IMG/VR virus record: IMGVR_UViG_3300046777_001606
Span: 32,001 to 96,000 of that record
Length of the DNA stretch: 64,000 nucleotides
Origin: a virus
Reading direction: 5' to 3' (one strand)
This document shows positions 1 to 64,000 of the stretch, in pieces. How positions within the stretch are numbered: the first letter of the stretch is position 1; every line of letters begins with the position of its first letter. The notes beneath the pieces are model-generated. The model was not told where the DNA came from and did not search any database. It saw only the letters and a list, made by a program, of their open reading frames with translations. The position numbers and the translations under genes were made by a program.

Positions 1-2
1 CT

Positions 3-3000
3 ACTAATGCCTCGTACTATGTTTCATTAGTTAATGCATATGCAGTAAAATTTCATAAGAGTTTTGAAGATGCTAACGCAGGAATTAATACAATTTCATT
101 AACTTCTTATGGAACTGGATCTCATAGAGTTAAATCCAAATTCAAAAAGAAAAAAATTGGAAGTATAAGTGTTAAAGATTCTGGATTTGGATATGAAAAT
201 AAAAAGATTATCGTAAATTCCTCAGGTATTAGTACTTTTAAAAATACATTATATGCGGAAAATCATGGATATTCGACTGGAGAATTAGTCAGATATTTTT
301 CAACAGATTCTACAGTAATTGGTGGATTATCAACATCAACTTCATATTATGTGACTGTAGTTGATGATAATAATTTTAAATTATCTCAGGTTGGTTCTGG
401 ACAAACCACAATTGATTTTTACCAAAAAACAAATCAATTTATAGATCTAACAGACACTGGAACGGGAAATCATATATTTAATTATCCACCTATAGAAGTT
501 TCAATTAAAGGAACTATTGGAGTAACAACTTTCTCTGGACAAAACTTTGAGGCAGTAATTAATCCAGTCTTTAGGGGAGAAATAAAATCTGTATTTGTTC
601 AGAATAAAGGTATTTCGTATGGATCCCAAAGTATTATCAATGATAACCGACAACCAGAATTTATTTTAGATTCTGGTTCGGGAGCTGAAGTTCTACCTGT
701 TATATTAAACGGAGCAATAATCAATGTTATTATTAGATCACCAGGGTCAAATTATAATTCTCCACCAAACTTAGTTGTAACTGGTAAAGGAACTGGTGCG
801 ATTTTAAGCCCAATACTCATTGATGGTAAATTAAAAGGAGTTTATGTTGTATATGGTGGATATGGATACGAAAATGGGTCAACTTTTATCAATGTTACTC
901 CATCAGGAACAGGATGTGAACTGGAAGCACAAATAAAAACATGGACTATTAATAAAGTACAAAGAAATATTACAACCAATCAAATTAGTGATGATGATGG
1001 ATTTATTGATAATGGAACCAATACTGACTATGGTCTCCAATATAGTCATGCATATGCACCAAGAACTTTAAGAAGACGTATTCTTTCTTCCAAAATCCAA
1101 AATGGTCAGTATGTTTTTTCACCAGATTTACAATTATCATCTGGTATTGAAATAGCATCATCTTCACACTCGCCAATTATTGGATACGCTTATGATGGAA
1201 ATCCAATATATGGTCCATATGGATATGATACTCCAGAGGGTGGAACAATTAGATCAATGATATCTAGTTATGAGCAATCTCTAAGTATTGAAAGACCAGA
1301 TACCAATTTATATCCTGCGGGGTTCTTTATTGAAGATTTTGTTTATACTGGTTCGGGTGATTTAGATGAACATAATGGAAGATATTGCGTAACTCCAGAA
1401 TATCCAAATGGTGTTTATGCTTATTTTGCAACTATATTTAATGGATCGCCAGATGGTTCTGGAATATTTGTAAGATACAAGAGACCTGTATTCCCATATT
1501 TTATTGGAGATTCTTATAAGTCAAAGCCAATTGATTTTAACTTTGATTATAGATCAAACCAAGATTTAACAGATATTAATGCTACAGGATGGGTACGAAA
1601 TACAACACCATATGGACTTTTAAAGTCAAAAACATCTTATGAATATGTAATTAACCCAACTAAAATAAAACAGCAGAAGACATACATCCAAGGTACTTCA
1701 AGAGGATCTGTAGATAGTATCGGTATTCTTACTGCTGGAAATTTATATCAGGTTAATGATAAAATTGTATTTGATCCCACCGTTCAGTCCAATATCAAAG
1801 CATCCGCAAAGGTATCTAAAGTTAAAGGTTCTTTTGTAACAACAGTTAGTTTAGCATCGTCGGTAACTAACGCGGAATTTATTTTATATAACTCAGGAAC
1901 AAATCTCATTGGTTTTACATCTTCACCTCATGGATTTTCTAACAATGATATTGTTAATGTTGTTATAAACGACAAAGAACAAAAAACTGGAAATATTAAA
2001 ACATCAACAAATAATCTGTACTTAACTGCAGGAGTTCCTATTCCTAGTGTAACAGGAGCAGTAACTTATTTCAAAGTAACTGGTAATTTAAATTATCCAA
2101 ACATAAAAGAAAATGATATTTACATTATCAATAATAAAGAACAAGTAAAAGTTTTAGAAATAGATGCAAAATCTTCTAGAATTAAAGTTCTGAGAAATAT
2201 TACTTCAGCTGGTGGTATAACATCATATTCATCTTCTCAAAGATTGATTGAAAAAACAAGAAGACTTCAAATTGATTTGGGAATTTCAACTACTTATCAG
2301 TATAATTTAAATAAAGAAATTTATTTTAACCCCAGAGAAGCACTGGGAATCGGAACAACATCCGGAGTAGGGATTACAACTACATTGCAATTTAGTGACC
2401 CTGGTGTTGGAATTGCTAGTATTACAATACCAACAAGAGCAATCTATCTTCCAAATCATGGATTGGAGACAAATACTGAACTAATTTATTCCGCTAATAG
2501 TGGAACTCCAATTTCAATATCTACAAATGGATCTGTTTCCTATCAAATTCCAGATAACTCAATAGTTTACTGTGCAAAATTTTCCAACGATTTGATCGGA
2601 ATTTCTACAACAAAATTGGGTATTGGTAGTACGGGGTCTTTTGTTGGGTTAGGATCAGAAGTTTCATATTTGATGTATTTTATTGCTACAGGTGTTGGAA
2701 ACACTCATAGCTTTAAAACTAATTATCCTAATGTATTAAAAGGAAAAATTACAAGAAATGTTGTTACAGTATCAACAGCATCTTCGCACGGATTGAGTAT
2801 AGACGATAAAATTGATTTAACTTGTATTGCAGGAATAACCACAAACGTTAAGATTGTATATAATGATTTTAATAGAAGACTTTTAGTAAATCCAAGAAAT
2901 TTTGTTGCATCTGATATTGACGTACAAAACGATATTATCACAATTCCAAACCATCAATATACGATGGGACAAAAAATTATTCACACATCAACTTCGCCAG

Positions 3001-6000
3001 CTAGTGGACTGTCAAATAATAAAATTTATTATGCAATTGTAGTTGATAAAGATAGAATAAAGTTGGCAGATACTTATTATGACTCTACAAATAAAATTCC
3101 AGCAACTGTAGGAATTGCTTCAACTTCTTTTGGAACAATTGCTGCTGTTAACCCACCAATAAAAATTGCAAGAAATCAAAATATTGTATTTGATGTTTCA
3201 GATTCTTCGTTATCTTTCATTAAAGATAATTTACAGTATTCTGCATTTGATCTGAATTTTTACGAAGACAGTAATTTTAGAAATCCATATCTTAAGAGTC
3301 CATCATCTGCAACTTTTGATGTTATAAAATCTGGAAATATTGGTATTGACTCTACGGCAAAAGTAACTCTTAATATTAAGCAAGATACTCCACAAAATCT
3401 TTATTATCAGTTAGAAGTAGTCAATAAAAATATTAATACTCAGATTAAAAAGGACTTATTTATTGATAACGAACTTGTTAATAATAACAATACATTAATT
3501 TTAGTTGATAGTAAGTATAATGGAACTCATACTGTAAGTGGAGTAACGTCAACTGCATTCACATTTAATATCGCAGAAACTCCAGAAGTTGGAAGTTATT
3601 CTTATATACAATCTAATTTATCGTACATTACGTCATCAGAAACTGCCTTTGGATCTATTGAAAAGATAACTATTTTAGATAGTGGATTTGGTTATGAAAT
3701 CGTTCCTAAAGTTTCTGAAATTATTTCGGATTATGGATTCGGGGCTCTTTTATATCCAAAGAGCGAGACAATAGGAAATATTAAAACTTCTAAAATTGCA
3801 GATATTGGATTTGATTATTCTGCAGATCTAACAATTAGACCATCTAGTAAGTTTCCAGATCTAATTAAAATTTCTCCATTAACTTCGTTTGAATCAATCG
3901 GAGTTACTACATCTGGTAGAAGATATTCAACGGTTCCAGATTTAATTGTTTTAGATGGATATACTGGAGAACTTGTAGATGATGTTGAATTATCATATGA
4001 TATTCGTAATAAAAAAGTCGAAATTATTACAAATACAAAATCTCTTTATAATGTTGAGCCTAGAATTATACCTATTAATAATTCTAATGGTGTTGGTATC
4101 AGTTCCGTATTTTTTGATACATCTTCAAAAGATGTAATTGTAACCTTGGGTTCTAGTTTCAGCAATGCCGCAGATTTCCCATTTGATATAGGCAGTAAAG
4201 TATTTGTTGAGGGTATTAGTGTTGGTGTAAATTCAACCGGTAAAGGATATAATTCTGATGGATATCAATATCAACTTTTTACAGTTACAAATACTGATCC
4301 AAATATTGGAGGAGCGGATCCTACTGTAACATACAACCTTACCGAATTCTTAGGGGTCGGAGAATTACCCGGAAGATATGATAGGGTTAATTCTGTAGGT
4401 AGAATTATACCAGAATTCCAATTAGCTAAATTTAATTCTGTTCTTGTTGATCCAAAAGAAATTGTTTATTTTGTTGGTGAAGAAATTTCTTCCACAGACA
4501 ATACAGGAATTGTAAACTCTATTGATACTAGGACTGATTTAATTAAGGTAACTTCAGGTGGAAATTTCTATATTGGAGATTTGCTTGAAGGTAAAACATC
4601 TGGAACTTTGGGTTATATTATTGATATTAAAAAATTTGAATCGAATTATGATGTTTTCCCAACAAGTTTAGTTAGAAAAGGTTGGAAAAAAGAAACTGGA
4701 ACTTTAAATAACTCATTCCAAAGAATCCATGATAGTGATTATCATCAGTATTTTTCGTATTCAGTAAAATCTCCAATTCCATACGATACTTGGAATGACG
4801 CGGTTAGCGCATTAAATCATACATCAGGATTTAAAAAGTTTAGTGATTTGATTATTGAAACAAATAACTTTGTGGGAATTGATACCAATCAAGATAATGC
4901 AACATTTGTTAGAATTGACTTTATTTCCGAAATGGACTTGAATTGTGTGACGGATTTTGATCTAGCTACAGAAAATAGTCTTCTTGTTAAAAATAAATAT
5001 GTTTCCAATGAAATAAGACCAATATCAAGAATTTTACTTGATTATCAACAGTCAATTAATAACAGAGTTTTAACAATTGATGATATTGGACCACAATTTA
5101 ATTCTGCAGAAAGATTTAATAAGTACACTATAATTGATAGCTTTGATTTATTTACTAATAATACATATAGAGCTAGAAAATACCTTGCATTTATAAGAGA
5201 TAAGAGATTTGTAAACGATAGGGAAGTTTTATTAATTTCTACACTTCATAATTCATTTGAAGGATATGTAACACAATATGGAAGAACAGAAACATCTTAT
5301 GATTTAGGATTTTTTGATTTTCTTGTTTTTGGTACGGTTGGTAATCTTGCATTTTATCCAAGAAAGTTTGCAGTTAATGATTTTGATGTTAATTTACTAA
5401 CCTATGATCTAAGAGACTCATTTGCTGGAATAGCGAGTACAAGTGTTGGAACAATTGCTAATATTAACTCTTCAACTGTTCAAATTGCATCTGGGGTTTC
5501 CACTGCGACTACTATTGTTAGTATTGCATCATCCTATAGATCTGCAAAACTTATTGTAGAGATTTCGGGAATTAATCCAGGAATTTCAAGTACGACTCCA
5601 TATTATTTCAGCGAAATAAGTTTACTTCATGATGGAACAAATGTTTATCAAAGTGAATACGGTAATTTGAGTAATGAACCATTCACTGCATCAGTTGGAG
5701 TTGGAATTTGTACTTTTAATGCATATCTTAGCGGATCTGATATCAAACTAGATTTAATACCAAATGCCGGGTTATCTACAACTATTAACGTTAATACTCT
5801 AGCTGTTTCAATAGGAAATAGCGCATTTACTGGTGTTGGAACTTTTGTCGTAGCAACATCAGAGATTAGTTCAAAATACACTTCAATTGCATCATCAACA
5901 TCACCAATTCAAAATAGCGTAGCTTCTTATTCGTATGATGCATATAGTGGTGGATATTTCATCTTTAGTATTGAAGATACAACAAATAACTCTTATGAGA

Positions 6001-9000
6001 TGTGTGAAGTTGTTGTGTGTAATGATAATACAGAAGCATATATTAATGACTTTGGAAATGTCCAATCAAGTGTTGGTCTTGGAACTTTTGGAGTAGGATT
6101 TAGTACATCACTTATAAACGTTTACTTTACTCCAAATCCAAATATTAACGTTCAAGTAAGAGCATATCAAAACGCTTTAGGGAATTATGACGATCAATAC
6201 CCAACGGAAATTGGATTTACAAATTCATCAATTACTGCAGATTCTGGTGTTTATGTTGGAACAAAACGAGATATTCAAAGAACTTTTAATTTAACTTATA
6301 AAAATAATGATATTTTCCAAAGAGCATTTAGTGGAGAAAGTTCTACAGTTGTTGATCTTACAAAAGATCAAATAAGACTTCCAAATCATTATTTTGTTAC
6401 TGGAGAAGAAGTTACTTATGTTCCTAGAGGAAAAGGAACTGTTGCTCCAATTGGAATTGCAACCACATCAATTCCTGGAATCGGGACTACCGACAAGTTA
6501 CCTTCAACTCTTTACATTGTTAAAGTTGATGAGTTAAACGTTAAAGTTGCAACATCAGCTAGCAATGCACTTAAGACAACTCCAGAGGTTCTTGATTTAA
6601 CTTCAGTTGGAATCGGAACCTCTCATATATTCATATGCAAAAATCAAAATGCTAGGGTTTTAATATCAATTGATAATGTTATTCAATCGCCAATTGTAGC
6701 AGCTGCCATTACTGCTTCATTATCTCAAAGAATAACTCCCGTCGATAATGTTATACAGGTTGTTTCTGGAATTTCATCTTATGCATCTGGAGAATTATTA
6801 AAGATTGATGATGAAATTATGTTGATTGAATCTCTTGGATTTGGTGCAACAAACGCAATACTTGTCCAAAGACCTTGGTTAGGAACTGTTCTTGCTACAC
6901 ACGAAGCAAATTCAGTAATTACTAAAATAACTGGAGATTATAATATTACAAATAATGCTATTAACTTTGTTGATGCTCCATATGGTCTAACACCACTTTC
7001 ATCAACAACCAATATAGCTCCAGAAAGAGATTGGATTGGTATCTCCACAAGATCTTCTTTTAATGGAAGATCTTTCATGAGATCTGGATTTCCAAATGGA
7101 ACTAACACTCCATATGCATTAAATTATGTTTTTGATAACATTTCAGATCAATTTAATGGGTTCTCAACATCATTTATTCTGAAAAATAACAAACAAAATA
7201 TTGCTGGTATTCAAACTAGCAACGCAATAATTCTACTTAAAGACGTATTTCAAGGACCAAATAGGATTGGTGGAGGAACAGTTGATGTAGTTTCAAATTA
7301 TGCGTTAACAGAAAATTCTGGAATTACAACAATAATTTTTAACGCCAGCGCATCACCAACAACTTATGATATTAATAACTCTAACATTCCAGTAGGTGGT
7401 GTTATTATATCTTTGGGATCATCAAGTATTGGGTGGAATGATTATCAAGCTCCTATGGGAGCTGGTGGTACAGCAATTGTCTCTGCTGCAGGAACTATTT
7501 CTGCGGTTCGCATCAATAATGCTGGTGGTGGATACAGAACTGGAATTCAAACCTTTGTTAGGGTTGGCGTTAGAACAAATGCCGAAGCAGGAAAGATTAC
7601 TTATGTTGGATTTGCATCAATTTCGGGAGGAAGAGTTCTTGGTGTAGCAATTACTAATGGTGGTGTTGGATTTGCATCAACCAATCCACCACAAGTAGTT
7701 ATAGAAAAACCTGTTCCCTATTCTAATATTCCATTAATATATTCATCTTCCAATCCTGGTGGTGCAGCGGCTGGAGTTGGAACAGGCGCTAAGATTGATC
7801 TTTATATAAGTCAAGAGGGAGAAGCAAAAGATTGGACTCTCATCAATCTTGGATATGGTTATAAACCTGGGGAAATATTAACTGTAGGTTTAGATACCAG
7901 TGGAGTTTTTGGAATTCCTAAAGAATATCTTGGGCGTTTTGCAGATGGTGGAAATCTTCTTTCTAAGAATAGAGCTTTTGTTCAGGAAGAAGTTGTAGCA
8001 TATGTGGAATTTAACTTCCCAGGAATTTCAACAAGTCCGACTTATGATCGTGCAAAATGTAAGAGAGATGTTGGTTATATTGTTGATGCAATTACATTTG
8101 ACTTAGCTTTTGGTGGAAATTCAGAATCAATTAGCGCAGGATTAGCATATTGGAATGCGGGTGCATCTTATGTTGCAAATGAAAGAGCAGAAACTATTTT
8201 TGCATATGATTATGTTAAGTTCATTGGTCAATATATTATCAACAACCAATCTCCACCAACACTTTATCAATTCCCAATTGTAGAGAATCAGGTTTTTGAT
8301 TTTACATTAATTCAAGATTATGAAAATAATAATGCAAATTATTTTCATAGAAGAAAAGATGCAAGAAATCTTATTGTTGGAAATAGACAGGAAATTATAG
8401 ATAGATCTCTTGCTGCAGTCGCAGTTGGATATACCAATTTCTACTTCCCAGGAGAAGCACAGACTACTCCAAGATCAAGATATTATGATGCACACAGATT
8501 AATTCAACTTAATAAGCAAGAAGTTATTGATAGATCTCTTGCATCCGTAGCAATTGGATATTCTGATTTCTACTTCCCAGGAGATGCTCAAACAACAAAT
8601 AGATCAAGATACTATGATGCATATAGATTAATTCAAAATAATAGATCTGAAATTGTTGGTAGCGCATGGACAGCAGTTTCTACTGCATATCCTGGAGTTA
8701 CAACAACGGCATCAAAATGCCAACGAGATCTTGGATATTTTGTTGATGCAGTTTCTACTGACGTATTTACTGGTGGTAACAATTATGCTAGAGAATTTAC
8801 ATTGCAATATTTTAGCAATGGAAGTTTGATTCCAAATGGAGTTCTTGGCGTTCAAACCGAATCCATTTTTGCTTTCCATTCTGCTCGTGATTTCATGAGA
8901 TTGGCTGTAAGAAATCAATTAACTTACACGGATCTCGGTATTAGTTCTGGTCCTCCAACATATGGAATTGGATCAACCGTTGGAATTGCTAGCACTGCAG

Positions 9001-11783
9001 CTTGTTATGATGTACAGTTGAACATTATCAGTTTGACTGGTATTGTTACAACTGTTCTCGGAGCTGCCTCGACAGCAAGCTTACCTGCTAGAAATCTTGG
9101 TAATTTCAATGTTACAGTTGGAGTTGGTAGTACAGTTGGATTTGGATCAACTTCATCTCCTGGCGGTCTTAAGTGTGCCCGAGATCTTGGATATTTTGTT
9201 GATGCAGTTTCTACTGACGTATTTACTGGAGGTAATAATTATTCTAGAAGCTTTACACTCAAATACTTTAGCAATGGAGCTCCACTTTCGCAAGGATTGA
9301 TTGGAGAAGAAGGTCCATCAATATTTGCCTTTAGATATGCTGGCGGATACATGAAGGATGCACTGACAAATCAACTTTATGTTAAGAATCTTGGAATTAG
9401 CTCTGGTCCAGCACTATACAATGGTGCTGGCGGAAATATTGGAGTTGGTAGCACTGCATCATGTAGAGATGTACAGAGCAATGTCGATAATCTTGTAGGA
9501 CTTGTTACTTCTATTATTGGCGCTGGTTCTAGTGTAGGAATTGCATCTACAAACTTTGGATATTTTAGAGTCAATTCACAAACAAACGTCACTAATGCAA
9601 CTATTGTTGGATTTGGAACTACAGTCGGAATTGGTTCCACCAATGTTGTTGGTGGACGTAAGTGTGCCCGCGATTTGGGTTATATTGTTGATGCAGTTGC
9701 ACAGGATGTTTCTTATGGATCTAATCAGCACATAGTTTATGCAACTAAGAAATATTTTAATGGCGCTGGTGTAGCAATTACTAATGGTCTTGTTGGAGAA
9801 ACACAACAATCTATCACGGCTTTCCATGCATTGCGAGATTATGCAAAACTTGCAATAACCAATCAACTTTATAACCAAGATTATAGTATAATCGCGGATC
9901 CAGTTAGCGGTATTAATAGTTCTCTATTATCTTGTGCGAATATAAGATCTAATATTGATACTCTTGTTGGTATTTTAACCGTCGCTATTGGAAGCAGTAG
10001 TTTGTCTGCAGTTCCAGCAGAAACTCTTGGTACTACTGATTGTGCTGACGTAAGATCTGCTCTTGCATCATATGTCGGAATTATTACCACAATTATTGGT
10101 ATCGGTACTTCTGCATGTCCAAGGGTCAGCAATCCATTGTCTAATCCAGTTTCCTTACCAACAACTTTAGGTGCAGCATCATCCACTAGCCCATTCCCAG
10201 AACTTCAAATCGAAGTTACTAAAACACAAAATACAAAATTTGCTGGATGGTCAATTGGAGATCTTGAAGTTTTTGATCCTCTAGATGATCTATTTGATGG
10301 AATAACTAAAAAATTCCCATTATTCTTAGGTGGTACTAGACAAGATATCAGAACCAAAAAAGGATCTACATTGGATATTCAGTCTAACTTACTAATATTC
10401 ATTAATGATATTCTCCAAGTTCCAGGACAAGCATATACATTTACTGGAGGAAGTGTAATCACCTTCTCAGAGGCACCAAGAAGTGGAGATACTTGTAAAA
10501 TCTTGTTCTATAAAGGAACAGGAACCATTGATGTTAGACTTGTAGATATTCTGGAAACAGTTAAAAAGGGTGATGATGTTCAGTTAGTCTCAGATCAATT
10601 CTATGAAACTGAGGATGAGAGAATTGTAAGTTTTATCAATTCTTCAGATAGCATCCAAACTGTAAACTATCGTGGTCTTGGAATATCCAATGATGATACT
10701 TTCAGAAGATCTTTAACTTGGTGCAGACAAACTGAAGATAGAGTGGTTGATGGTGAAGATGTTACAAAGGATAGAATTCTATACGAACCACTAATTAATC
10801 CATCAACAAATATTATAAGAAACGTTGGTATCGGATCTACAGTCATTTTTGTAGATAGCGTTCAACCATTCTTCAATGCAAATAATGAAAATACAACGGC
10901 AGAATATAGATCGAAACTCATTATGGTTTCACAAGATGTTAATCGTAAAGCAATTGCAGAAGCAGTAGTAAGTGTTGGTGGGACTGTAGAGTCTATTACT
11001 ATGATTGAGGGTGGAGCTGGATATATAACACCACCAGAAGTAAGTATTGCAACTCCTATTGGATTCGGAACCACTGCTAGAGCATATGCTACTGCAGTAC
11101 TATCTGGAGATACTGTAGGATCAATTATCGTTTCTAATGGAGGATTTGGATATATTGCAACATTTACTCCACCAGTAGTACATATTGCACCACCAGAAAT
11201 AATAAAAGAAACAATTTCTAATGTAACTTATCTTGGTGATTTTGGTATTATTGTGGGAATCGCAACAACTTCTGTTGGAGTAGCATCAACTGGTATAATA
11301 TTCGATTTTCTAATACCAAATGGTTCTGCAATTAGAGAGATTCTTTATACTGGAGTTGGAGCAACTGATATTAGTGGGATCCAAACTGGATATTATTTCA
11401 CTGTTAAGAATTCTAATATTGGATCTCCTGGATCGGGGTTAATATCATATGATAGAAGTAATAACTTTATTTCTGTTGGATCATCATACTTAGACAATAT
11501 CTATGAAGCATGTAACGTGGTTTTAGCAACAAAAACAATTGTTGGTCTAGGAACAACTACAATTGCTAGAGTGACTGTTAGTGTTAATGACAATTCTGGT
11601 TTATCTGGTCTTTCGTCTGGTTTTTATGGGGATTTTAGTTGGGGTAGAATCTCTGCAACTGAAAGACCAGTTCCACAATCCTTTAATGCATATACATCAT
11701 ATGGAATTGGTGGTATTTCTACCTCTGCTGTTATTAGAAGAGTTAATCCTCTTAGATATATTGGTTATACAACCACAGTATAA
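3..11783 (+). CDS. Giant baseplate wedge protein (gp7-like), 5'-partial; contains a YHYH-like domain and a phycobiliprotein-like insert
   Basis: The frame is open from position 3 (TNASYYVSLV...), so the GTG at 351 is not the true start. It lies directly upstream of gp8. It has repeated GxGY beta modules and the motifs HSPIIGYAYDGNPIYGPYGY and DLDEHNGRYCVTPEYPNGVYAYF. Confidence 0.8.
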   Translation, partial: TNASYYVSLVNAYAVKFHKSFEDANAGINTISLTSYGTGSHRVKSKFKKKKIGSISVKDSGFGYENKKIIVNSSGISTFKNTLYAENHGYSTGELVRYFSTDSTVIGGLSTSTSYYVTVVDDNNFKLSQVGSGQTTIDFYQKTNQFIDLTDTGTGNHIFNYPPIEVSIKGTIGVTTFSGQNFEAVINPVFRGEIKSVFVQNKGISYGSQSIINDNRQPEFILDSGSGAEVLPVILNGAIINVIIRSPGSNYNSPPNLVVTGKGTGAILSPILIDGKLKGVYVVYGGYGYENGSTFINVTPSGTGCELEAQIKTWTINKVQRNITTNQISDDDGFIDNGTNTDYGLQYSHAYAPRTLRRRILSSKIQNGQYVFSPDLQLSSGIEIASSSHSPIIGYAYDGNPIYGPYGYDTPEGGTIRSMISSYEQSLSIERPDTNLYPAGFFIEDFVYTGSGDLDEHNGRYCVTPEYPNGVYAYFATIFNGSPDGSGIFVRYKRPVFPYFIGDSYKSKPIDFNFDYRSNQDLTDINATGWVRNTTPYGLLKSKTSYEYVINPTKIKQQKTYIQGTSRGSVDSIGILTAGNLYQVNDKIVFDPTVQSNIKASAKVSKVKGSFVTTVSLASSVTNAEFILYNSGTNLIGFTSSPHGFSNNDIVNVVINDKEQKTGNIKTSTNNLYLTAGVPIPSVTGAVTYFKVTGNLNYPNIKENDIYIINNKEQVKVLEIDAKSSRIKVLRNITSAGGITSYSSSQRLIEKTRRLQIDLGISTTYQYNLNKEIYFNPREALGIGTTSGVGITTTLQFSDPGVGIASITIPTRAIYLPNHGLETNTELIYSANSGTPISISTNGSVSYQIPDNSIVYCAKFSNDLIGISTTKLGIGSTGSFVGLGSEVSYLMYFIATGVGNTHSFKTNYPNVLKGKITRNVVTVSTASSHGLSIDDKIDLTCIAGITTNVKIVYNDFNRRLLVNPRNFVASDIDVQNDIITIPNHQYTMGQKIIHTSTSPASGLSNNKIYYAIVVDKDRIKLADTYYDSTNKIPATVGIASTSFGTIAAVNPPIKIARNQNIVFDVSDSSLSFIKDNLQYSAFDLNFYEDSNFRNPYLKSPSSATFDVIKSGNIGIDSTAKVTLNIKQDTPQNLYYQLEVVNKNINTQIKKDLFIDNELVNNNNTLILVDSKYNGTHTVSGVTSTAFTFNIAETPEVGSYSYIQSNLSYITSSETAFGSIEKITILDSGFGYEIVPKVSEIISDYGFGALLYPKSETIGNIKTSKIADIGFDYSADLTIRPSSKFPDLIKISPLTSFESIGVTTSGRRYSTVPDLIVLDGYTGELVDDVELSYDIRNKKVEIITNTKSLYNVEPRIIPINNSNGVGISSVFFDTSSKDVIVTLGSSFSNAADFPFDIGSKVFVEGISVGVNSTGKGYNSDGYQYQLFTVTNTDPNIGGADPTVTYNLTEFLGVGELPGRYDRVNSVGRIIPEFQLAKFNSVLVDPKEIVYFVGEEISSTDNTGIVNSIDTRTDLIKVTSGGNFYIGDLLEGKTSGTLGYIIDIKKFESNYDVFPTSLVRKGWKKETGTLNNSFQRIHDSDYHQYFSYSVKSPIPYDTWNDAVSALNHTSGFKKFSDLIIETNNFVGIDTNQDNATFVRIDFISEMDLNCVTDFDLATENSLLVKNKYVSNEIRPISRILLDYQQSINNRVLTIDDIGPQFNSAERFNKYTIIDSFDLFTNNTYRARKYLAFIRDKRFVNDREVLLISTLHNSFEGYVTQYGRTETSYDLGFFDFLVFGTVGNLAFYPRKFAVNDFDVNLLTYDLRDSFAGIASTSVGTIANINSSTVQIASGVSTATTIVSIASSYRSAKLIVEISGINPGISSTTPYYFSEISLLHDGTNVYQSEYGNLSNEPFTASVGVGICTFNAYLSGSDIKLDLIPNAGLSTTINVNTLAVSIGNSAFTGVGTFVVATSEISSKYTSIASSTSPIQNSVASYSYDAYSGGYFIFSIEDTTNNSYEMCEVVVCNDNTEAYINDFGNVQSSVGLGTFGVGFSTSLINVYFTPNPNINVQVRAYQNALGNYDDQYPTEIGFTNSSITADSGVYVGTKRDIQRTFNLTYKNNDIFQRAFSGESSTVVDLTKDQIRLPNHYFVTGEEVTYVPRGKGTVAPIGIATTSIPGIGTTDKLPSTLYIVKVDELNVKVATSASNALKTTPEVLDLTSVGIGTSHIFICKNQNARVLISIDNVIQSPIVAAAITASLSQRITPVDNVIQVVSGISSYASGELLKIDDEIMLIESLGFGATNAILVQRPWLGTVLATHEANSVITKITGDYNITNNAINFVDAPYGLTPLSSTTNIAPERDWIGISTRSSFNGRSFMRSGFPNGTNTPYALNYVFDNISDQFNGFSTSFILKNNKQNIAGIQTSNAIILLKDVFQGPNRIGGGTVDVVSNYALTENSGITTIIFNASASPTTYDINNSNIPVGGVIISLGSSSIGWNDYQAPMGAGGTAIVSAAGTISAVRINNAGGGYRTGIQTFVRVGVRTNAEAGKITYVGFASISGGRVLGVAITNGGVGFASTNPPQVVIEKPVPYSNIPLIYSSSNPGGAAAGVGTGAKIDLYISQEGEAKDWTLINLGYGYKPGEILTVGLDTSGVFGIPKEYLGRFADGGNLLSKNRAFVQEEVVAYVEFNFPGISTSPTYDRAKCKRDVGYIVDAITFDLAFGGNSESISAGLAYWNAGASYVANERAETIFAYDYVKFIGQYIINNQSPPTLYQFPIVENQVFDFTLIQDYENNNANYFHRRKDARNLIVGNRQEIIDRSLAAVAVGYTNFYFPGEAQTTPRSRYYDAHRLIQLNKQEVIDRSLASVAIGYSDFYFPGDAQTTNRSRYYDAYRLIQNNRSEIVGSAWTAVSTAYPGVTTTASKCQRDLGYFVDAVSTDVFTGGNNYAREFTLQYFSNGSLIPNGVLGVQTESIFAFHSARDFMRLAVRNQLTYTDLGISSGPPTYGIGSTVGIASTAACYDVQLNIISLTGIVTTVLGAASTASLPARNLGNFNVTVGVGSTVGFGSTSSPGGLKCARDLGYFVDAVSTDVFTGGNNYSRSFTLKYFSNGAPLSQGLIGEEGPSIFAFRYAGGYMKDALTNQLYVKNLGISSGPALYNGAGGNIGVGSTASCRDVQSNVDNLVGLVTSIIGAGSSVGIASTNFGYFRVNSQTNVTNATIVGFGTTVGIGSTNVVGGRKCARDLGYIVDAVAQDVSYGSNQHIVYATKKYFNGAGVAITNGLVGETQQSITAFHALRDYAKLAITNQLYNQDYSIIADPVSGINSSLLSCANIRSNIDTLVGILTVAIGSSSLSAVPAETLGTTDCADVRSALASYVGIITTIIGIGTSACPRVSNPLSNPVSLPTTLGAASSTSPFPELQIEVTKTQNTKFAGWSIGDLEVFDPLDDLFDGITKKFPLFLGGTRQDIRTKKGSTLDIQSNLLIFINDILQVPGQAYTFTGGSVITFSEAPRSGDTCKILFYKGTGTIDVRLVDILETVKKGDDVQLVSDQFYETEDERIVSFINSSDSIQTVNYRGLGISNDDTFRRSLTWCRQTEDRVVDGEDVTKDRILYEPLINPSTNIIRNVGIGSTVIFVDSVQPFFNANNENTTAEYRSKLIMVSQDVNRKAIAEAVVSVGGTVESITMIEGGAGYITPPEVSIATPIGFGTTARAYATAVLSGDTVGSIIVSNGGFGYIATFTPPVVHIAPPEIIKETISNVTYLGDFGIIVGIATTSVGVASTGIIFDFLIPNGSAIREILYTGVGATDISGIQTGYYFTVKNSNIGSPGSGLISYDRSNNFISVGSSYLDNIYEACNVVLATKTIVGLGTTTIARVTVSVNDNSGLSGLSSGFYGDFSWGRISATERPVPQSFNAYTSYGIGGISTSAVIRRVNPLRYIGYTTTV
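8724..9229 (+). repeat. Identical 50-bp direct repeat (8724-8773 and 9180-9229) encoding RDLGYFVDAVSTDVFTG
   Basis: cgagatcttggatattttgttgatgcagtttctactgacgtatttactgg is read at both positions. Confidence 0.9.
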
Positions 11784-11786
11784 ATA
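11779..11786 (+). promoter_or_regulatory. T4-type late promoter (TATAAATA)
   Basis: Exact gp55 consensus 17 nt upstream of the gp8 start. Confidence 0.8.
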
Positions 11787-11803
11787 AATAAAAAACTGCA
11801 AAA

Positions 11804-13357
11804 ATGGCTGCAATTATAACTGATCAACTTAGAATATTTAATGCATCGAACTTTGTTTCTGTTGCAAATTCTACCGACACTTCATTATATGCCTTTGTTG
11901 GTTTACCAAACCCAATTGATTATAAATCTGATTGGGACTTTAGTCCGCCAGTTCCAAAAGATTCCTTCGAGCAAGAAGATGATTATTGGGACACTATAAT
12001 TGCATTGAAAAGAATTACTAGCGGTGATATTCGTCAGGTTATTAGAAAAATAACTTGGACCTCTGGAGATACTTATGATATGTATCGCCATGATGTTAGT
12101 AGGACTAATACTTCTAAACCTTCTGGAAGTACAAGCTTGTATGGGGCAAATTATTATGTTCTTACTGAAGATTATAGGGTTTATATTTGTATACAAAATG
12201 GAACTGATCCAGAAAATCCAGAAGGCAGACCATCTCTTGACGAGCCGACTTTTACGGACTTAGAACCAAAATCGGCAGGTACAAGTAATGATGGATATAT
12301 TTGGAAATATCTTTTTACTGTAAAACCTGCCGATATTATTAAATACGACTCTGTTGAATTTATTCCTGTTCCATTAAACTGGGAAACAAACACTGAAAAT
12401 GCAGAAGTAAGAGATAACGCTGCAACTAGTGGTCAAATCAAAATCGCAACTATTACAAATAGAGGTGTTGCCCTCGGAGCTCCAAACCAAACATATACCA
12501 ATGTTCCAATTAAAGGAGATGGTACTGGAGCAGAATGCACTATCGTTGTAAATAATGATTCAAAAGTAGATTCAATTACCATTTCCAATGGTGGTTCTGG
12601 ATATACTCATGGTAGAATTGATTTAGTTGCTGGAGGAGTTCCAACAGGATCTACAACTCCAACTTTTGATGTTATTATTCCACCAAGAGGTGGTCATGGA
12701 GCTAACATTTATAGGGAACTTGGTGCTTATTATGTTTCGTTATATGCAAGAATTGAAAATGATAATCAAAATCCAGATTTTATAACAGGAAACCAGGTTG
12801 CTAGAATTGGTATCATTGAAAACCCATTAGCGTATTCTTCAGAAAGTGTGCTTTCTATTGAAAAGGCGAGTAATGTTTATGCTCTGAAATTGATCGGGGC
12901 AGGATATAGTTCCGCAATATTTCTTCCAGATGCAAGAATTACTCAAACAATTGGTGTTGGATCTACTGCTGTTGGAAGAGTTGTTTCTTATGACGAAAAC
13001 ACTGGAGTATTGAAATACTGGCAAGATAAAAGTCTTGTTGGATTTAATTCTGATGGATCACAAAAACAATCGCCTCCATACGGATTAAATATAAATCGTT
13101 TTACTGCAGAGCCAGATGTTGGGGGATCCGTAAATGTTCTTGGTGGAAATATAACTTTGGGTATTGATACTTCTTATACTGGTATATCTACAGTAATAAA
13201 TAATAGAACATACTACCTTGGTCAGTCATTTACAAGAGGAGTTTCTAATCCAGAAGTTAAAAAATACTCTGGAAATATAATTTACGTGGATAATAGACCT
13301 GCCATTACTAGGTCTGCAAATCAAAAAGAAGATATTAAAGTTATTTTGCAGTTCTAA
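11804..13357 (+). CDS. gp8: Baseplate wedge subunit gp8
   Basis: MAAIITDQLRI N-terminus, YDMYRHD, DGYIWKYLFT and YSGNIIYVDNR...QKEDIKVILQF C-terminus. Confidence 0.9.
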   Translation: MAAIITDQLRIFNASNFVSVANSTDTSLYAFVGLPNPIDYKSDWDFSPPVPKDSFEQEDDYWDTIIALKRITSGDIRQVIRKITWTSGDTYDMYRHDVSRTNTSKPSGSTSLYGANYYVLTEDYRVYICIQNGTDPENPEGRPSLDEPTFTDLEPKSAGTSNDGYIWKYLFTVKPADIIKYDSVEFIPVPLNWETNTENAEVRDNAATSGQIKIATITNRGVALGAPNQTYTNVPIKGDGTGAECTIVVNNDSKVDSITISNGGSGYTHGRIDLVAGGVPTGSTTPTFDVIIPPRGGHGANIYRELGAYYVSLYARIENDNQNPDFITGNQVARIGIIENPLAYSSESVLSIEKASNVYALKLIGAGYSSAIFLPDARITQTIGVGSTAVGRVVSYDENTGVLKYWQDKSLVGFNSDGSQKQSPPYGLNINRFTAEPDVGGSVNVLGGNITLGIDTSYTGISTVINNRTYYLGQSFTRGVSNPEVKKYSGNIIYVDNRPAITRSANQKEDIKVILQF

Positions 13358-13363
13358 AGAATC

Positions 13364-16300
13364 ATGCCCCAAAAAACAAACCTCAATGTTTCTCCATATT
13401 TTGATGATTTTGATCCGAGAGATAATTACTATAAAGTCCTTTTTAAGCCAGGATATCCTGTTCAGGCTAGAGAATTAACAACGTTACAATCAATTCTTCT
13501 CAACCAATCAGAATCCTTTGGTAAGCATATATTTAAGGAAGGATCTGTAGTAATTCCTGGACAAGTAAGATACGACAATCCAATATACGCAGTTGAAATT
13601 GAATCAGAATTTAATGGAATTCCTATTTCATTATATTTTGATGAGATGCTCAACAAAACTGTTATTGGGGCAGATAGTGGAGTTAAAGCAACTATTTTTT
13701 ATTTACTAAAGAATACCGAATCTGAAAGAGGAAATTATACAATTTATGTAAAATATATTTCTGCAGGTGGGACAGACTTTACTAATAAAAAGTTCTTTGA
13801 TAATGAAAATTTAATCTTAGATACTGATTTAACTTATAGTGGGATTACAATTCCAAGTGGACAAGAATTTGTAAAAACAATCCAAACAAATGCTACCTCC
13901 GAAGGATCTTCTGCAACTGTAGCAGATGGTGTATATTTTATCAGAGGTATTTTCGCAAACGTCAATACTCAAACTATTCTTTTAGATCAGTACGGAACTT
14001 CACCTTCATATAGAGTTGGATTTACTGTTGTTGAGTCCATAGTTACTTCAGATGATGATCCAGATTTATATGATAATGCACAAGGATTTTCAAATTTCTC
14101 TGCTCCTGGAGCAGATAGATTTAAATTAGACTTAATTTTCTCTAAAAAAGAAATCACAGATACTGATACAGATTCTTTTGTTGAAATATTAAGAGTAACA
14201 AACGGAGTACCTGAGTATTTAAATTTAAACCCACAATATAATATTCTCAGAGAAGAAATTGCAAGAAGAGTTTATGATCAATCTGGTGATTTCTTTGTAA
14301 AACCATTTACTCTTTATTTAAGAGACAGTTTAAATAATAGAACAACAACAGATGGTCTTTATTATGATGATCAGATTACGATCAATGGTAATAAACCATC
14401 TGACAATTTAATGATTTATGAAATTGGTCCAGGAAAAGCATACGTTAATGGATTTGATATTGAAACCAGATCAAAAAGATTTTTAGACGTAGAAAAACCA
14501 AGAACAACAAATACAATACAAGCAAATAATGTAACATATAATGCAGGGTTACTTTTCCCTGTAAATAATGGATATGGAGCTCCTCCCATAGGATTGGGAA
14601 CAGATGTAACATTAAGTTTGATGAATTCTAGAAAGAATTCTGATCCATCTGTTGCGGCAGGAACTACTATCGGATTAGCTCGTATATATGATTTTGTTCC
14701 CGAATCAAATTATGAAAATGCATCTAGTAGATTATCATTGAGATTATTTGATGTTCAAACTTACACTGTGATTGGTCTAACAACATCTATAACTCAATCA
14801 ACTCCAGCTGTTATAAAAGGTTCCAGAAGTAAAGCAACTGGATATTTGAGATCCAGCGTTACTGGTTCAAGTTCTTTAACTCTATATGACGTATCTGGAT
14901 CATTTATAGAAAATGAAGCGATTTCTATAAATGGCATTTCAAATGGAAGATTAATTAAAACAGTAACTGATTATGATATCTCAGATGTAAGATCTGTATA
15001 CGGAAAAGTTGGAACAACTACTTTTACTGCAGATACTATCTTAGAAAATAAGCAACTAATAGCTCCTGCAGGATCGACATTTCAAATTACCGCAAGATTT
15101 AGTGGTATAAGCACGGTATCCTGTGGATTAAACACCACTTTTATTAATAGTGTAAAAGTAAATGATATTATCACATATTCAAGTCCAAATCCAACTTCAG
15201 TACCAATTTATAATAGAGTAGCAAGTATTGGTGCTGGCGGTACATTTTTTACAATTGCTGGTCTCACCACCGTATCTGGTATTTGTGATGGAACTTTACC
15301 AGCATCTTCGGTTACAGTTTCAAATATTACAAAACTTTATGGTTCTGTTTATAATCAATCAGATGCCTCTTTATTAACTTTACTCCCACAATCAGTAATT
15401 TCTAATATTTCTTTAGAAAATAATATTTTACGCCAAAGAATTGACTTCAAAACGGTAACTATTACTGCATCTTCACTAACTATTCAAATTACTGAACCAG
15501 ATTTATATTTCGAGTCATTTGATGAAGATAGATTTGTTATTAGTTATAGTGATGGAACTATTGAACCATTAAGAAGAGATAAGTATAGTTTAGATGTCAC
15601 AGGAAAAATACTAACCTTCAATGGGTTATCTAAAACAACAGGAACAGCAAACGTAATTGCAACGGTTAAGAATTTAAAACCTAACTCCAAAAATAAAAAG
15701 TTCAATAAAGTTTCAACATTAGTCATTGATAGATCAAGATTAACATCGTCCGGTATTGGATCAACAACATTAAACGATGGATTAACCTATAGTCAAGTCT
15801 ATGGTACTAGAGTACAAGATGAAGATATTTGTCTTAACGTTCCCGATGTTGTAAGAGTTTTAGCTGTATATGAATCGGATTCCACATCAGATCCATCAAT
15901 TCCAAAATTAGAATTATCTTCATTTACAGGTCAAACAAACTCTACAGCAGATTTTAACTTAGGTGAAGAACTTTTAGGAAAAACTAGTGGATCTGTTGCT
16001 TTAGTTGTTAATAAAGTTAATGCAACTAATATAGAAGTTGTGTATTTAAATGCATTTGAATTTGTTGAGGGTGAAGAAATAGTTTCGAAAGAAACTGCTG
16101 TAACTGCAAAAATAACAACGAAATATACAGTAAGTAAAAATATAACACAAAATTATAATTTCGATAACGGGCAAAGAGCTACATTATATGATTATGGTAG
16201 AATTATTAGAAAAACTAATGTTGCTGCACCAACTAAAAAGATAGAAATAATATTCCAATACTATAGTATTGATAGCAATGATACTGGCGAATTTATAACT

Positions 16301-19300
16301 GTAAACAGTTATCCAGAAAGTTCATATAATATGGATATTCCATATTATGAAAACAATAGAGTAACTGATTATATTGATATAAGACCAAGAGTAGATGTTT
16401 ATAATCCATCAACAGCAACATTGTCTCCATTTGAATTTTCAACAAGAAGATTTGACGGAGCAGGAACATATTCAAAATATATTCTTGCACCTGATGAGAA
16501 TTTAAGTCTCAGTTATTCTTATTACCTGGGAAGAATTGATAGGTTGCTTTTGAATCCAGATGGAACATTTGAAGTTGCACAGGGAATTCCTGCAGATGAT
16601 CCAATTCCACCACTATTAAAGGCAAATACATTAGATATTGCGAAGATTAATATTCCACCATACTTGTTTAATATTAAAAACGCACAAGTAGACATGTCTG
16701 TACATAAGAGATACAGAATGTCTGATATTTCAATTCTTGAAGATAGAATTAGAAGAGTAGAAGAATATACGACGCTTTCTATGTTAGAAAGCAAAACAGA
16801 GAATTTAAAAATTAAAGATGCAGCTACGGGATTAGATAGATTTAAGTCAGGATTTTTTGTTGATAATTTTAGCACTCACGATTATCTCGATTTGAAAAAT
16901 ATCTTATTTAGATCTTCTATTGATAAGAGTACAAATACTTTAAGACCAACAAATTATACATCTTCTTTAGATTTACAACTTGGATCAGAAGCTATTCTTG
17001 GAGTAACGACTTCATTTTCGTCAACAGCTGATCATGGATTTGTTTCAGACTTGGGTTCAATTGGAGTCAAAAAAACAGGAGATCTTGTAACTCTAGCATA
17101 TACTGAAAAATTATATTTCCAACAAATATATGCAACAAGAACCGAAAATGTTACGCCTTTCTTAGTCAAATATTGGACCGGAGCCATTACATTAAATCCA
17201 CCAATGGATAACTGGGTAGATGAAGCTGCAGTTAGATCGACTAGTTTTAGAGAAGTAACAGAAATTACTCCACTTCCAGACATTAATATAACAAATGTAA
17301 ACAACATCACAGAAAATAGAGATGTATTTATCGATAATACTAATTTAACAGTTAATCCATCAGCGTCTTTTGATTGGATTGGAAATGCTAACACCTTAAT
17401 TCAACAAAGGGTAGGAAGCGGTAGAGTCTCAATTAATACGAGTGCAAGCAATATTCGCTTAGAAATTAGAGGGCGTATTAATGGAGCAGAAGCAGAATTT
17501 GTACGTAGAGTTCTTCCACCAGATGCCGCTAGAGATTTTATTAATAGATCTAGTAGCAATGGTATTGCATTTATCAATTTTAATCCAAGAAGAGGTCAAT
17601 TTACAAATATTAGAGAAACAACAAATGTATCTACATCTGTAAATACAACCTCAAATACTGTTACTACGGTTATTCCACCGGTTGTAACAACAAATGATGT
17701 CATTACGGAATCAGTATCGCATTATACTCAAATAATAAGATTTTTAAGAAGTAGAAATATTGAATTTGATGTTAAAGGATTAAAACAAAGAACGATTTTT
17801 TATCCATTCTTTGATTCAATAGACATATCAAGATATATCACACCAAAACTTCTAGAGATAAGAATGGTATCTGGTAAATTTGTTGCTGGAGAAACAGTAG
17901 AAAGTGATCCATTATTCACAAGAAGAAAAGCCAGATTTAGATTGTGTAGTCCAAATCATGAATATGGTCCATCGACAAATCCAACAAGTACTTTTGCATT
18001 AAATCCTTATGATCAACAGGTTTTCCCATCAAATTATACTGAGTCTTCAACTGTACTTAATGTAGATACCCACTCATTACAACTTCCATCAGAAACCGAA
18101 TTCTATGGATGTGTTGATGTTAATATGCCTTTGATAGGACAATCATCTGGAGCAAGAGCTGTTGTAACAAGAGTAAGACTACTTTCATCAAATAATGGAA
18201 GATTAGTCGGATCATTCTTTGTTCCTGATCCAAATTCTCCAGGTAATCCACAATTTATTAATGGGACAAATACATTTACATTAATTGACACTCCGACACT
18301 AAATCCTGCTGCTACTGCAGCTGGAACAGAAGTTGTTTCCTCTGAAAGTAGTGCTGAAGAAGACTTTACTTCTAGTGGACAACTTAATATAACTGAAACT
18401 AATGTATTAACTACAAGAAATATTAGAATTACTCCAGCTAGAAATGTTAACACAACAACGATAACAAACACTACAACAAACACTACAACAAGAACTAGAG
18501 CTGGAACACAAATATCTCCAGTATGGGAGGTTTGGGACCCGCTCGCACAATCATTCTATGTTCCCGATGAAAGTGGAATATTCTTAACTTCTGTAGAGGT
18601 TTTCTTTGAAACTAAGGATAATAATGGAATCCCCGTAACATTACAAATTAGACCAATGGTTAATGGTCTTCCAAGTGATATGGTTGTTCCATTTTCTGAA
18701 GTAACCCTGACTCCAGATCAAATAAGACTTTCTGGAAATGGAACTGTAGCTACTAAATTTACTTTCCCAAGTCCGGTATACTTATCGGGACCTCAACAAC
18801 AGGAGATAAGACAAGCTCCTATTGGTAGTCAACAATCTTCCCAATTCTGTGTAGTTTTATTATCTCTTAGTGCAGAATATAGAGTCTTTATTGCTAGACT
18901 TACAGAAAATGATATTATTAGTGGTGTTAAGATAACTAAACAACCAACTCTTGGAAGTCTGTTTAAATCGCAAAATGGATCTACGTGGTCTCCAAGTCAA
19001 CTAGAAGATTTGAAATATAATTTATACAGAGCAGAATTTGTAAATGAAGGTCTCCTCAGATTCTATAATCCAAAATTATCTGCTAAAAATAAAAAAGTTA
19101 CTGTTTTACCAGCAAATGGTGTTGTTCCATTATCCAAAAAAATTATTGTTGGATTAGGATCCACTGGATATAGTGCAACAAATATAGTTCCAGGAGTAAC
19201 TTTGATTCAGGGATCTGCAACGGGAACTTTAACTGCTATTGGCGGAAGTATTACCGCAGGAACAGGAGTAACAGTTACAAATCCAGGGACTGGATATACA

Positions 19301-21007
19301 AATGGAACTTTTACAGGTGTTACTTTAACTACAGAAACTGGTTTTGGAAAAGATGCAACAGCAGATATTGTTGTATCTTCGAATCAAATTTCTAGTGTTA
19401 CTATCATTAATGGTGGTTCTGGATATGCAATTGGAGATTCATTACTTGTTCCAGATATAGGACAAAATGTTGGTTTTGGTGGAAGAGTTGTTGTTACAGC
19501 AATTACATCCAACAATTCATTTGTAATATCAGACGTTCAAGGCAAATTTACTTCTGGAGTATCAACTACACTCAGCTACATTACTTCAACTGGAGTTACA
19601 ACATCGATTGGCGCTGGAGTTACTATTAGTAGTATAGTAGAAGATCAATATAATGATGGTCTTCATATGAAGGTTTATCAACCAAATCATGCAATGCATT
19701 CTACTCAAAATTATGTAACTATTAGTAAAGTTAGACCATCAAGTGATGCAACAAGAACAACATTAACATCTACATTAAGTGCTTCAGAGCTTACAACAAT
19801 TAATGTTGCATCTTCTTCAGGATTTGGTACTTTTGAAGGCAAACCAATTAGTGGATCAAATATTGGTTATGCAATAATTGGTGAAGAAATTATATCATAC
19901 GTTACAGTTTCTACTGGAGTAATTTCTATTCTTGCGCGAGGAATTGACGGAACCAAGTCAATTTCATATCCTTCAGGAACTCCAGTAAGAAAATATGAAT
20001 TTAATGGCGTATCACTAAGAAGAATTAATAAAAATCATACTTTAGCATTAGTAGATAATCTTACAAAACATCCAATTGATGTTAATAGTTATTTTATTAA
20101 GATTGATATGACTTCTTCTGGTGCAGATAGATCAAATGATTTATATTTCAAATCTACAGAATCTATGGGTAATCCGGGTATTAATTTATCCCAAAATCTT
20201 CAGTTCGAAGCACTGACTCCAAATATTAAGCATATTGTTGCTCCAGGAACGAATATAACCGCACGAGTTAGAACATTTTCTGGAACAAGTGTTAGTGGAG
20301 ATGAAGTTTCGTTTGTAGATCAAGGATTTGAAAATATTTCTCTAACGAATGCAAATTACTTTAAAACTCCAAGAATCGTTTGTTCTGCAATAAATGAGTC
20401 TACATTTATCAATGAAGCTCCTGGAAATAGATCTTTAACTTTAGAAACACTATTAACATCAAATGATTCTAGAGTATCTCCAGTTATTGATCTTATGGGA
20501 GCTTCGGTAATTCTAACCACTAACATTTTAAATGCTCCTGTCTCAGATTGGGCTAATGACGAGCGAGTTAGAGATCCTCTGTCTGATCCACATGCTGCTA
20601 TTTACATTTCCAAAACAGTAAAACTGTCGATTCCAGCAAATTCCCTAAAAGTCATGTTGGCGGCAAAGCGAAGATCGCATAATGATGTAAGAGTTTATTA
20701 TCAGCTCGTTAGAGATGATAGTGCAGATACCGCATCTAATTGGGAACCATTCCCTGGATATTCAAACTTTAGGGTTGATGGAATTGGAATCAAGAGAGTT
20801 ATTGATGCATCCAAAAATGATGGATCTGCAGATGTGAGGGTTTCTATTGATGATAATTCAGCAACTCAAGATTTTGAATATACTGTCGATGATCTTCCAC
20901 CATTCACAGGATTTGCAATTAAAATTATTTTATCAGGTACTAATCAAGCTGAACCCCCTATTATTTCCGATTTAAGAGCAATCGCAACGGTAAAACCAAA
21001 TTCGTAA
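13364..21007 (+). CDS. Large virion structural protein, VrlC/DUF4815-like
   Basis: NLNVSPYFDDF...VLFKPGYPVQARELTTLQS, APGADRFK, RFKSGFFVDNF, DPLAQSF and GSLFKSQNGSTW motifs; follows gp8 as in cyanomyoviruses. Confidence 0.8.
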   Translation: MPQKTNLNVSPYFDDFDPRDNYYKVLFKPGYPVQARELTTLQSILLNQSESFGKHIFKEGSVVIPGQVRYDNPIYAVEIESEFNGIPISLYFDEMLNKTVIGADSGVKATIFYLLKNTESERGNYTIYVKYISAGGTDFTNKKFFDNENLILDTDLTYSGITIPSGQEFVKTIQTNATSEGSSATVADGVYFIRGIFANVNTQTILLDQYGTSPSYRVGFTVVESIVTSDDDPDLYDNAQGFSNFSAPGADRFKLDLIFSKKEITDTDTDSFVEILRVTNGVPEYLNLNPQYNILREEIARRVYDQSGDFFVKPFTLYLRDSLNNRTTTDGLYYDDQITINGNKPSDNLMIYEIGPGKAYVNGFDIETRSKRFLDVEKPRTTNTIQANNVTYNAGLLFPVNNGYGAPPIGLGTDVTLSLMNSRKNSDPSVAAGTTIGLARIYDFVPESNYENASSRLSLRLFDVQTYTVIGLTTSITQSTPAVIKGSRSKATGYLRSSVTGSSSLTLYDVSGSFIENEAISINGISNGRLIKTVTDYDISDVRSVYGKVGTTTFTADTILENKQLIAPAGSTFQITARFSGISTVSCGLNTTFINSVKVNDIITYSSPNPTSVPIYNRVASIGAGGTFFTIAGLTTVSGICDGTLPASSVTVSNITKLYGSVYNQSDASLLTLLPQSVISNISLENNILRQRIDFKTVTITASSLTIQITEPDLYFESFDEDRFVISYSDGTIEPLRRDKYSLDVTGKILTFNGLSKTTGTANVIATVKNLKPNSKNKKFNKVSTLVIDRSRLTSSGIGSTTLNDGLTYSQVYGTRVQDEDICLNVPDVVRVLAVYESDSTSDPSIPKLELSSFTGQTNSTADFNLGEELLGKTSGSVALVVNKVNATNIEVVYLNAFEFVEGEEIVSKETAVTAKITTKYTVSKNITQNYNFDNGQRATLYDYGRIIRKTNVAAPTKKIEIIFQYYSIDSNDTGEFITVNSYPESSYNMDIPYYENNRVTDYIDIRPRVDVYNPSTATLSPFEFSTRRFDGAGTYSKYILAPDENLSLSYSYYLGRIDRLLLNPDGTFEVAQGIPADDPIPPLLKANTLDIAKINIPPYLFNIKNAQVDMSVHKRYRMSDISILEDRIRRVEEYTTLSMLESKTENLKIKDAATGLDRFKSGFFVDNFSTHDYLDLKNILFRSSIDKSTNTLRPTNYTSSLDLQLGSEAILGVTTSFSSTADHGFVSDLGSIGVKKTGDLVTLAYTEKLYFQQIYATRTENVTPFLVKYWTGAITLNPPMDNWVDEAAVRSTSFREVTEITPLPDINITNVNNITENRDVFIDNTNLTVNPSASFDWIGNANTLIQQRVGSGRVSINTSASNIRLEIRGRINGAEAEFVRRVLPPDAARDFINRSSSNGIAFINFNPRRGQFTNIRETTNVSTSVNTTSNTVTTVIPPVVTTNDVITESVSHYTQIIRFLRSRNIEFDVKGLKQRTIFYPFFDSIDISRYITPKLLEIRMVSGKFVAGETVESDPLFTRRKARFRLCSPNHEYGPSTNPTSTFALNPYDQQVFPSNYTESSTVLNVDTHSLQLPSETEFYGCVDVNMPLIGQSSGARAVVTRVRLLSSNNGRLVGSFFVPDPNSPGNPQFINGTNTFTLIDTPTLNPAATAAGTEVVSSESSAEEDFTSSGQLNITETNVLTTRNIRITPARNVNTTTITNTTTNTTTRTRAGTQISPVWEVWDPLAQSFYVPDESGIFLTSVEVFFETKDNNGIPVTLQIRPMVNGLPSDMVVPFSEVTLTPDQIRLSGNGTVATKFTFPSPVYLSGPQQQEIRQAPIGSQQSSQFCVVLLSLSAEYRVFIARLTENDIISGVKITKQPTLGSLFKSQNGSTWSPSQLEDLKYNLYRAEFVNEGLLRFYNPKLSAKNKKVTVLPANGVVPLSKKIIVGLGSTGYSATNIVPGVTLIQGSATGTLTAIGGSITAGTGVTVTNPGTGYTNGTFTGVTLTTETGFGKDATADIVVSSNQISSVTIINGGSGYAIGDSLLVPDIGQNVGFGGRVVVTAITSNNSFVISDVQGKFTSGVSTTLSYITSTGVTTSIGAGVTISSIVEDQYNDGLHMKVYQPNHAMHSTQNYVTISKVRPSSDATRTTLTSTLSASELTTINVASSSGFGTFEGKPISGSNIGYAIIGEEIISYVTVSTGVISILARGIDGTKSISYPSGTPVRKYEFNGVSLRRINKNHTLALVDNLTKHPIDVNSYFIKIDMTSSGADRSNDLYFKSTESMGNPGINLSQNLQFEALTPNIKHIVAPGTNITARVRTFSGTSVSGDEVSFVDQGFENISLTNANYFKTPRIVCSAINESTFINEAPGNRSLTLETLLTSNDSRVSPVIDLMGASVILTTNILNAPVSDWANDERVRDPLSDPHAAIYISKTVKLSIPANSLKVMLAAKRRSHNDVRVYYQLVRDDSADTASNWEPFPGYSNFRVDGIGIKRVIDASKNDGSADVRVSIDDNSATQDFEYTVDDLPPFTGFAIKIILSGTNQAEPPIISDLRAIATVKPNS

Positions 21008-21008
21008 C

Positions 21009-21230
21009 ATGGACAATTATATAAAAGTAAAAGATAGAGAAAAACTAGCAAGAGATAGAGAATCAAATGCAATAGTTAATCTTGATTATGATGATTACGC
21101 TGCTTATGTTGAAAACTACAATAGAGTTCTTTCTGAGAAACAACGAATACAAAATTTAGAATCAAATGTTGCTAATATGCAAAATGATCTAAATGAAATA
21201 AAAGATCTTTTGAGGAGATTAACAAAATGA
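21009..21230 (+). CDS. Small conserved coiled-coil hypothetical protein
   Basis: 73 aa with L.RD..SNAI.N and a C-terminal heptad pattern; tightly packed between the VrlC-like gene and the next ORF. Confidence 0.7.
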   Translation: MDNYIKVKDREKLARDRESNAIVNLDYDDYAAYVENYNRVLSEKQRIQNLESNVANMQNDLNEIKDLLRRLTK

Positions 21231-21391
21231 ACCCAGATGATATAACTTTGGATAATATGACTAAATTATTTGAATATGAAAAAATTTCTAGAGAGATAGA
21301 TAGTATAGATGATATTGAAAAATTAAAAATAGTGACCAAATCATATGTTAAATTATTTTTTAAGCATCAAGAAGTAGTTGCTAACCTGTAG
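21227..21391 (+). CDS. 54-aa NblA-like helix-loop-helix protein (not in ORF track)
   Basis: Hand translation: MNPDDITLDNMTKLFEYEKISREIDSIDDIEKLKIVTKSYVKLFFKHQEVVANL. ATGA overlap with the upstream stop, GAGGAG at 21212-21217, and it ends 5 nt before gp13. The ORF is solid; NblA similarity is by eye. Confidence 0.6.
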   Translation: MNPDDITLDNMTKLFEYEKISREIDSIDDIEKLKIVTKSYVKLFFKHQEVVANL

Positions 21392-21396
21392 AGAAA

Positions 21397-22251
21397 ATGG
21401 CTCAACCATCCACAAGACAAGAATTAATTGATTATTGCAAAAGAAAACTGGGTTATCCAGTTTTAGAAATCAACGTTGCAGATGAGCAAATTGATGATTT
21501 AGTGGATGATGCTATACAATTTTTTCAGGAAAGGCATTTTGATGGCGTTTATCAAACATATTTTAAATATAAAATAACTCAAAATGATATTGATAGGGGG
21601 AGATCACCAGGTCCAAAAGGAGCAGAATCTCAAGTAGGAATAGCAACTACATCAGCAACTGCAAATATTGTTGGCACTGCGACAACATTTACTTACTATG
21701 AATCTAGTAATTATTTGCAAGTTCCTCCGAATGTTATTGGTGTAAATAAAATATTCCATTTTGATGGAACAAATTCCATTACACATAACATGTTTAGCGT
21801 TAAATATCAATTATTTTTAAATGATATTTATTATTGGGGAACGACTGAGTTATTAAGTTATGCGATGGTTAAAACATATCTTGAGGATATTGATTGGCTT
21901 CTAACCACCCAAAAACAAATACGTTTTAATAAAAGACAGGATAGATTGTACTTAGATATTGACTGGGGTAGTGTATCTAAGGATAATTATTTTGTAATTG
22001 ATTGCTATTCAACATTGGATCCAAACGATTATTCTAGAGTTTGGAATGATTCATTTTTAAAACCATATCTAACAGCATTGATTAAGCGCCAATGGGGGCA
22101 AAACTTGATTAAATTCCAGGGAGTAAAACTACCTGGTGGCGTAGAATTAAATGGAAGACAACTTTATGATGATGGGCAAAGAGAATTGGATATGATTTTA
22201 GAAAAGATGTCTTCGACATACGAATTACCACCATTAGATATGATCGGATAA
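21397..22251 (+). CDS. gp13: Neck protein gp13
   Basis: RQELIDYCKRKLGYPVLEINV and KRQWGQNLIKFQGVKLPGGVELNG. Confidence 0.92.
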   Translation: MAQPSTRQELIDYCKRKLGYPVLEINVADEQIDDLVDDAIQFFQERHFDGVYQTYFKYKITQNDIDRGRSPGPKGAESQVGIATTSATANIVGTATTFTYYESSNYLQVPPNVIGVNKIFHFDGTNSITHNMFSVKYQLFLNDIYYWGTTELLSYAMVKTYLEDIDWLLTTQKQIRFNKRQDRLYLDIDWGSVSKDNYFVIDCYSTLDPNDYSRVWNDSFLKPYLTALIKRQWGQNLIKFQGVKLPGGVELNGRQLYDDGQRELDMILEKMSSTYELPPLDMIG

Positions 22252-22255
22252 TAAA

Positions 22256-23665
22256 ATGCTTAATCCATTTTTTCTTCAAGGATCTCAATCGGAACAAGGT
22301 TTAATTCAGGACCTTGTAAATGAGCAATTGAGAATGTATGGAGTTGAAGTTTATTATATACCAAGAAAAATAGCAACAATATCTAAGGTAATTAGAGAGG
22401 TTATACGATCAAAATTTGATAGTGCATATCCAATCGAAGCTTATGTAGAAAATTATGATGGGTATGATGGATCAACAACAATATTATCAAAGTTTGGTAT
22501 TCAGGCAACAAATGAATTAACATTGATTATATCAAGAGAAAGATTTGAGTATTACATTACACCATTAATTGAAGGTTTTGCTGATGTTTTGATATCAACA
22601 AGACCAAAAGAGGGAGATCTAATTTATTTTCCTTTGGGAGATAGAGTATTTGAAATTAAATTTGTTGAGCACGAAAAACCATTCTATCAATTACAAAAAA
22701 ACTATGTTTATGAGTTGAGGTGCGAGCTATTTCAATATGAAGATGAAGATATTTCTACTGGTATTTCTGAAATTGATGATACAACTAGTGCAATAGGATC
22801 TGAAGGGTATACTGAAATATTAAATTTAATTGGTGTAGGTATTGCATCCACTGCTACAGCGACATCACATATTGTAAGTGGTGGTGTTAGATTAATTCAA
22901 ATAACTAATCGTGGTGAAGGTTATTCTTCAACGCCAATTGTAGCAATTTCTTCCGCCCCAACTGGAGGACTAACAGCATCAGGAATTGCTACAATGATTG
23001 GTGGTATTATTGCATGTGATGGGTCAAAAGATGGGTTAAAAGTTCAAGGAGTTCAAATTACAAACGCTGGTTATGGATATACTGTTGCACCTGGAGTAGC
23101 TTTTATAGGTGGTGGTGGGTCTGGCGTTGCTGCAACAACATATATTGGTAATGGTGTTGTTGGCGTGATTACCGTTACTAATGGCGGTGGTGGGTACTTT
23201 ACTGCACCTACAGTAACATTTAGTGCTCCAACTGGAATTGGATCAACTGTTACAGCTCAAGGTGTAGCAGTTATTAGTGTTGATGGTGTAGTCACATCCA
23301 TTAAACTTACAAATGCTGGTGTTGGATATACACAAACACCAACAATAACAATTTCTGCACCAAATGCAAGTGGAGTTGGATTAGGAACTTACTTGGTTGG
23401 GGAGACTGTAACAGGAAGTGCAAGCAGTGTAACTGCTAGAGTTAAGTCTTGGGATCTAACAACAAATGAGCTCAGGGTTTCCAATTTAACAGGCAAATTT
23501 GTTGCAGGAGAAAATATTGTTGGAAGCGAATCTGGCGCATCTTATAAGTTAAGATTGCTTAACCAAAATGCGGATATTAATCCCTATGCACAAAACTTTG
23601 AAATAGAAACTGAAGGTGATGCTATATTTGATTTTACCGAGTCAAATCCTTTTGGAGACCCTTGA
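22256..23665 (+). CDS. gp14: Neck/head-completion protein gp14 with a Gly-rich beta-repeat insert
   Basis: EQGLIQDLVNEQLRMYG, RPKEGDLIYFP, PFYQLQKNYVYELRCELF and the FDFTESNPFG end. Confidence 0.9.
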   Translation: MLNPFFLQGSQSEQGLIQDLVNEQLRMYGVEVYYIPRKIATISKVIREVIRSKFDSAYPIEAYVENYDGYDGSTTILSKFGIQATNELTLIISRERFEYYITPLIEGFADVLISTRPKEGDLIYFPLGDRVFEIKFVEHEKPFYQLQKNYVYELRCELFQYEDEDISTGISEIDDTTSAIGSEGYTEILNLIGVGIASTATATSHIVSGGVRLIQITNRGEGYSSTPIVAISSAPTGGLTASGIATMIGGIIACDGSKDGLKVQGVQITNAGYGYTVAPGVAFIGGGGSGVAATTYIGNGVVGVITVTNGGGGYFTAPTVTFSAPTGIGSTVTAQGVAVISVDGVVTSIKLTNAGVGYTQTPTITISAPNASGVGLGTYLVGETVTGSASSVTARVKSWDLTTNELRVSNLTGKFVAGENIVGSESGASYKLRLLNQNADINPYAQNFEIETEGDAIFDFTESNPFGDP

Positions 23666-23708
23666 TTCTATTTTTTGTTAAATAGATATACAATACAATT
23701 TTATTAAT

Positions 23709-24713
23709 ATGTTTGAATATTTTTATCACGAAATTTTAAGAAAAACAATCATTTCTTTTGGTAATCTGTTTAATAATATTACTATTAAGCACAAAGATGA
23801 GGATGATGATGTTTTCAGTACGCTAAAAGTTCCTCTAGCGTATGGTCCTACGCAGAAATTTTTAGCTCGCTTAGAGCAGTCTCGTGATTTAAATAAACCA
23901 GTTCAAATTACATTGCCCAGAATGTCTTTTGAATTTGTTGGATTAACATATGATGGGTCCAGGAAAGTTACAACAACTCAATCTTTTATTGCACCAACAA
24001 CAACAGATAAAACAGACATAAGAAGAACATACATGCCTGTTCCATACAATATGGAATTTGAACTTAGCATCATGGCAAAATTAAATGATGATATGCTTCA
24101 AATAGTTGAGCAAATTTTACCGTACTTTCAACCAACTTACAATTTAACGGTTGATCTAGTATCAACAATTGGAGAAAAAAGAGATATTCCTGTGGTATTT
24201 GAAGGAATAACAATGCAAGATGATTATGAGGGGGACTTTAGTACTAGAAGAGTACTAATGTATACTTTACGATTTGTTGCTAAAACATATTTGTTTGGAC
24301 CAATTTCTGGATCTTCTATTTCTTCGGATATTATCAAAAAAGTTTCTATTGGATATGTTTCGGGAGATCTTACAAAGACACCAACAAGAGAACTCACTTA
24401 TACAGTAGAGCCAAGAGCAACAAAAAGTTACACGGGAAATACTGTTACTACTCTTTCTAACGATATTAGCGAAACTACCACTACAATTACAGTAGCCAGT
24501 TCTTCAGGAATTTCTGCAAACTCATATATTGTTATTGATGAAGAAGAAATGCAGGTCATTTCAGTAACTGGAAATAATTTAAAAGTATCCAGGGGTGCTG
24601 ATAATACATCAATATCATCTCATGTATCGGGATCTGGAGTAAAACTCATAACTACTGCAGATAACGATTTAATTGAAGCTGGAGATGATTTTGGATTTAG
24701 CGGATCACTATGA
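23709..24713 (+). CDS. gp15: Tail sheath stabiliser/terminator gp15 with C-terminal extra domain
   Basis: YFYHEILRK, VPLAYGPTQKFLARL, LPRMSFE and QIVEQILPYFQP. Confidence 0.92.
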   Translation: MFEYFYHEILRKTIISFGNLFNNITIKHKDEDDDVFSTLKVPLAYGPTQKFLARLEQSRDLNKPVQITLPRMSFEFVGLTYDGSRKVTTTQSFIAPTTTDKTDIRRTYMPVPYNMEFELSIMAKLNDDMLQIVEQILPYFQPTYNLTVDLVSTIGEKRDIPVVFEGITMQDDYEGDFSTRRVLMYTLRFVAKTYLFGPISGSSISSDIIKKVSIGYVSGDLTKTPTRELTYTVEPRATKSYTGNTVTTLSNDISETTTTITVASSSGISANSYIVIDEEEMQVISVTGNNLKVSRGADNTSISSHVSGSGVKLITTADNDLIEAGDDFGFSGSL

Positions 24714-25162
24714 AAATGACTAAAAAATATAAAAATTTAGATGATTCTTTCAACGTAGAAACTGAGATTGTATTGGAAGAAAAAAATGGGATTGATTTGA
24801 TTCAAAACCAAACACAAAATAATATAAATTTAAATACAAACTCAGATGATATTAAAAAAGATTATGAATATACCAGAGGAAATTTATATTCAATTATAGA
24901 AAAAGGTCAAGAAGCAATTAATGGGGTCTTAGAGTTAGCACAAGAAAGTGAAATGCCTAGAGCATATGAAGTGGTAGGTCAATTAATTAAAAATGTTGCA
25001 GATGCTACAGACAAATTAATGGATCTACAAAAAAAATTAAAAGATATCGAAGAAACAAAAACGCAAAAAGGACCAACAAATGTTACAAATGCATTGTTTG
25101 TTGGATCAACTGCTGAGTTATCAAAATTATTGAAAGATGGATTAAACTCTCAAGATAAATAA
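24710..25162 (+). CDS. gp16: Terminase small subunit gp16
   Basis: DYEYTRGNLY, PRAYEV and NALFVGSTAEL motifs. Confidence 0.92.
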   Translation: MKMTKKYKNLDDSFNVETEIVLEEKNGIDLIQNQTQNNINLNTNSDDIKKDYEYTRGNLYSIIEKGQEAINGVLELAQESEMPRAYEVVGQLIKNVADATDKLMDLQKKLKDIEETKTQKGPTNVTNALFVGSTAELSKLLKDGLNSQDK

Positions 25163-25174
25163 TTAAAAAAACCG

Positions 25175-25510
25175 ATGGCAGTTCCAACAGTAAATATAAC
25201 AATAGAAAAAGGTGCAGATTATGCATCAACTTTTACAATTTCGAATTCGGATGGAACACCATTTGATTTGACAAATCAAAGCGCAGTTGCAAAACTAAAG
25301 AAATTTCCATCCACAACAACATCATATTCTTTTACCCCAAATTTAATCATAGCAACTGGTAAAGTAACTATTTCTATGGGAAATACGGTAACAAATTCCA
25401 TTGAACCTGGTAGATATTATTACGATATAATTTTAACAAATAATATAACATCCAAAAAAGCAAGAGTTATTCAAGGCATGGCTATTGTTACACCATCAAT
25501 TTCTACATAA
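25175..25510 (+). CDS. Small virion structural/adaptor protein (Ig-like)
   Basis: NITIEKGADY...DLT...GRYYYDI...RVIQG pattern; preceded by GATAAATA at 25154-25161. Confidence 0.55.
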   Translation: MAVPTVNITIEKGADYASTFTISNSDGTPFDLTNQSAVAKLKKFPSTTTSYSFTPNLIIATGKVTISMGNTVTNSIEPGRYYYDIILTNNITSKKARVIQGMAIVTPSIST

Positions 25511-25535
25511 ATAATTAATATGGTTTTTAGTCTTT

Positions 25536-25865
25536 ATGGCGGAATATAACGTAAGACTTGATGACCAAGGAGCATTGTTCACCCCAGAACAATATTCAAT
25601 ATCTGTAGCACGAGGAGCTGTGGCAGAAAATCTTTCAAATCTCAATGATGTTTTAGTTTCTGATCTTGGAAATAAAGATCAGTATGTTTTAGTTTATGAT
25701 GCTTCTTTACAAAAATATAAATTAGTAAATCCTGATGTTATTTTAAATTCCGCAGCTTCTACAGAAACGAATCAACCAGGATTAGTTGGTTACGCAACGG
25801 CATTTATTAATAGACTTGATACAGATCTTGATGATAAAATTGATATTGATGCTGGAACTTTTTAA
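25536..25865 (+). CDS. Hypothetical fibre-associated protein ending in DIDAGTF
   Basis: LSNLNDV and VLVYDA fibre-type motifs; late promoter CATAAATA at 25506-25513. Confidence 0.55.
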   Translation: MAEYNVRLDDQGALFTPEQYSISVARGAVAENLSNLNDVLVSDLGNKDQYVLVYDASLQKYKLVNPDVILNSAASTETNQPGLVGYATAFINRLDTDLDDKIDIDAGTF

Positions 25866-25901
25866 AACTAAATATTAATAACGGAATATAGAGAAAGGAA
25901 A

Positions 25902-27392
25902 ATGCCTTCACCAGTTATTCAGTTTAAAAGAGGATTATTTGCAAACTTACCTGGATTGCAAGCTGGTGAACCTGGATTTACAACAGATAAATATGATCTT
26001 TATATTGGATTAACATCAGAGACTTCCACAAATAAATTTTTTGGATCCCATAGATATTGGAGCAAAGAAACAACTTCTACAGGTAGTGGTGTAAATCTTG
26101 TAGAAGGAAGCGTCAATGGTACAAGTTTTATTACACTTGCATCTCCAGCATCTCTTGTAGGAATTGTTACATATTATTTTCCAGGAACACAGGGAACTAC
26201 AAGCACAGTTCTCACAAATGACGGAAATGGTAATTTAAGTTGGTCTAGTGGATCTTTAAATCCAGTATTTACTGGAATTTCAACATTTATGGGACTTGTT
26301 GATGCTAATGGTGGTGCTACGATTGATAATATTCAAATTGGAATTGTAAATGATAACACAATTGATACATCTACAGGAAATCTAACAATTGATTCTGCAG
26401 GTGGAACAATTACTGTAAATGATCAATTAGTTGTAACTGGAATATCTACATTCAATGGTAATGTTGATGTTGATCAATCTCTAAATGTTGATGGAAATGT
26501 AAATGTAACTGGAATTTCTACATTTACCGGAATTACTACCGTTACTGGACCAACATTATTTACTACTCAATTTAGTTCTTCTGGAGTTTCATCATTTAAG
26601 AATAGTACAGATAATACTTTAGGAAATGCAGATACTGGTGCAGTTCAAATTGATGGTGGAGTTGGCATCAATAAAAACGTAACCATTGGGCAAAATCTTT
26701 ATGTTGGTGGATATTCTGAGTTTGTTGGTGTTGTAACATTTAAAGGTGGAACCATTAGTCTTGGCGATGAAGATACTGATAGTATAACGATCGGTGCAGA
26801 ATTTGCTTCAGATTTAATTCCAAATGCTGATGCCGGTTACAATTTAGGTAACTTTAATAAGAGATGGAAAAACGCCATTTTTTCTGGAATTGTAACAAGT
26901 AACACTTTTGTTGGTGAAGTTAATTCGCCAACATTCGATACCAATCAATCTGGTGTTGTTGTTACAGGTATTGTTACCGCAACTACTGGAAATATTACTG
27001 GAAATTTAACAGTTGGTGGTAATCTTTTTGTTAATGGATCAACAACTCAAGTCAATACACAAACATTAACTGTTGAAGATGCTTTGATTGAAGTTGGTCT
27101 TGTAAATGGATCAGCACCATCAACAGATCTTGATCTGGATCTCGGTTTACTTTTAAACTATTTTGACGGATCTGCTAAAAAAGCGGCTGTTTATTGGGAT
27201 GATAGCGCATCAAGAATTGTTCTTGCTTCACAAGTTTCTGAGTCTTCTGGAGTATTGGCTGCCTCTGGATATGCAGGATTGGAAATTGGATCACTCTATG
27301 TCAACGATTGTGCAGGTCAAACTCAGGTTATTTCTTGCACGGGATCAACAAGAAATCTAATTAATATAACAATAGATGCTGGTTCTTTCTGA
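25902..27392 (+). CDS. Tail fibre protein with Mtd-N-like N-terminus
   Basis: IQFKRG...LQAGEPGFTTD N-terminus, beta-strand repeats, GNLFVNGSTTQVNT, and a C-terminal IDAGSF. Confidence 0.7.
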   Translation: MPSPVIQFKRGLFANLPGLQAGEPGFTTDKYDLYIGLTSETSTNKFFGSHRYWSKETTSTGSGVNLVEGSVNGTSFITLASPASLVGIVTYYFPGTQGTTSTVLTNDGNGNLSWSSGSLNPVFTGISTFMGLVDANGGATIDNIQIGIVNDNTIDTSTGNLTIDSAGGTITVNDQLVVTGISTFNGNVDVDQSLNVDGNVNVTGISTFTGITTVTGPTLFTTQFSSSGVSSFKNSTDNTLGNADTGAVQIDGGVGINKNVTIGQNLYVGGYSEFVGVVTFKGGTISLGDEDTDSITIGAEFASDLIPNADAGYNLGNFNKRWKNAIFSGIVTSNTFVGEVNSPTFDTNQSGVVVTGIVTATTGNITGNLTVGGNLFVNGSTTQVNTQTLTVEDALIEVGLVNGSAPSTDLDLDLGLLLNYFDGSAKKAAVYWDDSASRIVLASQVSESSGVLAASGYAGLEIGSLYVNDCAGQTQVISCTGSTRNLINITIDAGSF

Positions 27393-27559
27393 TGGCAACT
27401 GAAACTGATTTAAAATATTTGTTAAATTCATATCAAAAAAAATCTATTGACTTATTAACTCAACTTGTTGTAGTCGAAACAAAATTAGAACAGTCTCTTG
27501 TAAAAATTCAAGAATTAGAGCAAAAAATAAAAAAATATGAAGAAGATTCTTCATATTGA
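27392..27559 (+). CDS. 55-aa coiled-coil protein, possible fibre chaperone (not in ORF track)
   Basis: Hand translation: MATETDLKYLLNSYQKKSIDLLTQLVVVETKLEQSLVKIQELEQKIKKYEEDSSY; TGATG overlap with the upstream gene. Confidence 0.65.
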   Translation: MATETDLKYLLNSYQKKSIDLLTQLVVVETKLEQSLVKIQELEQKIKKYEEDSSY

Positions 27560-27589
27560 AATTAACTAAATATTTTTAATGCTAATGAG

Positions 27590-27624
27590 AGTTCAATATA
27601 TATTGAACTTTTAAGGTATATACC
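27590..27624. promoter_or_regulatory. Perfect 20-bp palindrome plus 10-bp palindrome in the 5' leader of a fibre gene
   Basis: agttcaatatatattgaact (27590-27609) and ggtatatacc (27615-27624), downstream of ACTAAATA at 27565-27572. Confidence 0.6.
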
Positions 27625-27644
27625 AAAAATTTTAATTCGATTCA

Positions 27645-30600
27645 ATGGCAGATCCAAACATTAAGATTAAACGATCATCCGTTCCGGGGAAAAGGCCAAC
27701 GCTTGATCAAATATCTTTGGGTGAGTTAGGATTAAATACATATGATGGACAATTATTTACGCAGGTTGATACCTCTGGTGTTGGAATTGCAACTACAATT
27801 GCATCACTTACTCCTTGGAAAGAGAATTATGGTGGCGCATCAATTTTTTATGCAAATTCCGTTGGTGTAGGGACCACAAATCCATTAGGAACTTTTCAAG
27901 TTGGAACTGGCATCACAATGTATGGTGCCACAGGAATTATTAGTGCAACAAGATTTGATGGTGGATTGAATCCTTTAGGAAAATCATATTATGTTGCCAC
28001 AAATGGAAGTGATAATAATACGGGAAATAATATTAATGAGCCATATTCAACACTTAAACATGCTTTGAGTGTTGCAACTTCTGGAGATACAATTTTTGTT
28101 CAGTCAGGTACATTTACAGAAGTTTTTCCCCTAACAGTTCCTGTGGGAGTAACTGTTAGAGGCGTTAGTCTTCGTGGAACTTTTATTCAACCAACGTCTG
28201 GCACACAACAAAATGATGGTTTCTTATTGAATGGTGAAACTACAGTTGAAGATCTAACGATTGGTAATATTTACGAACCTGGATATGCGTTTAAATTTGC
28301 AAATAATGCAAAAACTACAACTCGTTCTCCATACGTTCAGAGAGTTACTGTATTAAACAGAGGATCAGTAACTTCTGCAACAGATCCATATGGATTTGAT
28401 ACTGCACACTCTCCACCGACCTCATATAAAGCAGGACGTGGTGTTCTGATTGATGGTAGTGTTCAAGACCCAACAACTCTTGAACCCGCAATGTTGTTTA
28501 ATGAGTGTACTTTCATCACTCCAAATAATACTGCGTTGGAGATGACTAATGGCGCAAGAACAGAGTGGGTCAATTGTTTTGCGTATCTTGCAGATAAAGG
28601 AGTCTATGCATATGACGGAAATGTTGGTCTTGCAAGTGCTGGATATGTAAGAATTAAAACTTCTGGATTTTCTGGAACAACTCCTGCAGCAAATGATGAA
28701 CTCTATTATCTTGAAGCAAATTCTCAATCGGGTACTTATGCTCAGGTTGGAACTGCTCTCACGATCACAAGAGTTGGTCATGGATTGACTGTTGGTGATA
28801 GAATTTTTGCAGATTTTACATCTGGAACAGCAACGGATGGATTTTATCGTGTTACTGGATATGTAGGAGTCAATACATTTTCAGTTACAATGGTTGGGTC
28901 AGCCACTACTAGTGGAAATGTATCTTATAAAGAAGCCTTAGGATTTGGTACAGTTAGAAGTTATACATCGGCAACTGGTTTATCTTCGATTACCGCAAAA
29001 GGTGAAGGTTTGTTTGAAATACCTTCATCAAGACTTGGTAAGACTGTCACTGGTTATGGTAATGCTTCATTATCATCCTCTCAAGAGAAGTTTGGAACTG
29101 CTTCGTTAGTTTTAGATGGAACTGGTGATTATATTAGATGTGAAGGTGGAACTGATTTTGCATTTGCTGGAAACTTTACAGCAGAAACCTGGATTTATCC
29201 AACAAGTGTTGCTGGAAATAGATATCTTTTTTCACTTGGATCAGAAGCAGCAGGTAGATATAATCTTTTTCTAGTAAGTGGTGTTCTAACTGGTAATTTT
29301 TATGGCGCTTCTTCCACGACTTTTGGTGGATCTATTTCCACTAATACTTGGACACATATTGCATTAGTTCGTTCTGGTTCAACCATTACTGTATATGTAG
29401 ATGGAACTGCACTTGGAACAACCGAAACAAACTCTTCTGCAATTGGTAACACCGGACAATTAACAATTGGTGCTGATACCAGTGGTGTTAACACCTTTGT
29501 TGGATATATTGATGAATTAAGAATTTCAAATACCGCAAGATATACTGGTAACTTTAGTACAGCAACATCTCAATTCAATTCTGATGGAAGTGATAAATTA
29601 CTTCTTCACTTTGATGGCGTAACAGGAAGCACATCATTTACTGATAGTTCAATTCCAACTCAGGATATACGTTGGGTTCGTTCTGGAGTAGGAATTGCAA
29701 CTGCAACCAAGATTACACTTGCCGATTATCAGCAGTTTGGTGCTGAAATGAGATCGATTGGATCTGCTGTAGTCTTCGGTAATACTGGCATCAGTGCAAG
29801 TGGACCTGGCGTTGGACTAAGAATGTTTGCCTTTAACTTTGGGCATATTGGATCTGGTAAAGATTTTAGTCAGGATGTATCTCTTGTTAATCAGGCAGCA
29901 GAAGTTGTTAAGACTAACAATGCTAATGTTTATTTTGTATCGATTGATCAATCTGGCGATTTTAGAGTTGGTGATGCTTTCTACGTTAACCAAGAAGCAG
30001 GAACTGTAAACTTTGGTGGACAGAATTTTACACTGAATAGTCTATCGGATCTTAATATTACTGATGGTGTAAACACAAATACAATTACACCAACAACGGC
30101 AACGATTGGTAATATTCAAATTTCTGGAAATGAGATTACCTCAACTTCAGGTAACATTAATATTAATCCATCTGGAACCTCAGAAACTAATGTTGATGGT
30201 AATTTAAATGTTAGTGGTATTTTAACTGCCTCTGTATTACAGACTGGTGCCTTGCAATTAGGAGATACTTCCATTGCTCTTGATGATACTGGTTCTAATG
30301 GGACCATCAGACTTAATACTGATAATGTAGAAGCATTAAGAGTTACAAATAATCAAAGAGTTGGTATTGCTAGCATTGCACCAACGTCAAGATTAGATGT
30401 TGGTGGCGATGTTAAAATTAGTGGTGTTATTACAGCTACAACATTTAGTGGTCAGGTTAATTCTGGTGTAGCTACTATTACAACACTTAATACTACAACC
30501 GGAAATATTGTTACTGGTGTCGTAACAACCTTAACAAGCACTAATGCTAGTTTAACCAATATTAACTCTACTGGAATCAGTACTCTTGGAATTACCAGTA

Positions 30601-31265
30601 CCACTAATCTAACAACACAACAATTAGTCGTTTCTGGAGTTTCTACTTTTGTTAGTAATGTTAATTTAAGTGGTGAATTGAGAGGTCCTGCAGAATTCAT
30701 CATTGATCCAGCAGCAGTCGGTGATAATACTGGTGCGGTTAGAATCAAAGGTGATCTTTATGTTGACGGTACAACCACACAAATTAATTCGGCATCTTTA
30801 GAAATTGCAGATTTTATAGTTGGAATAGCTTCTACTGCAACAACTGATTTACTTGCTGATGGGGCTGGTATCAGAATTGGACCTGACAATACATTACTTT
30901 ATGATCATTCTAATACTGCATTAAAGTCTAGTGAAAACTTTAATCTTGTTTCTGACAAAACTTATAAGATCAATGGAATTGATGTCCTCAGTTCAACTTC
31001 TCTTGGAACGGGAGTCACCAATTCATCACTGACTTCTGTCGGCACTTTACTAACATTAAATGTAACTGGTGACTTGGCAGTTGATACCAATGTTCTTAAA
31101 GTTGACACTACTAACAATAGAATTGGGGTAAATAAAACTTCTCCCACCTATCCTTTGGATGTTGTGGGCGATATAAATAGTTCAACCGCAGTTAAGGTTA
31201 ATGGAGTTAGTGTTGTTCAATCTGCAGTCGATGAAGCACTAGCATTAGCAATTGCATTAGGATAA
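27645..31265 (+). CDS. Tail fibre/receptor-binding protein with pectin-lyase-like beta-helix and LamG/ConA-like domain
   Basis: IKIKRS...LGELGLNTYDG N-terminus; YYVATNGSDNNTG...PYSTLKHAL...GDTIFVQSGTF (beta-helix start); FTAETWIYP, WTHIALVRSG and GYIDELRIS (LamG-like). Confidence 0.8.
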   Translation: MADPNIKIKRSSVPGKRPTLDQISLGELGLNTYDGQLFTQVDTSGVGIATTIASLTPWKENYGGASIFYANSVGVGTTNPLGTFQVGTGITMYGATGIISATRFDGGLNPLGKSYYVATNGSDNNTGNNINEPYSTLKHALSVATSGDTIFVQSGTFTEVFPLTVPVGVTVRGVSLRGTFIQPTSGTQQNDGFLLNGETTVEDLTIGNIYEPGYAFKFANNAKTTTRSPYVQRVTVLNRGSVTSATDPYGFDTAHSPPTSYKAGRGVLIDGSVQDPTTLEPAMLFNECTFITPNNTALEMTNGARTEWVNCFAYLADKGVYAYDGNVGLASAGYVRIKTSGFSGTTPAANDELYYLEANSQSGTYAQVGTALTITRVGHGLTVGDRIFADFTSGTATDGFYRVTGYVGVNTFSVTMVGSATTSGNVSYKEALGFGTVRSYTSATGLSSITAKGEGLFEIPSSRLGKTVTGYGNASLSSSQEKFGTASLVLDGTGDYIRCEGGTDFAFAGNFTAETWIYPTSVAGNRYLFSLGSEAAGRYNLFLVSGVLTGNFYGASSTTFGGSISTNTWTHIALVRSGSTITVYVDGTALGTTETNSSAIGNTGQLTIGADTSGVNTFVGYIDELRISNTARYTGNFSTATSQFNSDGSDKLLLHFDGVTGSTSFTDSSIPTQDIRWVRSGVGIATATKITLADYQQFGAEMRSIGSAVVFGNTGISASGPGVGLRMFAFNFGHIGSGKDFSQDVSLVNQAAEVVKTNNANVYFVSIDQSGDFRVGDAFYVNQEAGTVNFGGQNFTLNSLSDLNITDGVNTNTITPTTATIGNIQISGNEITSTSGNININPSGTSETNVDGNLNVSGILTASVLQTGALQLGDTSIALDDTGSNGTIRLNTDNVEALRVTNNQRVGIASIAPTSRLDVGGDVKISGVITATTFSGQVNSGVATITTLNTTTGNIVTGVVTTLTSTNASLTNINSTGISTLGITSTTNLTTQQLVVSGVSTFVSNVNLSGELRGPAEFIIDPAAVGDNTGAVRIKGDLYVDGTTTQINSASLEIADFIVGIASTATTDLLADGAGIRIGPDNTLLYDHSNTALKSSENFNLVSDKTYKINGIDVLSSTSLGTGVTNSSLTSVGTLLTLNVTGDLAVDTNVLKVDTTNNRIGVNKTSPTYPLDVVGDINSSTAVKVNGVSVVQSAVDEALALAIALG

Positions 31266-31269
31266 AGAA

Positions 31270-31599
31270 ATGGCAAATACTTTTAAAAGTTATACTAAAG
31301 CAAGTATTGGAACAGTTACTCAAGATGTGTATACTGTTCCTGCTGCAACCACTTCTGTAGTAATTGGTTTTTGTCTGACAAATAGAACTGCGAGTACTGT
31401 AACTGCAGATGTCTATATTAATAAATCTGCGGCAGTCGATGATGTTTATATTGTAAAGGGAATTGAAATACCGACTGGTACGCTATATGATTTTAATGCA
31501 GGAAATAAAATAATTTTAGAAACTGGAGATAAAATACAAATTACTTCAAATACATCCACTTCTGTTGATGCGATAGTAAGTGTACTTGAGCAAACATAA
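31270..31599 (+). CDS. Small beta-sandwich virion/fibre adaptor protein
   Basis: MANTFKS...YTVPAATTSVVIG...KIILETGDKI...SVLEQT, a common phage structural family pattern. Confidence 0.6.
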   Translation: MANTFKSYTKASIGTVTQDVYTVPAATTSVVIGFCLTNRTASTVTADVYINKSAAVDDVYIVKGIEIPTGTLYDFNAGNKIILETGDKIQITSNTSTSVDAIVSVLEQT

Positions 31600-31618
31600 G
31601 TAAGGAGTAAGTAATAAA

Positions 31619-34600
31619 ATGGGATATTTAGGAAAACAGGTAACAAGATTAACTGGTCCACTTTATGACTCAACTAATAAAGTAGGAACTGCAACTTCTG
31701 TTCTTGTTGGATCGTCTAGTGGAAGTGTCGAATGGCAAGCAATATCTCAAGCTTCTTTACAAGGAATTCAGGGTACACAAGGTTTACAAGGAGTTCAAGG
31801 TTTACAAGGCACTCAAGGTACTCAAGGACTTCAAGGTGTACAAGGACTTAATGGTATTCAAGGTGTTCAAGGAACTTTAGGTCCTCAAGGACTTCAAGGT
31901 GTACAAGGACTTAATGGTATTCAAGGTGTTCAAGGACTTCAAGGTGTACAAGGACTTAATGGTATTCAAGGTGTTCAAGGAACTTTAGGTCCTCAAGGTT
32001 TACAAGGCACTCAGGGTACTCAAGGACTTCAAGGTGTACAAGGACTTAATGGTATTCAAGGTGTACAAGGACTTAATGGTATTCAAGGTGTACAAGGAAC
32101 TTTAGGTCCTCAAGGAAGTAGTAATGGTGGAGTTGGAATTGCGACTGCTGGTGGAACAGTAGGTTTTGCTGCAACAATTCTCGATTTCAGAGGATCTGGA
32201 ATTTCTACAGTGACTGTCGCTGGTGGAGTTGCAACTATCAATGTTATATCTGGTGGTGCAGGTGGTGGTAGTGGATCTCAAGGTGCTCAAGGCACTACAG
32301 GATCGCAAGGAACTCAAGGAACTTTCGGTACTCAAGGAACCACAGGATCTCAAGGTTCTGTTGGATCTCAAGGAACTTTCGGCACTCAAGGAACCACAGG
32401 ATCTCAAGGAACTTTTGGTTCTCAAGGAACTTTCGGTACTCAAGGAACCACAGGATCTCAAGGTTCTGTTGGATCTCAAGGAACTTTTGGTTCTCAAGGA
32501 ACTTTTGGTTCTCAAGGAACTTTCGGTACTCAAGGAACTTTCGGTACTCAAGGAACCACTGGATCTGGTTCTCAAGGTTCTCAAGGAACTACAGGAACTG
32601 GTACTCAAGGTTCTCAAGGAACTACAGGAACTAGTATTCAAGGATCTTCTGGTGATAGTTTCTGGATTGCAACATCAGCAGGAATCCACACACTTTCTGC
32701 TATTGGTATAGGAACCACAAATCCAACTGACGCAATTACAATTGGTGACCTTGGAGATAATCCAACTGGTAAGAGTGGTAGAATTTTATTCCATGGAGTA
32801 GATGGTAATAACTCCAATATATCCATTGGTTATAGAAGTAATTATCGATTAGTTGATGATCCTAATTCAAATTCCCCTACTGGAATTAATAACATTGCAA
32901 TAGGTGCTAATGCTGGAAACTTTAATGAAACAAGCGACTTAAATGTTTCTATAGGTAATAGGGCTCACTACAGTTTAACTAGTAAGTATGGTACAGCTGT
33001 AGGTTCACATGCCGGAGAACTTCAGCTTTCTGGATCAAATAATCTACATCTGGGTAGTTTTACTGGTATCTCTCAATATGGAGATTATAGGGTTATTATT
33101 GGAAGTGGTTATGGTGATACATTCCAGTCTGGATATAGAGGATATAAATTTGATGCACCAGATGCAGATCATCCAATTAACAATAATCAAGGAAAGAGCT
33201 ACCAACTTGCTATTGGTATAAGGACTTCTACTGCTCCTTCTAAGTATTGGTTAGTCGGTGATGAGAACTTTAATGTCGGTATAGGAACCACAAATCCAAA
33301 CACATACAAATTATACGTAGGTGGTGACATCAATTTTACGGGTTCTTTATATCAAAATGGTACTCTTTTCTCCGGCGGCGGTGGTGGTGAGTCTTATTGG
33401 GCATCAACATCAGTAGGAATTAATACACTTTCTAATGTTGGTATAGGGACCACAAATCCAACATCAAAACTTCAAGTTGGTGGTAATGCTTATATTAGTG
33501 GAGTCACAACTTCTGCAGGTGGATTTCGCGTTCCGAATAATATTAATTTTGGACTTGGAAATGCCGGTGAGTTTACTTTCACAAGATATGGAGATCCATA
33601 TTCTAGTTCTGCGAATATAACTGCTGTTGGACTTACATTAAACATTCAGTCTCCTGGTACGAAAATTTTAGATAATGGTGGTAGTACTGTAGCTGATTTT
33701 AATGTTAGTTCAGGTTCAGCTCGTTTGTATTCCGGAGGTGTAGTCAAACTTCAAACTAATAGTAATGGCGTAACAGTCACAGGAACTACTGTTACTAATC
33801 AACTTTCTGTTTCTGGTGTTGCTACTGCTACAGGTGGATTTCGCATTCCGAATAGTGGAATTCCACTTAATATAAATGGTGTAGAAATTTTTGAGAATTT
33901 TTCAAACTTCTTTGTTAGACCATCTGGTAATGGTGGAGTTTATTTAAAATCGGGTAATGGTGCCATTGATCTAGCAAAATTTGAATATGGTGGTGCATCA
34001 ATTCTTTATTATAACAACTCTAGTAAATTTGAAACTACTGGTGCTGGTGCTACGGTTACTGGAACACTGTTTACAAATCAACTGAATGTTTCTGGTATTT
34101 CTACTTTTTCTGGTGGTGCTAATGTTGTTGGAACAGTCACAGCAACAGCATTTGTTGGTGATGGATCTGGATTAACTAATTTGACCAGTGGAGCTCAAGG
34201 ATCTGCTGGATCTCAAGGATCTACTGGATCTCAAGGATCTACTGGATCTCAAGGAACTTTTGGTACTCAAGGATCTACTGGATCTCAAGGAACTTTTGGT
34301 ACTCAAGGATCTACTGGAACTGGTACTCAAGGTGCTGCTGGAAGTGCTCAAGGAACTGCAGGTGCTCAAGGTGCTCAAGGAACTTTTGGTACTCAAGGAT
34401 CTTCAGGAACTGGTTCTCAAGGTGCTCAAGGAACTTTTGGTACTCAAGGAACTTTTGGTACTCAAGGAACTGCAGGAACTGGTACTCAAGGTGCTGCTGG
34501 AAGTGCTCAAGGATCTACTGGATCTCAAGGAACTGCAGGAACTGGATCTCAAGGATCTTCAGGAACTGGTTCTCAGGGATCAACTGGATCTCAAGGAACT

Positions 34601-34768
34601 TTTGGTGCTCAAGGAACTTTTGGTACTCAAGGATCTACAGGAACTGGTTCTCAAGGTGCTGCTGGAAGTGCTCAAGGAACTGCAGGTGCTCAAGGTGCTG
34701 CTGGCGGTGGCGGCGGCGGAGGAGTAAGTAACTCTCTAGCAATCGCTTATGCTATAGGTTTAAGTTAA
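31619..34768 (+). CDS. Collagen-like tail fibre protein
   Basis: Three Gly-X-Y blocks, GIGTTNP repeats and NIAIG/NVSIG head-like repeats. Confidence 0.8.
31760..32116 (+). repeat. Collagen-like (G-X-Q)n block 1, ~39 triplets
   Basis: 9-nt-period caagg repeats encoding [14 protein letters not shown]... Confidence 0.95.
32273..32645 (+). repeat. Collagen-like block 2 ([12 protein letters not shown])
   Basis: ctcaaggaac-type tandem repeats. Confidence 0.95.
34190..34700 (+). repeat. Collagen-like block 3, interrupted (GSQ/GST/GTF/GAQ)
   Basis: ctcaagg tandem repeats with GTG/GSA register breaks. Confidence 0.95.
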
Positions 34769-34801
34769 ATGAATAAATATACCATAAGGAGATAAAAAAA
34801 T

Positions 34802-37800
34802 ATGGCAAAGAAAGCACTAAGATCTTACACATTTACTCCAGGAATAGCAAATAATACTGTTATTGTAGTTGATGGATATTGGCCAGTAGAATCATTTCTT
34901 TTAATTACCAACACAACAATTGGGGCAATAATTTATAATTTTGCAGATCCTACTTTAGGTATAGTTAGTCACCAATACAATTCTACAACAAATAAAACAC
35001 AAATAAATTTAGAAGCAGATACTTCATCGCAAGGATCTAGCCACAAACTTCAGATATTTGTCGATGATTGGCGTGGATCTGATATGCTTCCATCAGAATC
35101 ATATCAAGATCCAGTATCTAAACTAAGAGTATCAACCCCACAGGCAATCATCGATACAGACTTTGAATATTCTGTACAACCATCCAAATGGGAATCATTG
35201 TCATTAGTACGAAATAGACCATCAACTTACGCCACTGGATCTGGTGCTTCAGCATTCGATGTTATTTCTATGTCAGGAAATGGTTCATTTCCAAGATCAT
35301 TTGTTTTTGTTACGACAACTACAGCACACAACTTAATTGCTGGAGATGTTGTTGTAGTTCAAGATGCATTGGAATCTAATGCTGATGGAACATATACAGT
35401 TCAATTCATATTCAGTAGCACCCAATTTGCATACCAAGCAAGGGGCTTTGTAAGTAGTGCTAGTGTATTTGATAGTGGTTTTACCACGGTTTATGCAGGT
35501 GGGGCATATAGAGGAGCAAATATTCAACTATTAAATTCAACTACAGCTGTACAGTATAGTGGTACTACTATAACAGTTTTTACTAGCCAACCACATAATT
35601 TAGTACCAGGAACATCTATTATATTGGGAAATATTGCTACGAATGGATCGAATGCACCAAATGGAACATGGGTTGTTGATAATGTTCCAAGTATAGATAG
35701 ATTTAGTTTTCAGGTTTCACAAGGTCCGTCTGGAGTTCTAAGTTCTGGAGTCAACTTCCAATCAGCTATTTTATATGCAATTTCTGATGGATATGTACAA
35801 CATCGCGCAACTGATGGTGGCGTTTTGATTACACCCGGATCTATTGCTAATGGAGCTCAGCAAATTCGTCAAACAAGAAGATATTTTAGATATCAATCCG
35901 GTAAGGGAATTCAATTCTCAACTGGTGCAAAATTTACTCCAACTTTTGATGTTTCTACAATTAGTGCTTCCGGAACAACAATTACTGTAACGACTTTACA
36001 AGATCACAATTTACAAGTTGGTTCTGTTGTTAAAATTGAAGGTGTTGTATCTTCTGCTGGTGATGTGGATAGTGCTCGTTATAATTTGTCACTAACTTTT
36101 GTTACTGCTGTTACAGGACCTAAAACCTTTACTTACAGTGCGCTTTCAGCTCCAACAGATACCCTTCCGGGCGGAACAAATGTTTTTGCAACAGCTGTAC
36201 TCTGGTCTGGTGCTTCTGTTCGTGTTGGGTTATATGATGATCAAAATGGATTTTTCTTTGAATATGATGGTAATCAACTTTATGCTTGTAGAAGACAATC
36301 AATTAAAGAATTATTTGGAAGAATAGCAGTCAGTCCCCTAAGTTGTTATGTTTCTGGGACCAGTACAAGATTTAGAGAACAATTAGTTGTTGGTGATCAT
36401 ATAATTATTAAGGGACAATCATATCAAATCAGTTCAATCATTGATGATACACAGTTAATGATAAGTCCAGCATATAGGGGAGAACTATTTGCATCAAACG
36501 TAAAATATTTAAAAACAGTTACTACTAGAATTCCACAATCTCAGTGGAATCTGGATAAAATGAATGGAACTGGACCATCTGGATATAATATTGATATATC
36601 AAAAATGCAGATGGCATATATTGATTATACTTGGTATGGTGCTGGATTTATTCGTTTTGGATTTCGTGCAATAAGTGGTGATATAATTTATTGTCATAAA
36701 ATATCTAATAACAATATCAACACTGCTGCTTATCAGCGTTCTGGTAATTTGCCGGCAAGATTTGAAGCGATAAACAGCGTTGCAGAACCAACTCGTGTGG
36801 TTGCTGGAGGAGTTGCTACTAGAGGATCTACTTTATTTTCTTCAGATACAACAATGTATGTTGAAAATGTTGATAATTGGCCAACTAGTAATGGATATAT
36901 TTTAGTAGGTGATGCTACAAATCTAGAATTAATTGCATATTCGTTTATTGGTGCTTACAATTCAACCGTTCGTGGATATCCATTAAATGGTTTAACTAGA
37001 AGATTCGGATTTAATATTGCGGGTACTACAACTTTTGGTGGTTGGTCAACGGCTGCATACTTTATTCGCGCAACTCAAACAACAGTCAATTTTTCTCCAG
37101 ACACTACACTTGGAGGTAGTGGAACTTCTCAAGTTCATGCCAGACTTTTTTACTGCAATTGTGCGCCAGTGGTCAGTCATTGGGGAGTTTCCGTAATTAT
37201 GGATGGTCGTTATGATGATGACAAAGCTTTGATCTTCACTGCTGGTATGAATAGATATCTTTCAGTTTCTGCCGGTACTCAAAGACCTCTTATTGCGATT
37301 CGTATTGCACCTTCAGTCGATTCTGGAATTGGAAGAAATTGGTCTATTCGTGAACTTGTTAATCGAATGCAATTAACATTAGAATCTGTTGAAGTTTTTT
37401 CTCAGGGGCAGTTTCTTATTGAAGGTATTCTAAATCCATTTTTTACATCTGGAGGTTTTGCAAACTTTCCGTCAAGTTGGACAGCAACTCCTGTTGGATC
37501 TGGATCTTTGGCTCAAGTTTATTATTTTGATTTAACTGGTAGTTATTCATCTTCAGCTGCTACTGGAACTGGTTCAATTTTTGGTGGGGATAGAATTTTT
37601 GGATTTTTCTCAGAAAACTCTGGTGGCACCAACTTTAGTACATCAAGAATTGACTTGAAAAATGTAAGAGATCTTGGAAATTCTATTATAAGTGGACCTG
37701 GTGGAGTTGGTGGTATTAATATTGGATTTCCAGCTGGACCAGATGTGCTTGTAATTACTGCTAGATTACTTGAACCTAGTGGAACTAAAAATATTGCAGC

Positions 37801-37831
37801 AAGAATTTCTTGGACTGAAGCGCAAGCATAA
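34802..37831 (+). CDS. Large virion structural protein (lectin-like core with inserted beta modules)
   Basis: RQTRRYFRYQSGK and YTWYGAG; three 'H-N-L-x-x-G' beta modules; late promoter AATAAATA at 34772-34779. Confidence 0.6.
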   Translation: MAKKALRSYTFTPGIANNTVIVVDGYWPVESFLLITNTTIGAIIYNFADPTLGIVSHQYNSTTNKTQINLEADTSSQGSSHKLQIFVDDWRGSDMLPSESYQDPVSKLRVSTPQAIIDTDFEYSVQPSKWESLSLVRNRPSTYATGSGASAFDVISMSGNGSFPRSFVFVTTTTAHNLIAGDVVVVQDALESNADGTYTVQFIFSSTQFAYQARGFVSSASVFDSGFTTVYAGGAYRGANIQLLNSTTAVQYSGTTITVFTSQPHNLVPGTSIILGNIATNGSNAPNGTWVVDNVPSIDRFSFQVSQGPSGVLSSGVNFQSAILYAISDGYVQHRATDGGVLITPGSIANGAQQIRQTRRYFRYQSGKGIQFSTGAKFTPTFDVSTISASGTTITVTTLQDHNLQVGSVVKIEGVVSSAGDVDSARYNLSLTFVTAVTGPKTFTYSALSAPTDTLPGGTNVFATAVLWSGASVRVGLYDDQNGFFFEYDGNQLYACRRQSIKELFGRIAVSPLSCYVSGTSTRFREQLVVGDHIIIKGQSYQISSIIDDTQLMISPAYRGELFASNVKYLKTVTTRIPQSQWNLDKMNGTGPSGYNIDISKMQMAYIDYTWYGAGFIRFGFRAISGDIIYCHKISNNNINTAAYQRSGNLPARFEAINSVAEPTRVVAGGVATRGSTLFSSDTTMYVENVDNWPTSNGYILVGDATNLELIAYSFIGAYNSTVRGYPLNGLTRRFGFNIAGTTTFGGWSTAAYFIRATQTTVNFSPDTTLGGSGTSQVHARLFYCNCAPVVSHWGVSVIMDGRYDDDKALIFTAGMNRYLSVSAGTQRPLIAIRIAPSVDSGIGRNWSIRELVNRMQLTLESVEVFSQGQFLIEGILNPFFTSGGFANFPSSWTATPVGSGSLAQVYYFDLTGSYSSSAATGTGSIFGGDRIFGFFSENSGGTNFSTSRIDLKNVRDLGNSIISGPGGVGGINIGFPAGPDVLVITARLLEPSGTKNIAARISWTEAQA

Positions 37832-37863
37832 GATTTTATTTAAAAAATTAATTTTGAAATGTT

Positions 37864-38832
37864 ATGAATAATTTTGTAAAAAAATGTTTGGATCATGGTG
37901 GTCAAATTAAACCATTAATAATTCCATCAGAATTAACAAATGGTACGGGATTATTTAATCCATCAGTTTTTGTTGATGGTGAAAAAATATTAGTTAATGT
38001 ACGTCACTGTCAATATACACTTTACCATGCGGAATTAAAAAAATATGAGCACCAATGGGGACCTTTAGTTTATTTGAATCCAGAAAATGATATTAGTTTA
38101 ACAACAACAAATTATGTTTGTGAGATTGATGAATACTTAAATATTACATCATATAAAAAAGTTAATACTTCAGTATTGGATAAAAAGCCACTTTGGGAAT
38201 TTGTTGGATTGGAAGATGCAAGATTGATCAAATGGGACAATAAATTTTATCTTACTGGAGTAAGACGAGATCTTGATACCATAGGAACTGGAAGAATGGA
38301 ATTGAGTGAAATTGAAATCTTGAAAAATGATGTCAATGAAGTTTCAAGATTTCGTATTCCGGCACCGAAAAAAAATGATTCGTACTGTGAAAAAAATTGG
38401 ATGCCAATTATAGATCAACCATATCATTATGTAAAATGGACAAATGGAACTGAAGTTGTAAAAGTTGATCCAAATAGCAAAACATGCGAAACTGTTGTTC
38501 TAAAGAATTTTATTCCTCACAATAAAGACCTCAGAGGAGGTTCTCAAGTTATTCCATACAAAGATGGATATTTAGCTTTGAATCATGAAACAGATTTATA
38601 TAAATCTGAGGCAGGTCGAAAAGATGCTACCTATAGGCATAGATTTACATATTGGAACAAAAATTGGGATATTCAAAAATTTTCAGATGTATTTTCATTT
38701 TTAAATGCAAAAATTGAATTTGCTTGTGGGTTATCAAAATATAAAAATGATTATATAATAACTTTTGGATTTCAGGATAATGCTGCATATATTCTTAGAG
38801 TTCCAGGATCATTTATGGAAAGTTTTGTATGA
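37864..38832 (+). CDS. Five-bladed beta-propeller glycosidase/phosphorylase-like protein (GH130/GH43-like)
   Basis: FNPS, GLEDARL, EKNWMP, LRGGS, IEFACG and ITFGFQD motifs. Confidence 0.6.
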   Translation: MNNFVKKCLDHGGQIKPLIIPSELTNGTGLFNPSVFVDGEKILVNVRHCQYTLYHAELKKYEHQWGPLVYLNPENDISLTTTNYVCEIDEYLNITSYKKVNTSVLDKKPLWEFVGLEDARLIKWDNKFYLTGVRRDLDTIGTGRMELSEIEILKNDVNEVSRFRIPAPKKNDSYCEKNWMPIIDQPYHYVKWTNGTEVVKVDPNSKTCETVVLKNFIPHNKDLRGGSQVIPYKDGYLALNHETDLYKSEAGRKDATYRHRFTYWNKNWDIQKFSDVFSFLNAKIEFACGLSKYKNDYIITFGFQDNAAYILRVPGSFMESFV

Positions 38833-40799
38833 ATAAATTAAAATCTTTACCGTCAGTTTATTATGTCACTTTAGAAGACAGTAAAGAAAGACAAGATATT
38901 TTAAAAGAACAATTTTTTCATTATGGAATAACTCCCAATGCAATTACTTCAAAAAGATATAACGAATCAAATGATATTATTACTGGAAAATATGTTTACC
39001 AATTAACAGATCAAACAAAAGGAAATGCAACATCACACTTAAAAGCTTTATTACATTGGTATGAAAATACTGATGAAGAATATGGATTTTTTTGTGAGGA
39101 TGATTTGAGTTTGGAGACAGTAAAATATTGGAACTTTACTTGGGAAGAATTCATTTTGAGTTTGCCAAGTGATTGGCAAGCAGTTCAACTCACAGTTATT
39201 AGAGATAAATTTGATTGTGTTAGATTTAGAGAAAGATTATGGGATGATTGGGCAGTAACTGCATACATTTTAAAAAGAGATTATGTTCGTTCAGTTATCA
39301 ATAATTATTGTAGAGAAAATTCTTATCATTTAGAATTAAAAAATTGTGATGTTATGCCAATATGCGAGAATTTGCTTTTAAGTAATATATCAAAAGTTTA
39401 TAGTATACCCCTCTTTATAGAAAATACAAATATAAGTTCCACAAATTTGCAAGATATAGAATTGAAAAATGGACAAAAACCTAATCATTATTATTCTGCG
39501 GATTATGTTTTAAATTGGTGGGAAAAAAATGGAAAAATTTACAGTTTAAATATGATTATGGACAATAAGTATCCAGAACTTATCGATTATTGTTTAGATA
39601 GTGAAGATGCAGAAAAAAACTTTAATCTTGCATTGTGGTATGAAAATCAAGGACAAACAGCTTCTGCCATATCTTTTTTTATAAGATCTGCAGAAAGAAC
39701 CGACGATATATTAATGTCATATGAGTGTTTAATAAGAGCATCACTTTGTTTTGATAGACAAGGAAATAGAAATAGTACTGTTCGAGGTTTACTTCAACAT
39801 GCAATTTCTATTTGTCCGGAAAGACCAGAAGCATATTACTTATTGAGTAGATTTGATGAAAGACATCAAATGTATGCTGATTGCTATACGATGTGTAATA
39901 TCGCTCTTTCAACATGCAATTTCAATTGCAGTCCTTTGCTAACAGATGTTGAATATCCAGGAAAATACGGTTTAATCTTTGAAAAGGCTGTGTCCTCGTA
40001 TTGGTGGGGTAAAGGTGAAGAAAGTAGGCAACTATTTCAGATACTAAAAAATGAGTATAAAGAAGAACTTGATGATATTCATTATAATTCTGTACAAACA
40101 AATTTAATGAATCTTGGATGTTGGATTTCAAAAAGTATTAAATATGAAAGATCAAGGTATGACCAATTTAAATTTAAATTTAATGGTCTAGAAAAAATTG
40201 AAAAGAGTAATGGACAAGCTCTTCAAGATATGTTCATTTTAAGTATTTTAAATGGAAAAGAAAATGGATTGTATCTTGAGATAGGAGCTCAAGAACCCTT
40301 TTTCCAAAATAATACTGCAATTTTAGAAACAGATTTTGGTTGGAAAGGAATTTCTATTGAAATTAAAGAAGATCTTTGTAACATGTTTTCTCAACAAAGA
40401 AAAAACAAAATTTTGTGTGCAGATGCAACAACTGTAGATTATTCAAAGTTACTAAAAGAATTTAATAGTGGTACAGTATTTGATTTTCTACAACTAGATT
40501 GCGAACCATCAAAAACAACATTTGAAGTCCTTTTAAATATTCCATTTGATGAATACAAATTTGCAATTATTGCCTATGAACATGATCATTATGTGGACAT
40601 GACAGGAACTTATAGAAATAAATCTAGAAATTATTTGAAGGCAATGGGGTATGAATTAGTTGTTGCAAATGTATCTCAAAACGAAAATACACCTTTTGAA
40701 GATTGGTGGGTTCATCCAGACTTGATAGATAAAGAAACTATTGAAAAATTTAAGTCAATTCAAGAAGTGACTGATGTAAGAAAATATTTCTATTCATAA
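38829..40799 (+). CDS. Fusion: GT25-like glycosyltransferase + TPR + FkbM-like methyltransferase
   Basis: YYVTLEDSKERQ, SHLKAL, CEDD and AYIL (GT25); CPERPEAYYLL (TPR); YLEIGA...NNT, WKGISIE, DFLQLDCE and YEHD (FkbM-like). Confidence 0.7.
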   Translation: MNKLKSLPSVYYVTLEDSKERQDILKEQFFHYGITPNAITSKRYNESNDIITGKYVYQLTDQTKGNATSHLKALLHWYENTDEEYGFFCEDDLSLETVKYWNFTWEEFILSLPSDWQAVQLTVIRDKFDCVRFRERLWDDWAVTAYILKRDYVRSVINNYCRENSYHLELKNCDVMPICENLLLSNISKVYSIPLFIENTNISSTNLQDIELKNGQKPNHYYSADYVLNWWEKNGKIYSLNMIMDNKYPELIDYCLDSEDAEKNFNLALWYENQGQTASAISFFIRSAERTDDILMSYECLIRASLCFDRQGNRNSTVRGLLQHAISICPERPEAYYLLSRFDERHQMYADCYTMCNIALSTCNFNCSPLLTDVEYPGKYGLIFEKAVSSYWWGKGEESRQLFQILKNEYKEELDDIHYNSVQTNLMNLGCWISKSIKYERSRYDQFKFKFNGLEKIEKSNGQALQDMFILSILNGKENGLYLEIGAQEPFFQNNTAILETDFGWKGISIEIKEDLCNMFSQQRKNKILCADATTVDYSKLLKEFNSGTVFDFLQLDCEPSKTTFEVLLNIPFDEYKFAIIAYEHDHYVDMTGTYRNKSRNYLKAMGYELVVANVSQNENTPFEDWWVHPDLIDKETIEKFKSIQEVTDVRKYFYS

Positions 40800-40821
40800 A
40801 TATAAAAAAGTGCGCTTTATA

Positions 40822-42690
40822 ATGCATAAGATTAAATCCCATAAAACAGTTGAACAGATTGCAAAGAAGCATCGTCTTGATGTTTCTTTCATTCAAAAGC
40901 AACTCGATATGGGAGAACCAATTGAACATGAGCACACTCAAGATCATGATTTAGCTAAGGACATTGCTCTGCAGCATTTAGATGAAATTCCCGATTACTA
41001 CACTCGTTTGAAAAAAATGGAAGCGGATGCTAAAAAGCATCATAAGCAATTTAAAGATGTAAAAGAAGAAACAACTTCAGGAGATGATGGTCTTCATGAT
41101 TGGTTTAATAAATCAAAATCATCTGATGGGAAAAAAGGTTGGGTTCAATTGGGTGGCAAATATGCAGGAAAACCATGCGCTCGCCAACCAGGTCAAACTT
41201 CTACTCCCAAATGCGGAAGTTCTAAAATGAAAAAAGCACTTTCGAAAGATGAAGAAGAAGCAGCAAGACGTAGAAAAAATCGCTTAGATCCAAATCAACC
41301 AGAAAAATCTGGTGGCGCTAAACCAACAAATGTAAGAACTGAAGAGATGGACCTACAAGAAGTAAAGGATAAACCAGGAAAGGGTAGCGGCAAAAAAGAT
41401 GCATGTTACCAAAAGGTAAAATCAAGATATGATGTTTGGCCAAGTGCATATGCATCTGGCGCATTAGTTAAGTGCCGTAAAGTTGGTGCGGCAAATTGGG
41501 GAACTAAATCAGAAGCAGTTGAAAATGAAGAGCAAAGATATTGCCCACTATGCGATAAAAGAGAAACAAGATCAGAGTGTTCTTACGGAGAAAAAACTTG
41601 GGATAAAGTTTCGATTAAAGATCATGAATACTCAATGGCTAGGTCCGAATTAAAAAATATTATTGATGCAGCTAAAAGGCTTGAAAAGAAGGTAGGAAAA
41701 GGAGAAGGATCATTGGAAGCTTGGGTACAATCGAAAATTACCAAAGCAGCAGATTATATTGATACTGCAGCAGATTATGTTGCAAGTGGAGAAATGCAGG
41801 AAGCAAAAACACTTGGGTTTGAAATTAGAAAGTCTTCTGGAGCTGGAGCACTTACTCCAGATGCAGCAAAACAATTGGGTCCAAAAGCAGTTGAACTCCA
41901 AAAGAAAAAAGCTGCCGCAGTTGATTTGCCAAAAGTAAGAAAAGAACATACTGGTATTGTTGCAGATATCTTAAAAGAGATTGAAGAAGAAGGACCTTGC
42001 TGGAGAGGTTATAAACAAGTAGGAATGAAGAAAAAGGGTAAAAAGATTGTTCCGAATTGCGTTCCTATGAGAGAAGAAAATAAAAATATCTGTTCATATT
42101 GTGGATGCGATCCATGCGAATGCGAAAAAATTAATGAATCTGTTCGTTTACCTGCTATGAATGGAAATATTATTGAAATAATTCTTTCTTGGAGAGGAAA
42201 AACTTATATTTCAAAAATGTTTTTCCCCCAAACAAAAGTTCCGAATAGAAGAGAAATTACTGACGAGATCGTAAAAGTTTATCCAGATGCTAAAGTTCTG
42301 GCATTTAAAGTTTCAGATTTGCAGCCAGGTCAACCATTGATTCAAGCAGGATTGCAAGGAGGAAGTGCTGCTACTCCCGGTCCATCTAAAAAATATGTAA
42401 AACCCTATGGAGAACAACTAGAATTCAATGAAGACTGGCAAAAAGTTAATCGCCAAGATAAAACTGATGGATTAAGTCCTGCTGCAGTAAAAGCATATCG
42501 TCAAGAAAATCCAGGATCTAAGTTACAAACTGCAGTAACAGAAAAGAAACCAACTGGAAAAAGAGCAAAACGTCGTGCCTCATTTTGTCGCCGTATGAAA
42601 GGCATGAAATCCAAATTAACTTCAGCAGAAACTGCTAGAGATCCCGATTCAAGAATCAACAAAGCACTTCGTCGTTGGAACTGTAACTAA
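40822..42690 (+). CDS. Basic, Cys-containing multi-module protein; probable internal head polyprotein
   Basis: ATG at 40822 follows CATAAATA (40795-40802). Modules EHEH..ALQHLDEIPDYY, KKDACY..WPSAYASG, PCWRGY..VPNCVP and RRASFCRRM..RRWNC are separated by xxE/EE linkers. Confidence 0.6.
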   Translation: MHKIKSHKTVEQIAKKHRLDVSFIQKQLDMGEPIEHEHTQDHDLAKDIALQHLDEIPDYYTRLKKMEADAKKHHKQFKDVKEETTSGDDGLHDWFNKSKSSDGKKGWVQLGGKYAGKPCARQPGQTSTPKCGSSKMKKALSKDEEEAARRRKNRLDPNQPEKSGGAKPTNVRTEEMDLQEVKDKPGKGSGKKDACYQKVKSRYDVWPSAYASGALVKCRKVGAANWGTKSEAVENEEQRYCPLCDKRETRSECSYGEKTWDKVSIKDHEYSMARSELKNIIDAAKRLEKKVGKGEGSLEAWVQSKITKAADYIDTAADYVASGEMQEAKTLGFEIRKSSGAGALTPDAAKQLGPKAVELQKKKAAAVDLPKVRKEHTGIVADILKEIEEEGPCWRGYKQVGMKKKGKKIVPNCVPMREENKNICSYCGCDPCECEKINESVRLPAMNGNIIEIILSWRGKTYISKMFFPQTKVPNRREITDEIVKVYPDAKVLAFKVSDLQPGQPLIQAGLQGGSAATPGPSKKYVKPYGEQLEFNEDWQKVNRQDKTDGLSPAAVKAYRQENPGSKLQTAVTEKKPTGKRAKRRASFCRRMKGMKSKLTSAETARDPDSRINKALRRWNCN

Positions 42691-42691
42691 A

Positions 42692-43006
42692 ATGAAATCC
42701 TTTCAACAATTCATGTCCGAGTCAGTTAATATTTCTGGCGACTTTAATGGAAATCTTTATATAAATTCTCCTCAAGAACCACAGCAAGTTGGCGAAGAAT
42801 ATGTTGCTGATGTAATGTGGAATGGGAGTCTTTATAGACTAGAATTAGTAACAAAGTCTGGAATTCCTACAAAAAAAGATTTGGGAGAACAATTGCAATC
42901 AGATTATCCTGGTGCAGTAGTACACCAGATTTATCCAGTTACAGAAAAAAATTTTAATATCAAAAACGCACAAAGATATCACCCATCAAAATTAGATTGG
43001 ATTTAA
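42692..43006 (+). CDS. Probable internal head protein with capsid-targeting-like N-terminus
   Basis: MKSFQQFMSE resembles the T4 internal-protein capsid-targeting sequence MKTYQEFIAE. Confidence 0.55.
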   Translation: MKSFQQFMSESVNISGDFNGNLYINSPQEPQQVGEEYVADVMWNGSLYRLELVTKSGIPTKKDLGEQLQSDYPGAVVHQIYPVTEKNFNIKNAQRYHPSKLDWI

Positions 43007-43009
43007 TAT

Positions 43010-44284
43010 ATGGCTATTTGGAATAAGAATACACAAGACTTTCTAGATCAAGAAAGATCTTTATTTGAGGTTTATAATATTGCAGATCACTGGGGAAACC
43101 AGACAGATTGGAGACCTCAATTTTCTAATAACAACAGATTAAAAGTTGCTCCGTTCCAAACAGTTTTCTTTAATACCTTTCAGTATGGTAAAGAAACTGA
43201 TGTTTGGGATGAGAGAATCGTTGGAGTTGGAACTGCAACTCATAATGTTTCTGCTAGTAATGTAATCATGCAAGTTGGTTCTACTATGGGTAGTAAAGTC
43301 ATCAGGCAAACCAAGAATGTGATGAGATACATTCCTGGTAGACCAGCAACTCTTGCATTCGCAATTCGTCTTGATACTCCACAGGTAGGTATTCGTAGAA
43401 GATTTGGATTGTTTGATGATTATAATGGCGCATACTTTGAGGATAATGGTGGAACATATTCATATGTAATTCGCACTACTACATCTGGTATCACTACAGA
43501 AATAGCAGTAGGTAGAGATAATTGGAATGGTGAAAAGTTTGATGGTAATGGTTGGACTGGTATAACCGCAGACCCAACAAAACAACAGATGATTTCTATT
43601 GCTTATGAGTGGTATGGTGCAGGAACTGTAGATTTTGCTTGGTTAATGGCAGGCGAAACTGTTAAGAGTCATACCTTTTATAACTCAAACATTAATGATA
43701 AGGTTTGGTGTTCTACTCCATTCCTTCCTATTCGTCTTGAAATTGAGAACATAGTTGGTGTTGCAGGAACTCATTATCTTTATCAGGGTTCCAATTCTCT
43801 TATTCAGGAAGGAGAACCAGAAAAACTTGGAACTCTTTTGAGTATTGCAAATCCCATCACGGGAACAACGATGTCATTGGCAAATACATTCTATCCAATT
43901 GTAAGTATTCGTTTGAAGAGTACTAATTTAACTGGTGTGATGCTTTTGAGATCATTGCAGGCAGCAACGAATGATAATACTAATGTTTATTGGAAACTTA
44001 TTCAGAATGCAACAAATACAGGCGGAACTTGGGTAGATCATCCAGATCCAAACTCTTTTATGCAATATAATATTACTGAAACTGCAACGACTGGTGGAAC
44101 TACTTTGTTAAATGGATTTATTGTTGGTGGTGGTGCAGCATTGATTAATATTGATGATAAAGCAGCCCTTCAGTTAGGTAGAAGTGGTATTGGAACAATT
44201 AGTGATACTTATACTCTCGCTTGTGCATCTCCTAATGTTAATAAAGCAGCACTTGCAGTATTGAACTGGATTGAACAAAGGTAA
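43010..44284 (+). CDS. Virion structural protein, paralog of the core of 34802-37831
   Basis: IRQTKNVMRYIPGR, RFGLFDDYNGAYFE, YEWYGAG and the LNWIEQR end. Confidence 0.6.
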   Translation: MAIWNKNTQDFLDQERSLFEVYNIADHWGNQTDWRPQFSNNNRLKVAPFQTVFFNTFQYGKETDVWDERIVGVGTATHNVSASNVIMQVGSTMGSKVIRQTKNVMRYIPGRPATLAFAIRLDTPQVGIRRRFGLFDDYNGAYFEDNGGTYSYVIRTTTSGITTEIAVGRDNWNGEKFDGNGWTGITADPTKQQMISIAYEWYGAGTVDFAWLMAGETVKSHTFYNSNINDKVWCSTPFLPIRLEIENIVGVAGTHYLYQGSNSLIQEGEPEKLGTLLSIANPITGTTMSLANTFYPIVSIRLKSTNLTGVMLLRSLQAATNDNTNVYWKLIQNATNTGGTWVDHPDPNSFMQYNITETATTGGTTLLNGFIVGGGAALINIDDKAALQLGRSGIGTISDTYTLACASPNVNKAALAVLNWIEQR

Positions 44285-44290
44285 TTTTTT

Positions 44291-45934
44291 ATGAGTGATG
44301 TATATCTTGGTAATCCCCTATTAAAAAAAGCAAATACACCAATTGAATTTACACAAGAGCAAATTATTGAATTTGTAAAATGTAAAGACGATCCTGTTTA
44401 TTTCGCAAACAATTACGTAAAGATTGTTACTCTTGATCATGGACTGCAGACGTTCAAACCATATCATTTCCAAGAAAAATTAATTAATAATTTTCATAAA
44501 CATAGATTTAATATTTGTAAAATGCCTCGGCAGACTGGTAAGTCTACTACTGTGGTTTCTTTTCTATTACACTATGCCGTTTTTAATGATAATGTAAATA
44601 TTGGTATTCTTGCAAACAAGGCAGCTACCGCAAGAGAACTTTTAGATAGATTGCAAACTGCTTATGAAAATTTACCAAAATGGATGCAACAAGGTATCAT
44701 ATCATGGAATAAAGGTTCTTTAGAGTTAGAAAATGGATCAAAGATTCTGGCTGCTTCTACATCTGCAAGTGCTGTCCGAGGCATGTCGTTCAATATCCTC
44801 TTCTTGGACGAATTCGCTTTCGTTCCAAACCATATCGCAGATTCCTTCTTTGCATCTGTTTATCCTACTATTACTTCTGGTAAACAAACAAAAGTAATTA
44901 TAGTTTCTACCCCACACGGTATGAATCATTTTTACCGCATGTGGCATGATGCGGAAAAGGGTAAAAATGAGTACATTTACACTGATGTTCATTGGTCTGA
45001 AGTTCCAGGTAGAGATGAAGAATGGAAAAAACAAACCATTGCAAACACATCAGATCAACAATTTAAAGTTGAATTTGAATGCGAATTTTTAGGATCCGTT
45101 GATACTCTTATTGCTCCAAGTAAACTTAGAAACCTTGTATATGACCACCCTAAGACACGTAGCGGCGGTTTAGATGTTTATTTGGATGTTGAGGAAGAAC
45201 ATGACTATATCATCACTGTAGACGTTGCTAGAGGTGTTGGGAATGACTATTCTGCATTTGTAGTCACTGATATTACACAGTTTCCCCATAAAGTAGTAGC
45301 AAAATATAGGAACAATGAAATTAAACCTATGCTGTTTCCAAGCATAATTCACGAAGTTGCAAAAAATTATAATAATGCGTATGTTCTTTGTGAAGTCAAT
45401 GATGTTGGAGATCAGGTAGCAAGTATTCTTCAGTATGACTTAGAATATCAAAATTTACTCATGTGTTCTATGAGGGGTAGAGCTGGACAAATTGTTGGAC
45501 AGGGTTTTTCTGGTAAGAAAACTCAATTGGGAGTTAAGATGTCCAAAACGGTTAAAAAAGTTGGATGCCTTAATTTAAAAACTATGATTGAAGAGGATAA
45601 ACTACTCTTCAGTGATTATGAAATAATGAGTGAACTTACTACATTTATTCAAAAACACAATTCATTTGAAGCTGAAGAGGGATGTAACGATGACTTAGCA
45701 ATGTGTTTGGTAATTTATGCTTGGTTAGTTGCTCAAGATTATTTTAAAGAACTAACAGATCAAGACGTAAGAAAAAAATTATATGAGGAGCAAAAAAATC
45801 AAATTGAACAAGATATGTCTCCCTTTGGATTTATTGTAGATGGAACAGAATCTGGAAGTTTTGTGGATATTGATGGAGACAGATGGTTTACTGATGAATA
45901 TGGGGATATGTCATATATGTGGGAATATAATTAA
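44291..45934 (+). CDS. gp17: Terminase large subunit gp17
   Basis: YLGNPLLKK, PRQTGKST (Walker A), FLDEFAF (Walker B), VSTPHG, VDVARG and NDDLAM. Confidence 0.97.
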   Translation: MSDVYLGNPLLKKANTPIEFTQEQIIEFVKCKDDPVYFANNYVKIVTLDHGLQTFKPYHFQEKLINNFHKHRFNICKMPRQTGKSTTVVSFLLHYAVFNDNVNIGILANKAATARELLDRLQTAYENLPKWMQQGIISWNKGSLELENGSKILAASTSASAVRGMSFNILFLDEFAFVPNHIADSFFASVYPTITSGKQTKVIIVSTPHGMNHFYRMWHDAEKGKNEYIYTDVHWSEVPGRDEEWKKQTIANTSDQQFKVEFECEFLGSVDTLIAPSKLRNLVYDHPKTRSGGLDVYLDVEEEHDYIITVDVARGVGNDYSAFVVTDITQFPHKVVAKYRNNEIKPMLFPSIIHEVAKNYNNAYVLCEVNDVGDQVASILQYDLEYQNLLMCSMRGRAGQIVGQGFSGKKTQLGVKMSKTVKKVGCLNLKTMIEEDKLLFSDYEIMSELTTFIQKHNSFEAEEGCNDDLAMCLVIYAWLVAQDYFKELTDQDVRKKLYEEQKNQIEQDMSPFGFIVDGTESGSFVDIDGDRWFTDEYGDMSYMWEYN

Positions 45935-46164
45935 TGGAATTAGATAAGCAATTAAAATTAGGACACTTATTACTTACCGATAGAAAATGTAGGACATGTG
46001 GTAAAACAAAAAATTTGATAGATGGTTTCTATAGAACAAGAAAAGATAAAGGACCAGTTGCTTCTTCATATTCATATGAATGTAAAGATTGCACTATAAA
46101 ACGTATAGTTATTAGTAAAATACAAAGTAATATTTTTGATAGATGGGAATATCCCGACTGGTAA
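45934..46164 (+). CDS. Small CxxC...CxxC zinc-finger protein
   Basis: RKCRTCG...FY...YECKDC; no nuclease domain follows. Confidence 0.65.
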   Translation: MELDKQLKLGHLLLTDRKCRTCGKTKNLIDGFYRTRKDKGPVASSYSYECKDCTIKRIVISKIQSNIFDRWEYPDW

Positions 46165-46246
46165 ATAATTCACGTCACATTTCCCCCTTGTAAAGTAACT
46201 TTTTAATAAATATTTTTTAGATAAACTGAGACTTCAGGAGAAAAAC

Positions 46247-48475
46247 ATGGCGACTCCTCAATTATCTCCAGGTGTAATTACCAGAGAGGTTGATTTAACT
46301 GTTGGGAGAGCTGATAATGTTTTAGAAAACATTGGTGCTATTGCTGGTCCCTTTGCAATTGGACCTGTTGATGAACCCACAACAATTACAACCGAACAAG
46401 AGTTAATCAATACATTCGGAAAACCAATATCTACTGATAGTCAGTATGAATATTGGATGACAGCATCATCATATCTTTCATATGGTGGAGTTCTTAAGGT
46501 CGTAAGAACAAGTGGATCAACATTGAAGAATTCAAATGCTGGTGTTGGAGCTGCTAATACAACTTCATTAAAAATTGATAACTTTGATGATTATAGCACA
46601 AACCACTCAGGTCCATCTGCAGATTATACATATGCGTCAAAAAACCCAGGATCTTGGGCAAATGATTTGAAAGTATGTTTTATCGATGACCTAGGAGATC
46701 AAATTCTTGGAGTTACAACTACAGATCTGGCAAATTTTGGAGCAGTAATTGGTGCTGGAGCTACTACACCAATTACTGCGAATATTCCACAATCTGATGG
46801 AACTGTATTAACTTTTCAAGGATACTTAAAAGGTATCGTTACTGGAGTATCTACAGACACCTCTGCTGGAGCAAGTAAAGTAACTGTTAAAATTGTATCT
46901 AGAGTTTCTAGTACTGGTGCAGAAACAAAAATTTCTTATGGGAAGGATACATCTTATGCAGGATTTTTTGTCGGATGCGACTTAAAATTTGTTAATTCAT
47001 CAGGTGTTGTAGGTAATGGCAATACTACTTGTGCATGTACAACGGTTGATGATTGGTATGATCAACAAACTCTCGGATTAACTAATAGCACAATCTATTG
47101 GAAATCTATTGCGCCAAAACCAGTAACTACTAATTCTGCATTAGAATCAAACTCTAGAAATGATGCCCTCCATGTTGTTTTAGTTGATGATACTGGAAGA
47201 GTTACTGGTGTAAAAGGAAATTTAGTAGAAAAGCATTTAAATCTGTCGAAGGCTGTAGATGCAGTTTCTAGCGAAAATTCTCCTACAAAAATTTGGTATA
47301 AAGATTACCTAAGTCTGTATTCAAATTACATTTATGCGGGATACAATCCATCAAATGGTTCGGATGGATATTGGGGAACACACCCAACAGCAACTGGATT
47401 TACAACATATTCGGGAATACCTTCAGCATCATTTACAGCAATTTCTACCGCCAGTGGTCTCTGGGGACAAAAATCTCAAGGTGTAGAATTTAGCGCAATA
47501 GGCAACAAAACTTATACATTAAGGGGTGGAGTTGACTATCAATCAAATGGCGGAATGCTTGCTCAACTTTCGGATCTTGTTGCTTCATATGATTTATTCT
47601 CAAATAAAGATCGTTATTCCGTAGATTTTATTTTAGGAGGTCCAGGACTTACTGTTGAATCAGATTCTCAAGCAAAAGCTGCTAAATTAATATCAATCGC
47701 AGAATCGAGAAAAGATTGTATAGCAGTTATTTCCCCAAATTCAGCTAGTGTATTGAACATAACAAATTCAAACACTCAAACTAAAAATGTATGTGAATTT
47801 TTCTCAGGAATTAATGCATCAATAACATCATCATCTTATGCAGTGTTTGATTCTGGTTACAAATACATGTATGATAGATTTAACAATGCATTTGAATATG
47901 TTCCATGTAATGGTGATGTTGCTGGATTAATGGTTAGATCATCTCTCAATTCATACCCATGGGTTTCTCCAGCAGGGCAACAAAGAGGAGTTCTTAACAA
48001 TGCAATTAAATTAGCATACAATCCATCCAAAGATGAGAGAGACACTTTATACACCTCAAGAGTAAATCCAATTATTAACCAGCCTGGTGTTGGTATTATT
48101 TTATATGGCGATAAAACAGCAGTGTCTTATGCTACAGCATTTGATAGAATTAATGTGAGAAGATTATTTATTGTTGTTGAAAAAGCACTTGAAAGAGCAG
48201 CTCAATCGCAACTTTTTGAGCTCAACGATGAAATAACCAGATCTAATTTTGTTAATACCGTTGAACCATATCTCAGAGATATTCAAGCAAAGAGAGGACT
48301 TTATGATTTCCGTGTTATCTGCGATCAAACAAATAACACTCCTGATGTAATTGATAATAATGAATTTAGAGCTGATATCTTCTTGAAGCCAACTAAGTCA
48401 ATTAATTATGTAACTTTAACTTTTGTAGCTACTCGCACAGGAGTTAGCTTTGAAGAAGTTACTGGTAGAGTTTAA
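46247..48475 (+). CDS. gp18: Tail sheath protein gp18
   Basis: LSPGVITREVDLT, PWVSPAG, FDRINVRRLF and KSINYVTLTFVATRTGVSFEE; late promoter AATAAATA at 46205-46212. Confidence 0.97.
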   Translation: MATPQLSPGVITREVDLTVGRADNVLENIGAIAGPFAIGPVDEPTTITTEQELINTFGKPISTDSQYEYWMTASSYLSYGGVLKVVRTSGSTLKNSNAGVGAANTTSLKIDNFDDYSTNHSGPSADYTYASKNPGSWANDLKVCFIDDLGDQILGVTTTDLANFGAVIGAGATTPITANIPQSDGTVLTFQGYLKGIVTGVSTDTSAGASKVTVKIVSRVSSTGAETKISYGKDTSYAGFFVGCDLKFVNSSGVVGNGNTTCACTTVDDWYDQQTLGLTNSTIYWKSIAPKPVTTNSALESNSRNDALHVVLVDDTGRVTGVKGNLVEKHLNLSKAVDAVSSENSPTKIWYKDYLSLYSNYIYAGYNPSNGSDGYWGTHPTATGFTTYSGIPSASFTAISTASGLWGQKSQGVEFSAIGNKTYTLRGGVDYQSNGGMLAQLSDLVASYDLFSNKDRYSVDFILGGPGLTVESDSQAKAAKLISIAESRKDCIAVISPNSASVLNITNSNTQTKNVCEFFSGINASITSSSYAVFDSGYKYMYDRFNNAFEYVPCNGDVAGLMVRSSLNSYPWVSPAGQQRGVLNNAIKLAYNPSKDERDTLYTSRVNPIINQPGVGIILYGDKTAVSYATAFDRINVRRLFIVVEKALERAAQSQLFELNDEITRSNFVNTVEPYLRDIQAKRGLYDFRVICDQTNNTPDVIDNNEFRADIFLKPTKSINYVTLTFVATRTGVSFEEVTGRV

Positions 48476-48512
48476 TTATTATCTAAATTAATTACAGAAG
48501 GAGGAATCCAAA

Positions 48513-49148
48513 ATGTCCACCCTAAGAACAATCACAAACTTTAAATCTAGATTAGCTGGTGGTGGTGCAAGACCCAACCTATTTGAAGTGACTATTCCAT
48601 CATTTCCAAGTGCAGCATTGGGCGCACAATGGGATAATGAAACATTTCAATTTTTATGCAAAGCAGCTGCTTTACCAGCATCAAATGTAGCACCAATCGA
48701 CATTCCATTTAGAGGTCGTATTTTAAAAGTTGCTGGAGACAGAACTTTTGATACTTGGACTGTTACCGTTATTAATGATGAAAATTTTAAATTAAGAACC
48801 GCATTTGAACTTTGGATGAACGGCATCAATAAACTTGATAATGCGACTGGAGCAACAAATCCAGCATCGTATATGACTAATGCAATTGTTCATCAACTTG
48901 GAAGAGGAGCAGGAACAAGAGAATCGACAACAAATAGTCAAGCATCTGGTGGATCATCAATTGCTCCTTTGAGAACTTATAAATTCTATGATATTTTCCC
49001 AACCAATATCTCCCAAATTGATCTTTCATATGATACTTCTGACACCATTGAAGAGTACACTGTAGAATTCCAAGTTCAGTACTGGACTGCAGGTAGCACT
49101 TCTGATAATGGTGGAGCAACTGACGCAACTAACGTTGTAATAAGATAA
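48513..49148 (+). CDS. gp19: Tail tube protein gp19
   Basis: GGGARPNLFEV, FRGRILKVAGDRTFDTWTVT and IEEYTVEFQVQYW; GGAGG ribosome-binding site. Confidence 0.95.
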   Translation: MSTLRTITNFKSRLAGGGARPNLFEVTIPSFPSAALGAQWDNETFQFLCKAAALPASNVAPIDIPFRGRILKVAGDRTFDTWTVTVINDENFKLRTAFELWMNGINKLDNATGATNPASYMTNAIVHQLGRGAGTRESTTNSQASGGSSIAPLRTYKFYDIFPTNISQIDLSYDTSDTIEEYTVEFQVQYWTAGSTSDNGGATDATNVVIR

Positions 49149-49178
49149 TAAATAGTAGAAAGAAACTTTTAATTAATA

Positions 49179-50876
49179 ATGGCAAAATTATTTGGATTTT
49201 CTATTGAGGACACAGATCCAGTATCTCAGACTACAGTATCACCCGTCCCCCCTAATAGTGAGGACGGGTCTGATTTTTATCTGAGTAGTGGATTTTTTGG
49301 TTCTTATGTAGATATTGAGGGTGTTTACAGAACAGAATTTGACTTAATTAAAAGATATCGTGAAATGGCTCTTCACCCAGAGTGTGATAGTGCTATTGAA
49401 GATATCGTCAATGAAGCAATCGTTTCAGATTCTGATGATAGTCCCGTTACTATAGAGTTATCTAATTTGAATGCCAGTGATGGAATAAAGAAAAAAATTA
49501 GAGAGGAATTTAAATATTTACTTGAACTTTTAGATTTTGATAGAAAATCTCACGAGATCTATAGAAATTGGTATGTTGATGGTAGACTCTATTATCATAA
49601 GGTAATTGATCTTAAGAAACCTGAGGAGGGTATTCAGGAATTAAGATATATTGATGCGATGAAAATTCGTTATGTTAGGCAGCAAAAAAGGACAAAAAAC
49701 CAGGGACAAATGAGGTTGGCTAACATGAACCAACCAAACCCAATGGAATATGAATTTCCAGAAATTGAAGAGTATTTTGTATACAATCCAAAAATGTCTT
49801 ATCCAACTTCAAACCCAGCTGCAATGGGTGGTGAAGCGGGAATCAAAATGTCTAGAGATTCGGTCACATATTGTACTTCTGGATTAGTAGATAGAAATAA
49901 AGGATCAACATTATCTTACCTACACAAAGCAATCAAATCTCTCAATCAATTAAGAATGATTGAAGATAGTCTTGTAATTTACAGACTATCAAGAGCACCA
50001 GAACGTCGTATTTTTTATATTGATGTTGGCAATCTTCCAAAGGTAAAGGCAGAGCAATACCTTCGTGATGTTATGATGAGATATAGAAACAAATTAGTTT
50101 ATGATGCAAGTACCGGAGAAGTTAGAGACGATAAAAAATTCATGAGTATGCTTGAAGATTTTTGGTTACCTCGCCGTGAAGGTGGTAGAGGAACTGAGAT
50201 CACAACACTTCCCGGTGGACAAAATCTTGGAGAAATAACTGATATTGAATATTTTAAAAAGAAATTATATCGCTCGCTTAATGTACCCCCATCAAGAATG
50301 GATGGTGAAGGTGGATTTAATCTTGGACGTTCTTCTGAAATTTTAAGAGATGAGCTTAAGTTCACAAAATTTGTTTCTCGCCTGAGAAAAAGATTCTCAG
50401 CAATGTTCAATGATATGCTAAGAACTCAACTTTTACTCAAAAATATTATTACTCCAGAAGACTGGCAGATAATGGAAGAACATATTCAATATGATTTTCT
50501 ATATGATAATCATTTTTCAGAATTAAAAGATGCAGAACTTTTATCTGAAAGATTAAATATGGTTGCAACTGCCGAACCTTATGTCGGCAAATATTATTCA
50601 CAAGATTATGTCCGCAGAAAAATACTGAGACAAACTGATGCTGAAATTTTGGAGCAAGATGCACTCATTGAAAAAGAAATTAAAGATGGTATTATCCCAG
50701 ATCCAAATGCTCCCATAGATCCAATGACTGGACAACCATTAGATCCTAGCACTGCAAATATGGACCTTGGTCAACCAGTAATGGAACCAAATACAGATGG
50801 AGTAAAAGATGGAGGATCAACTGAGGTAAATGGATCCTCAGCTGAAATGCCCAAACCTAGAGGTGGTAAGATATAA
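49179..50876 (+). CDS. gp20: Portal vertex protein gp20
   Basis: YRLSRAPERRIFYIDVGNLPK and EDFWLPRREGGRGTEITTLPGGQNLG. Confidence 0.97.
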   Translation: MAKLFGFSIEDTDPVSQTTVSPVPPNSEDGSDFYLSSGFFGSYVDIEGVYRTEFDLIKRYREMALHPECDSAIEDIVNEAIVSDSDDSPVTIELSNLNASDGIKKKIREEFKYLLELLDFDRKSHEIYRNWYVDGRLYYHKVIDLKKPEEGIQELRYIDAMKIRYVRQQKRTKNQGQMRLANMNQPNPMEYEFPEIEEYFVYNPKMSYPTSNPAAMGGEAGIKMSRDSVTYCTSGLVDRNKGSTLSYLHKAIKSLNQLRMIEDSLVIYRLSRAPERRIFYIDVGNLPKVKAEQYLRDVMMRYRNKLVYDASTGEVRDDKKFMSMLEDFWLPRREGGRGTEITTLPGGQNLGEITDIEYFKKKLYRSLNVPPSRMDGEGGFNLGRSSEILRDELKFTKFVSRLRKRFSAMFNDMLRTQLLLKNIITPEDWQIMEEHIQYDFLYDNHFSELKDAELLSERLNMVATAEPYVGKYYSQDYVRRKILRQTDAEILEQDALIEKEIKDGIIPDPNAPIDPMTGQPLDPSTANMDLGQPVMEPNTDGVKDGGSTEVNGSSAEMPKPRGGKI

Positions 50877-50879
50877 ATA
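50872..50879 (+). promoter_or_regulatory. T4-type late promoter (TATAAATA)
   Basis: Exact consensus. nnTAAATA variants also precede other late genes (23677, 25154, 25506, 25867, 27565, 34772, 40795, 46205, 49147, 51082, 52337, 55060). Confidence 0.8.
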
Positions 50880-50908
50880 ATAAAGATTTAAATTAATGGT
50901 ATAGATCT

Positions 50909-51079
50909 ATGGATGAATTGTTAGATATGATTATTGCTGATGAAAAACCTTCACATATCAGCGATAAAATTAAAGATTTACTCTTTACAAAAGCGGCAGA
51001 AAAAATAGATTCATATAAACCAACCGTTGCAACATCTCTTTTTGGAGAAGTTGAGGAAGAAACATCCGAAGAAGAGTGA
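50909..51079 (+). CDS. 56-aa acidic prohead core protein, gp67-like (not in ORF track)
   Basis: Hand translation: MDELLDMIIADEKPSHISDKIKDLLFTKAAEKIDSYKPTVATSLFGEVEEETSEEE; position after g20 matches g67. Confidence 0.7.
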   Translation: MDELLDMIIADEKPSHISDKIKDLLFTKAAEKIDSYKPTVATSLFGEVEEETSEEE

Positions 51080-51114
51080 TTGATAAATAATTAGTAAATG
51101 AATTTCTAAGAATA

Positions 51115-51681
51115 ATGGCTCATAGACCAGTTGGAGCAGGGATTTCTCTATCAACCACAGCAACTGCAGCAGCAACTACTTCTTTTACTGTCCAATCGGA
51201 TGTTTTAAGAGTTGCTGCTGTTACGGCAGGTGCATTTGTAGCTATTGGAACTAATCCAACAGCCACTACTACAGATTATTATGTTCCAGCAGGAACAACA
51301 GCAACTTTAGCATTATCTAAAGGATCAAACAGGGTTGTTGGTATTACTACTGGTACAACTACTATTGTTGATTTTCCAGAAGGAACTCAATGTCCTTTTG
51401 GTGTTGGTGAATTTGTTACTTTATCTACTGGCTCTGCAACACAGTCATATCATAATATTACACATGCTGCAGTTCAATCAGTTGATACAACATCAGGTGT
51501 AAATGGATATCATCAAACTCGTTGCACTCTAAACCATAATAGTAGTGGTGTTGTTACTGCATTTAATGCGGGATTATCTCCAGATGCTGTTTTGAGAACG
51601 TCTCTAAGATTATCAGCCAGAACAGAAGGTGGATCTGGCGTTGTTTATGTTCAACAAGTTCAAATTAGCGGTCAAGCGTAA
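51115..51681 (+). CDS. Conserved hypothetical virion protein
   Basis: 188-aa Thr/Gly-rich beta protein between g20 and g21, with its own late promoter. Confidence 0.65.
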   Translation: MAHRPVGAGISLSTTATAAATTSFTVQSDVLRVAAVTAGAFVAIGTNPTATTTDYYVPAGTTATLALSKGSNRVVGITTGTTTIVDFPEGTQCPFGVGEFVTLSTGSATQSYHNITHAAVQSVDTTSGVNGYHQTRCTLNHNSSGVVTAFNAGLSPDAVLRTSLRLSARTEGGSGVVYVQQVQISGQA

Positions 51682-51682
51682 A

Positions 51683-52333
51683 ATGAAACTAATCACAGAA
51701 GAAATCGAATCAGTAGAATTTATTGTCGAAGAAAACGACGGTAAAAAATCTTTGTATATTGAGGGAATTTTTCTTCAAGGCGATATTAAAAATCGCAATG
51801 GTAGAATGTATCCTATGGAAACTCTCCGCCGCGAGGTTGCCAGATATACTGAGAATCACATTTCTGCAGGCAGAGCACTTGGAGAACTTGGACACCCTGA
51901 TGGTCCAACTGTAAATTTAGATAGAGTATCTCACAAAATTGTTTCCTTAAAAGAAAGTGGATCAAACTTTGTAGGCAAAGCAAAAATTTTGAATACTCCA
52001 ATGGGAAAAATTGCGTCTTCTTTAATTGAAGAAGGTGTAAAGCTTGGTGTTTCTTCTCGTGGTATTGGATCCCTTACAATAAGTCGTGAAGGAGTCAATG
52101 TTGTTGGTAACGACTTTATGCTAGCAACTGCTGCTGATATTGTAGCAGATCCTTCAGCCCCTGATGCTTTTGTTGAAGGAATTATGGAAGGTAAAGAGTG
52201 GGTTTGGGACGGTGGAATACTTAGAGAAAAGTTTGCACAAAAAACATATAAGAGAATTAATACTTTAGTTGATCAAAAAAGACTTGAAGAGCAGAAATTA
52301 AATCTATTTAATGATTTTCTTTCAAATTTATAA
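51683..52333 (+). CDS. gp21: Prohead protease gp21
   Basis: True start is MKLITEE at 51683; NRNGRMYP, ALGELGHP, LGVSSRG and DIVADPSAPDAFV. Confidence 0.95.
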   Translation: MKLITEEIESVEFIVEENDGKKSLYIEGIFLQGDIKNRNGRMYPMETLRREVARYTENHISAGRALGELGHPDGPTVNLDRVSHKIVSLKESGSNFVGKAKILNTPMGKIASSLIEEGVKLGVSSRGIGSLTISREGVNVVGNDFMLATAADIVADPSAPDAFVEGIMEGKEWVWDGGILREKFAQKTYKRINTLVDQKRLEEQKLNLFNDFLSNL

Positions 52334-52381
52334 ATTGATAAATAAATATAGATTAAATTAGAGGTTAATCGGAGAGTTCAA

Positions 52382-53524
52382 ATGTCTCGTGGAGATTTAC
52401 AAGAAATGGAAGTAGGCACTAAGCAATCCAAAACTGCCGTAAACGCAAATGCTAAGGCTGCAGAATCTGCACCTTCTTTAAGTGGTGCAACCCCAGGACA
52501 AACTGGTAGTTGGGAAGATCTTGGTGGACCTGATCCTTCAAACTACAAGTCAACCGACGATTCAGCAAAGCTGAAGACTCCTGGCGCAACACTTAAGCAA
52601 GTTAAAGATATTGTGAATAAGGGTGCAAAACCTGCAATGGCTGCTGCGGGAGTTAAGGAAGAGAATGAAGAAGATGATGAACTCTTAGAGGAAACTGAAG
52701 AGAAAGAAGAAGAAATCTTAGAAGCTAAGAAAGAGGAAGAGAAAGAAGAAAAAGAAAAAGACGAAGACGAAGAAGAGGACGAAGAAGAGGAAGTGAAGGA
52801 AGAGTATAGCATCGATGAAGATGTTAACGCTCTTATTGGTAATGAAGATCTTTCAGAAGAGTTTAAAGAAAAGGCAAAGACCATTTTTGAAGCTGCTCTG
52901 AAGTCAAAGGTTAATGAAGTAAAAGAAGCTCTAGAGGCTCAATACGAGCAACAACTTCTTGAAGAAGTTGAATCAATTAAAGAAGAAATTAAGGATCGTT
53001 TAGATTCTTATCTTGAGTATGTTGCAGAAGAGTGGTTTACAGAAAACGCTCTTGCAATTGAGCACGGTCTTAAGACTGAAATGACCGAATCATTCCTCCA
53101 AGGAATGAAAGGTCTTTTTGAAGAACATTATGTATCAATCCCTGAAGATAAATATGATGTACTTGATAGCATGGTACAAAAACTTGATGAAATGGAAGAA
53201 AAACTCAACGAGCAGATTGAGAAAAACATTTCACTCAACAAGCGTCTCGCAGAGTCGGTTGCTGATGGAATTCTAGATCAAGTTTCTGAGGGTCTTGCGG
53301 CTACTCAGAAAGAAAAGCTCGCTTCACTTGCCGAAAGTGTTGAGTTTGAAAGTGAAGAAGAATATCGTGAAAAACTGGAGATGCTGAAGGAATCATATTT
53401 CCCAGCAGGTAAGTCTCCATCCGCTAAAACCGAAAGTCTTTCGGAGCAAGTAGACAGTTCACCAGAATCTATGACTGGTACAATGGCTGCCTACCTGAAG
53501 ACTCTTTCAGCATTTAGCAAATAA
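52382..53524 (+). CDS. gp22: Prohead core scaffold gp22
   Basis: Acidic coiled coil; LSEEFKEKAKTIFEAA and YLEYVAEEW. Confidence 0.92.
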   Translation: MSRGDLQEMEVGTKQSKTAVNANAKAAESAPSLSGATPGQTGSWEDLGGPDPSNYKSTDDSAKLKTPGATLKQVKDIVNKGAKPAMAAAGVKEENEEDDELLEETEEKEEEILEAKKEEEKEEKEKDEDEEEDEEEEVKEEYSIDEDVNALIGNEDLSEEFKEKAKTIFEAALKSKVNEVKEALEAQYEQQLLEEVESIKEEIKDRLDSYLEYVAEEWFTENALAIEHGLKTEMTESFLQGMKGLFEEHYVSIPEDKYDVLDSMVQKLDEMEEKLNEQIEKNISLNKRLAESVADGILDQVSEGLAATQKEKLASLAESVEFESEEEYREKLEMLKESYFPAGKSPSAKTESLSEQVDSSPESMTGTMAAYLKTLSAFSK

Positions 53525-53578
53525 TTGAATTTAATATAATTCAAACCCAAACAGTCACACTAAAAAAGGTAAACGCAA

Positions 53579-55009
53579 ATGTTCCATTCAGAGCATCTGC
53601 AGGAAAAGTGGGCACCTCTCCTCAACTATGAGGGTCTTGATCCAATCAAAGATTCCCATCGTAGAGCGGTAACCGCCGTCCTGTTAGAAAACCAAGAAAG
53701 ATTTTTAAGAGAGCAATCTGCTTTCGAAAGCACCGGTTCATTCCTGACCGAAGCTCCAACCAACGCAACTAACTCTGGAACCAATCCTGGTTTCTCGGGA
53801 ACAGCTGCTGCTGGTGGTCCTACTGCAGGTTTTGACCCTGTTCTGATCTCACTGATCAGACGTTCAATGCCTAACCTGATCGCCTATGATATTGCAGGCG
53901 TTCAGCCAATGAGCGGTCCTACTGGACTCATCTTCGCAATGCGTTCACGCTACACCAACCAGAGCGGAACCGAGACCTTCTACAACGAAGTTGATTCGGC
54001 ATTCTCCGGTCAAGATTTCGGATTCGACGAAACCGATGGAATGACCGCTGTTAACTCTGGTATGGGTACTACTGCCCAGTCAGGCACCAATCCATCAGTT
54101 CTCAACCCAGTCGGTACTGCTGCATCCAACGGTTATAACGTTGGTCAAGGTATGCGTACTGATGCCGCTGAAGATCTTGACGGCACTACCACCAATGCAT
54201 TCAACCAGATGGCTTTCTCGATTGAGAAAGTCACCGTTACTGCAAAGTCAAGAGCTCTGAAAGCTGAGTACTCATTAGAACTCGCTCAAGACCTCAAGGC
54301 AATCCATGGTCTGAATGCTGAGGCTGAATTAGCAAACATTCTCTCGACCGAGATTCTTGCTGAAATCAACCGCGAAGTTATCAGAACCATCTATAAGGTT
54401 GCTGAGCAAGGTGCTGTCCAAAACACCGCTACCGCTGGTGTATTCGACCTCGACGTTGACTCCAATGGTCGTTGGTCAGTTGAGAAGTTCAAGGGTCTCC
54501 TGTTCCAAATCGAGCGTGATGCTAACGCAATCGCACAAAGAACTCGTCGCGGAAAGGGCAACATCATCCTGTGCTCTGCTGACGTTGCTTCAGCACTGAC
54601 CATGGCTGGTGTTCTCGATTACACCCCTGCACTCAACGCTAACCTCACCGTTGACGACACTGGTAACACCTTCGCTGGTGTTCTGCAAGGTAAGTATCGT
54701 GTTTATATCGATCCTTATGCTGCTAACCTGACCTCTGCTAATGCAGGACCTACAGGTGGTAACCAGTACTACGTTGTTGGTTATAAGGGTTCTTCACCTT
54801 ATGACGCAGGTCTCTTCTACTGCCCATATGTTCCTCTCCAAATGGTACGTGCCGTTGGTGAGAACTCCTTCCAGCCCAAGATTGGCTTCAAGACTCGTTA
54901 TGGTCTTGTTGCTAACCCATTCGCTGAAGGAACCAACCAAGGTCTTGGTGCTCTCACAGTTAACCAAAACCGTTACTACAGAAGAGTTGCTGTTAAGAAC
55001 CTCATGTGA
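53579..55009 (+). CDS. gp23: Major capsid protein gp23
   Basis: LQEKWAPLL, GVQPMSGPTGLIFAMR, KSRALKAEYSLELAQDLKAIHGL and FQPKIGFKTRYG; strong C-ending codon bias. Confidence 0.98.
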   Translation: MFHSEHLQEKWAPLLNYEGLDPIKDSHRRAVTAVLLENQERFLREQSAFESTGSFLTEAPTNATNSGTNPGFSGTAAAGGPTAGFDPVLISLIRRSMPNLIAYDIAGVQPMSGPTGLIFAMRSRYTNQSGTETFYNEVDSAFSGQDFGFDETDGMTAVNSGMGTTAQSGTNPSVLNPVGTAASNGYNVGQGMRTDAAEDLDGTTTNAFNQMAFSIEKVTVTAKSRALKAEYSLELAQDLKAIHGLNAEAELANILSTEILAEINREVIRTIYKVAEQGAVQNTATAGVFDLDVDSNGRWSVEKFKGLLFQIERDANAIAQRTRRGKGNIILCSADVASALTMAGVLDYTPALNANLTVDDTGNTFAGVLQGKYRVYIDPYAANLTSANAGPTGGNQYYVVGYKGSSPYDAGLFYCPYVPLQMVRAVGENSFQPKIGFKTRYGLVANPFAEGTNQGLGALTVNQNRYYRRVAVKNLM

Positions 55010-55031
55010 GTCATTCTTTACAGAAATCTTG

Positions 55032-55058
55032 GAGGGTCCCAAAGGACCCTCTTTTTTT
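55032..55058 (+). terminator. Rho-independent terminator after g23
   Basis: gagggtcc-caaa-ggaccctc followed by T7. Confidence 0.9.
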
Positions 55059-55076
55059 ATCTAAATAATTAGAAAA

Positions 55077-55640
55077 ATGTCTAGAAATGCATTTAGTAAG
55101 CAAATAGAGAATCGTAATTTTCTATCTCCTCTTGGTTTCAAATTTACTTTGAATAGGGCACCTAAGGTTGCATTCTTTTCAAATTCTGCAAACATACCAG
55201 GATTAACTCTTGGAGTAACAAGACAACCAAACTATTTGAAAGACATTGAAATTCCTGGGGATAAAATTGAATTTGAAGATTTTAGTCTCAGATTTTTGGT
55301 TGATGAAAATTTAGAAAATTATACGGAGATACAAAACTGGATTCGTGGTCTTGGATATCCAGAAAGTTTACAAGAAATTTATGATTTTCAAAGTCAAGGA
55401 GATTTGCCGGTAGATTCAAGTTCGCAACCACAACTTAATTTATTCTCAGATGGATCTTTGCAGATTCTCACAAGCAGAGAAAATCCACAGTTTAGAGTGA
55501 ATTTCAAAGATATGTTTCCATATAATCTTTCTTCACTTCAATTTGATGCAACGAGCAATGATATCGAATACTTTACTGCAGAGGTAACTTTCAAGTATAC
55601 TATTTACACTATTACTGATTTGGCTGGAAATAAAATATGA
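55077..55640 (+). CDS. gp3: Tail tube terminator/completion protein gp3
   Basis: NFLSPLGFKF, IPGDK and FLVDENLENY; syntenic after g23. Confidence 0.85.
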   Translation: MSRNAFSKQIENRNFLSPLGFKFTLNRAPKVAFFSNSANIPGLTLGVTRQPNYLKDIEIPGDKIEFEDFSLRFLVDENLENYTEIQNWIRGLGYPESLQEIYDFQSQGDLPVDSSSQPQLNLFSDGSLQILTSRENPQFRVNFKDMFPYNLSSLQFDATSNDIEYFTAEVTFKYTIYTITDLAGNKI

Positions 55641-56074
55641 CGTTTGATCTTGATTTGATTCAATCATTATGGGAAAAAGATTCTCAGATCGATCCAGATA
55701 ATTTACATACAGAATCTTTAAATATACCAACACTACATGCAAAATATTATCAAATATACAACAATATTCTTTTGTTAAAGAAAAAAGCAGAACAGCAAAA
55801 GAGAAATATTAGACATGAACGTTATGAGTATTATACGGGGAAAGCAGATCCAGATGTTTATGTAGAAGATCCTTTTCCAAAGAAAATCAGAGATAAAGAA
55901 ACTCTTCAAAAATATCTTGATGCTGATGAAAAACTTTCTCAAGTCTGTCTCAAAATTGAGTACTATGAAACTATGCTAAATTACTTAGAGAGTATTCTTA
56001 AAGTAATCCAAAATAGGACTTATCAAATTAAGAATGCAATCGAATTTATTAAGTTTCAGGCAGGGTATGGTTGA
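55637..56074 (+). CDS. uvsY: Recombination mediator UvsY
   Basis: WEKDSQID, IPTLHAKY, YLDADE and RTYQIKNAIE. Confidence 0.9.
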   Translation: MTFDLDLIQSLWEKDSQIDPDNLHTESLNIPTLHAKYYQIYNNILLLKKKAEQQKRNIRHERYEYYTGKADPDVYVEDPFPKKIRDKETLQKYLDADEKLSQVCLKIEYYETMLNYLESILKVIQNRTYQIKNAIEFIKFQAGYG

Positions 56075-57539
56075 TACAACAAATTTAGTAATAACCAAGT
56101 CTAATGAGGTTTTTCTTAAAATAAAAACAGAACCTCACATTGAATATGAACTTAGAGATCACTTTAAGTTTGAAGTTCCGAATGCAAAGTTTATGCCTCA
56201 ATATAGGGGAAGAAACTGGAATGGAGAAATTCATTTATTTGATATGAGATCAAAACAAATTTATGTTGGTCTCTTAGATAAGATTGTAAATTTTTGCGAG
56301 CAATATGGTTATTCCTATAAGTTTGAAGATAATAAATTTTATGGGCAACCTTTTGAAATTAATCAAGAAATATCTTTTGAAGGCGTAAAGGACTATATGC
56401 AGTCTATTTGCTCACACACTCCCCGTTCGTATCAAGTAGAGGGAGTATACGATGCATTAAGACATAATCGAAAGCTATTGATATCTCCCACTGCATCAGG
56501 CAAATCTCTGATGATTTATTCGTTAGTAAGATACTATGCAGATAAGAACGAAAAAATACTTTTAGTCGTTCCAACGACAAGTCTTGTAGAACAAATGTAT
56601 AAGGATTTTCAGGATTATGGTTGGGATGCGGAGTCATACTGCCACAGAATTTATTCTGGAAGAGAAAAAACAAATGAACATCCCGTAACGATTACTACTT
56701 GGCAATCAGTATACAAATTAGAACGTTCTTTCTTTGAAGATTACAATGTAATTATAGGTGACGAAGCTCATTTATTCAAGAGCAAGTCACTTATAGAAAT
56801 AATGACTAAACTTCATCATGCAAAATATCGTTTTGGTTTTACTGGAACATTAGATGGAACACAAACTCACAAATGGGTTTTGGAAGGACTATTTGGACCA
56901 TCATATAAAGTCACCAGAACTGATGAGTTAATGCGACAAGGACACCTTTCTCAATTGGATATTCAATGCCTTGTTCTTAAACATGCGCCACAAAAATTTG
57001 AAACTTATGAAGATGAGATACAATATTTAATTTCGCACGAACAGAGAAATAATTTTATTAAAAATCTTACTCTAGATTTAAAAGGTAATACTCTTGTTCT
57101 TTTTTCAAGAGTAGAAGCACATGGAGCAATACTCTATGAAAAGATAAATAGTCATAAGCGAAATGATAGAAAAGTATTTTTCGTTCATGGTGGAGTTGAT
57201 GCTGAAGAAAGAGAATTAGTTAGAGAGATTACCGAAAGAGAAAACAACGCAATAATTGTTGCGTCCTATGGAACCTTTTCTACTGGTATCAATATTAAAA
57301 ATCTCCATAATGTTATCTTCGCCTCACCTAGCAAATCCAGAATCAGAAATCTTCAAAGCATTGGACGAGTTCTTAGAAAGGGAAAAGACAAAATAAAAGC
57401 AACACTTTATGATATTGCTGATGATTGTACTTATAATTCTAGAAAAAATTATACTTTAAATCATTTAATAGAAAGAATTAAAATTTATAATGAAGAAAAT
57501 TTTAATTATGAAATAACTACAATTCAATTAAAAAAATGA
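56067..57539 (+). CDS. uvsW: SF2 RNA-DNA/DNA helicase UvsW
   Basis: Likely start at 56067; SPTASGKS, DEAH, GFTGT, FSTGINIKNLH and LQSIGRVLR. Confidence 0.95.
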   Translation: MVDTTNLVITKSNEVFLKIKTEPHIEYELRDHFKFEVPNAKFMPQYRGRNWNGEIHLFDMRSKQIYVGLLDKIVNFCEQYGYSYKFEDNKFYGQPFEINQEISFEGVKDYMQSICSHTPRSYQVEGVYDALRHNRKLLISPTASGKSLMIYSLVRYYADKNEKILLVVPTTSLVEQMYKDFQDYGWDAESYCHRIYSGREKTNEHPVTITTWQSVYKLERSFFEDYNVIIGDEAHLFKSKSLIEIMTKLHHAKYRFGFTGTLDGTQTHKWVLEGLFGPSYKVTRTDELMRQGHLSQLDIQCLVLKHAPQKFETYEDEIQYLISHEQRNNFIKNLTLDLKGNTLVLFSRVEAHGAILYEKINSHKRNDRKVFFVHGGVDAEERELVREITERENNAIIVASYGTFSTGINIKNLHNVIFASPSKSRIRNLQSIGRVLRKGKDKIKATLYDIADDCTYNSRKNYTLNHLIERIKIYNEENFNYEITTIQLKK

Positions 57540-57928
57540 TAGAAGAAGATTTTTATGCAACAATTAAATTGAGGACAGGAGAAGAAATCTTCTGCAAAGT
57601 TGCTGCTATGGAAGAAGATGAAAGAACTTTACTATTAATTTCAAATCCAATCATTGTTAATGAAATTAAAAGTAAATATCAAATTGTTGGATATCGAGTT
57701 GAACCTTGGTTAAAAACAACAACAGAGGATCTTCTGGTAATTGATATTAAAGATGTAGTAACAATGAGCGAATCTTCGGATATCGAAATGATCGTAATGT
57801 ATCAAAATTTTGTAAGAAGCTCTCAAAGAAATAGCAAAAGAGAACTTAAGTTGAATAAAGAAATGGGATACATATCAAATGTTAATGATGCTAAAGAGAT
57901 ATTAGAGAAGTTATTTAAGAATAGCTAA
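57536..57928 (+). CDS. Conserved hypothetical protein (Sm-like beta fold)
   Basis: IKLRTGEEI...NPI...PW pattern; occupies the usual slot between uvsW and g55. Confidence 0.65.
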   Translation: MIEEDFYATIKLRTGEEIFCKVAAMEEDERTLLLISNPIIVNEIKSKYQIVGYRVEPWLKTTTEDLLVIDIKDVVTMSESSDIEMIVMYQNFVRSSQRNSKRELKLNKEMGYISNVNDAKEILEKLFKNS

Positions 57929-57955
57929 AGTATTATCTTTAAACCCAACAAAGGT

Positions 57956-57984
57956 AGTCTACTCATAATTTCAAAACTTGTCAA
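57956..57984 (-). promoter_or_regulatory. Antisense sigma70-type promoter TTGACA-N17-TAGACT
   Basis: The minus strand reads ttgaca agttttgaaattatgag tagact. Confidence 0.65.
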
Positions 57985-58007
57985 CTGTTTTGTTCATGTG
58001 GTAAAAT
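57978..58007 (+). promoter_or_regulatory. Sigma70-type promoter for g55 (TTGTCA-N18, extended -10 TGgTAAAAT)
   Basis: ttgtca at 57978-57983, TG at 57999-58000 and taaaat at 58002-58007, upstream of g55. Confidence 0.6.
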
Positions 58008-58032
58008 TCATATATATTAATTAGAAAATTTA

Positions 58033-58530
58033 ATGATAACCACAGCAGTTATGACCAAAAGAAAAAGGTCAGAGCATTACGTCAATAATAAGGAATTTCT
58101 AGCAGCTCTAATTAAGTATCGTGAAGATATTGAAATTGCACAAATTCAAGGAAAACCGAAACCACGCATTACAAATTACTTGGGAGAGTGTTTTTTAAAG
58201 ATTGCTACTCATTTATCCTTTAAACCAAATTTTGTAAATTATATGTTTAAGGATGATATGATTTGTGATGGAATTGAAAACTGCGTTCAGTATATTCATA
58301 ACTTTGATCCACAAAAATCCCAAAATCCCTTTGCTTACTTTACTCAAATTATTCACTACGCTTTTCTGAGAAGAATACAAAAGGAAAAGAAACAGTTGGA
58401 GATCAAAAATAAAATTCTTGAAAAATCTGGATACGATCAAGTGTTTGATGATAACAATACTGTTGACGGATCAAATTATAGCGATTATAATAGCATCAAG
58501 GATGCTGTACACTCTAAACTTCGCTATTGA
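58033..58530 (+). CDS. gp55: Late transcription sigma factor gp55
   Basis: HYVNNKEFL, DMICDGIENC and NPFAYFTQIIHYAFLRRIQKEK. Confidence 0.95.
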   Translation: MITTAVMTKRKRSEHYVNNKEFLAALIKYREDIEIAQIQGKPKPRITNYLGECFLKIATHLSFKPNFVNYMFKDDMICDGIENCVQYIHNFDPQKSQNPFAYFTQIIHYAFLRRIQKEKKQLEIKNKILEKSGYDQVFDDNNTVDGSNYSDYNSIKDAVHSKLRY

Positions 58531-59571
58531 ATGAAAGTTGCAATTATTACTGATCAGCACTTTGGGTGTCGTAAAAATTCAAAACTTTTTCATGAGTATT
58601 TTTTGAAATTTTACAATGATGTGTTTTTTCCAACTCTAGAAAGAGAAGGAATAACCACGGTTATCGATATGGGAGATACTTTCGATAGTCGTAAAGGAAT
58701 TGATTTTTCTGCCCTCTCTTGGGCAAAGAATAATTACTATGATCGTCTCCAAGAAATGGGAGTCACAGTTCACACGATTGTTGGTAATCACACTGCTTAT
58801 TATAAAAATACCAATGCGGTCAATTCTGTAAGTTTACTTTTGAAAGAGTATAATAATATTAAAGTTTATTCTGACCCAACAGAGGTTGAGTTAGAAAAAT
58901 TAAAAGTGCTGTTTATTCCTTGGATCAACCAAGAAAATCAAGAAAAGACTTTAAATTTGATTAAAAAAACTAAATCTCCAATTGTTATGGGACATTTGGA
59001 ATTAAATGGGTTTTCTGCTTACAGGGGACATGTTATGGACCATGGGATGGAAACTAATATTTTTGATAAATTTAAAAAAGTTTTTTCTGGTCACTATCAT
59101 ACTCGTTCTAGTGATGGAAAGATTTTTTACCTAGGGAATCCTTATGAAATTTATTGGAACGATGTGAATGATACTCGTGGATTTCATGTTTTTGATACGG
59201 AGACTCTAGATACAAGTTCTATTAATAATCCATATAAAATTTTTTATAATGTGTATTATGAAGATACAAACTATCAAACTTTTGATTCCCGAGAGTATGA
59301 AGATAAAATTGTTAGAGTAATTGTCCGCAAAAAATCAGATATTAAAAAATTTGAAAAATTTATCGATAAATTATACGCCTCAAATGTAGCAGAATTAAAA
59401 GTTGTTGAAAATTTTGCAATTCAAGAGTCTGAAGAATTTGAAGCATTTGAATCTGAAGATACACTAACTATTTTGAAGAGATACATAGAAGAAGCAGAAG
59501 TAGATTTGGATAAATCAGTTATTCAAAAAATGCTTCAAGAAATCTATCAAGAAGCTTGTGAGTTAGTATAA
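58531..59571 (+). CDS. gp47: Recombination endonuclease subunit gp47 (Mre11/SbcD-like)
   Basis: ITDQHFG, MGDTFD, VGNH and FSGHYH metallophosphoesterase motifs. Confidence 0.95.
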   Translation: MKVAIITDQHFGCRKNSKLFHEYFLKFYNDVFFPTLEREGITTVIDMGDTFDSRKGIDFSALSWAKNNYYDRLQEMGVTVHTIVGNHTAYYKNTNAVNSVSLLLKEYNNIKVYSDPTEVELEKLKVLFIPWINQENQEKTLNLIKKTKSPIVMGHLELNGFSAYRGHVMDHGMETNIFDKFKKVFSGHYHTRSSDGKIFYLGNPYEIYWNDVNDTRGFHVFDTETLDTSSINNPYKIFYNVYYEDTNYQTFDSREYEDKIVRVIVRKKSDIKKFEKFIDKLYASNVAELKVVENFAIQESEEFEAFESEDTLTILKRYIEEAEVDLDKSVIQKMLQEIYQEACELV

Positions 59572-59572
59572 A

Positions 59573-59842
59573 ATGTTTATTCTTACGGTTGCGGGGAAAG
59601 AAGATGATGGAGCTTATGCTGTAGTTAATTCTGAGGGAGAAAAAATTTTATATCTCTTTCAAGAAGAAGATGACGCAACTAGGTTTGCAATGATGTTAGA
59701 AGATGATGGATATCCTGAAATGCATGTTATTGAAGTAGATAATGATTTAATTCTAAAAACTTGCGAAATGTATAATTGTTGCTATACTGTAATTACTAAG
59801 GATGATATTGTAGTGCCCCCAAAAGAGTATGACTATATTTGA
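59573..59842 (+). CDS. Conserved hypothetical protein
   Basis: LYLFQEEDDATRFAMML; packed between g47 and g46. Confidence 0.7.
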   Translation: MFILTVAGKEDDGAYAVVNSEGEKILYLFQEEDDATRFAMMLEDDGYPEMHVIEVDNDLILKTCEMYNCCYTVITKDDIVVPPKEYDYI

Positions 59843-61538
59843 ATGTGTTCGTTGGAAAAATTTTCTTTCTACCGGAAATCAATTTACTGAAGTTAATTTT
59901 CAAAAAAATAGCACAACTCTCATTATTGGGTCTAATGGTGCTGGAAAAAGTACAATATTAGATGCTCTAACTTTTGCTCTTTTTGGAAAACCATTTAGAA
60001 AAATTAATAAACCGCAACTTATTAATACTACAAATGAAAAAGATTGTGTGGTTGAAGTAGAATTTTCTATTGGAAGTACTTCGTGGAAAGTTGTAAGAGG
60101 AATTAAGCCAAATATTTTTGAGATTTATAGAAATGGATCCTCACTAGACCAGTCTGCATCTGCAGTTGATCAGCAAAAATGGCTTGAGCAGACTGTTTTA
60201 AAAATGAATTACAAGTCATTTACGCAGATTGTAATACTTGGATCGAGCACGTTTGTGCCTTTTATGCAACTTCCTGCAGCTCACCGTCGTGAAGTTATTG
60301 AAGATCTTCTTGATATTAAAATCTTTTCGTCCATGAATCTTGTTATCAAAGAAAAGATTCGCTCAATAAAGGAAGAAATCAAAACTCTGGAGTTTAAAAA
60401 AGAATCTCTCTCAGAAAAACTCAAGATGCAGCAGAGTTTTATTGAACAATTGGAAAGTCAGGGAAATGCCAAGATAAACGCCAATAAAGAAAAGATTACT
60501 AATTTAGATAACGAAATTGGCATTTATATGACTGATAATGCATCAATCGAGGAGGGAATTTTTAAATATACCTCAGAGCAGGAAAATGTTATTGGTGCTG
60601 GAGATAAGTTAGTAAAGCTTAACAATCTGAAGGGTAAAATCTCGCAGAAAGTATCTGCTATTACCAAAGAACATAAGTTTTTTACAGAAAATACGGTATG
60701 CCCTACTTGTACTCAAACTATTGAAGAAGAGTTTCGGTTAAATAGAATTGTAGACGCTCAAAATAAGGCAAAGGAACTCCAGAAAGGTTTTAGCGACCTA
60801 GAAGAGACTATAAAATTTGAGCAAGAGAGAGAGCGCCAATTTGTTGCCCTATCTAAGGAGATTACCAGACTCAACAATGAGATTTCTCAAAACAATACTC
60901 GGATATCCCATAACCAGAGACAAATCCGAGATCTTGAATCTGAAATTCAAACTATTACCGAGAACCTTGCAAACAGAAATACTGAACATGAGAAGTTAGA
61001 GTCTTTCAAAGAAAATTTAAAAACAACTTATTCTGAAGTATCAGAAAAGAAAAAGTTAGTAAATTACTACGATTTTACATACGGATTATTAAAGGACGGT
61101 GGAGTTAAAACTAAAATTATCAAGAAGTATCTACCGCTGATAAATCAGCAAGTAAACCGTTATCTTCAGATGATGGATTTTTATATCAATTTTACTCTTG
61201 ATGAGGAGTTTAACGAAACTGTCCAATCACCTATTCATGAAGATTTTTCTTATAGCTCTTTTAGTGAAGGTGAAAAAATGAGAATAGATTTAGCTCTTCT
61301 TTTTACTTGGAGAGAAGTTGCTAGATATAAAAATTCAATTAGCACTAATCTGCTGATCATGGATGAAGTATTTGATTCTTCGCTTGATGGGTTTGGAACT
61401 GATGAGTTTCTTAAGATTATTCGTTATGTGATTAAGGATGCTAATATCTTTGTGATTTCTCATAAAGATGGTATGCAAGATAAATTTGAGAGTGTTATAA
61501 GATTTGAAAAGGTTAAAGGATTTAGTCGAATGGTTTAA
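59829..61538 (+). CDS. gp46: Recombination ATPase gp46 (Rad50/SbcC-like)
   Basis: GSNGAGKS, CPTC zinc hook, FSEGEK signature and MDEVFDSSLD. Confidence 0.96.
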   Translation: MTIFECVRWKNFLSTGNQFTEVNFQKNSTTLIIGSNGAGKSTILDALTFALFGKPFRKINKPQLINTTNEKDCVVEVEFSIGSTSWKVVRGIKPNIFEIYRNGSSLDQSASAVDQQKWLEQTVLKMNYKSFTQIVILGSSTFVPFMQLPAAHRREVIEDLLDIKIFSSMNLVIKEKIRSIKEEIKTLEFKKESLSEKLKMQQSFIEQLESQGNAKINANKEKITNLDNEIGIYMTDNASIEEGIFKYTSEQENVIGAGDKLVKLNNLKGKISQKVSAITKEHKFFTENTVCPTCTQTIEEEFRLNRIVDAQNKAKELQKGFSDLEETIKFEQERERQFVALSKEITRLNNEISQNNTRISHNQRQIRDLESEIQTITENLANRNTEHEKLESFKENLKTTYSEVSEKKKLVNYYDFTYGLLKDGGVKTKIIKKYLPLINQQVNRYLQMMDFYINFTLDEEFNETVQSPIHEDFSYSSFSEGEKMRIDLALLFTWREVARYKNSISTNLLIMDEVFDSSLDGFGTDEFLKIIRYVIKDANIFVISHKDGMQDKFESVIRFEKVKGFSRMV

Positions 61539-61539
61539 A

Positions 61540-62286
61540 ATGCAGAAAGTTTTAATTACTGGACATAAAGGATTTATCGGTAAACATGTATTTGCAGATT
61601 GGAAGGAGACTCATAGTGAATGGGTAACCGGATTGGATCGTCCAGATGATGTTAAAGATTTTTCTGGAGGAGATTACGATCTTGTAATTCACTTAGCTGC
61701 ATATGCAGATATTCGTGATAGTCAGGAGAACCCAGAAAAGTATTATGAAAATAATGTAGTCTCAACAAAACCATTATTTGATTGGTGTAGAAAAACTAAT
61801 ACCCGTCTTCTTTATGCATCTTCAAGTACAGTAGAAGAAGACTATTGGACAAATCCATATGCAATGACTAAATGGATTAATGAGCAAATGGCTCCTCAGA
61901 ATTCTGTCGGAATGAGATTTACAACCGTATATGGTCCCGGTGGTAGAGGAAATATGATGTATGACTTGCTCAAGGACAGAAAAGCAACATATGTAACTAA
62001 TCATAAAAGAGATTGGATACATGTGAAAGATGTATGTAGAGCTATTCGTTATCTTGCGACAAGTGATGTAACTGGACCTATTCCTGTTGGTACTGGGAAA
62101 TCTATATCGGTAAAAGATCTTGCAGCAGCGTTTGGGCAGGGCAATCTGCCAGTTCAAGAACTGACCCCAGGTGAGAGACAAGACAATGCTGCTGATGTTA
62201 AAATACTAACTAGTATAGGATGGTTTCCAACCACAAACATTCTGGATACAGTCAATGAATACTCCAAATTGGCAACACCACTCTAA
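61540..62286 (+). CDS. NAD-dependent nucleotide-sugar epimerase/dehydratase (extended SDR)
   Basis: Likely start MQKVLITGHKGFIG at 61540; HLAA, YASSS, YAMTK (YxxxK), VYGPG and RDWIHVKDV. Confidence 0.88.
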   Translation: MQKVLITGHKGFIGKHVFADWKETHSEWVTGLDRPDDVKDFSGGDYDLVIHLAAYADIRDSQENPEKYYENNVVSTKPLFDWCRKTNTRLLYASSSTVEEDYWTNPYAMTKWINEQMAPQNSVGMRFTTVYGPGGRGNMMYDLLKDRKATYVTNHKRDWIHVKDVCRAIRYLATSDVTGPIPVGTGKSISVKDLAAAFGQGNLPVQELTPGERQDNAADVKILTSIGWFPTTNILDTVNEYSKLATPL

Positions 62287-62428
62287 GAAGGAACAGAAGC
62301 GGAAACTGAAACCGCAAGCACTCCGACAAGCAAAAGCACGACTGAGCCACTTCAAAAAGCGGCACATGACCTCCCCCAAAAAGGGAGGTTCTTTTGTATT
62401 ATATACACATACGATTCAAATCAAATGA
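62255..62428 (+). CDS. 57-aa basic hypothetical protein (not in ORF track)
   Basis: Hand translation: MNTPNWQHHSKKEQKRKLKPQALRQAKARLSHFKKRHMTSPKKGGSFVLYTHTIQIK; ATGA overlap with the next gene. Confidence 0.55.
   Translation: MNTPNWQHHSKKEQKRKLKPQALRQAKARLSHFKKRHMTSPKKGGSFVLYTHTIQIK
62369..62395 (+). terminator. Putative intrinsic terminator inside the small basic ORF
   Basis: acctccc-ccaaaaa-gggaggt followed by tctttt. Confidence 0.55.
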
Positions 62429-64000
62429 CTGTCCGCCACGAAATCAAGTCCCAACTCGCAAAGCTTCTTGCTACCGAAGACCTTGTGGTTGAGCACAAGA
62501 AGGTGGAGACTGCCTGCTTTAACGTCCATACCCGTGTGCTGACTCTGCCGATGTGGGAGAAGGCAAGCAACACCGTTTATGACCTTCTGGTGGGGCACGA
62601 GGTTGGTCACGCTCTCTATACGCCTGATGAAGATTGGATTAAGGAGCATAAGATTCCGCCACAGTTTGTAAATGTGGTTGAGGATGCTCGTATTGAGAAG
62701 TTGATGAAGCGTCGTTATGCTGGTCTCGCCAAGACCTTCTATAATGGATATAAAGATTTGTCTGATGAAGATTTCTTTCAACTGGGTGATAGCGATATTA
62801 CTACTTACAACCTTGCTGATAAAGTTAATCTCTATTACAAGATTGGGAATTTTGTAGAAATTCCTTTTGATGATTTTGATGAGATGCCTATCGTTCGTAT
62901 GATCGGTGAGTGTGAAACTTTTTCTGACGTTTTAATTGCTGCAGAATTTCTTTATAAGTTCTGCAAGAAAAAGCAGCAGGAAGAAACCAAAATTTCTCTG
63001 GATAATCTTGAGTCTCAGCAGAGTGGTGCTGATAATCAACCTGCCTCCGATTTTAGTGACCAGCAGGAAGGTGAGAACGACCAACCTGAGTCTAATGATT
63101 CTGAAGGTGCTCCCTCTTCTGATGAAAATTCTCAGCAGCAGCAACCCACTAATCGGGGTGGTGAGAAGAATGAAGAACCTGAAGTCAAGACGATGGAGTC
63201 TCTGGAAGAGGCACTAAAAGAACTCGTCAATAATAGTGGTCCTGAAAATGTTTATCTGGAACTGCCTAAGCTTGACTTGAAAAAAGTGATTGTTCCGAAT
63301 GCTCAGATTCATTCTAATTGTAAAGAATCTTGGGACTCTTTTTCAGAAAATACTGGATATAAGTATGAAGACCTCTTTGGCGAAGTTGATCGGCAGTTTG
63401 TAGAGTTCAAGCGTTCTGTACAGAAGGAAGTCAACTATCTGGTCAAAGAGTTTGAGTGTCGTAAGGCAGCAGACTCCTATGCTCGTGCTACGACTGCCCG
63501 CACTGGTGTTCTGGACTGCTCCAAACTTCATACCTACAAATACAACGAAGACCTATTCAAGAAGGTCACTACACTCGCTAACGGTAAGAATCACGGTCTG
63601 GTGTTCGTTCTGGACTGGTCTGGTTCGATGTGTGATGTGATGCTGGATACGGTCAAGCAACTCTTCAACCTTGTTTGGTTCTGTAAAAAAGTTGCGATTC
63701 CGTTCGAGGTTTATGCTTTCACAACTGATTATCCTCTGGTTTCTTATGATGAGAATGGTAAGGCAAATCTCCGTGAACTTGCTTATGAAAAGAAAGATGG
63801 TCTGATTCAAGTTGGTGAATGGTTCTCGATGATGAATCTTTTGACCAGTCAAGTGAACGGTAAGACTTTGGAAGAACAGATGAAGAATATTTTCCGCCTT
63901 GCGTATTCTTTTGGGCGTAATTGCTATGCTCATTATTCCATTCCTCTGGGGCTTTCTCTTTCAGGAACTCCTCTGAATGAGGCACTGATTTCTCTTCACC
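62425..64000 (+). CDS. Metallopeptidase-like (HExxH) + vWA protein, CobT-like partner; 3'-partial (not in ORF track)
   Basis: MTVRHEIKSQLAKLLATEDL...LVGHEVGHALYTP...NVVEDARIEK; acidic linker; LVFVLDWSGSM MIDAS motif near 63600; GTPLNE near the window end. Confidence 0.85.
   Translation, partial: MTVRHEIKSQLAKLLATEDLVVEHKKVETACFNVHTRVLTLPMWEKASNTVYDLLVGHEVGHALYTPDEDWIKEHKIPPQFVNVVEDARIEKLMKRRYAGLAKTFYNGYKDLSDEDFFQLGDSDITTYNLADKVNLYYKIGNFVEIPFDDFDEMPIVRMIGECETFSDVLIAAEFLYKFCKKKQQEETKISLDNLESQQSGADNQPASDFSDQQEGENDQPESNDSEGAPSSDENSQQQQPTNRGGEKNEEPEVKTMESLEEALKELVNNSGPENVYLELPKLDLKKVIVPNAQIHSNCKESWDSFSENTGYKYEDLFGEVDRQFVEFKRSVQKEVNYLVKEFECRKAADSYARATTARTGVLDCSKLHTYKYNEDLFKKVTTLANGKNHGLVFVLDWSGSMCDVMLDTVKQLFNLVWFCKKVAIPFEVYAFTTDYPLVSYDENGKANLRELAYEKKDGLIQVGEWFSMMNLLTSQVNGKTLEEQMKNIFRLAYSFGRNCYAHYSIPLGLSLSGTPLNEALISLH

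What the first reader, a model, noticed from the sequence alone, without database searches (positions are those of the whole stretch)
7935..10110. Four phycobiliprotein-like domains with bilin-site-like cysteines inside a baseplate wedge protein
Seen: an alpha-helical-looking ~720-aa insert in an otherwise beta-rich protein, with four K-C-x-R-D-[LV]-G-Y motifs. These are KCKRDVGYIVDAITFDLAFGGN (Cys codon 8058), KCQRDLGYFVDAVSTDVFTGGN (8718), KCARDLGYFVDAVSTDVFTGGN (9174) and KCARDLGYIVDAVAQDVSYGSN (9663). There are also four later Cys helices: CYDVQLNI (9003), CRDVQSNV (9462), CANIRSNI (9933) and DCADVRSALASYV (10041). Established: the alpha-phycocyanin Cys84 site reads KCARDIGYYLRMVTYCL.AGG, where the Arg/Asp pair holds the bilin. 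The beta-subunit Cys155 region reads DCS.L.SE.ASYF. The upstream segments (DAYRLIQNNRSEIVGSAWTAVSTAYPG) resemble phycobiliprotein helix B ending in FP/YP. Inference: the virion displays globin-fold domains related to antenna proteins. They could be chromophorylated by host lyases (a pigmented or light-sensing baseplate), act as host mimicry, or be a purely structural reuse of the fold.
Basis: partly seen in the sequence, partly recalled or inferred. Interest (0 to 1): 0.92.

Follow-up and report, generated by a model that had tools for sequence, protein, structure and literature searches.

The report
Phycobiliprotein-like domains nested in cyanophage baseplate
The giant baseplate protein of this T4-like cyanobacterial virus carries four domains, inserted one inside another, that are true relatives of the host's light-harvesting pigment proteins and keep the pigment-attachment residues, so it can now be tested whether the virus particle carries pigment and responds to light (pigment binding itself is not shown).

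Summary
All four K-C-x-R-D-x-G-Y motifs and all four later Cys helices lie at the stated codons, and nowhere else in the window.

They sit in a 4833-aa gene at the gp7 position, between gp6- and gp8-like baseplate genes. This is a T4-like cyanophage contig that is 53% complete.

The 732-aa insert is homologous to phycobiliproteins (PBPs):
- Pfam PF00502 is the only family hit.
- hhalign against ten Synechococcus PBPs gives 94% probability, E 9e-8.
- The AlphaFold model of one unit has pLDDT 93.
- Its best PDB matches are all PBPs or ApcE (Z 12-16).

Each unit is the globin core only, without the X/Y dimerisation helices.

The units are not simple tandem copies. They look recursively nested: U1[A-G], AB, AB, AB-EFGH, EFGH, EFGH, H[U1].

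Across about 1,400 distinct copies, the triad equivalent to Cys84/Arg86/Asp87 is the most conserved feature (97/92/99%). The three residues decay together.

Among isolates the domain is found only in cyanophages (385 of 385 records). All 11 reference genomes with CpeT have it, but some genomes with the domain lack CpeT.

Bilin attachment is plausible (about 0.5) and unproven.

This scan has found the same phenomenon before on other DNA. No paper in the library searched describes it.

The parts
1..11783 (+). Giant baseplate wedge gene at the gp7 position, 4833 aa. Its ATG lies 2718 nt upstream of the window, at contig position 29282. The stop is at window 11783.
   Evidence: phrog_2885 baseplate wedge subunit, E 0. 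Open frame of 4837 aa on the contig. Start mapped in L081. Flanked by a gp6-like gene (phrog_219) and a gp8-like gene (phrog_438).
7935..10130 (+). 732-aa helical insert made of four phycobiliprotein-like domains.
   Evidence: Pfam PF00502, 32.2 bits, E 1.2e-7 on the insert. AlphaFold on A2: pLDDT 73.3, pTM 0.73.
7935..8249 (+). Unit 1, helices A-G (outer domain). E-helix Cys codon at 8058 (KCKRDVGY).
   Evidence: A1 profile positions 3-107, E 4e-14. Orthologous N-anchor conserved in 20 loci.
8343..8471 (+). Lone A/B helix hairpin x, the proposed N-terminal part of unit 4.
   Evidence: Read directly from the sequence. Three hairpins are present in all eight orthologues that have three inner units.
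8472..8600 (+). Lone A/B helix hairpin y, the proposed N-terminal part of unit 3.
   Evidence: A1 profile positions 1-33, E 1e-7. Also.
8601..9107 (+). Unit 2, a complete contiguous domain (A-B-E-F-G-H). Cys codons at 8718 (E helix) and 9003 (H helix).
   Evidence: A1 positions 1-170, E 4e-80. AlphaFold pLDDT 92.9, pTM 0.90. PDB top hits are all PBPs.
9156..9563 (+). Unit 3 body, helices E-H only. Cys codons at 9174 and 9462.
   Evidence: A1 positions 38-170, E 6e-54.
9654..10034 (+). Unit 4 body, helices E-H only. Cys codons at 9663 and 9933.
   Evidence: A1 positions 37-169, E 8e-39.
10032..10115 (+). Lone H helix that closes unit 1. Cys codon at 10041 (TDCADVRSALASYVG).
   Evidence: A1 positions 133-160, E 3e-4. 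The C-anchor is conserved (50-76% identity) downstream of a variable number of inner units in 20 loci.

Best explanation
Shown: the gp7-position baseplate protein of this T4-like cyanophage contains four domains homologous to the globin core (helices A, B, E, F, G, H) of phycobiliproteins. Strongly indicated: the domains arose by recursive domain-in-domain insertion. Unit 2 is contiguous. It sits in the B-E loop of unit 3, which sits in the B-E loop of unit 4. That whole block sits in the G-H loop of unit 1. Inferred: the domains keep the ancestral ligand site. A bilin made in the infected cell (phycocyanobilin or phycoerythrobilin) would be bound by the Arg/Asp pair and thioether-linked to the E-helix Cys. 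Where present, a second bilin would be linked to the Cys at the N-cap of helix H, the position served by T-type lyases such as CpeT in beta subunits. Attachment would be carried out by host lyases, by the phage's own CpeT where there is one, or autocatalytically as in ApcE. The baseplate periphery would then carry chromophores that could make adsorption respond to light. The confidence given applies to the ligand-site step. The homology and fold are about 0.95. A light-gated adsorption role is about 0.2.
For: Homology:
- PF00502 is the only Pfam family hit.
- All 16 PDB sequence hits of the A1 profile are PBPs.
- hhalign of A1 against ten PBPs gives probability 94.4%, E 8.7e-8. It maps C40/R42/D43 onto Cys84/Arg86/Asp87.
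- The AlphaFold model of unit 2 has pLDDT 92.9. Foldseek top hits are all PBPs, TM 0.62-0.69.
- VIA-align top 8 hits are PBPs or ApcE: Z 12.3-15.6, rmsd 1.9-2.6 A, 115-135 residues aligned. In the whole-insert model Z is 15-17.

Ligand site:
- Over about 1,720 copies, C is 97%, R 92% and D 99% conserved. These are among the most conserved columns.
- In the 27 copies without Cys, R falls from 96% to 48% and D from 100% to 67%. D54 and N60 stay at 96% and 81%.
- The PBP residues that are invariant in A5 but sit outside the bilin site (D13, R93) are not kept.

No obligatory disulfide between the two Cys:
- The H-helix Cys is present in only 226 of 454 contiguous copies that have the E-helix Cys.
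- Seven of 21 orthologues lost unit 1's C-x-R-D yet keep its H-helix Cys.

Distribution:
- tblastn hits are 211/211 and 385/385 cyanophage records out of 50,697 phage records.
- The domain is absent from T4, KVP40 and Pelagibacter phage HTVC008M, which is itself a Kyanoviridae member.

Link to CpeT:
- 11 of 11 CpeT-carrying reference genomes have the domain. None of 11 domain-free genomes has CpeT.
- cpeT lies 1-2 kb upstream of a domain-bearing fibre gene in S-WAM2, S-PM2, Syn1 and six IMG/VR contigs.

Phenotype in the literature:
- P-HM1 and P-HM2 (domain present) do not adsorb in the dark. P-SSM2 (no domain found) does.
- Light dependence of S-PM2 adsorption does not need host photosynthesis (PMC6628666).

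Nesting:
- Split HMM matches in this gene.
- The number of AB hairpins equals the number of E-H bodies: 3:3 in the window and seven orthologues, 2:2 in the L002 group.
- The piece order is (AB)^n-full-(EH)^m. An AB piece is never followed directly by an EH piece, while AB-to-full occurs 45 times and full-to-EH 51 times.
Against: - No chromophore has been observed. Everything about bilin is inference.
- One unit alone scores 19.5 bits against PF00502, under the cut-off of 22.2. Only 17 of 46 orthologues hit at E <= 0.01.
- hhalign shows the B-E loop is about 9-11 residues shorter than in PBPs. From my own knowledge, that loop helps enclose the Cys84 bilin.
- No CpeT, ferredoxin-dependent bilin reductase or heme oxygenase is on this contig, though it is only 53% complete.
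- The nearest complete isolate, DSL-LC03, and a 100%-complete IMG/VR genome have the domain without CpeT.
- The conservation figures come from copies found with a profile that contains the motif, so degenerate copies are under-sampled.
- All named carriers belong to one phage lineage. The restriction to cyanophages and the CpeT association are therefore not phylogenetically independent.
- I could not read model coordinates. Pocket shape and Cys-Cys distances are untested.
- One carrier contig is binned with a Saprospiraceae MAG and shows no cyanophage marker.
Confidence: 0.5

Rival explanations
1. Purely structural reuse. A PBP-derived helical module was captured once by an ancestral cyanomyovirus. 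It is used as a rigid, easily nestable spacer in baseplate and fibre proteins, with no chromophore. The Cys/Arg/Asp triad would be kept for folding or stability.
For: - The domain multiplies up to 34 times per protein and nests like a building block.
- It lacks the X/Y helices and the D13/R93 residues.
- The B-E loop is shortened.
- Some units have lost the motif while the domain persists.
- Several genomes carry the domain without CpeT.
- No paper in the searched library reports pigmented cyanophage particles.
Against: - A lone Cys kept in 97-98% of about 1,400 distinct copies of an extracellular protein is unusual for a spacer. The other domain positions vary freely.
- The three residues that make the bilin site in PBPs are lost together, while other conserved residues stay.
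- Every CpeT-carrying reference genome has the domain.
Confidence: 0.35
2. The conserved site binds something other than a bilin, such as another tetrapyrrole, a metal, or a host surface ligand. Alternatively, the Cys acts in redox or inter-domain disulfide chemistry that stabilises or triggers the baseplate.
For: - Polar residues not found in PBPs are almost invariant (D54 98%, Y70 98%, N60 85%, N14 89%). This suggests a site remodelled relative to PBPs.
- Other branches of the same fold bind other ligands: heme in sensor globins, and a different partner in photocobilins. These appear at Z 8-11.
Against: - The motif K-C-x-R-D-x-G-Y matches alpha-phycocyanin residues 83-90 at six of eight positions.
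- PBPs stand above every other globin family in both sequence and structure searches.
- No partner Cys is consistently present.
Confidence: 0.1
3. Host mimicry. The domains imitate antenna subunits so as to engage host phycobilisome, lyase or degradation machinery during infection.
For: Only the homology to host antenna proteins.
Against: - The domains are embedded in a 4833-aa virion baseplate protein in the late structural module.
- They lack the X/Y helices and the D13/R93 residues. From my own knowledge, PBP subunits use these to pair.
- They are only about 15% identical to PBPs.
Confidence: 0.03

Closest known systems
Phycobiliprotein alpha/beta subunits (Pfam PF00502: CpcA/B, CpeA/B, ApcA/B)
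   Same: - Globin-like core, helices A-B-E-F-G-H.
- The motif K-C-x-R-D-x-G-Y equals alpha-phycocyanin residues 83-90.
- Helix B ends in Y/F-P.
- A second Cys sits just before helix H, as beta-Cys153/155 does.
- Best by sequence: CpcA. Best by structure: PE/PC beta subunits.
   Different: - No X/Y helices, and no counterpart of the invariant D13/R93.
- Shorter B-E loop.
- A beta-hairpin-like insert in the G-H loop.
- About 15% identity.
- Embedded in multiple, nested copies in a virion protein rather than being a free 160-180-aa antenna subunit.
- Bilin binding unknown.
ApcE (core-membrane linker) phycobiliprotein domain
   Same: A PBP domain embedded in a large multidomain protein. Structural match Z 12.3-14.0 to 4xxi, 7eyd, 7sc7 and 9wg7. 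From my own knowledge, its B-E region carries a large loop insertion and it attaches its bilin autocatalytically. Both are precedents for what is proposed here.
   Different: ApcE has one PBP domain. It is part of the phycobilisome and uses a different Cys position. Here whole domains, not loops, are inserted, and the protein is a phage baseplate component.
T4 gp7 baseplate wedge protein and its cyanophage counterparts
   Same: Gene position between gp6-like and gp8-like genes. phrog_2885 match over residues 1-2411 of the window-encoded part. P-HM2 and S-RIM8 homologues are annotated gp7 and also carry the domain.
   Different: 4833 aa. It carries the PBP-like insert and a YHYH domain, neither of which was found in T4 (for the PBP-like domain).
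Recursively nested domain insertions, such as the Si3 insertion of cyanobacterial RNA polymerase beta' cited in earlier scan note e1-5677515
   Same: Order of the type A(N)-B(N)-C-B(C)-A(C). Here it reads (AB)^n-full-(EH)^n.
   Different: A different fold and a different host protein. Nesting here is inferred from sequence order and piece counts, not from a solved structure.

Membership tests
Phycobiliprotein family (PF00502) | Globin-like helical core (A, B, E, F, G, H) superposable on solved PBPs | tested here: met
   The unit 2 model has pLDDT 92.9. VIA-align gives Z 15.6, rmsd 1.9 A, 135 residues aligned to 5aqd_M. The top 8 hits are all PBPs or ApcE. Foldseek TM is 0.62-0.69.
Phycobiliprotein family (PF00502) | Sequence match to the family model at or above its curated cut-off | tested here: inconclusive
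   The insert scores 32.2 bits and the whole protein 22.5 bits, against a cut-off of 22.2. Unit 2 alone scores 19.5 bits, and 17 of 46 orthologues hit at E <= 0.01. hhalign against 10 PBPs gives probability 94.4%, E 8.7e-8 over 58 columns.
Phycobiliprotein family (PF00502) | Cys84-x-Arg86-Asp87 chromophore-site triad on helix E | tested here: met
   Present in all four units. It aligns to Cys84/Arg86/Asp87. Conservation across about 1,720 copies is 97%, 92% and 99%.
Phycobiliprotein family (PF00502) | N-terminal X/Y helix pair and the D13/R93 residues used for alpha-beta pairing | tested here: not met
   The model aligns from chain residue about 32-34 onward. The R93 column is Asp in the phage domain, and D13 has no counterpart. 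That these residues serve in pairing is from my own knowledge.
Phycobiliprotein family (PF00502) | Covalently bound bilin | not testable with these tools
   This needs spectroscopy, a Zn-blot or mass spectrometry.
Phycobiliprotein family (PF00502) | Assembly into (alpha-beta)3 discs of the phycobilisome | not testable with these tools
   Unlikely, given the missing X/Y helices and the virion context. This is inference.
T4-type baseplate wedge protein gp7 | Homology to the baseplate wedge subunit, and position between gp6 and gp8 in the late structural module | tested here: met
   phrog_2885, E 0. Neighbours are phrog_219 (gp6-like) and phrog_438 (gp8-like). Sheath, portal, scaffold and major head genes lie downstream.

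The most novel reading that the evidence does not exclude
The virion itself is a photoreceptor. Bilins attached to the PBP-like domains of baseplate and fibre proteins would gate adsorption by light. The long-unexplained phage genes cpeT, pebS, pcyA and ho1 would exist at least partly to chromophorylate the phage's own structural proteins, not the host antenna.
Probability: 0.2. Interest if true: 0.95.

Novelty: new variant of a known kind. Interest (0 to 1): 0.8.

Why it matters
Two questions about cyanophages have stayed open.

1. Why do many cyanomyoviruses carry cpeT and bilin-synthesis genes, even when the host lacks phycobilisomes? PMC3037559 calls the role 'a mystery' and 'unresolved'.
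2. Why do some cyanophages adsorb only in the light, independently of host photosynthesis? PMC6628666 suggests light-sensitive receptors and/or tail fibres.

A PBP-derived domain with an intact bilin-site triad on the adsorption apparatus gives both questions one concrete, testable molecular candidate. In the genomes sampled, the domain is present in every CpeT-carrying genome.

Even without pigment, this would be a host antenna fold captured by a virus, multiplied hundreds of times and nested up to about eight levels deep. That is an unusual case of protein architecture evolution.

Tried and rejected
- Megablast of the region against isolate phages: no match.
- ESM Atlas look-alikes for unit 2: no usable hit.
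- Complex prediction of hairpin y with the unit 3 body, meant to test nesting: no verdict, score 0.07. It counts neither for nor against.
- Fold search with the whole-insert model: every row aligned to unit 2, so it could not show which hairpin packs on which body.
- CpeT, bilin reductase, heme oxygenase and psbA on the window's own contig: none found, but the contig is only 53% complete.
- Cluster look-up of ten giant homologues: no names, all metagenomic.
- The earlier scan note that the domain occurs only in phages with CpeT: rejected. DSL-LC03, a 100%-complete IMG/VR genome, P-SSM7 and S-ShM2 have the domain with no significant CpeT match.
- An obligatory disulfide between the E-helix and H-helix Cys: judged unlikely from presence/absence patterns. 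It was not tested on coordinates, which the tools do not expose.
- Five full-text literature searches for any description of PBP-like domains in cyanophage virion proteins: nothing found. The Gasper et al. 2017 paper on phage CpeT is not held. What I say about T-type lyases rests on the review PMC10452541 and on my own knowledge.
Full report
**What is there**

The finding lies in a single giant ORF. In the window it is open at the 5' end (3..11783). On the contig the frame is 4837 codons long. The first ATG lies 2718 nt upstream of the window, which gives a protein of 4833 aa.

The contig is an IMG/VR record of 107.8 kb, judged 53% complete.

The gene follows a 637-aa gp6-like baseplate wedge gene (phrog_219) and precedes a 517-aa gp8-like one (phrog_438). 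Its own N-terminal 2400 residues match phrog_2885, baseplate wedge subunit. Sheath, portal, scaffold, major head and terminase genes follow. It is therefore the gp7-position protein of a T4-like phage.

The nearest isolate is the freshwater Synechococcus phage DSL-LC03, 63% identical over unit 1.

**The observation**

A six-frame scan finds the motif RD.GY..D exactly four times. All four are in this frame, with Cys codons at 8058, 8718, 9174 and 9663.

The four later Cys helices are at 9003, 9462, 9933 and 10041. A ninth Cys is at 10116. The insert holds 9 of the protein's 25 cysteines.

**Homology to phycobiliproteins: sequence**

- PF00502 (Phycobilisome protein) is the only Pfam family that matches the insert: E 1.2e-7, 32.2 bits against a cut-off of 22.2.
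- That score sums several weak stretches. Unit 2 alone reaches 19.5 bits. 17 of 46 orthologues hit at E <= 0.01, and no other family hits.
- I built a profile of 46 unit-2 orthologues from IMG/VR contigs (A1). It finds 16 PDB sequences at E < 1, and all are PBPs.
- I fetched ten PBP genes from a Synechococcus MAG and aligned them (A5). hhalign of A1 against A5 gives probability 94.4%, E 8.7e-8 over 58 columns.
- That alignment places helix B on helix B and C40/R42/D43 on Cys84/Arg86/Asp87.

**Homology to phycobiliproteins: structure**

- AlphaFold2 without templates models unit 2 at pLDDT 92.9 and pTM 0.90.
- Foldseek's top rows are all PBP subunits, TM 0.62-0.69 over about 166 columns.
- An independent all-against-representatives search puts eight PBP or ApcE chains on top: Z 12.3-15.6, rmsd 1.9-2.6 A, 115-135 residues aligned.
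- Other globin-fold sensors follow at Z 8-11.
- The alignments start at PBP residue about 32. The phage unit is therefore the globin core without the X/Y helices.

**Architecture**

The units are not four tandem copies. The A1 profile matches the gene in pieces:
- positions 3-107 at 7935-8249 (unit 1 without helix H);
- positions 1-33 at 8472-8570 (a lone A/B hairpin);
- positions 1-170 at 8601-9107 (unit 2, complete);
- positions 38-170 and 37-169 at 9168-9566 and 9654-10034 (units 3 and 4 without A/B);
- positions 133-160 at 10032-10115 (a lone helix H).

A third A/B hairpin is visible at 8343-8471.

In 20 related loci, the unit-1 body and the lone H helix are conserved as a pair around a variable number of inner units. 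The number of free A/B hairpins always equals the number of E-H bodies. It is 3:3 in the window and seven orthologues, and 2:2 in the L002 group.

Across 138 distinct giant homologues the pieces follow the order (AB)^n-full-(EH)^m:
- an AB piece is never followed directly by an EH piece (0 cases), against 45 AB-to-full and 51 full-to-EH junctions;
- n and m differ by at most one in 44 of 58 blocks;
- depths reach about eight.

The simplest reading is recursive insertion of whole domains into the B-E loop. In this protein the whole block also sits in the G-H loop of unit 1.

The whole-insert model (pLDDT 73.3, pTM 0.73) is compatible with this. I could not read its contacts. The complex prediction meant to test one hairpin-body pair gave no verdict.

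**Is the bilin site kept?**

A search of 1.84 billion representative proteins finds 992 proteins with the domain. Of these, 250 score below E 1e-30. All of the 150 best listed are far longer than a free PBP subunit, most being giant proteins, and they carry up to 34 stretches each.

Over about 1,720 aligned copies the most conserved columns are C40 (97%), R42 (92%), D43 (99%), D54 (98%) and Y70 (98%).

In the 27 distinct copies that lack the Cys:
- Arg drops from 96% to 48% and Asp from 100% to 67%;
- D54 and N60 stay at 96% and 81%.

The triad therefore behaves as one unit, separate from the fold-keeping residues. By contrast D13 and R93, invariant in the ten PBPs, have no counterpart. From my own knowledge these two form the alpha-beta interface salt bridge, which would not be needed in a domain without X/Y helices.

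The second Cys sits just before helix H. It has the same spacing to a conserved aromatic residue as beta-Cys153/159/165 in the fetched CpcB, MpeB and CpeB. This is the site served by T-type lyases (PMC10452541).

It is present in only half of the contiguous copies that have the first Cys (226 of 454). It stays invariant in seven orthologues whose unit 1 lost C-x-R-D. The two Cys are therefore not obligatory disulfide partners.

Points against a canonical pocket:
- the B-E loop is 9-11 residues shorter than in PBPs;
- several strongly conserved polar residues are foreign to PBPs.

**Distribution**

- tblastn of unit 2 and unit 1 against 50,697 isolate phage records hits 211 and 385 records. Every one is named Synechococcus, Prochlorococcus, Cyanophage or (one record) Marine.
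- A six-frame profile search of 25 complete genomes finds the domain in 14 cyanomyoviruses. It is absent from T4, KVP40, the SAR11 phage HTVC008M (classified in Kyanoviridae), P-SSP7, P-SS2, Ma-LMM01 and S-TIM5. It is also absent from four cyanomyoviruses: P-SSM2, S-CRM01, S-SM2 and S-SSM7.
- A pattern scan of 185,579 species genomes gives two contigs. One is a 194-kb contig in a Synechococcus MAG that looks like a cyanomyovirus.
- The other is a 155-kb phage-like contig binned with a Saprospiraceae MAG. It has two intact motifs but no T4-type capsid gene, psbA, hli or cpeT. Its host is unknown. It is the one possible exception to the restriction to cyanophages.

**CpeT**

CpeT (PF06206) is found in 11 of the 25 genomes, and all 11 have the domain. 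None of the 11 domain-free genomes has CpeT. Three genomes have the domain without a significant CpeT match: P-SSM7, S-ShM2 and DSL-LC03. So does one 100%-complete IMG/VR genome.

Among the 18 T4-like cyanophages the table is 11/3/0/4 (both present / domain only / CpeT only / neither). The one-sided Fisher p is about 0.011, calculated by hand and not corrected for shared ancestry.

In S-WAM2, S-PM2, Syn1 and six IMG/VR contigs, cpeT lies 1-2 kb upstream of a domain-bearing fibre gene.

This pattern (CpeT never without the domain, the domain sometimes without CpeT) is what one expects if the domain is CpeT's substrate. It is also compatible with shared ancestry. The window's own contig has no CpeT, bilin reductase or heme oxygenase, but it is incomplete. 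Its nearest complete relative also lacks CpeT.

**Literature**

- Sullivan et al. 2010 state that the role of phage pcyA/pebS 'remains a mystery' and that of cpeT is 'unresolved' (PMC3037559).
- Liu et al. 2019 show that P-HM1 and P-HM2 do not adsorb in the dark while P-SSM2 does. They attribute this to light-sensitive receptors and/or tail fibres, and note that for S-PM2 the effect does not need photosynthesis (PMC6628666).
- In my searches P-HM1, P-HM2 and S-PM2 have the domain (5, 5 and 11 matches). P-SSM2 has none. That is three or four phages: suggestive only.
- Five full-text searches found no description of PBP-like domains in cyanophage virion proteins.
- The scan's own notebook shows that the same phenomenon was noted on at least eight other windows. 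Those are unchecked AI notes. I retested the claims I use.

**Verdict**

That these are PBP-homologous domains in a baseplate protein is, in my judgement, close to certain. The nested architecture is well supported by sequence order and piece counts, though not by contacts. That the domains bind a bilin is the best single explanation for the conservation pattern, but it remains unproven; I put it near 0.5. A role in light-dependent adsorption is a further inference, at about 0.2.

The domain is a new, virion-embedded and oligomerisation-free branch of a known family.

Noticed in passing
L108 (G030:C1:80475-87221), domain at G030:C1:83475-85166: A 155-kb phage-like contig binned with a Saprospiraceae (Bacteroidota) MAG carries a 2104-aa ORF with three PBP-like domain matches and two intact C-x-R-D motifs. 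The contig has a J-like central tail fibre and phrog_1645 structural genes. The MAG has no Gp23, psbA, hli or CpeT. The host is unknown. This is either a non-T4 cyanophage or the first carrier outside cyanophages.
   Followed up: partly
P0002, P0004, P0006, P0021, P0024 (homologues): Giant metagenomic proteins carry up to 34 domain stretches. Their piece order reads, for example, AB x8, full, EH x6 (P0002), or the exactly balanced AB3-full-EH3 then AB2-full-EH2 (P0006). This implies domain-in-domain nesting up to about eight levels.
   Followed up: partly
L054:886-3495 and L073:886-3495 (alignment A2, columns about 560-700): Two orthologues carry an extra non-helical segment of about 140 aa inside the G-H loop of the third unit. 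The G-H loop, like the B-E loop, therefore accepts foreign insertions.
   Followed up: no
L049, L061, L062, L064, L054, L073, L044 (alignment A2, columns 40-50); L015 and L076 (alignment A1): Some orthologues have lost the C-x-R-D motif in one unit (for example W-K-S-G or F-K-S-D) while keeping the rest of that unit and its H-helix Cys. These are natural site-knockouts that could serve as controls.
   Followed up: partly
window 1149-1433 (+): A YHYH domain (PF14240, E 6e-24) lies in the N-terminal part of the same baseplate protein.
   Followed up: no
window 13364-21007 (+): A second giant gene (2547 aa) lies directly after the gp8-like gene. It matches only PHROGs of unknown function (phrog_358, phrog_877) and has no PBP-like domain.
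   Followed up: no
window 38829-40799 (+): A 656-aa ORF within the structural module has an N-terminal glucosyltransferase-like match (phrog_2835, E 9e-42).
   Followed up: no
window 31619-34768 (+): A 1049-aa ORF has collagen-like tail fibre repeats (phrog_5073, phrog_1806 and many others).
   Followed up: no
L082 (S-WAM2, NC_031935.1:17190-33280): In S-WAM2 the CpeT-like gene is separated from the 4760-aa PBP-domain 'short tail fiber' gene only by six tRNA genes and two HNH endonuclease genes.
   Followed up: partly

What the first reader, a model, noticed from the sequence alone, without database searches (positions are those of the whole stretch)
8349..10110. Russian-doll (nested) domain architecture of the helical insert
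Seen: the units are not simple tandem repeats. Domain 1 has its N-helix and KCKRD segment but no closing Cys helix. Three N-helices then occur in a row at ~43-aa (129-nt) spacing (DARNLIVGNRQEIIDRSL, DAHRLIQLNKQEVIDRSL, DAYRLIQNNRSEIVGSAW). Three KCxRD...closing-helix units follow, then one extra closing helix (DCADVRS). The counts balance at 4 N-helices, 4 KCxRD and 4 closing helices. Inference: each domain was inserted into a loop of the previous one, giving a stalk that projects from the baseplate with both termini at its base. An identical 50-bp repeat (8724/9180) suggests recent duplication or conversion, so copy number may vary between relatives.
Basis: partly seen in the sequence, partly recalled or inferred. 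Interest (0 to 1): 0.75.

Follow-up and report, generated by a model that had tools for sequence, protein, structure and literature searches.

The report
Nested phycobiliprotein domains in phage gp7
The giant baseplate protein gp7 of a freshwater T4-like cyanophage carries four copies of its host's light-harvesting phycobiliprotein fold, apparently threaded one inside another like Russian dolls; related phages change the number of copies but keep the pieces in balance.

Summary
Window 7935-10139 lies inside a 4,837-aa gp7 homologue and reads N,K,G | N,N,N | KGC,KGC,KGC | C. That gives 4 N-units, 4 KCxRD helices and 4 closing Cys helices. The N-units recur every 129 nt, and 8724-8773 is identical to 9180-9229.

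The units are phycobiliprotein-like globin domains (Pfam PF00502, 32 bits). N is helices A-B, K is helix E with the Cys84-type CxRD motif, and C is helix H.

In AlphaFold2 models the innermost domain (N4+KGC2) matches phycobiliproteins at Z 16-17. The outermost domain (N1-K1-G1 plus the last helix, 600 residues apart) aligns as one globin at Z 10-12.

The pairing of the two middle domains could not be read from the models. It is inferred from four results:
- Counts are balanced like matched brackets in 68 of 94 relatives, to depth 10.
- The last-N to first-K distance is constant.
- A coupling test favours nested pairing (Stouffer Z 4.7).
- A docking prediction gave weak support.

The middle units arose by separate tandem duplications or conversion, not by serial insertion of whole domains.

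This scan has already reported the same architecture on other cyanophage DNA. I found no published description. The closest published analogue of the nesting is the six-level Si3 insertion of cyanobacterial RNA polymerase.

The parts
3..11783 (+). gp7-like baseplate wedge protein. The window holds 3,926 aa and is open at the 5' end; the full ORF in the record is 4,837 aa.
   Evidence: ORF. (phrog_2885, baseplate wedge subunit). (open frame of 4,837 aa). (the gene order gp6-gp7-gp8-VrlC of P-HM2 matches, and gp7 is collinear).
7938..8015 (+). Domain 1 N-unit (helices A-B).
   Evidence: helices 2-11 and 13-27. N HMM hit.
8049..8240 (+). Domain 1 body: KCKRD helix E (Cys42 at 8058-8060), F' and G helices. 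No closing helix follows.
   Evidence: phmmer alignment to the C-phycocyanin alpha Cys84 region.
8340..8429 (+). N2, the A-B helices assigned to domain 2 (partner KGC4).
   Evidence: helices 136-149 and 151-165, pLDDT 80-86. The pairing is inferred.
8469..8558 (+). N3, the A-B helices assigned to domain 3 (partner KGC3).
   Evidence: helices 179-192 and 194-208; 129-nt tandem with N2. The pairing is inferred.
8598..9065 (+). Domain 4, the innermost and contiguous domain: N4 (A-B) plus KCQRD helix E, F', G and closing helix H (Cys262, Cys357).
   Evidence: VIA Z 16-17, rmsd 2.0 A, 130-140 residues aligned to phycobiliprotein beta chains, model 222..376. Pfam PF00502 best stretch.
9165..9524 (+). 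KGC3: helices E-H of domain 3 (Cys414, Cys510).
9654..9995 (+). KGC4: helices E-H of domain 2 (Cys577, Cys667). This is the most conserved unit across relatives.
   Evidence: 62-74% identity to the last KGC of the k=2, 3 and 5 relatives.
10041..10103 (+). Extra closing helix (DCADVRS..., Cys703), which serves as helix H of domain 1.
   Evidence: sensor globins align to model range 1..727 with 114-131 residues, Z 10-11.8; collinear with the closing helix and downstream flank of the contiguous domain in P-HM2 gp7.
8724..8773 (+). 50-bp stretch identical to 9180-9229 (RDLGYFVDAVSTDVFTG coding).
   Evidence: separate 50-nt unitig with about double depth.
9180..9229 (+). Second copy of the identical 50-bp stretch.

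Best explanation
The 735-residue segment is a stack of four phycobiliprotein-like globin domains built as one chain hairpin.

The chain first lays down helices A, B, E, F' and G of domain 1. It then climbs by contributing only the A-B helix pair (the N-unit) to domains 2 and 3. It makes a complete domain 4 at the tip. It descends by supplying helices E-H (the KGC unit) to domain 3 and then to domain 2. It ends with helix H of domain 1.

The pairs are therefore N4/KGC2, N3/KGC3, N2/KGC4 and N1-K1-G1/last helix. The whole array enters and leaves through one basal domain of gp7.

Shown in models: domains 1 and 4. Inferred: domains 2 and 3.

The likely role is a stiff projection on the baseplate whose length can vary, because two crossing connections clamp each level. 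Related phages lengthen or shorten it by adding or losing one N-unit together with one KGC unit, through tandem duplication, deletion or conversion.

All four domains keep the phycobiliprotein Cys-x-Arg-Asp bilin-site motif. Whether pigment is bound is unknown.
For: 1. **Fold.** Pfam PF00502 scores 32.1 bits against a cut-off of 22.2, E 1.3e-7; relatives reach 42 bits. A profile of 42 innermost domains hits only phycocyanin and allophycocyanin chains in the PDB, with N aligned to helices A-B and KCxRD to Cys84. The AF2 model has pLDDT 73 and pTM 0.71. R222-376 aligns to phycobiliprotein beta chains at Z 16-17, rmsd 2.0 A, 130-140 residues.
2. **Outer nest.** In the same model, RsbR, globin-coupled-sensor and photocobilin globins align over model range 1..727. 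Values are 114-131 residues aligned, Z 10-11.8, rmsd 2.8-3.3 A. R1-104 alone cannot supply that many residues, so the last helix completes domain 1. P-HM2 gp7 has a contiguous N-K-G-C domain at the homologous place. Its two ends and its downstream flank align to the window's N1-K1-G1 and to the last helix plus flank.
3. **Balance.** Of 94 distinct relatives with closing helices, 68 parse automatically as balanced bracket words, with depths from 2 to 10. Examples are NKG NN KGC KGC C (24 loci), N4(KGC)4, N5(KGC)5 and N10 K7 N2 K5.
4. **Geometry.** The last-N to first-K distance stays at 29-30 aa for N-runs of 2 to 10. The N-N period is 43 aa and the K-K period 140-153 aa. A parallel pairing would need a linker that grows with k.
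5. **Coupling test.** The model was trained only on 743 contiguous N-K pairs from simple tandem proteins. For the 12-unit array P0003, nested pairing scores z 3.0 (p 0.002), and the in-register score is 27.5 against 12.7 or less for every shift. In 18 of 20 clusters z is above 0, Stouffer Z 4.7.
6. **Docking.** N2-N3 was docked against KGC3-KGC4. The verdict was weak support: score 0.39, best of 3 controls 0.00. The mark was reached by 58 of 80 solved complexes and 2 of 110 mismatched pairs. At 0.60 or under it was reached by only 7 of those 80 solved complexes and by both mismatches that passed. The runs agree in at least 61% of contacts, and the partner's pLDDT is at least 51. My own alignment was used.
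7. **Reproducibility.** The sub-construct R135-694 has pTM 0.78. It matches an independently predicted S-CAM1 tail-protein model at TM 0.59 over the whole query. One domain alone could not give that value.
Against: - No coordinates, contact map or PAE were available. The N3/KGC3 and N2/KGC4 contacts were therefore never read from a model.
- In the window itself the coupling score separates nested from crossed only marginally, 165.1 against 160.2.
- N2 and N3 are about 70% identical, so sequence alone can hardly tell them apart.
- The docking support is weak: one of three runs scored 0.02.
- 26 of 94 automatic architecture strings are not balanced. Seven are truncated and most of the rest are off by one. 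Several of these were recovered by hand at the expected 43-aa spacing, but not all were checked.
- The clusters in the coupling test are related, so Stouffer Z overstates independence.
- AF2 saw phycobiliproteins in training.
Confidence: 0.72

Rival explanations
1. The KGC units are self-sufficient four-helix domains strung in tandem. The three extra N-units form a separate helical linker or bundle. Only domains 1 and 4 are complete globins, and equal counts reflect co-duplication rather than pairing.
For: In both models every globin or phycobiliprotein alignment chose domain 4 or domain 1. KGC3 alone aligned to generic four-helix proteins at Z 6.7-6.8. The docking of N2-N3 on KGC3-KGC4 has only weak support, score 0.39 against a best control of 0.00.
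Against: - N2 and N3 are homologous to N4 (45-49% identity). N4 occupies the A-B position of a phycobiliprotein fold.
- A KGC unit without A-B helices would expose the faces that these helices cover.
- N and KGC numbers match across depths 2-10, including N10 K7 N2 K5. N and KGC units duplicate with different periods, 129 nt and about 456 nt, so co-duplication in one event is not possible.
- The coupling scores favour specific N-K partners.
- pLDDT of N2 and N3 is 80-90 and pTM is 0.71-0.78.
Confidence: 0.12
2. Each N-unit does complete a KGC unit, but in another order: sequential (N2/KGC2, N3/KGC3, N4/KGC4) or crossed (N2/KGC3, N3/KGC4).
For: Counts alone cannot tell the orders apart. N2 resembles N3 and KGC2 resembles KGC3, which fits a sequential register. 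With only three levels, the 33-44-residue low-confidence linkers could span a neighbouring domain.
Against: - N4 and KGC2 form a contiguous canonical domain, which excludes the fully sequential order.
- The last-N to first-K distance does not grow with k up to 10.
- The nested order beats the crossed order in 16 of 18 k=3 arrays. It is the best or second best of all orders in most k=4-5 arrays.
- The first N and the last KGC are the units conserved across k.
Confidence: 0.06
3. The pairing is between chains. In the assembled baseplate or fibre, N-units of one gp7 copy complete KGC units of a neighbouring copy (three-dimensional domain swapping).
For: The proteins that carry these arrays are oligomeric virion parts. 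The DSL-LC03 homologue ends in a Peptidase_S74 tail-fibre chaperone domain. Balance of counts is required equally under this model. The docking test in trans gave weak support, score 0.39 against a best control of 0.00.
Against: - Monomer models reach pTM 0.71-0.78 with domain 1 closed within one chain.
- The short, uniform linkers fit neighbour-to-neighbour steps within one chain.
- The array occurs in hosts of different symmetry, gp7 and beta-helix tailspike-like proteins.
Confidence: 0.07

Closest known systems
Phycobiliprotein subunits (Pfam PF00502; CpcA/B, CpeB, ApcE bilin-binding domain)
   Same: - The same globin-like fold, with helices A, B, E, F', G and H. Domain 4 scores Z 16-17, rmsd 2.0 A.
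- The sequence match is over the Pfam cut-off.
- The KCxRD-GY motif aligns with the Cys84 bilin site of C-phycocyanin alpha.
- A second conserved Cys sits at the start of helix H. By offset in the alignments (model 357 of 222..376 against chain 33..172) it lies near the beta-155 site. That placement is my inference.
- The ApcE domain aligns with chain range 49..239 for a 147-residue construct. From memory, it carries a loop insertion between helices B and E, the site used here by domains 2 and 3.
   Different: - These domains are parts of a virion protein, not of a phycobilisome.
- They have no X-Y hairpin of their own.
- Identity is 15-19% outside the motif.
- The domains are split and nested, and there are no separate alpha and beta chains.
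- Pigment binding is untested.
- The cysteine is lost in some relatives: Trp in domain 1 of L004 and L005, and SQYKSD in L051.
Si3 insertion of cyanobacterial RNA polymerase beta' (RpoC2)
   Same: Recursive insertion of one domain family into itself (A1-B1-C-B2-A2...), giving an elongated multi-level nest with both ends at the base. Six levels are reported, and nodes with several inserts occur (PMC13114784). The phage arrays likewise show sibling inserts, such as N10 K7 N2 K5.
   Different: - The fold differs: sandwich-barrel hybrid motifs, not globins.
- It sits in a cellular enzyme, not a virion.
- The phage arrays reach depth 10 in relatives and vary in depth between close relatives.
Flagellin D0-D3 hairpin (from general knowledge)
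   Same: The chain runs out through the N-terminal halves of successive domains and back through the C-terminal halves. The variable tip is inserted at the turn and both termini lie at the base.
   Different: Flagellin's domains are of different folds. The array here repeats a single fold with regular 43-aa and about 150-aa periods.
T4 gp7 baseplate wedge protein
   Same: Gene position between the gp6 and gp8 homologues and a PHROG baseplate-wedge match.
   Different: It is about four times longer than T4 gp7 (about 1,030 aa, from memory). The globin array lies outside the part matched by phrog_2885 (residues 1-2525).

Membership tests
Phycobiliprotein family (Pfam PF00502) | Sequence match above Pfam's gathering score | tested here: met
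   32.1 bits against 22.2 for window 7935-10139, E 1.3e-7. On the whole ORF the score is 22.3 bits. Relatives score 26-42 bits.
Phycobiliprotein family (Pfam PF00502) | Globin-like fold with helices A, B, E, F', G and H | tested here: met
   predicted domain 4 against solved beta chains, Z 16-17, rmsd 2.0 A, 130-140 residues. Foldseek probability 1.00, target TM about 0.6. This rests on a predicted model only.
Phycobiliprotein family (Pfam PF00502) | Cys84-type attachment cysteine with Arg86 and Asp87 (CxRD) | tested here: met
   KCKRD, KCQRD and KCARD (twice), aligned to AKCARDIGYY of C-phycocyanin alpha. K, C, R and D are at least 90% conserved in 42 innermost domains.
Phycobiliprotein family (Pfam PF00502) | Covalently bound bilin | not testable with these tools
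   This needs expression with bilin synthesis and lyases, or spectroscopy of virions.
Phycobiliprotein family (Pfam PF00502) | N-terminal X-Y helices and alpha-beta / trimer assembly | tested here: inconclusive
   The domains start at helix A (chain residue 33 in most rows). In some rows the preceding N-unit's second helix overlays chain residues 1-32 (model 194..376; 58..247).
Recursive (nested) domain insertion, as in RNA polymerase Si3 | A host domain whose two sequence parts flank the insert and fold together | tested here: met
   Domain 1: globin alignments span model 1..727 with 114-131 residues. It is collinear with a contiguous domain in P-HM2 gp7.
Recursive (nested) domain insertion, as in RNA polymerase Si3 | An inserted domain that is itself a host for a further insert (at least two levels) | tested here: inconclusive
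   Domains 2 and 3 are inferred from balanced counts, constant linkers, coupling scores and a weak docking pass. No alignment spanning N2..KGC4 or N3..KGC3 was returned.
Recursive (nested) domain insertion, as in RNA polymerase Si3 | A complete, contiguous innermost domain | tested here: met
   R222-376.
T4-type gp7 baseplate wedge protein | Position between gp6 and gp8 homologues and similarity to cyanophage gp7 | tested here: met
   phrog_2885, 2,498 bits; the next ORF matches phrog_438; order and collinearity with P-HM2 gp7. The gp6 side lies upstream of the window and was not inspected.

The most novel reading that the evidence does not exclude
The nested globin stack may be a pigment-bearing, light-responsive appendage of the virion. 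Each level would keep a functional Cys-x-Arg-Asp bilin pocket, so the stack would hold several bilins in a rigid rod on the baseplate or fibre. Light absorbed there would change how the phage binds its host.

This would explain the unexplained light-dependent adsorption of cyanomyoviruses such as S-PM2 and P-HM2. Both carry these domains, S-PM2 in its tail fibre p091 and P-HM2 in gp7. Published work suspects tail fibres but names no receptor (PMC6628666).

Nesting depth would then tune both reach and chromophore number.
Probability: 0.13. Interest if true: 0.93.

Novelty: new variant of a known kind. Interest (0 to 1): 0.7.

Why it matters
Self-nesting of one fold over many levels is very rare. 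A survey of 2.7 million domains highlights the six levels of RNA polymerase Si3 as its example of a complex nest (PMC13114784).

This family nests a globin fold to depth 4 in the window and depth 10 in relatives. Natural variants differ by one level, which makes it a ready-made system for three questions:
- how discontinuous domains fold;
- how balance is kept during repeat expansion;
- how phages tune the length of a baseplate or fibre projection.

It also shows that cyanophages have recruited their host's light-harvesting fold into the virion, with the bilin-site motif as its best-conserved part. In the phage collection the domain occurs only in cyanophages, 154 records. That makes the old question of light-dependent adsorption directly testable.

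For annotation, these arrays explain large 'hypothetical' stretches of gp7, 'short tail fibre' and 'tail protein' genes.

Tried and rejected
1. **Reading domains 2 and 3 from the models.** No coordinates or contact maps are delivered. VIA alignments of the full model and of the sub-construct R135-694 returned only domain 4, domain 1 or single KGC units. This leaves the middle pairs untested; it does not count against them.
2. **Masking domain 4 in the alignment.** I used fragment rows so that the aligner would report another domain. MAFFT misplaced the N-terminal fragments onto KGC4 (A5), so the alignment was not used.
3. **Copy-number variants in reads.** Only Logan contigs were available. 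No contig joins across the 50-bp or 129-nt repeats of this phage. The listed joints carry other letters between their sides or come from lower-identity records, so they look like other organisms. A 2,327-nt contig of another study lies collinear on 7900-9441 with 103 other letters in 1,542, so it carries both 50-bp copies. Contigs cannot show rare variants.
4. **Closing helix against the PDB.** A phmmer search with the closing helix alone found no hit. Its equivalence to the beta-155 site therefore rests only on offsets.
5. **Bilin genes in this phage.** CpeT (PF06206) and bilin reductase (PF05996) were not found in the phage record. The record is only 53% complete, so this says nothing.
6. 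**Literature.** Searches for phycobiliprotein-like domains in phage fibres, for PF00502 with phage, and for nested globin domains gave no relevant paper.
7. **Metagenome scan.** The scan with the single protein gave one locus only.
8. **Names of relatives.** All proteins looked up are 'hypothetical'.
Full report
**Context.** The window is bases 32001-96000 of a 107.8-kb IMG/VR virus record from a freshwater metagenome, estimated 53% complete. The finding lies in one giant + strand ORF. The window holds positions 3-11783 (3,926 aa), and the full frame is 4,837 aa. The ORF matches the PHROG 'baseplate wedge subunit' family 2885. A phrog_438 baseplate wedge gene and a 2,547-aa gene follow it. That is the gp7-gp8-VrlC order of Prochlorococcus phage P-HM2, whose gp7 (4,454 aa) is collinear with this ORF. 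So the ORF is a gp7 homologue of a T4-like cyanomyovirus. The nearest isolates by DNA are Synechococcus phages.

**Observation.** I call the translation of 7935-10139 'R' (735 aa).
- An N-unit at R8 is followed by KCKRD (Cys42) and a G helix, with no closing helix.
- Three N-units follow at R146, R189 and R232, exactly 43 aa apart.
- Three units follow of KCxRD helix, G helix and closing Cys helix (Cys262/357, 414/510, 577/667).
- A last closing helix carries Cys703.
- These eight cysteines and Cys728 are the only ones in R.
- The 129-nt tandem (80% identity), the 456-nt-spaced pair (71% over 239 nt) and the identical 50 bp at 8724-8773 = 9180-9229 are all real.
- In the probable source run, the assembly graph breaks at that 50-mer, which has about double depth.

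**What the units are.** Pfam's Phycobilisome-protein model matches R above its curated cut-off, 32.1 bits. phmmer aligns KCKRDVGY... with AKCARDIGYY around the bilin-binding Cys84 of C-phycocyanin alpha. A profile of 42 innermost domains from relatives hits only phycocyanin and allophycocyanin chains. There the N-unit lies on helices A-B and KCxRD on helix E.

An AlphaFold2 model of R (26-row alignment, pLDDT 73, pTM 0.71) has two helices per N-unit. By Foldseek it matches phycoerythrin and phycocyanin beta chains at probability 1.0. By VIA-align, R222-376 matches them at Z 16-17, rmsd 2.0 A over 130-140 residues. N therefore equals A+B, K equals E, G equals G, and the closing helix equals H.

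In the phage collection the domain occurs in 154 records, all cyanophages. They are annotated as short tail fibre, tail fibre, tail protein or gp7.

**The outermost and innermost levels.** N4 plus the first KGC unit is contiguous and is the complete domain just described. This already excludes a fully sequential register and a bundle made of all three N-units.

The representative-wide structural search gave the second reading. Phycobiliproteins chose R216/222-376. RsbR, globin-coupled sensors, a sporulation-inhibitor globin and photocobilin globins aligned with model range 1..727. Their values were 114-131 residues, Z 10-11.8, rmsd 2.8-3.3 A. The N-terminal part has only about 104 residues and the range ends at the last helix. 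In the model, therefore, the last helix packs onto N1-K1-G1 to close a globin, across a 600-residue insert.

Comparative evidence agrees. P-HM2 gp7 has a contiguous N-K-G-C domain at the same place. Its front aligns to the window's N1-K1-G1. Its closing helix plus downstream flank aligns to the window's last helix plus flank.

In other relatives the whole array sits between the N-terminal cap motif and the first turns of what looks like a beta-helix tailspike domain. That reading is from sequence only. One of these proteins ends in a Peptidase_S74 fibre chaperone domain.

**The middle levels.** I could not read N2 and N3 contacts, because no coordinates are delivered. In both models every alignment chose domain 4, domain 1 or a lone KGC unit. 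The case for N3/KGC3 and N2/KGC4 is indirect, and rests on five lines.

1. *Balance.* I built small HMMs for N, K, G and C and annotated 150 database relatives and 90 loci.
   - One class is plain tandem N-K-N-K... proteins with up to 34 units.
   - The other class shows runs of N followed by equal runs of KGC: NKG NN KGC KGC C (24 loci), the window's k=3 form, N4(KGC)4, N5(KGC)5 and N10 K7 N2 K5.
   - Of 94 distinct sequences, 68 parse as balanced bracket words with depth 2 to 10.
   - Seven of the rest are truncated and most others are off by one element.
   - Several missing N-units were found by hand at the expected 43-aa spacing.
2. *Geometry.* The last-N to first-K distance is 29-30 aa whatever the run length. 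The N-N period is 43 aa and the K-K period 140-153 aa. If each domain takes one N and one KGC, linkers reach only a neighbouring domain and the stack is linear, then the nested order is the only solution. That is an inference.
3. *Couplings.* A mean-field coupling model trained only on 743 contiguous N-K pairs of the plain tandem class finds true partners better than chance: top rank in 210 of 711 cases against 91 expected. Applied to the nested class, it gives these results.
   - It prefers nested to crossed in 16 of 18 k=3 arrays.
   - For the 12-unit array it gives z 3.0, p 0.002. The in-register score is 27.5 against 12.7 or less for every shift.
   - It is positive in 18 of 20 clusters, Stouffer Z 4.7.
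   - In the window itself the margin is small, 165.1 against 160.2.
4. *Docking.* N2-N3 against KGC3-KGC4 as separate chains gave weak support: score 0.39, best of 3 controls 0.00.
   - The mark was reached by 58 of 80 solved complexes and 2 of 110 mismatched pairs.
   - At 0.60 or under it was reached by only 7 of those 80 and by both mismatches that passed.
   - Contact agreement was at least 61% and partner pLDDT at least 51.
5. *Reproducibility.* The sub-construct R135-694 has pTM 0.78. It overlays an independent predicted model of an S-CAM1 tail protein at TM 0.59 over the whole query. That implies a shared arrangement of several domains.

**History.** Relatives with k = 2, 3 and 5 share the first array N (74-78% identity to N2), the last N, and the last KGC (62-74% to KGC4). 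The middle units resemble their sequence neighbours: N3 is closest to N2, and KGC2 to KGC3. The insertion site also differs between levels, G-H loop for domain 1 and B-E loop for the others. The array therefore grew by tandem duplication or conversion of N-units and of KGC units, with selection restoring balance. It did not grow by repeated insertion of a whole domain. The perfect 50 bp points to recent conversion. A 93%-identical strain in another study is collinear over 7900-9441.

**Comparison and novelty.** The fold is that of phycobiliproteins. The recursive self-nesting has a published analogue in the Si3 insertion of cyanobacterial RNA polymerase, with six levels (PMC13114784). I found no paper describing phycobiliprotein-like or nested globin domains in phage virion proteins.

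Earlier notes of this same scan report the same architecture in at least eight other cyanophage genomes. They gave me the Si3 lead, which I checked in the paper, and a CpeT co-occurrence claim. I could not evaluate that claim here, because no CpeT was found in a half-complete record.

Published work leaves light-dependent adsorption of S-PM2 and P-HM2 unexplained and suspects tail fibres (PMC6628666). Both phages carry these domains. S-PM2 p091 reads NKG NNNN KGC KGC KGC KG, and P-HM2 gp7 has two contiguous domains. Pigment binding is speculation until tested.

**Verdict.** The nested architecture is the best explanation. It is shown for the outer and inner levels in models and inferred for the two middle levels. 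The proposed insertion history is not supported.

Noticed in passing
window 1149-1433 (ORF residues 383-477): A YHYH domain (PF14240, E 6e-24) lies near the start of the windowed part of gp7.
   Followed up: no
P0009, P0010, P0011, P0013 (database proteins of 4,254-6,382 aa): Giant proteins carry up to 34 phycobiliprotein-like units in plain tandem order (N-K-N-K...). Their later helices are too divergent for my G and C models. Their origin, phage or cell, is unknown; all are annotated 'hypothetical' where named.
   Followed up: partly
L041:~6650-8050 (segment residues K1261 to G1728): In the N10 K7 arrays of L041 and L052, about 467 residues sit between the KCxRD helix and the G helix of one unit. 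This would be a third insertion site within the fold.
   Followed up: no
L004, L005 (domain 1); L051, L056 (innermost domain): The CxRD cysteine is replaced in some relatives (NWKSG in domain 1; SQYKSD / SQFKTD in the inner domain), while the closing-helix Cys stays. The two cysteines are therefore not strictly co-conserved.
   Followed up: no
L001:8485-11484 (DSL-LC03) and L002, L007 flanks: In many relatives the array is flanked by an ANGDDxNDG...KTLKKAAQLA motif upstream and IIVEAGDYxEDNP downstream. This looks like a beta-helix tailspike domain interrupted at its cap. The module has therefore moved between different host proteins (gp7 here).
   Followed up: partly
window 13364-21007: A 2,547-aa ORF after gp8 matches phrog_358 over its full length. 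It sits where P-HM2 has its 'VrlC protein'.
   Followed up: no
P0104 (479 aa, NN KGC KGC): A partial protein with a k=2 array is deposited as 'Minisyncoccia bacterium' MAG on a 1.4-kb contig. It is probably binned phage DNA.
   Followed up: no
window 7604-7686, 9118-9151, 9533-9640: Short Gly-rich 'VGFGST / IGIAST' repeats recur in the linkers between units and upstream of the array (families D5, D10-D12). They have low pLDDT in the models.
   Followed up: no
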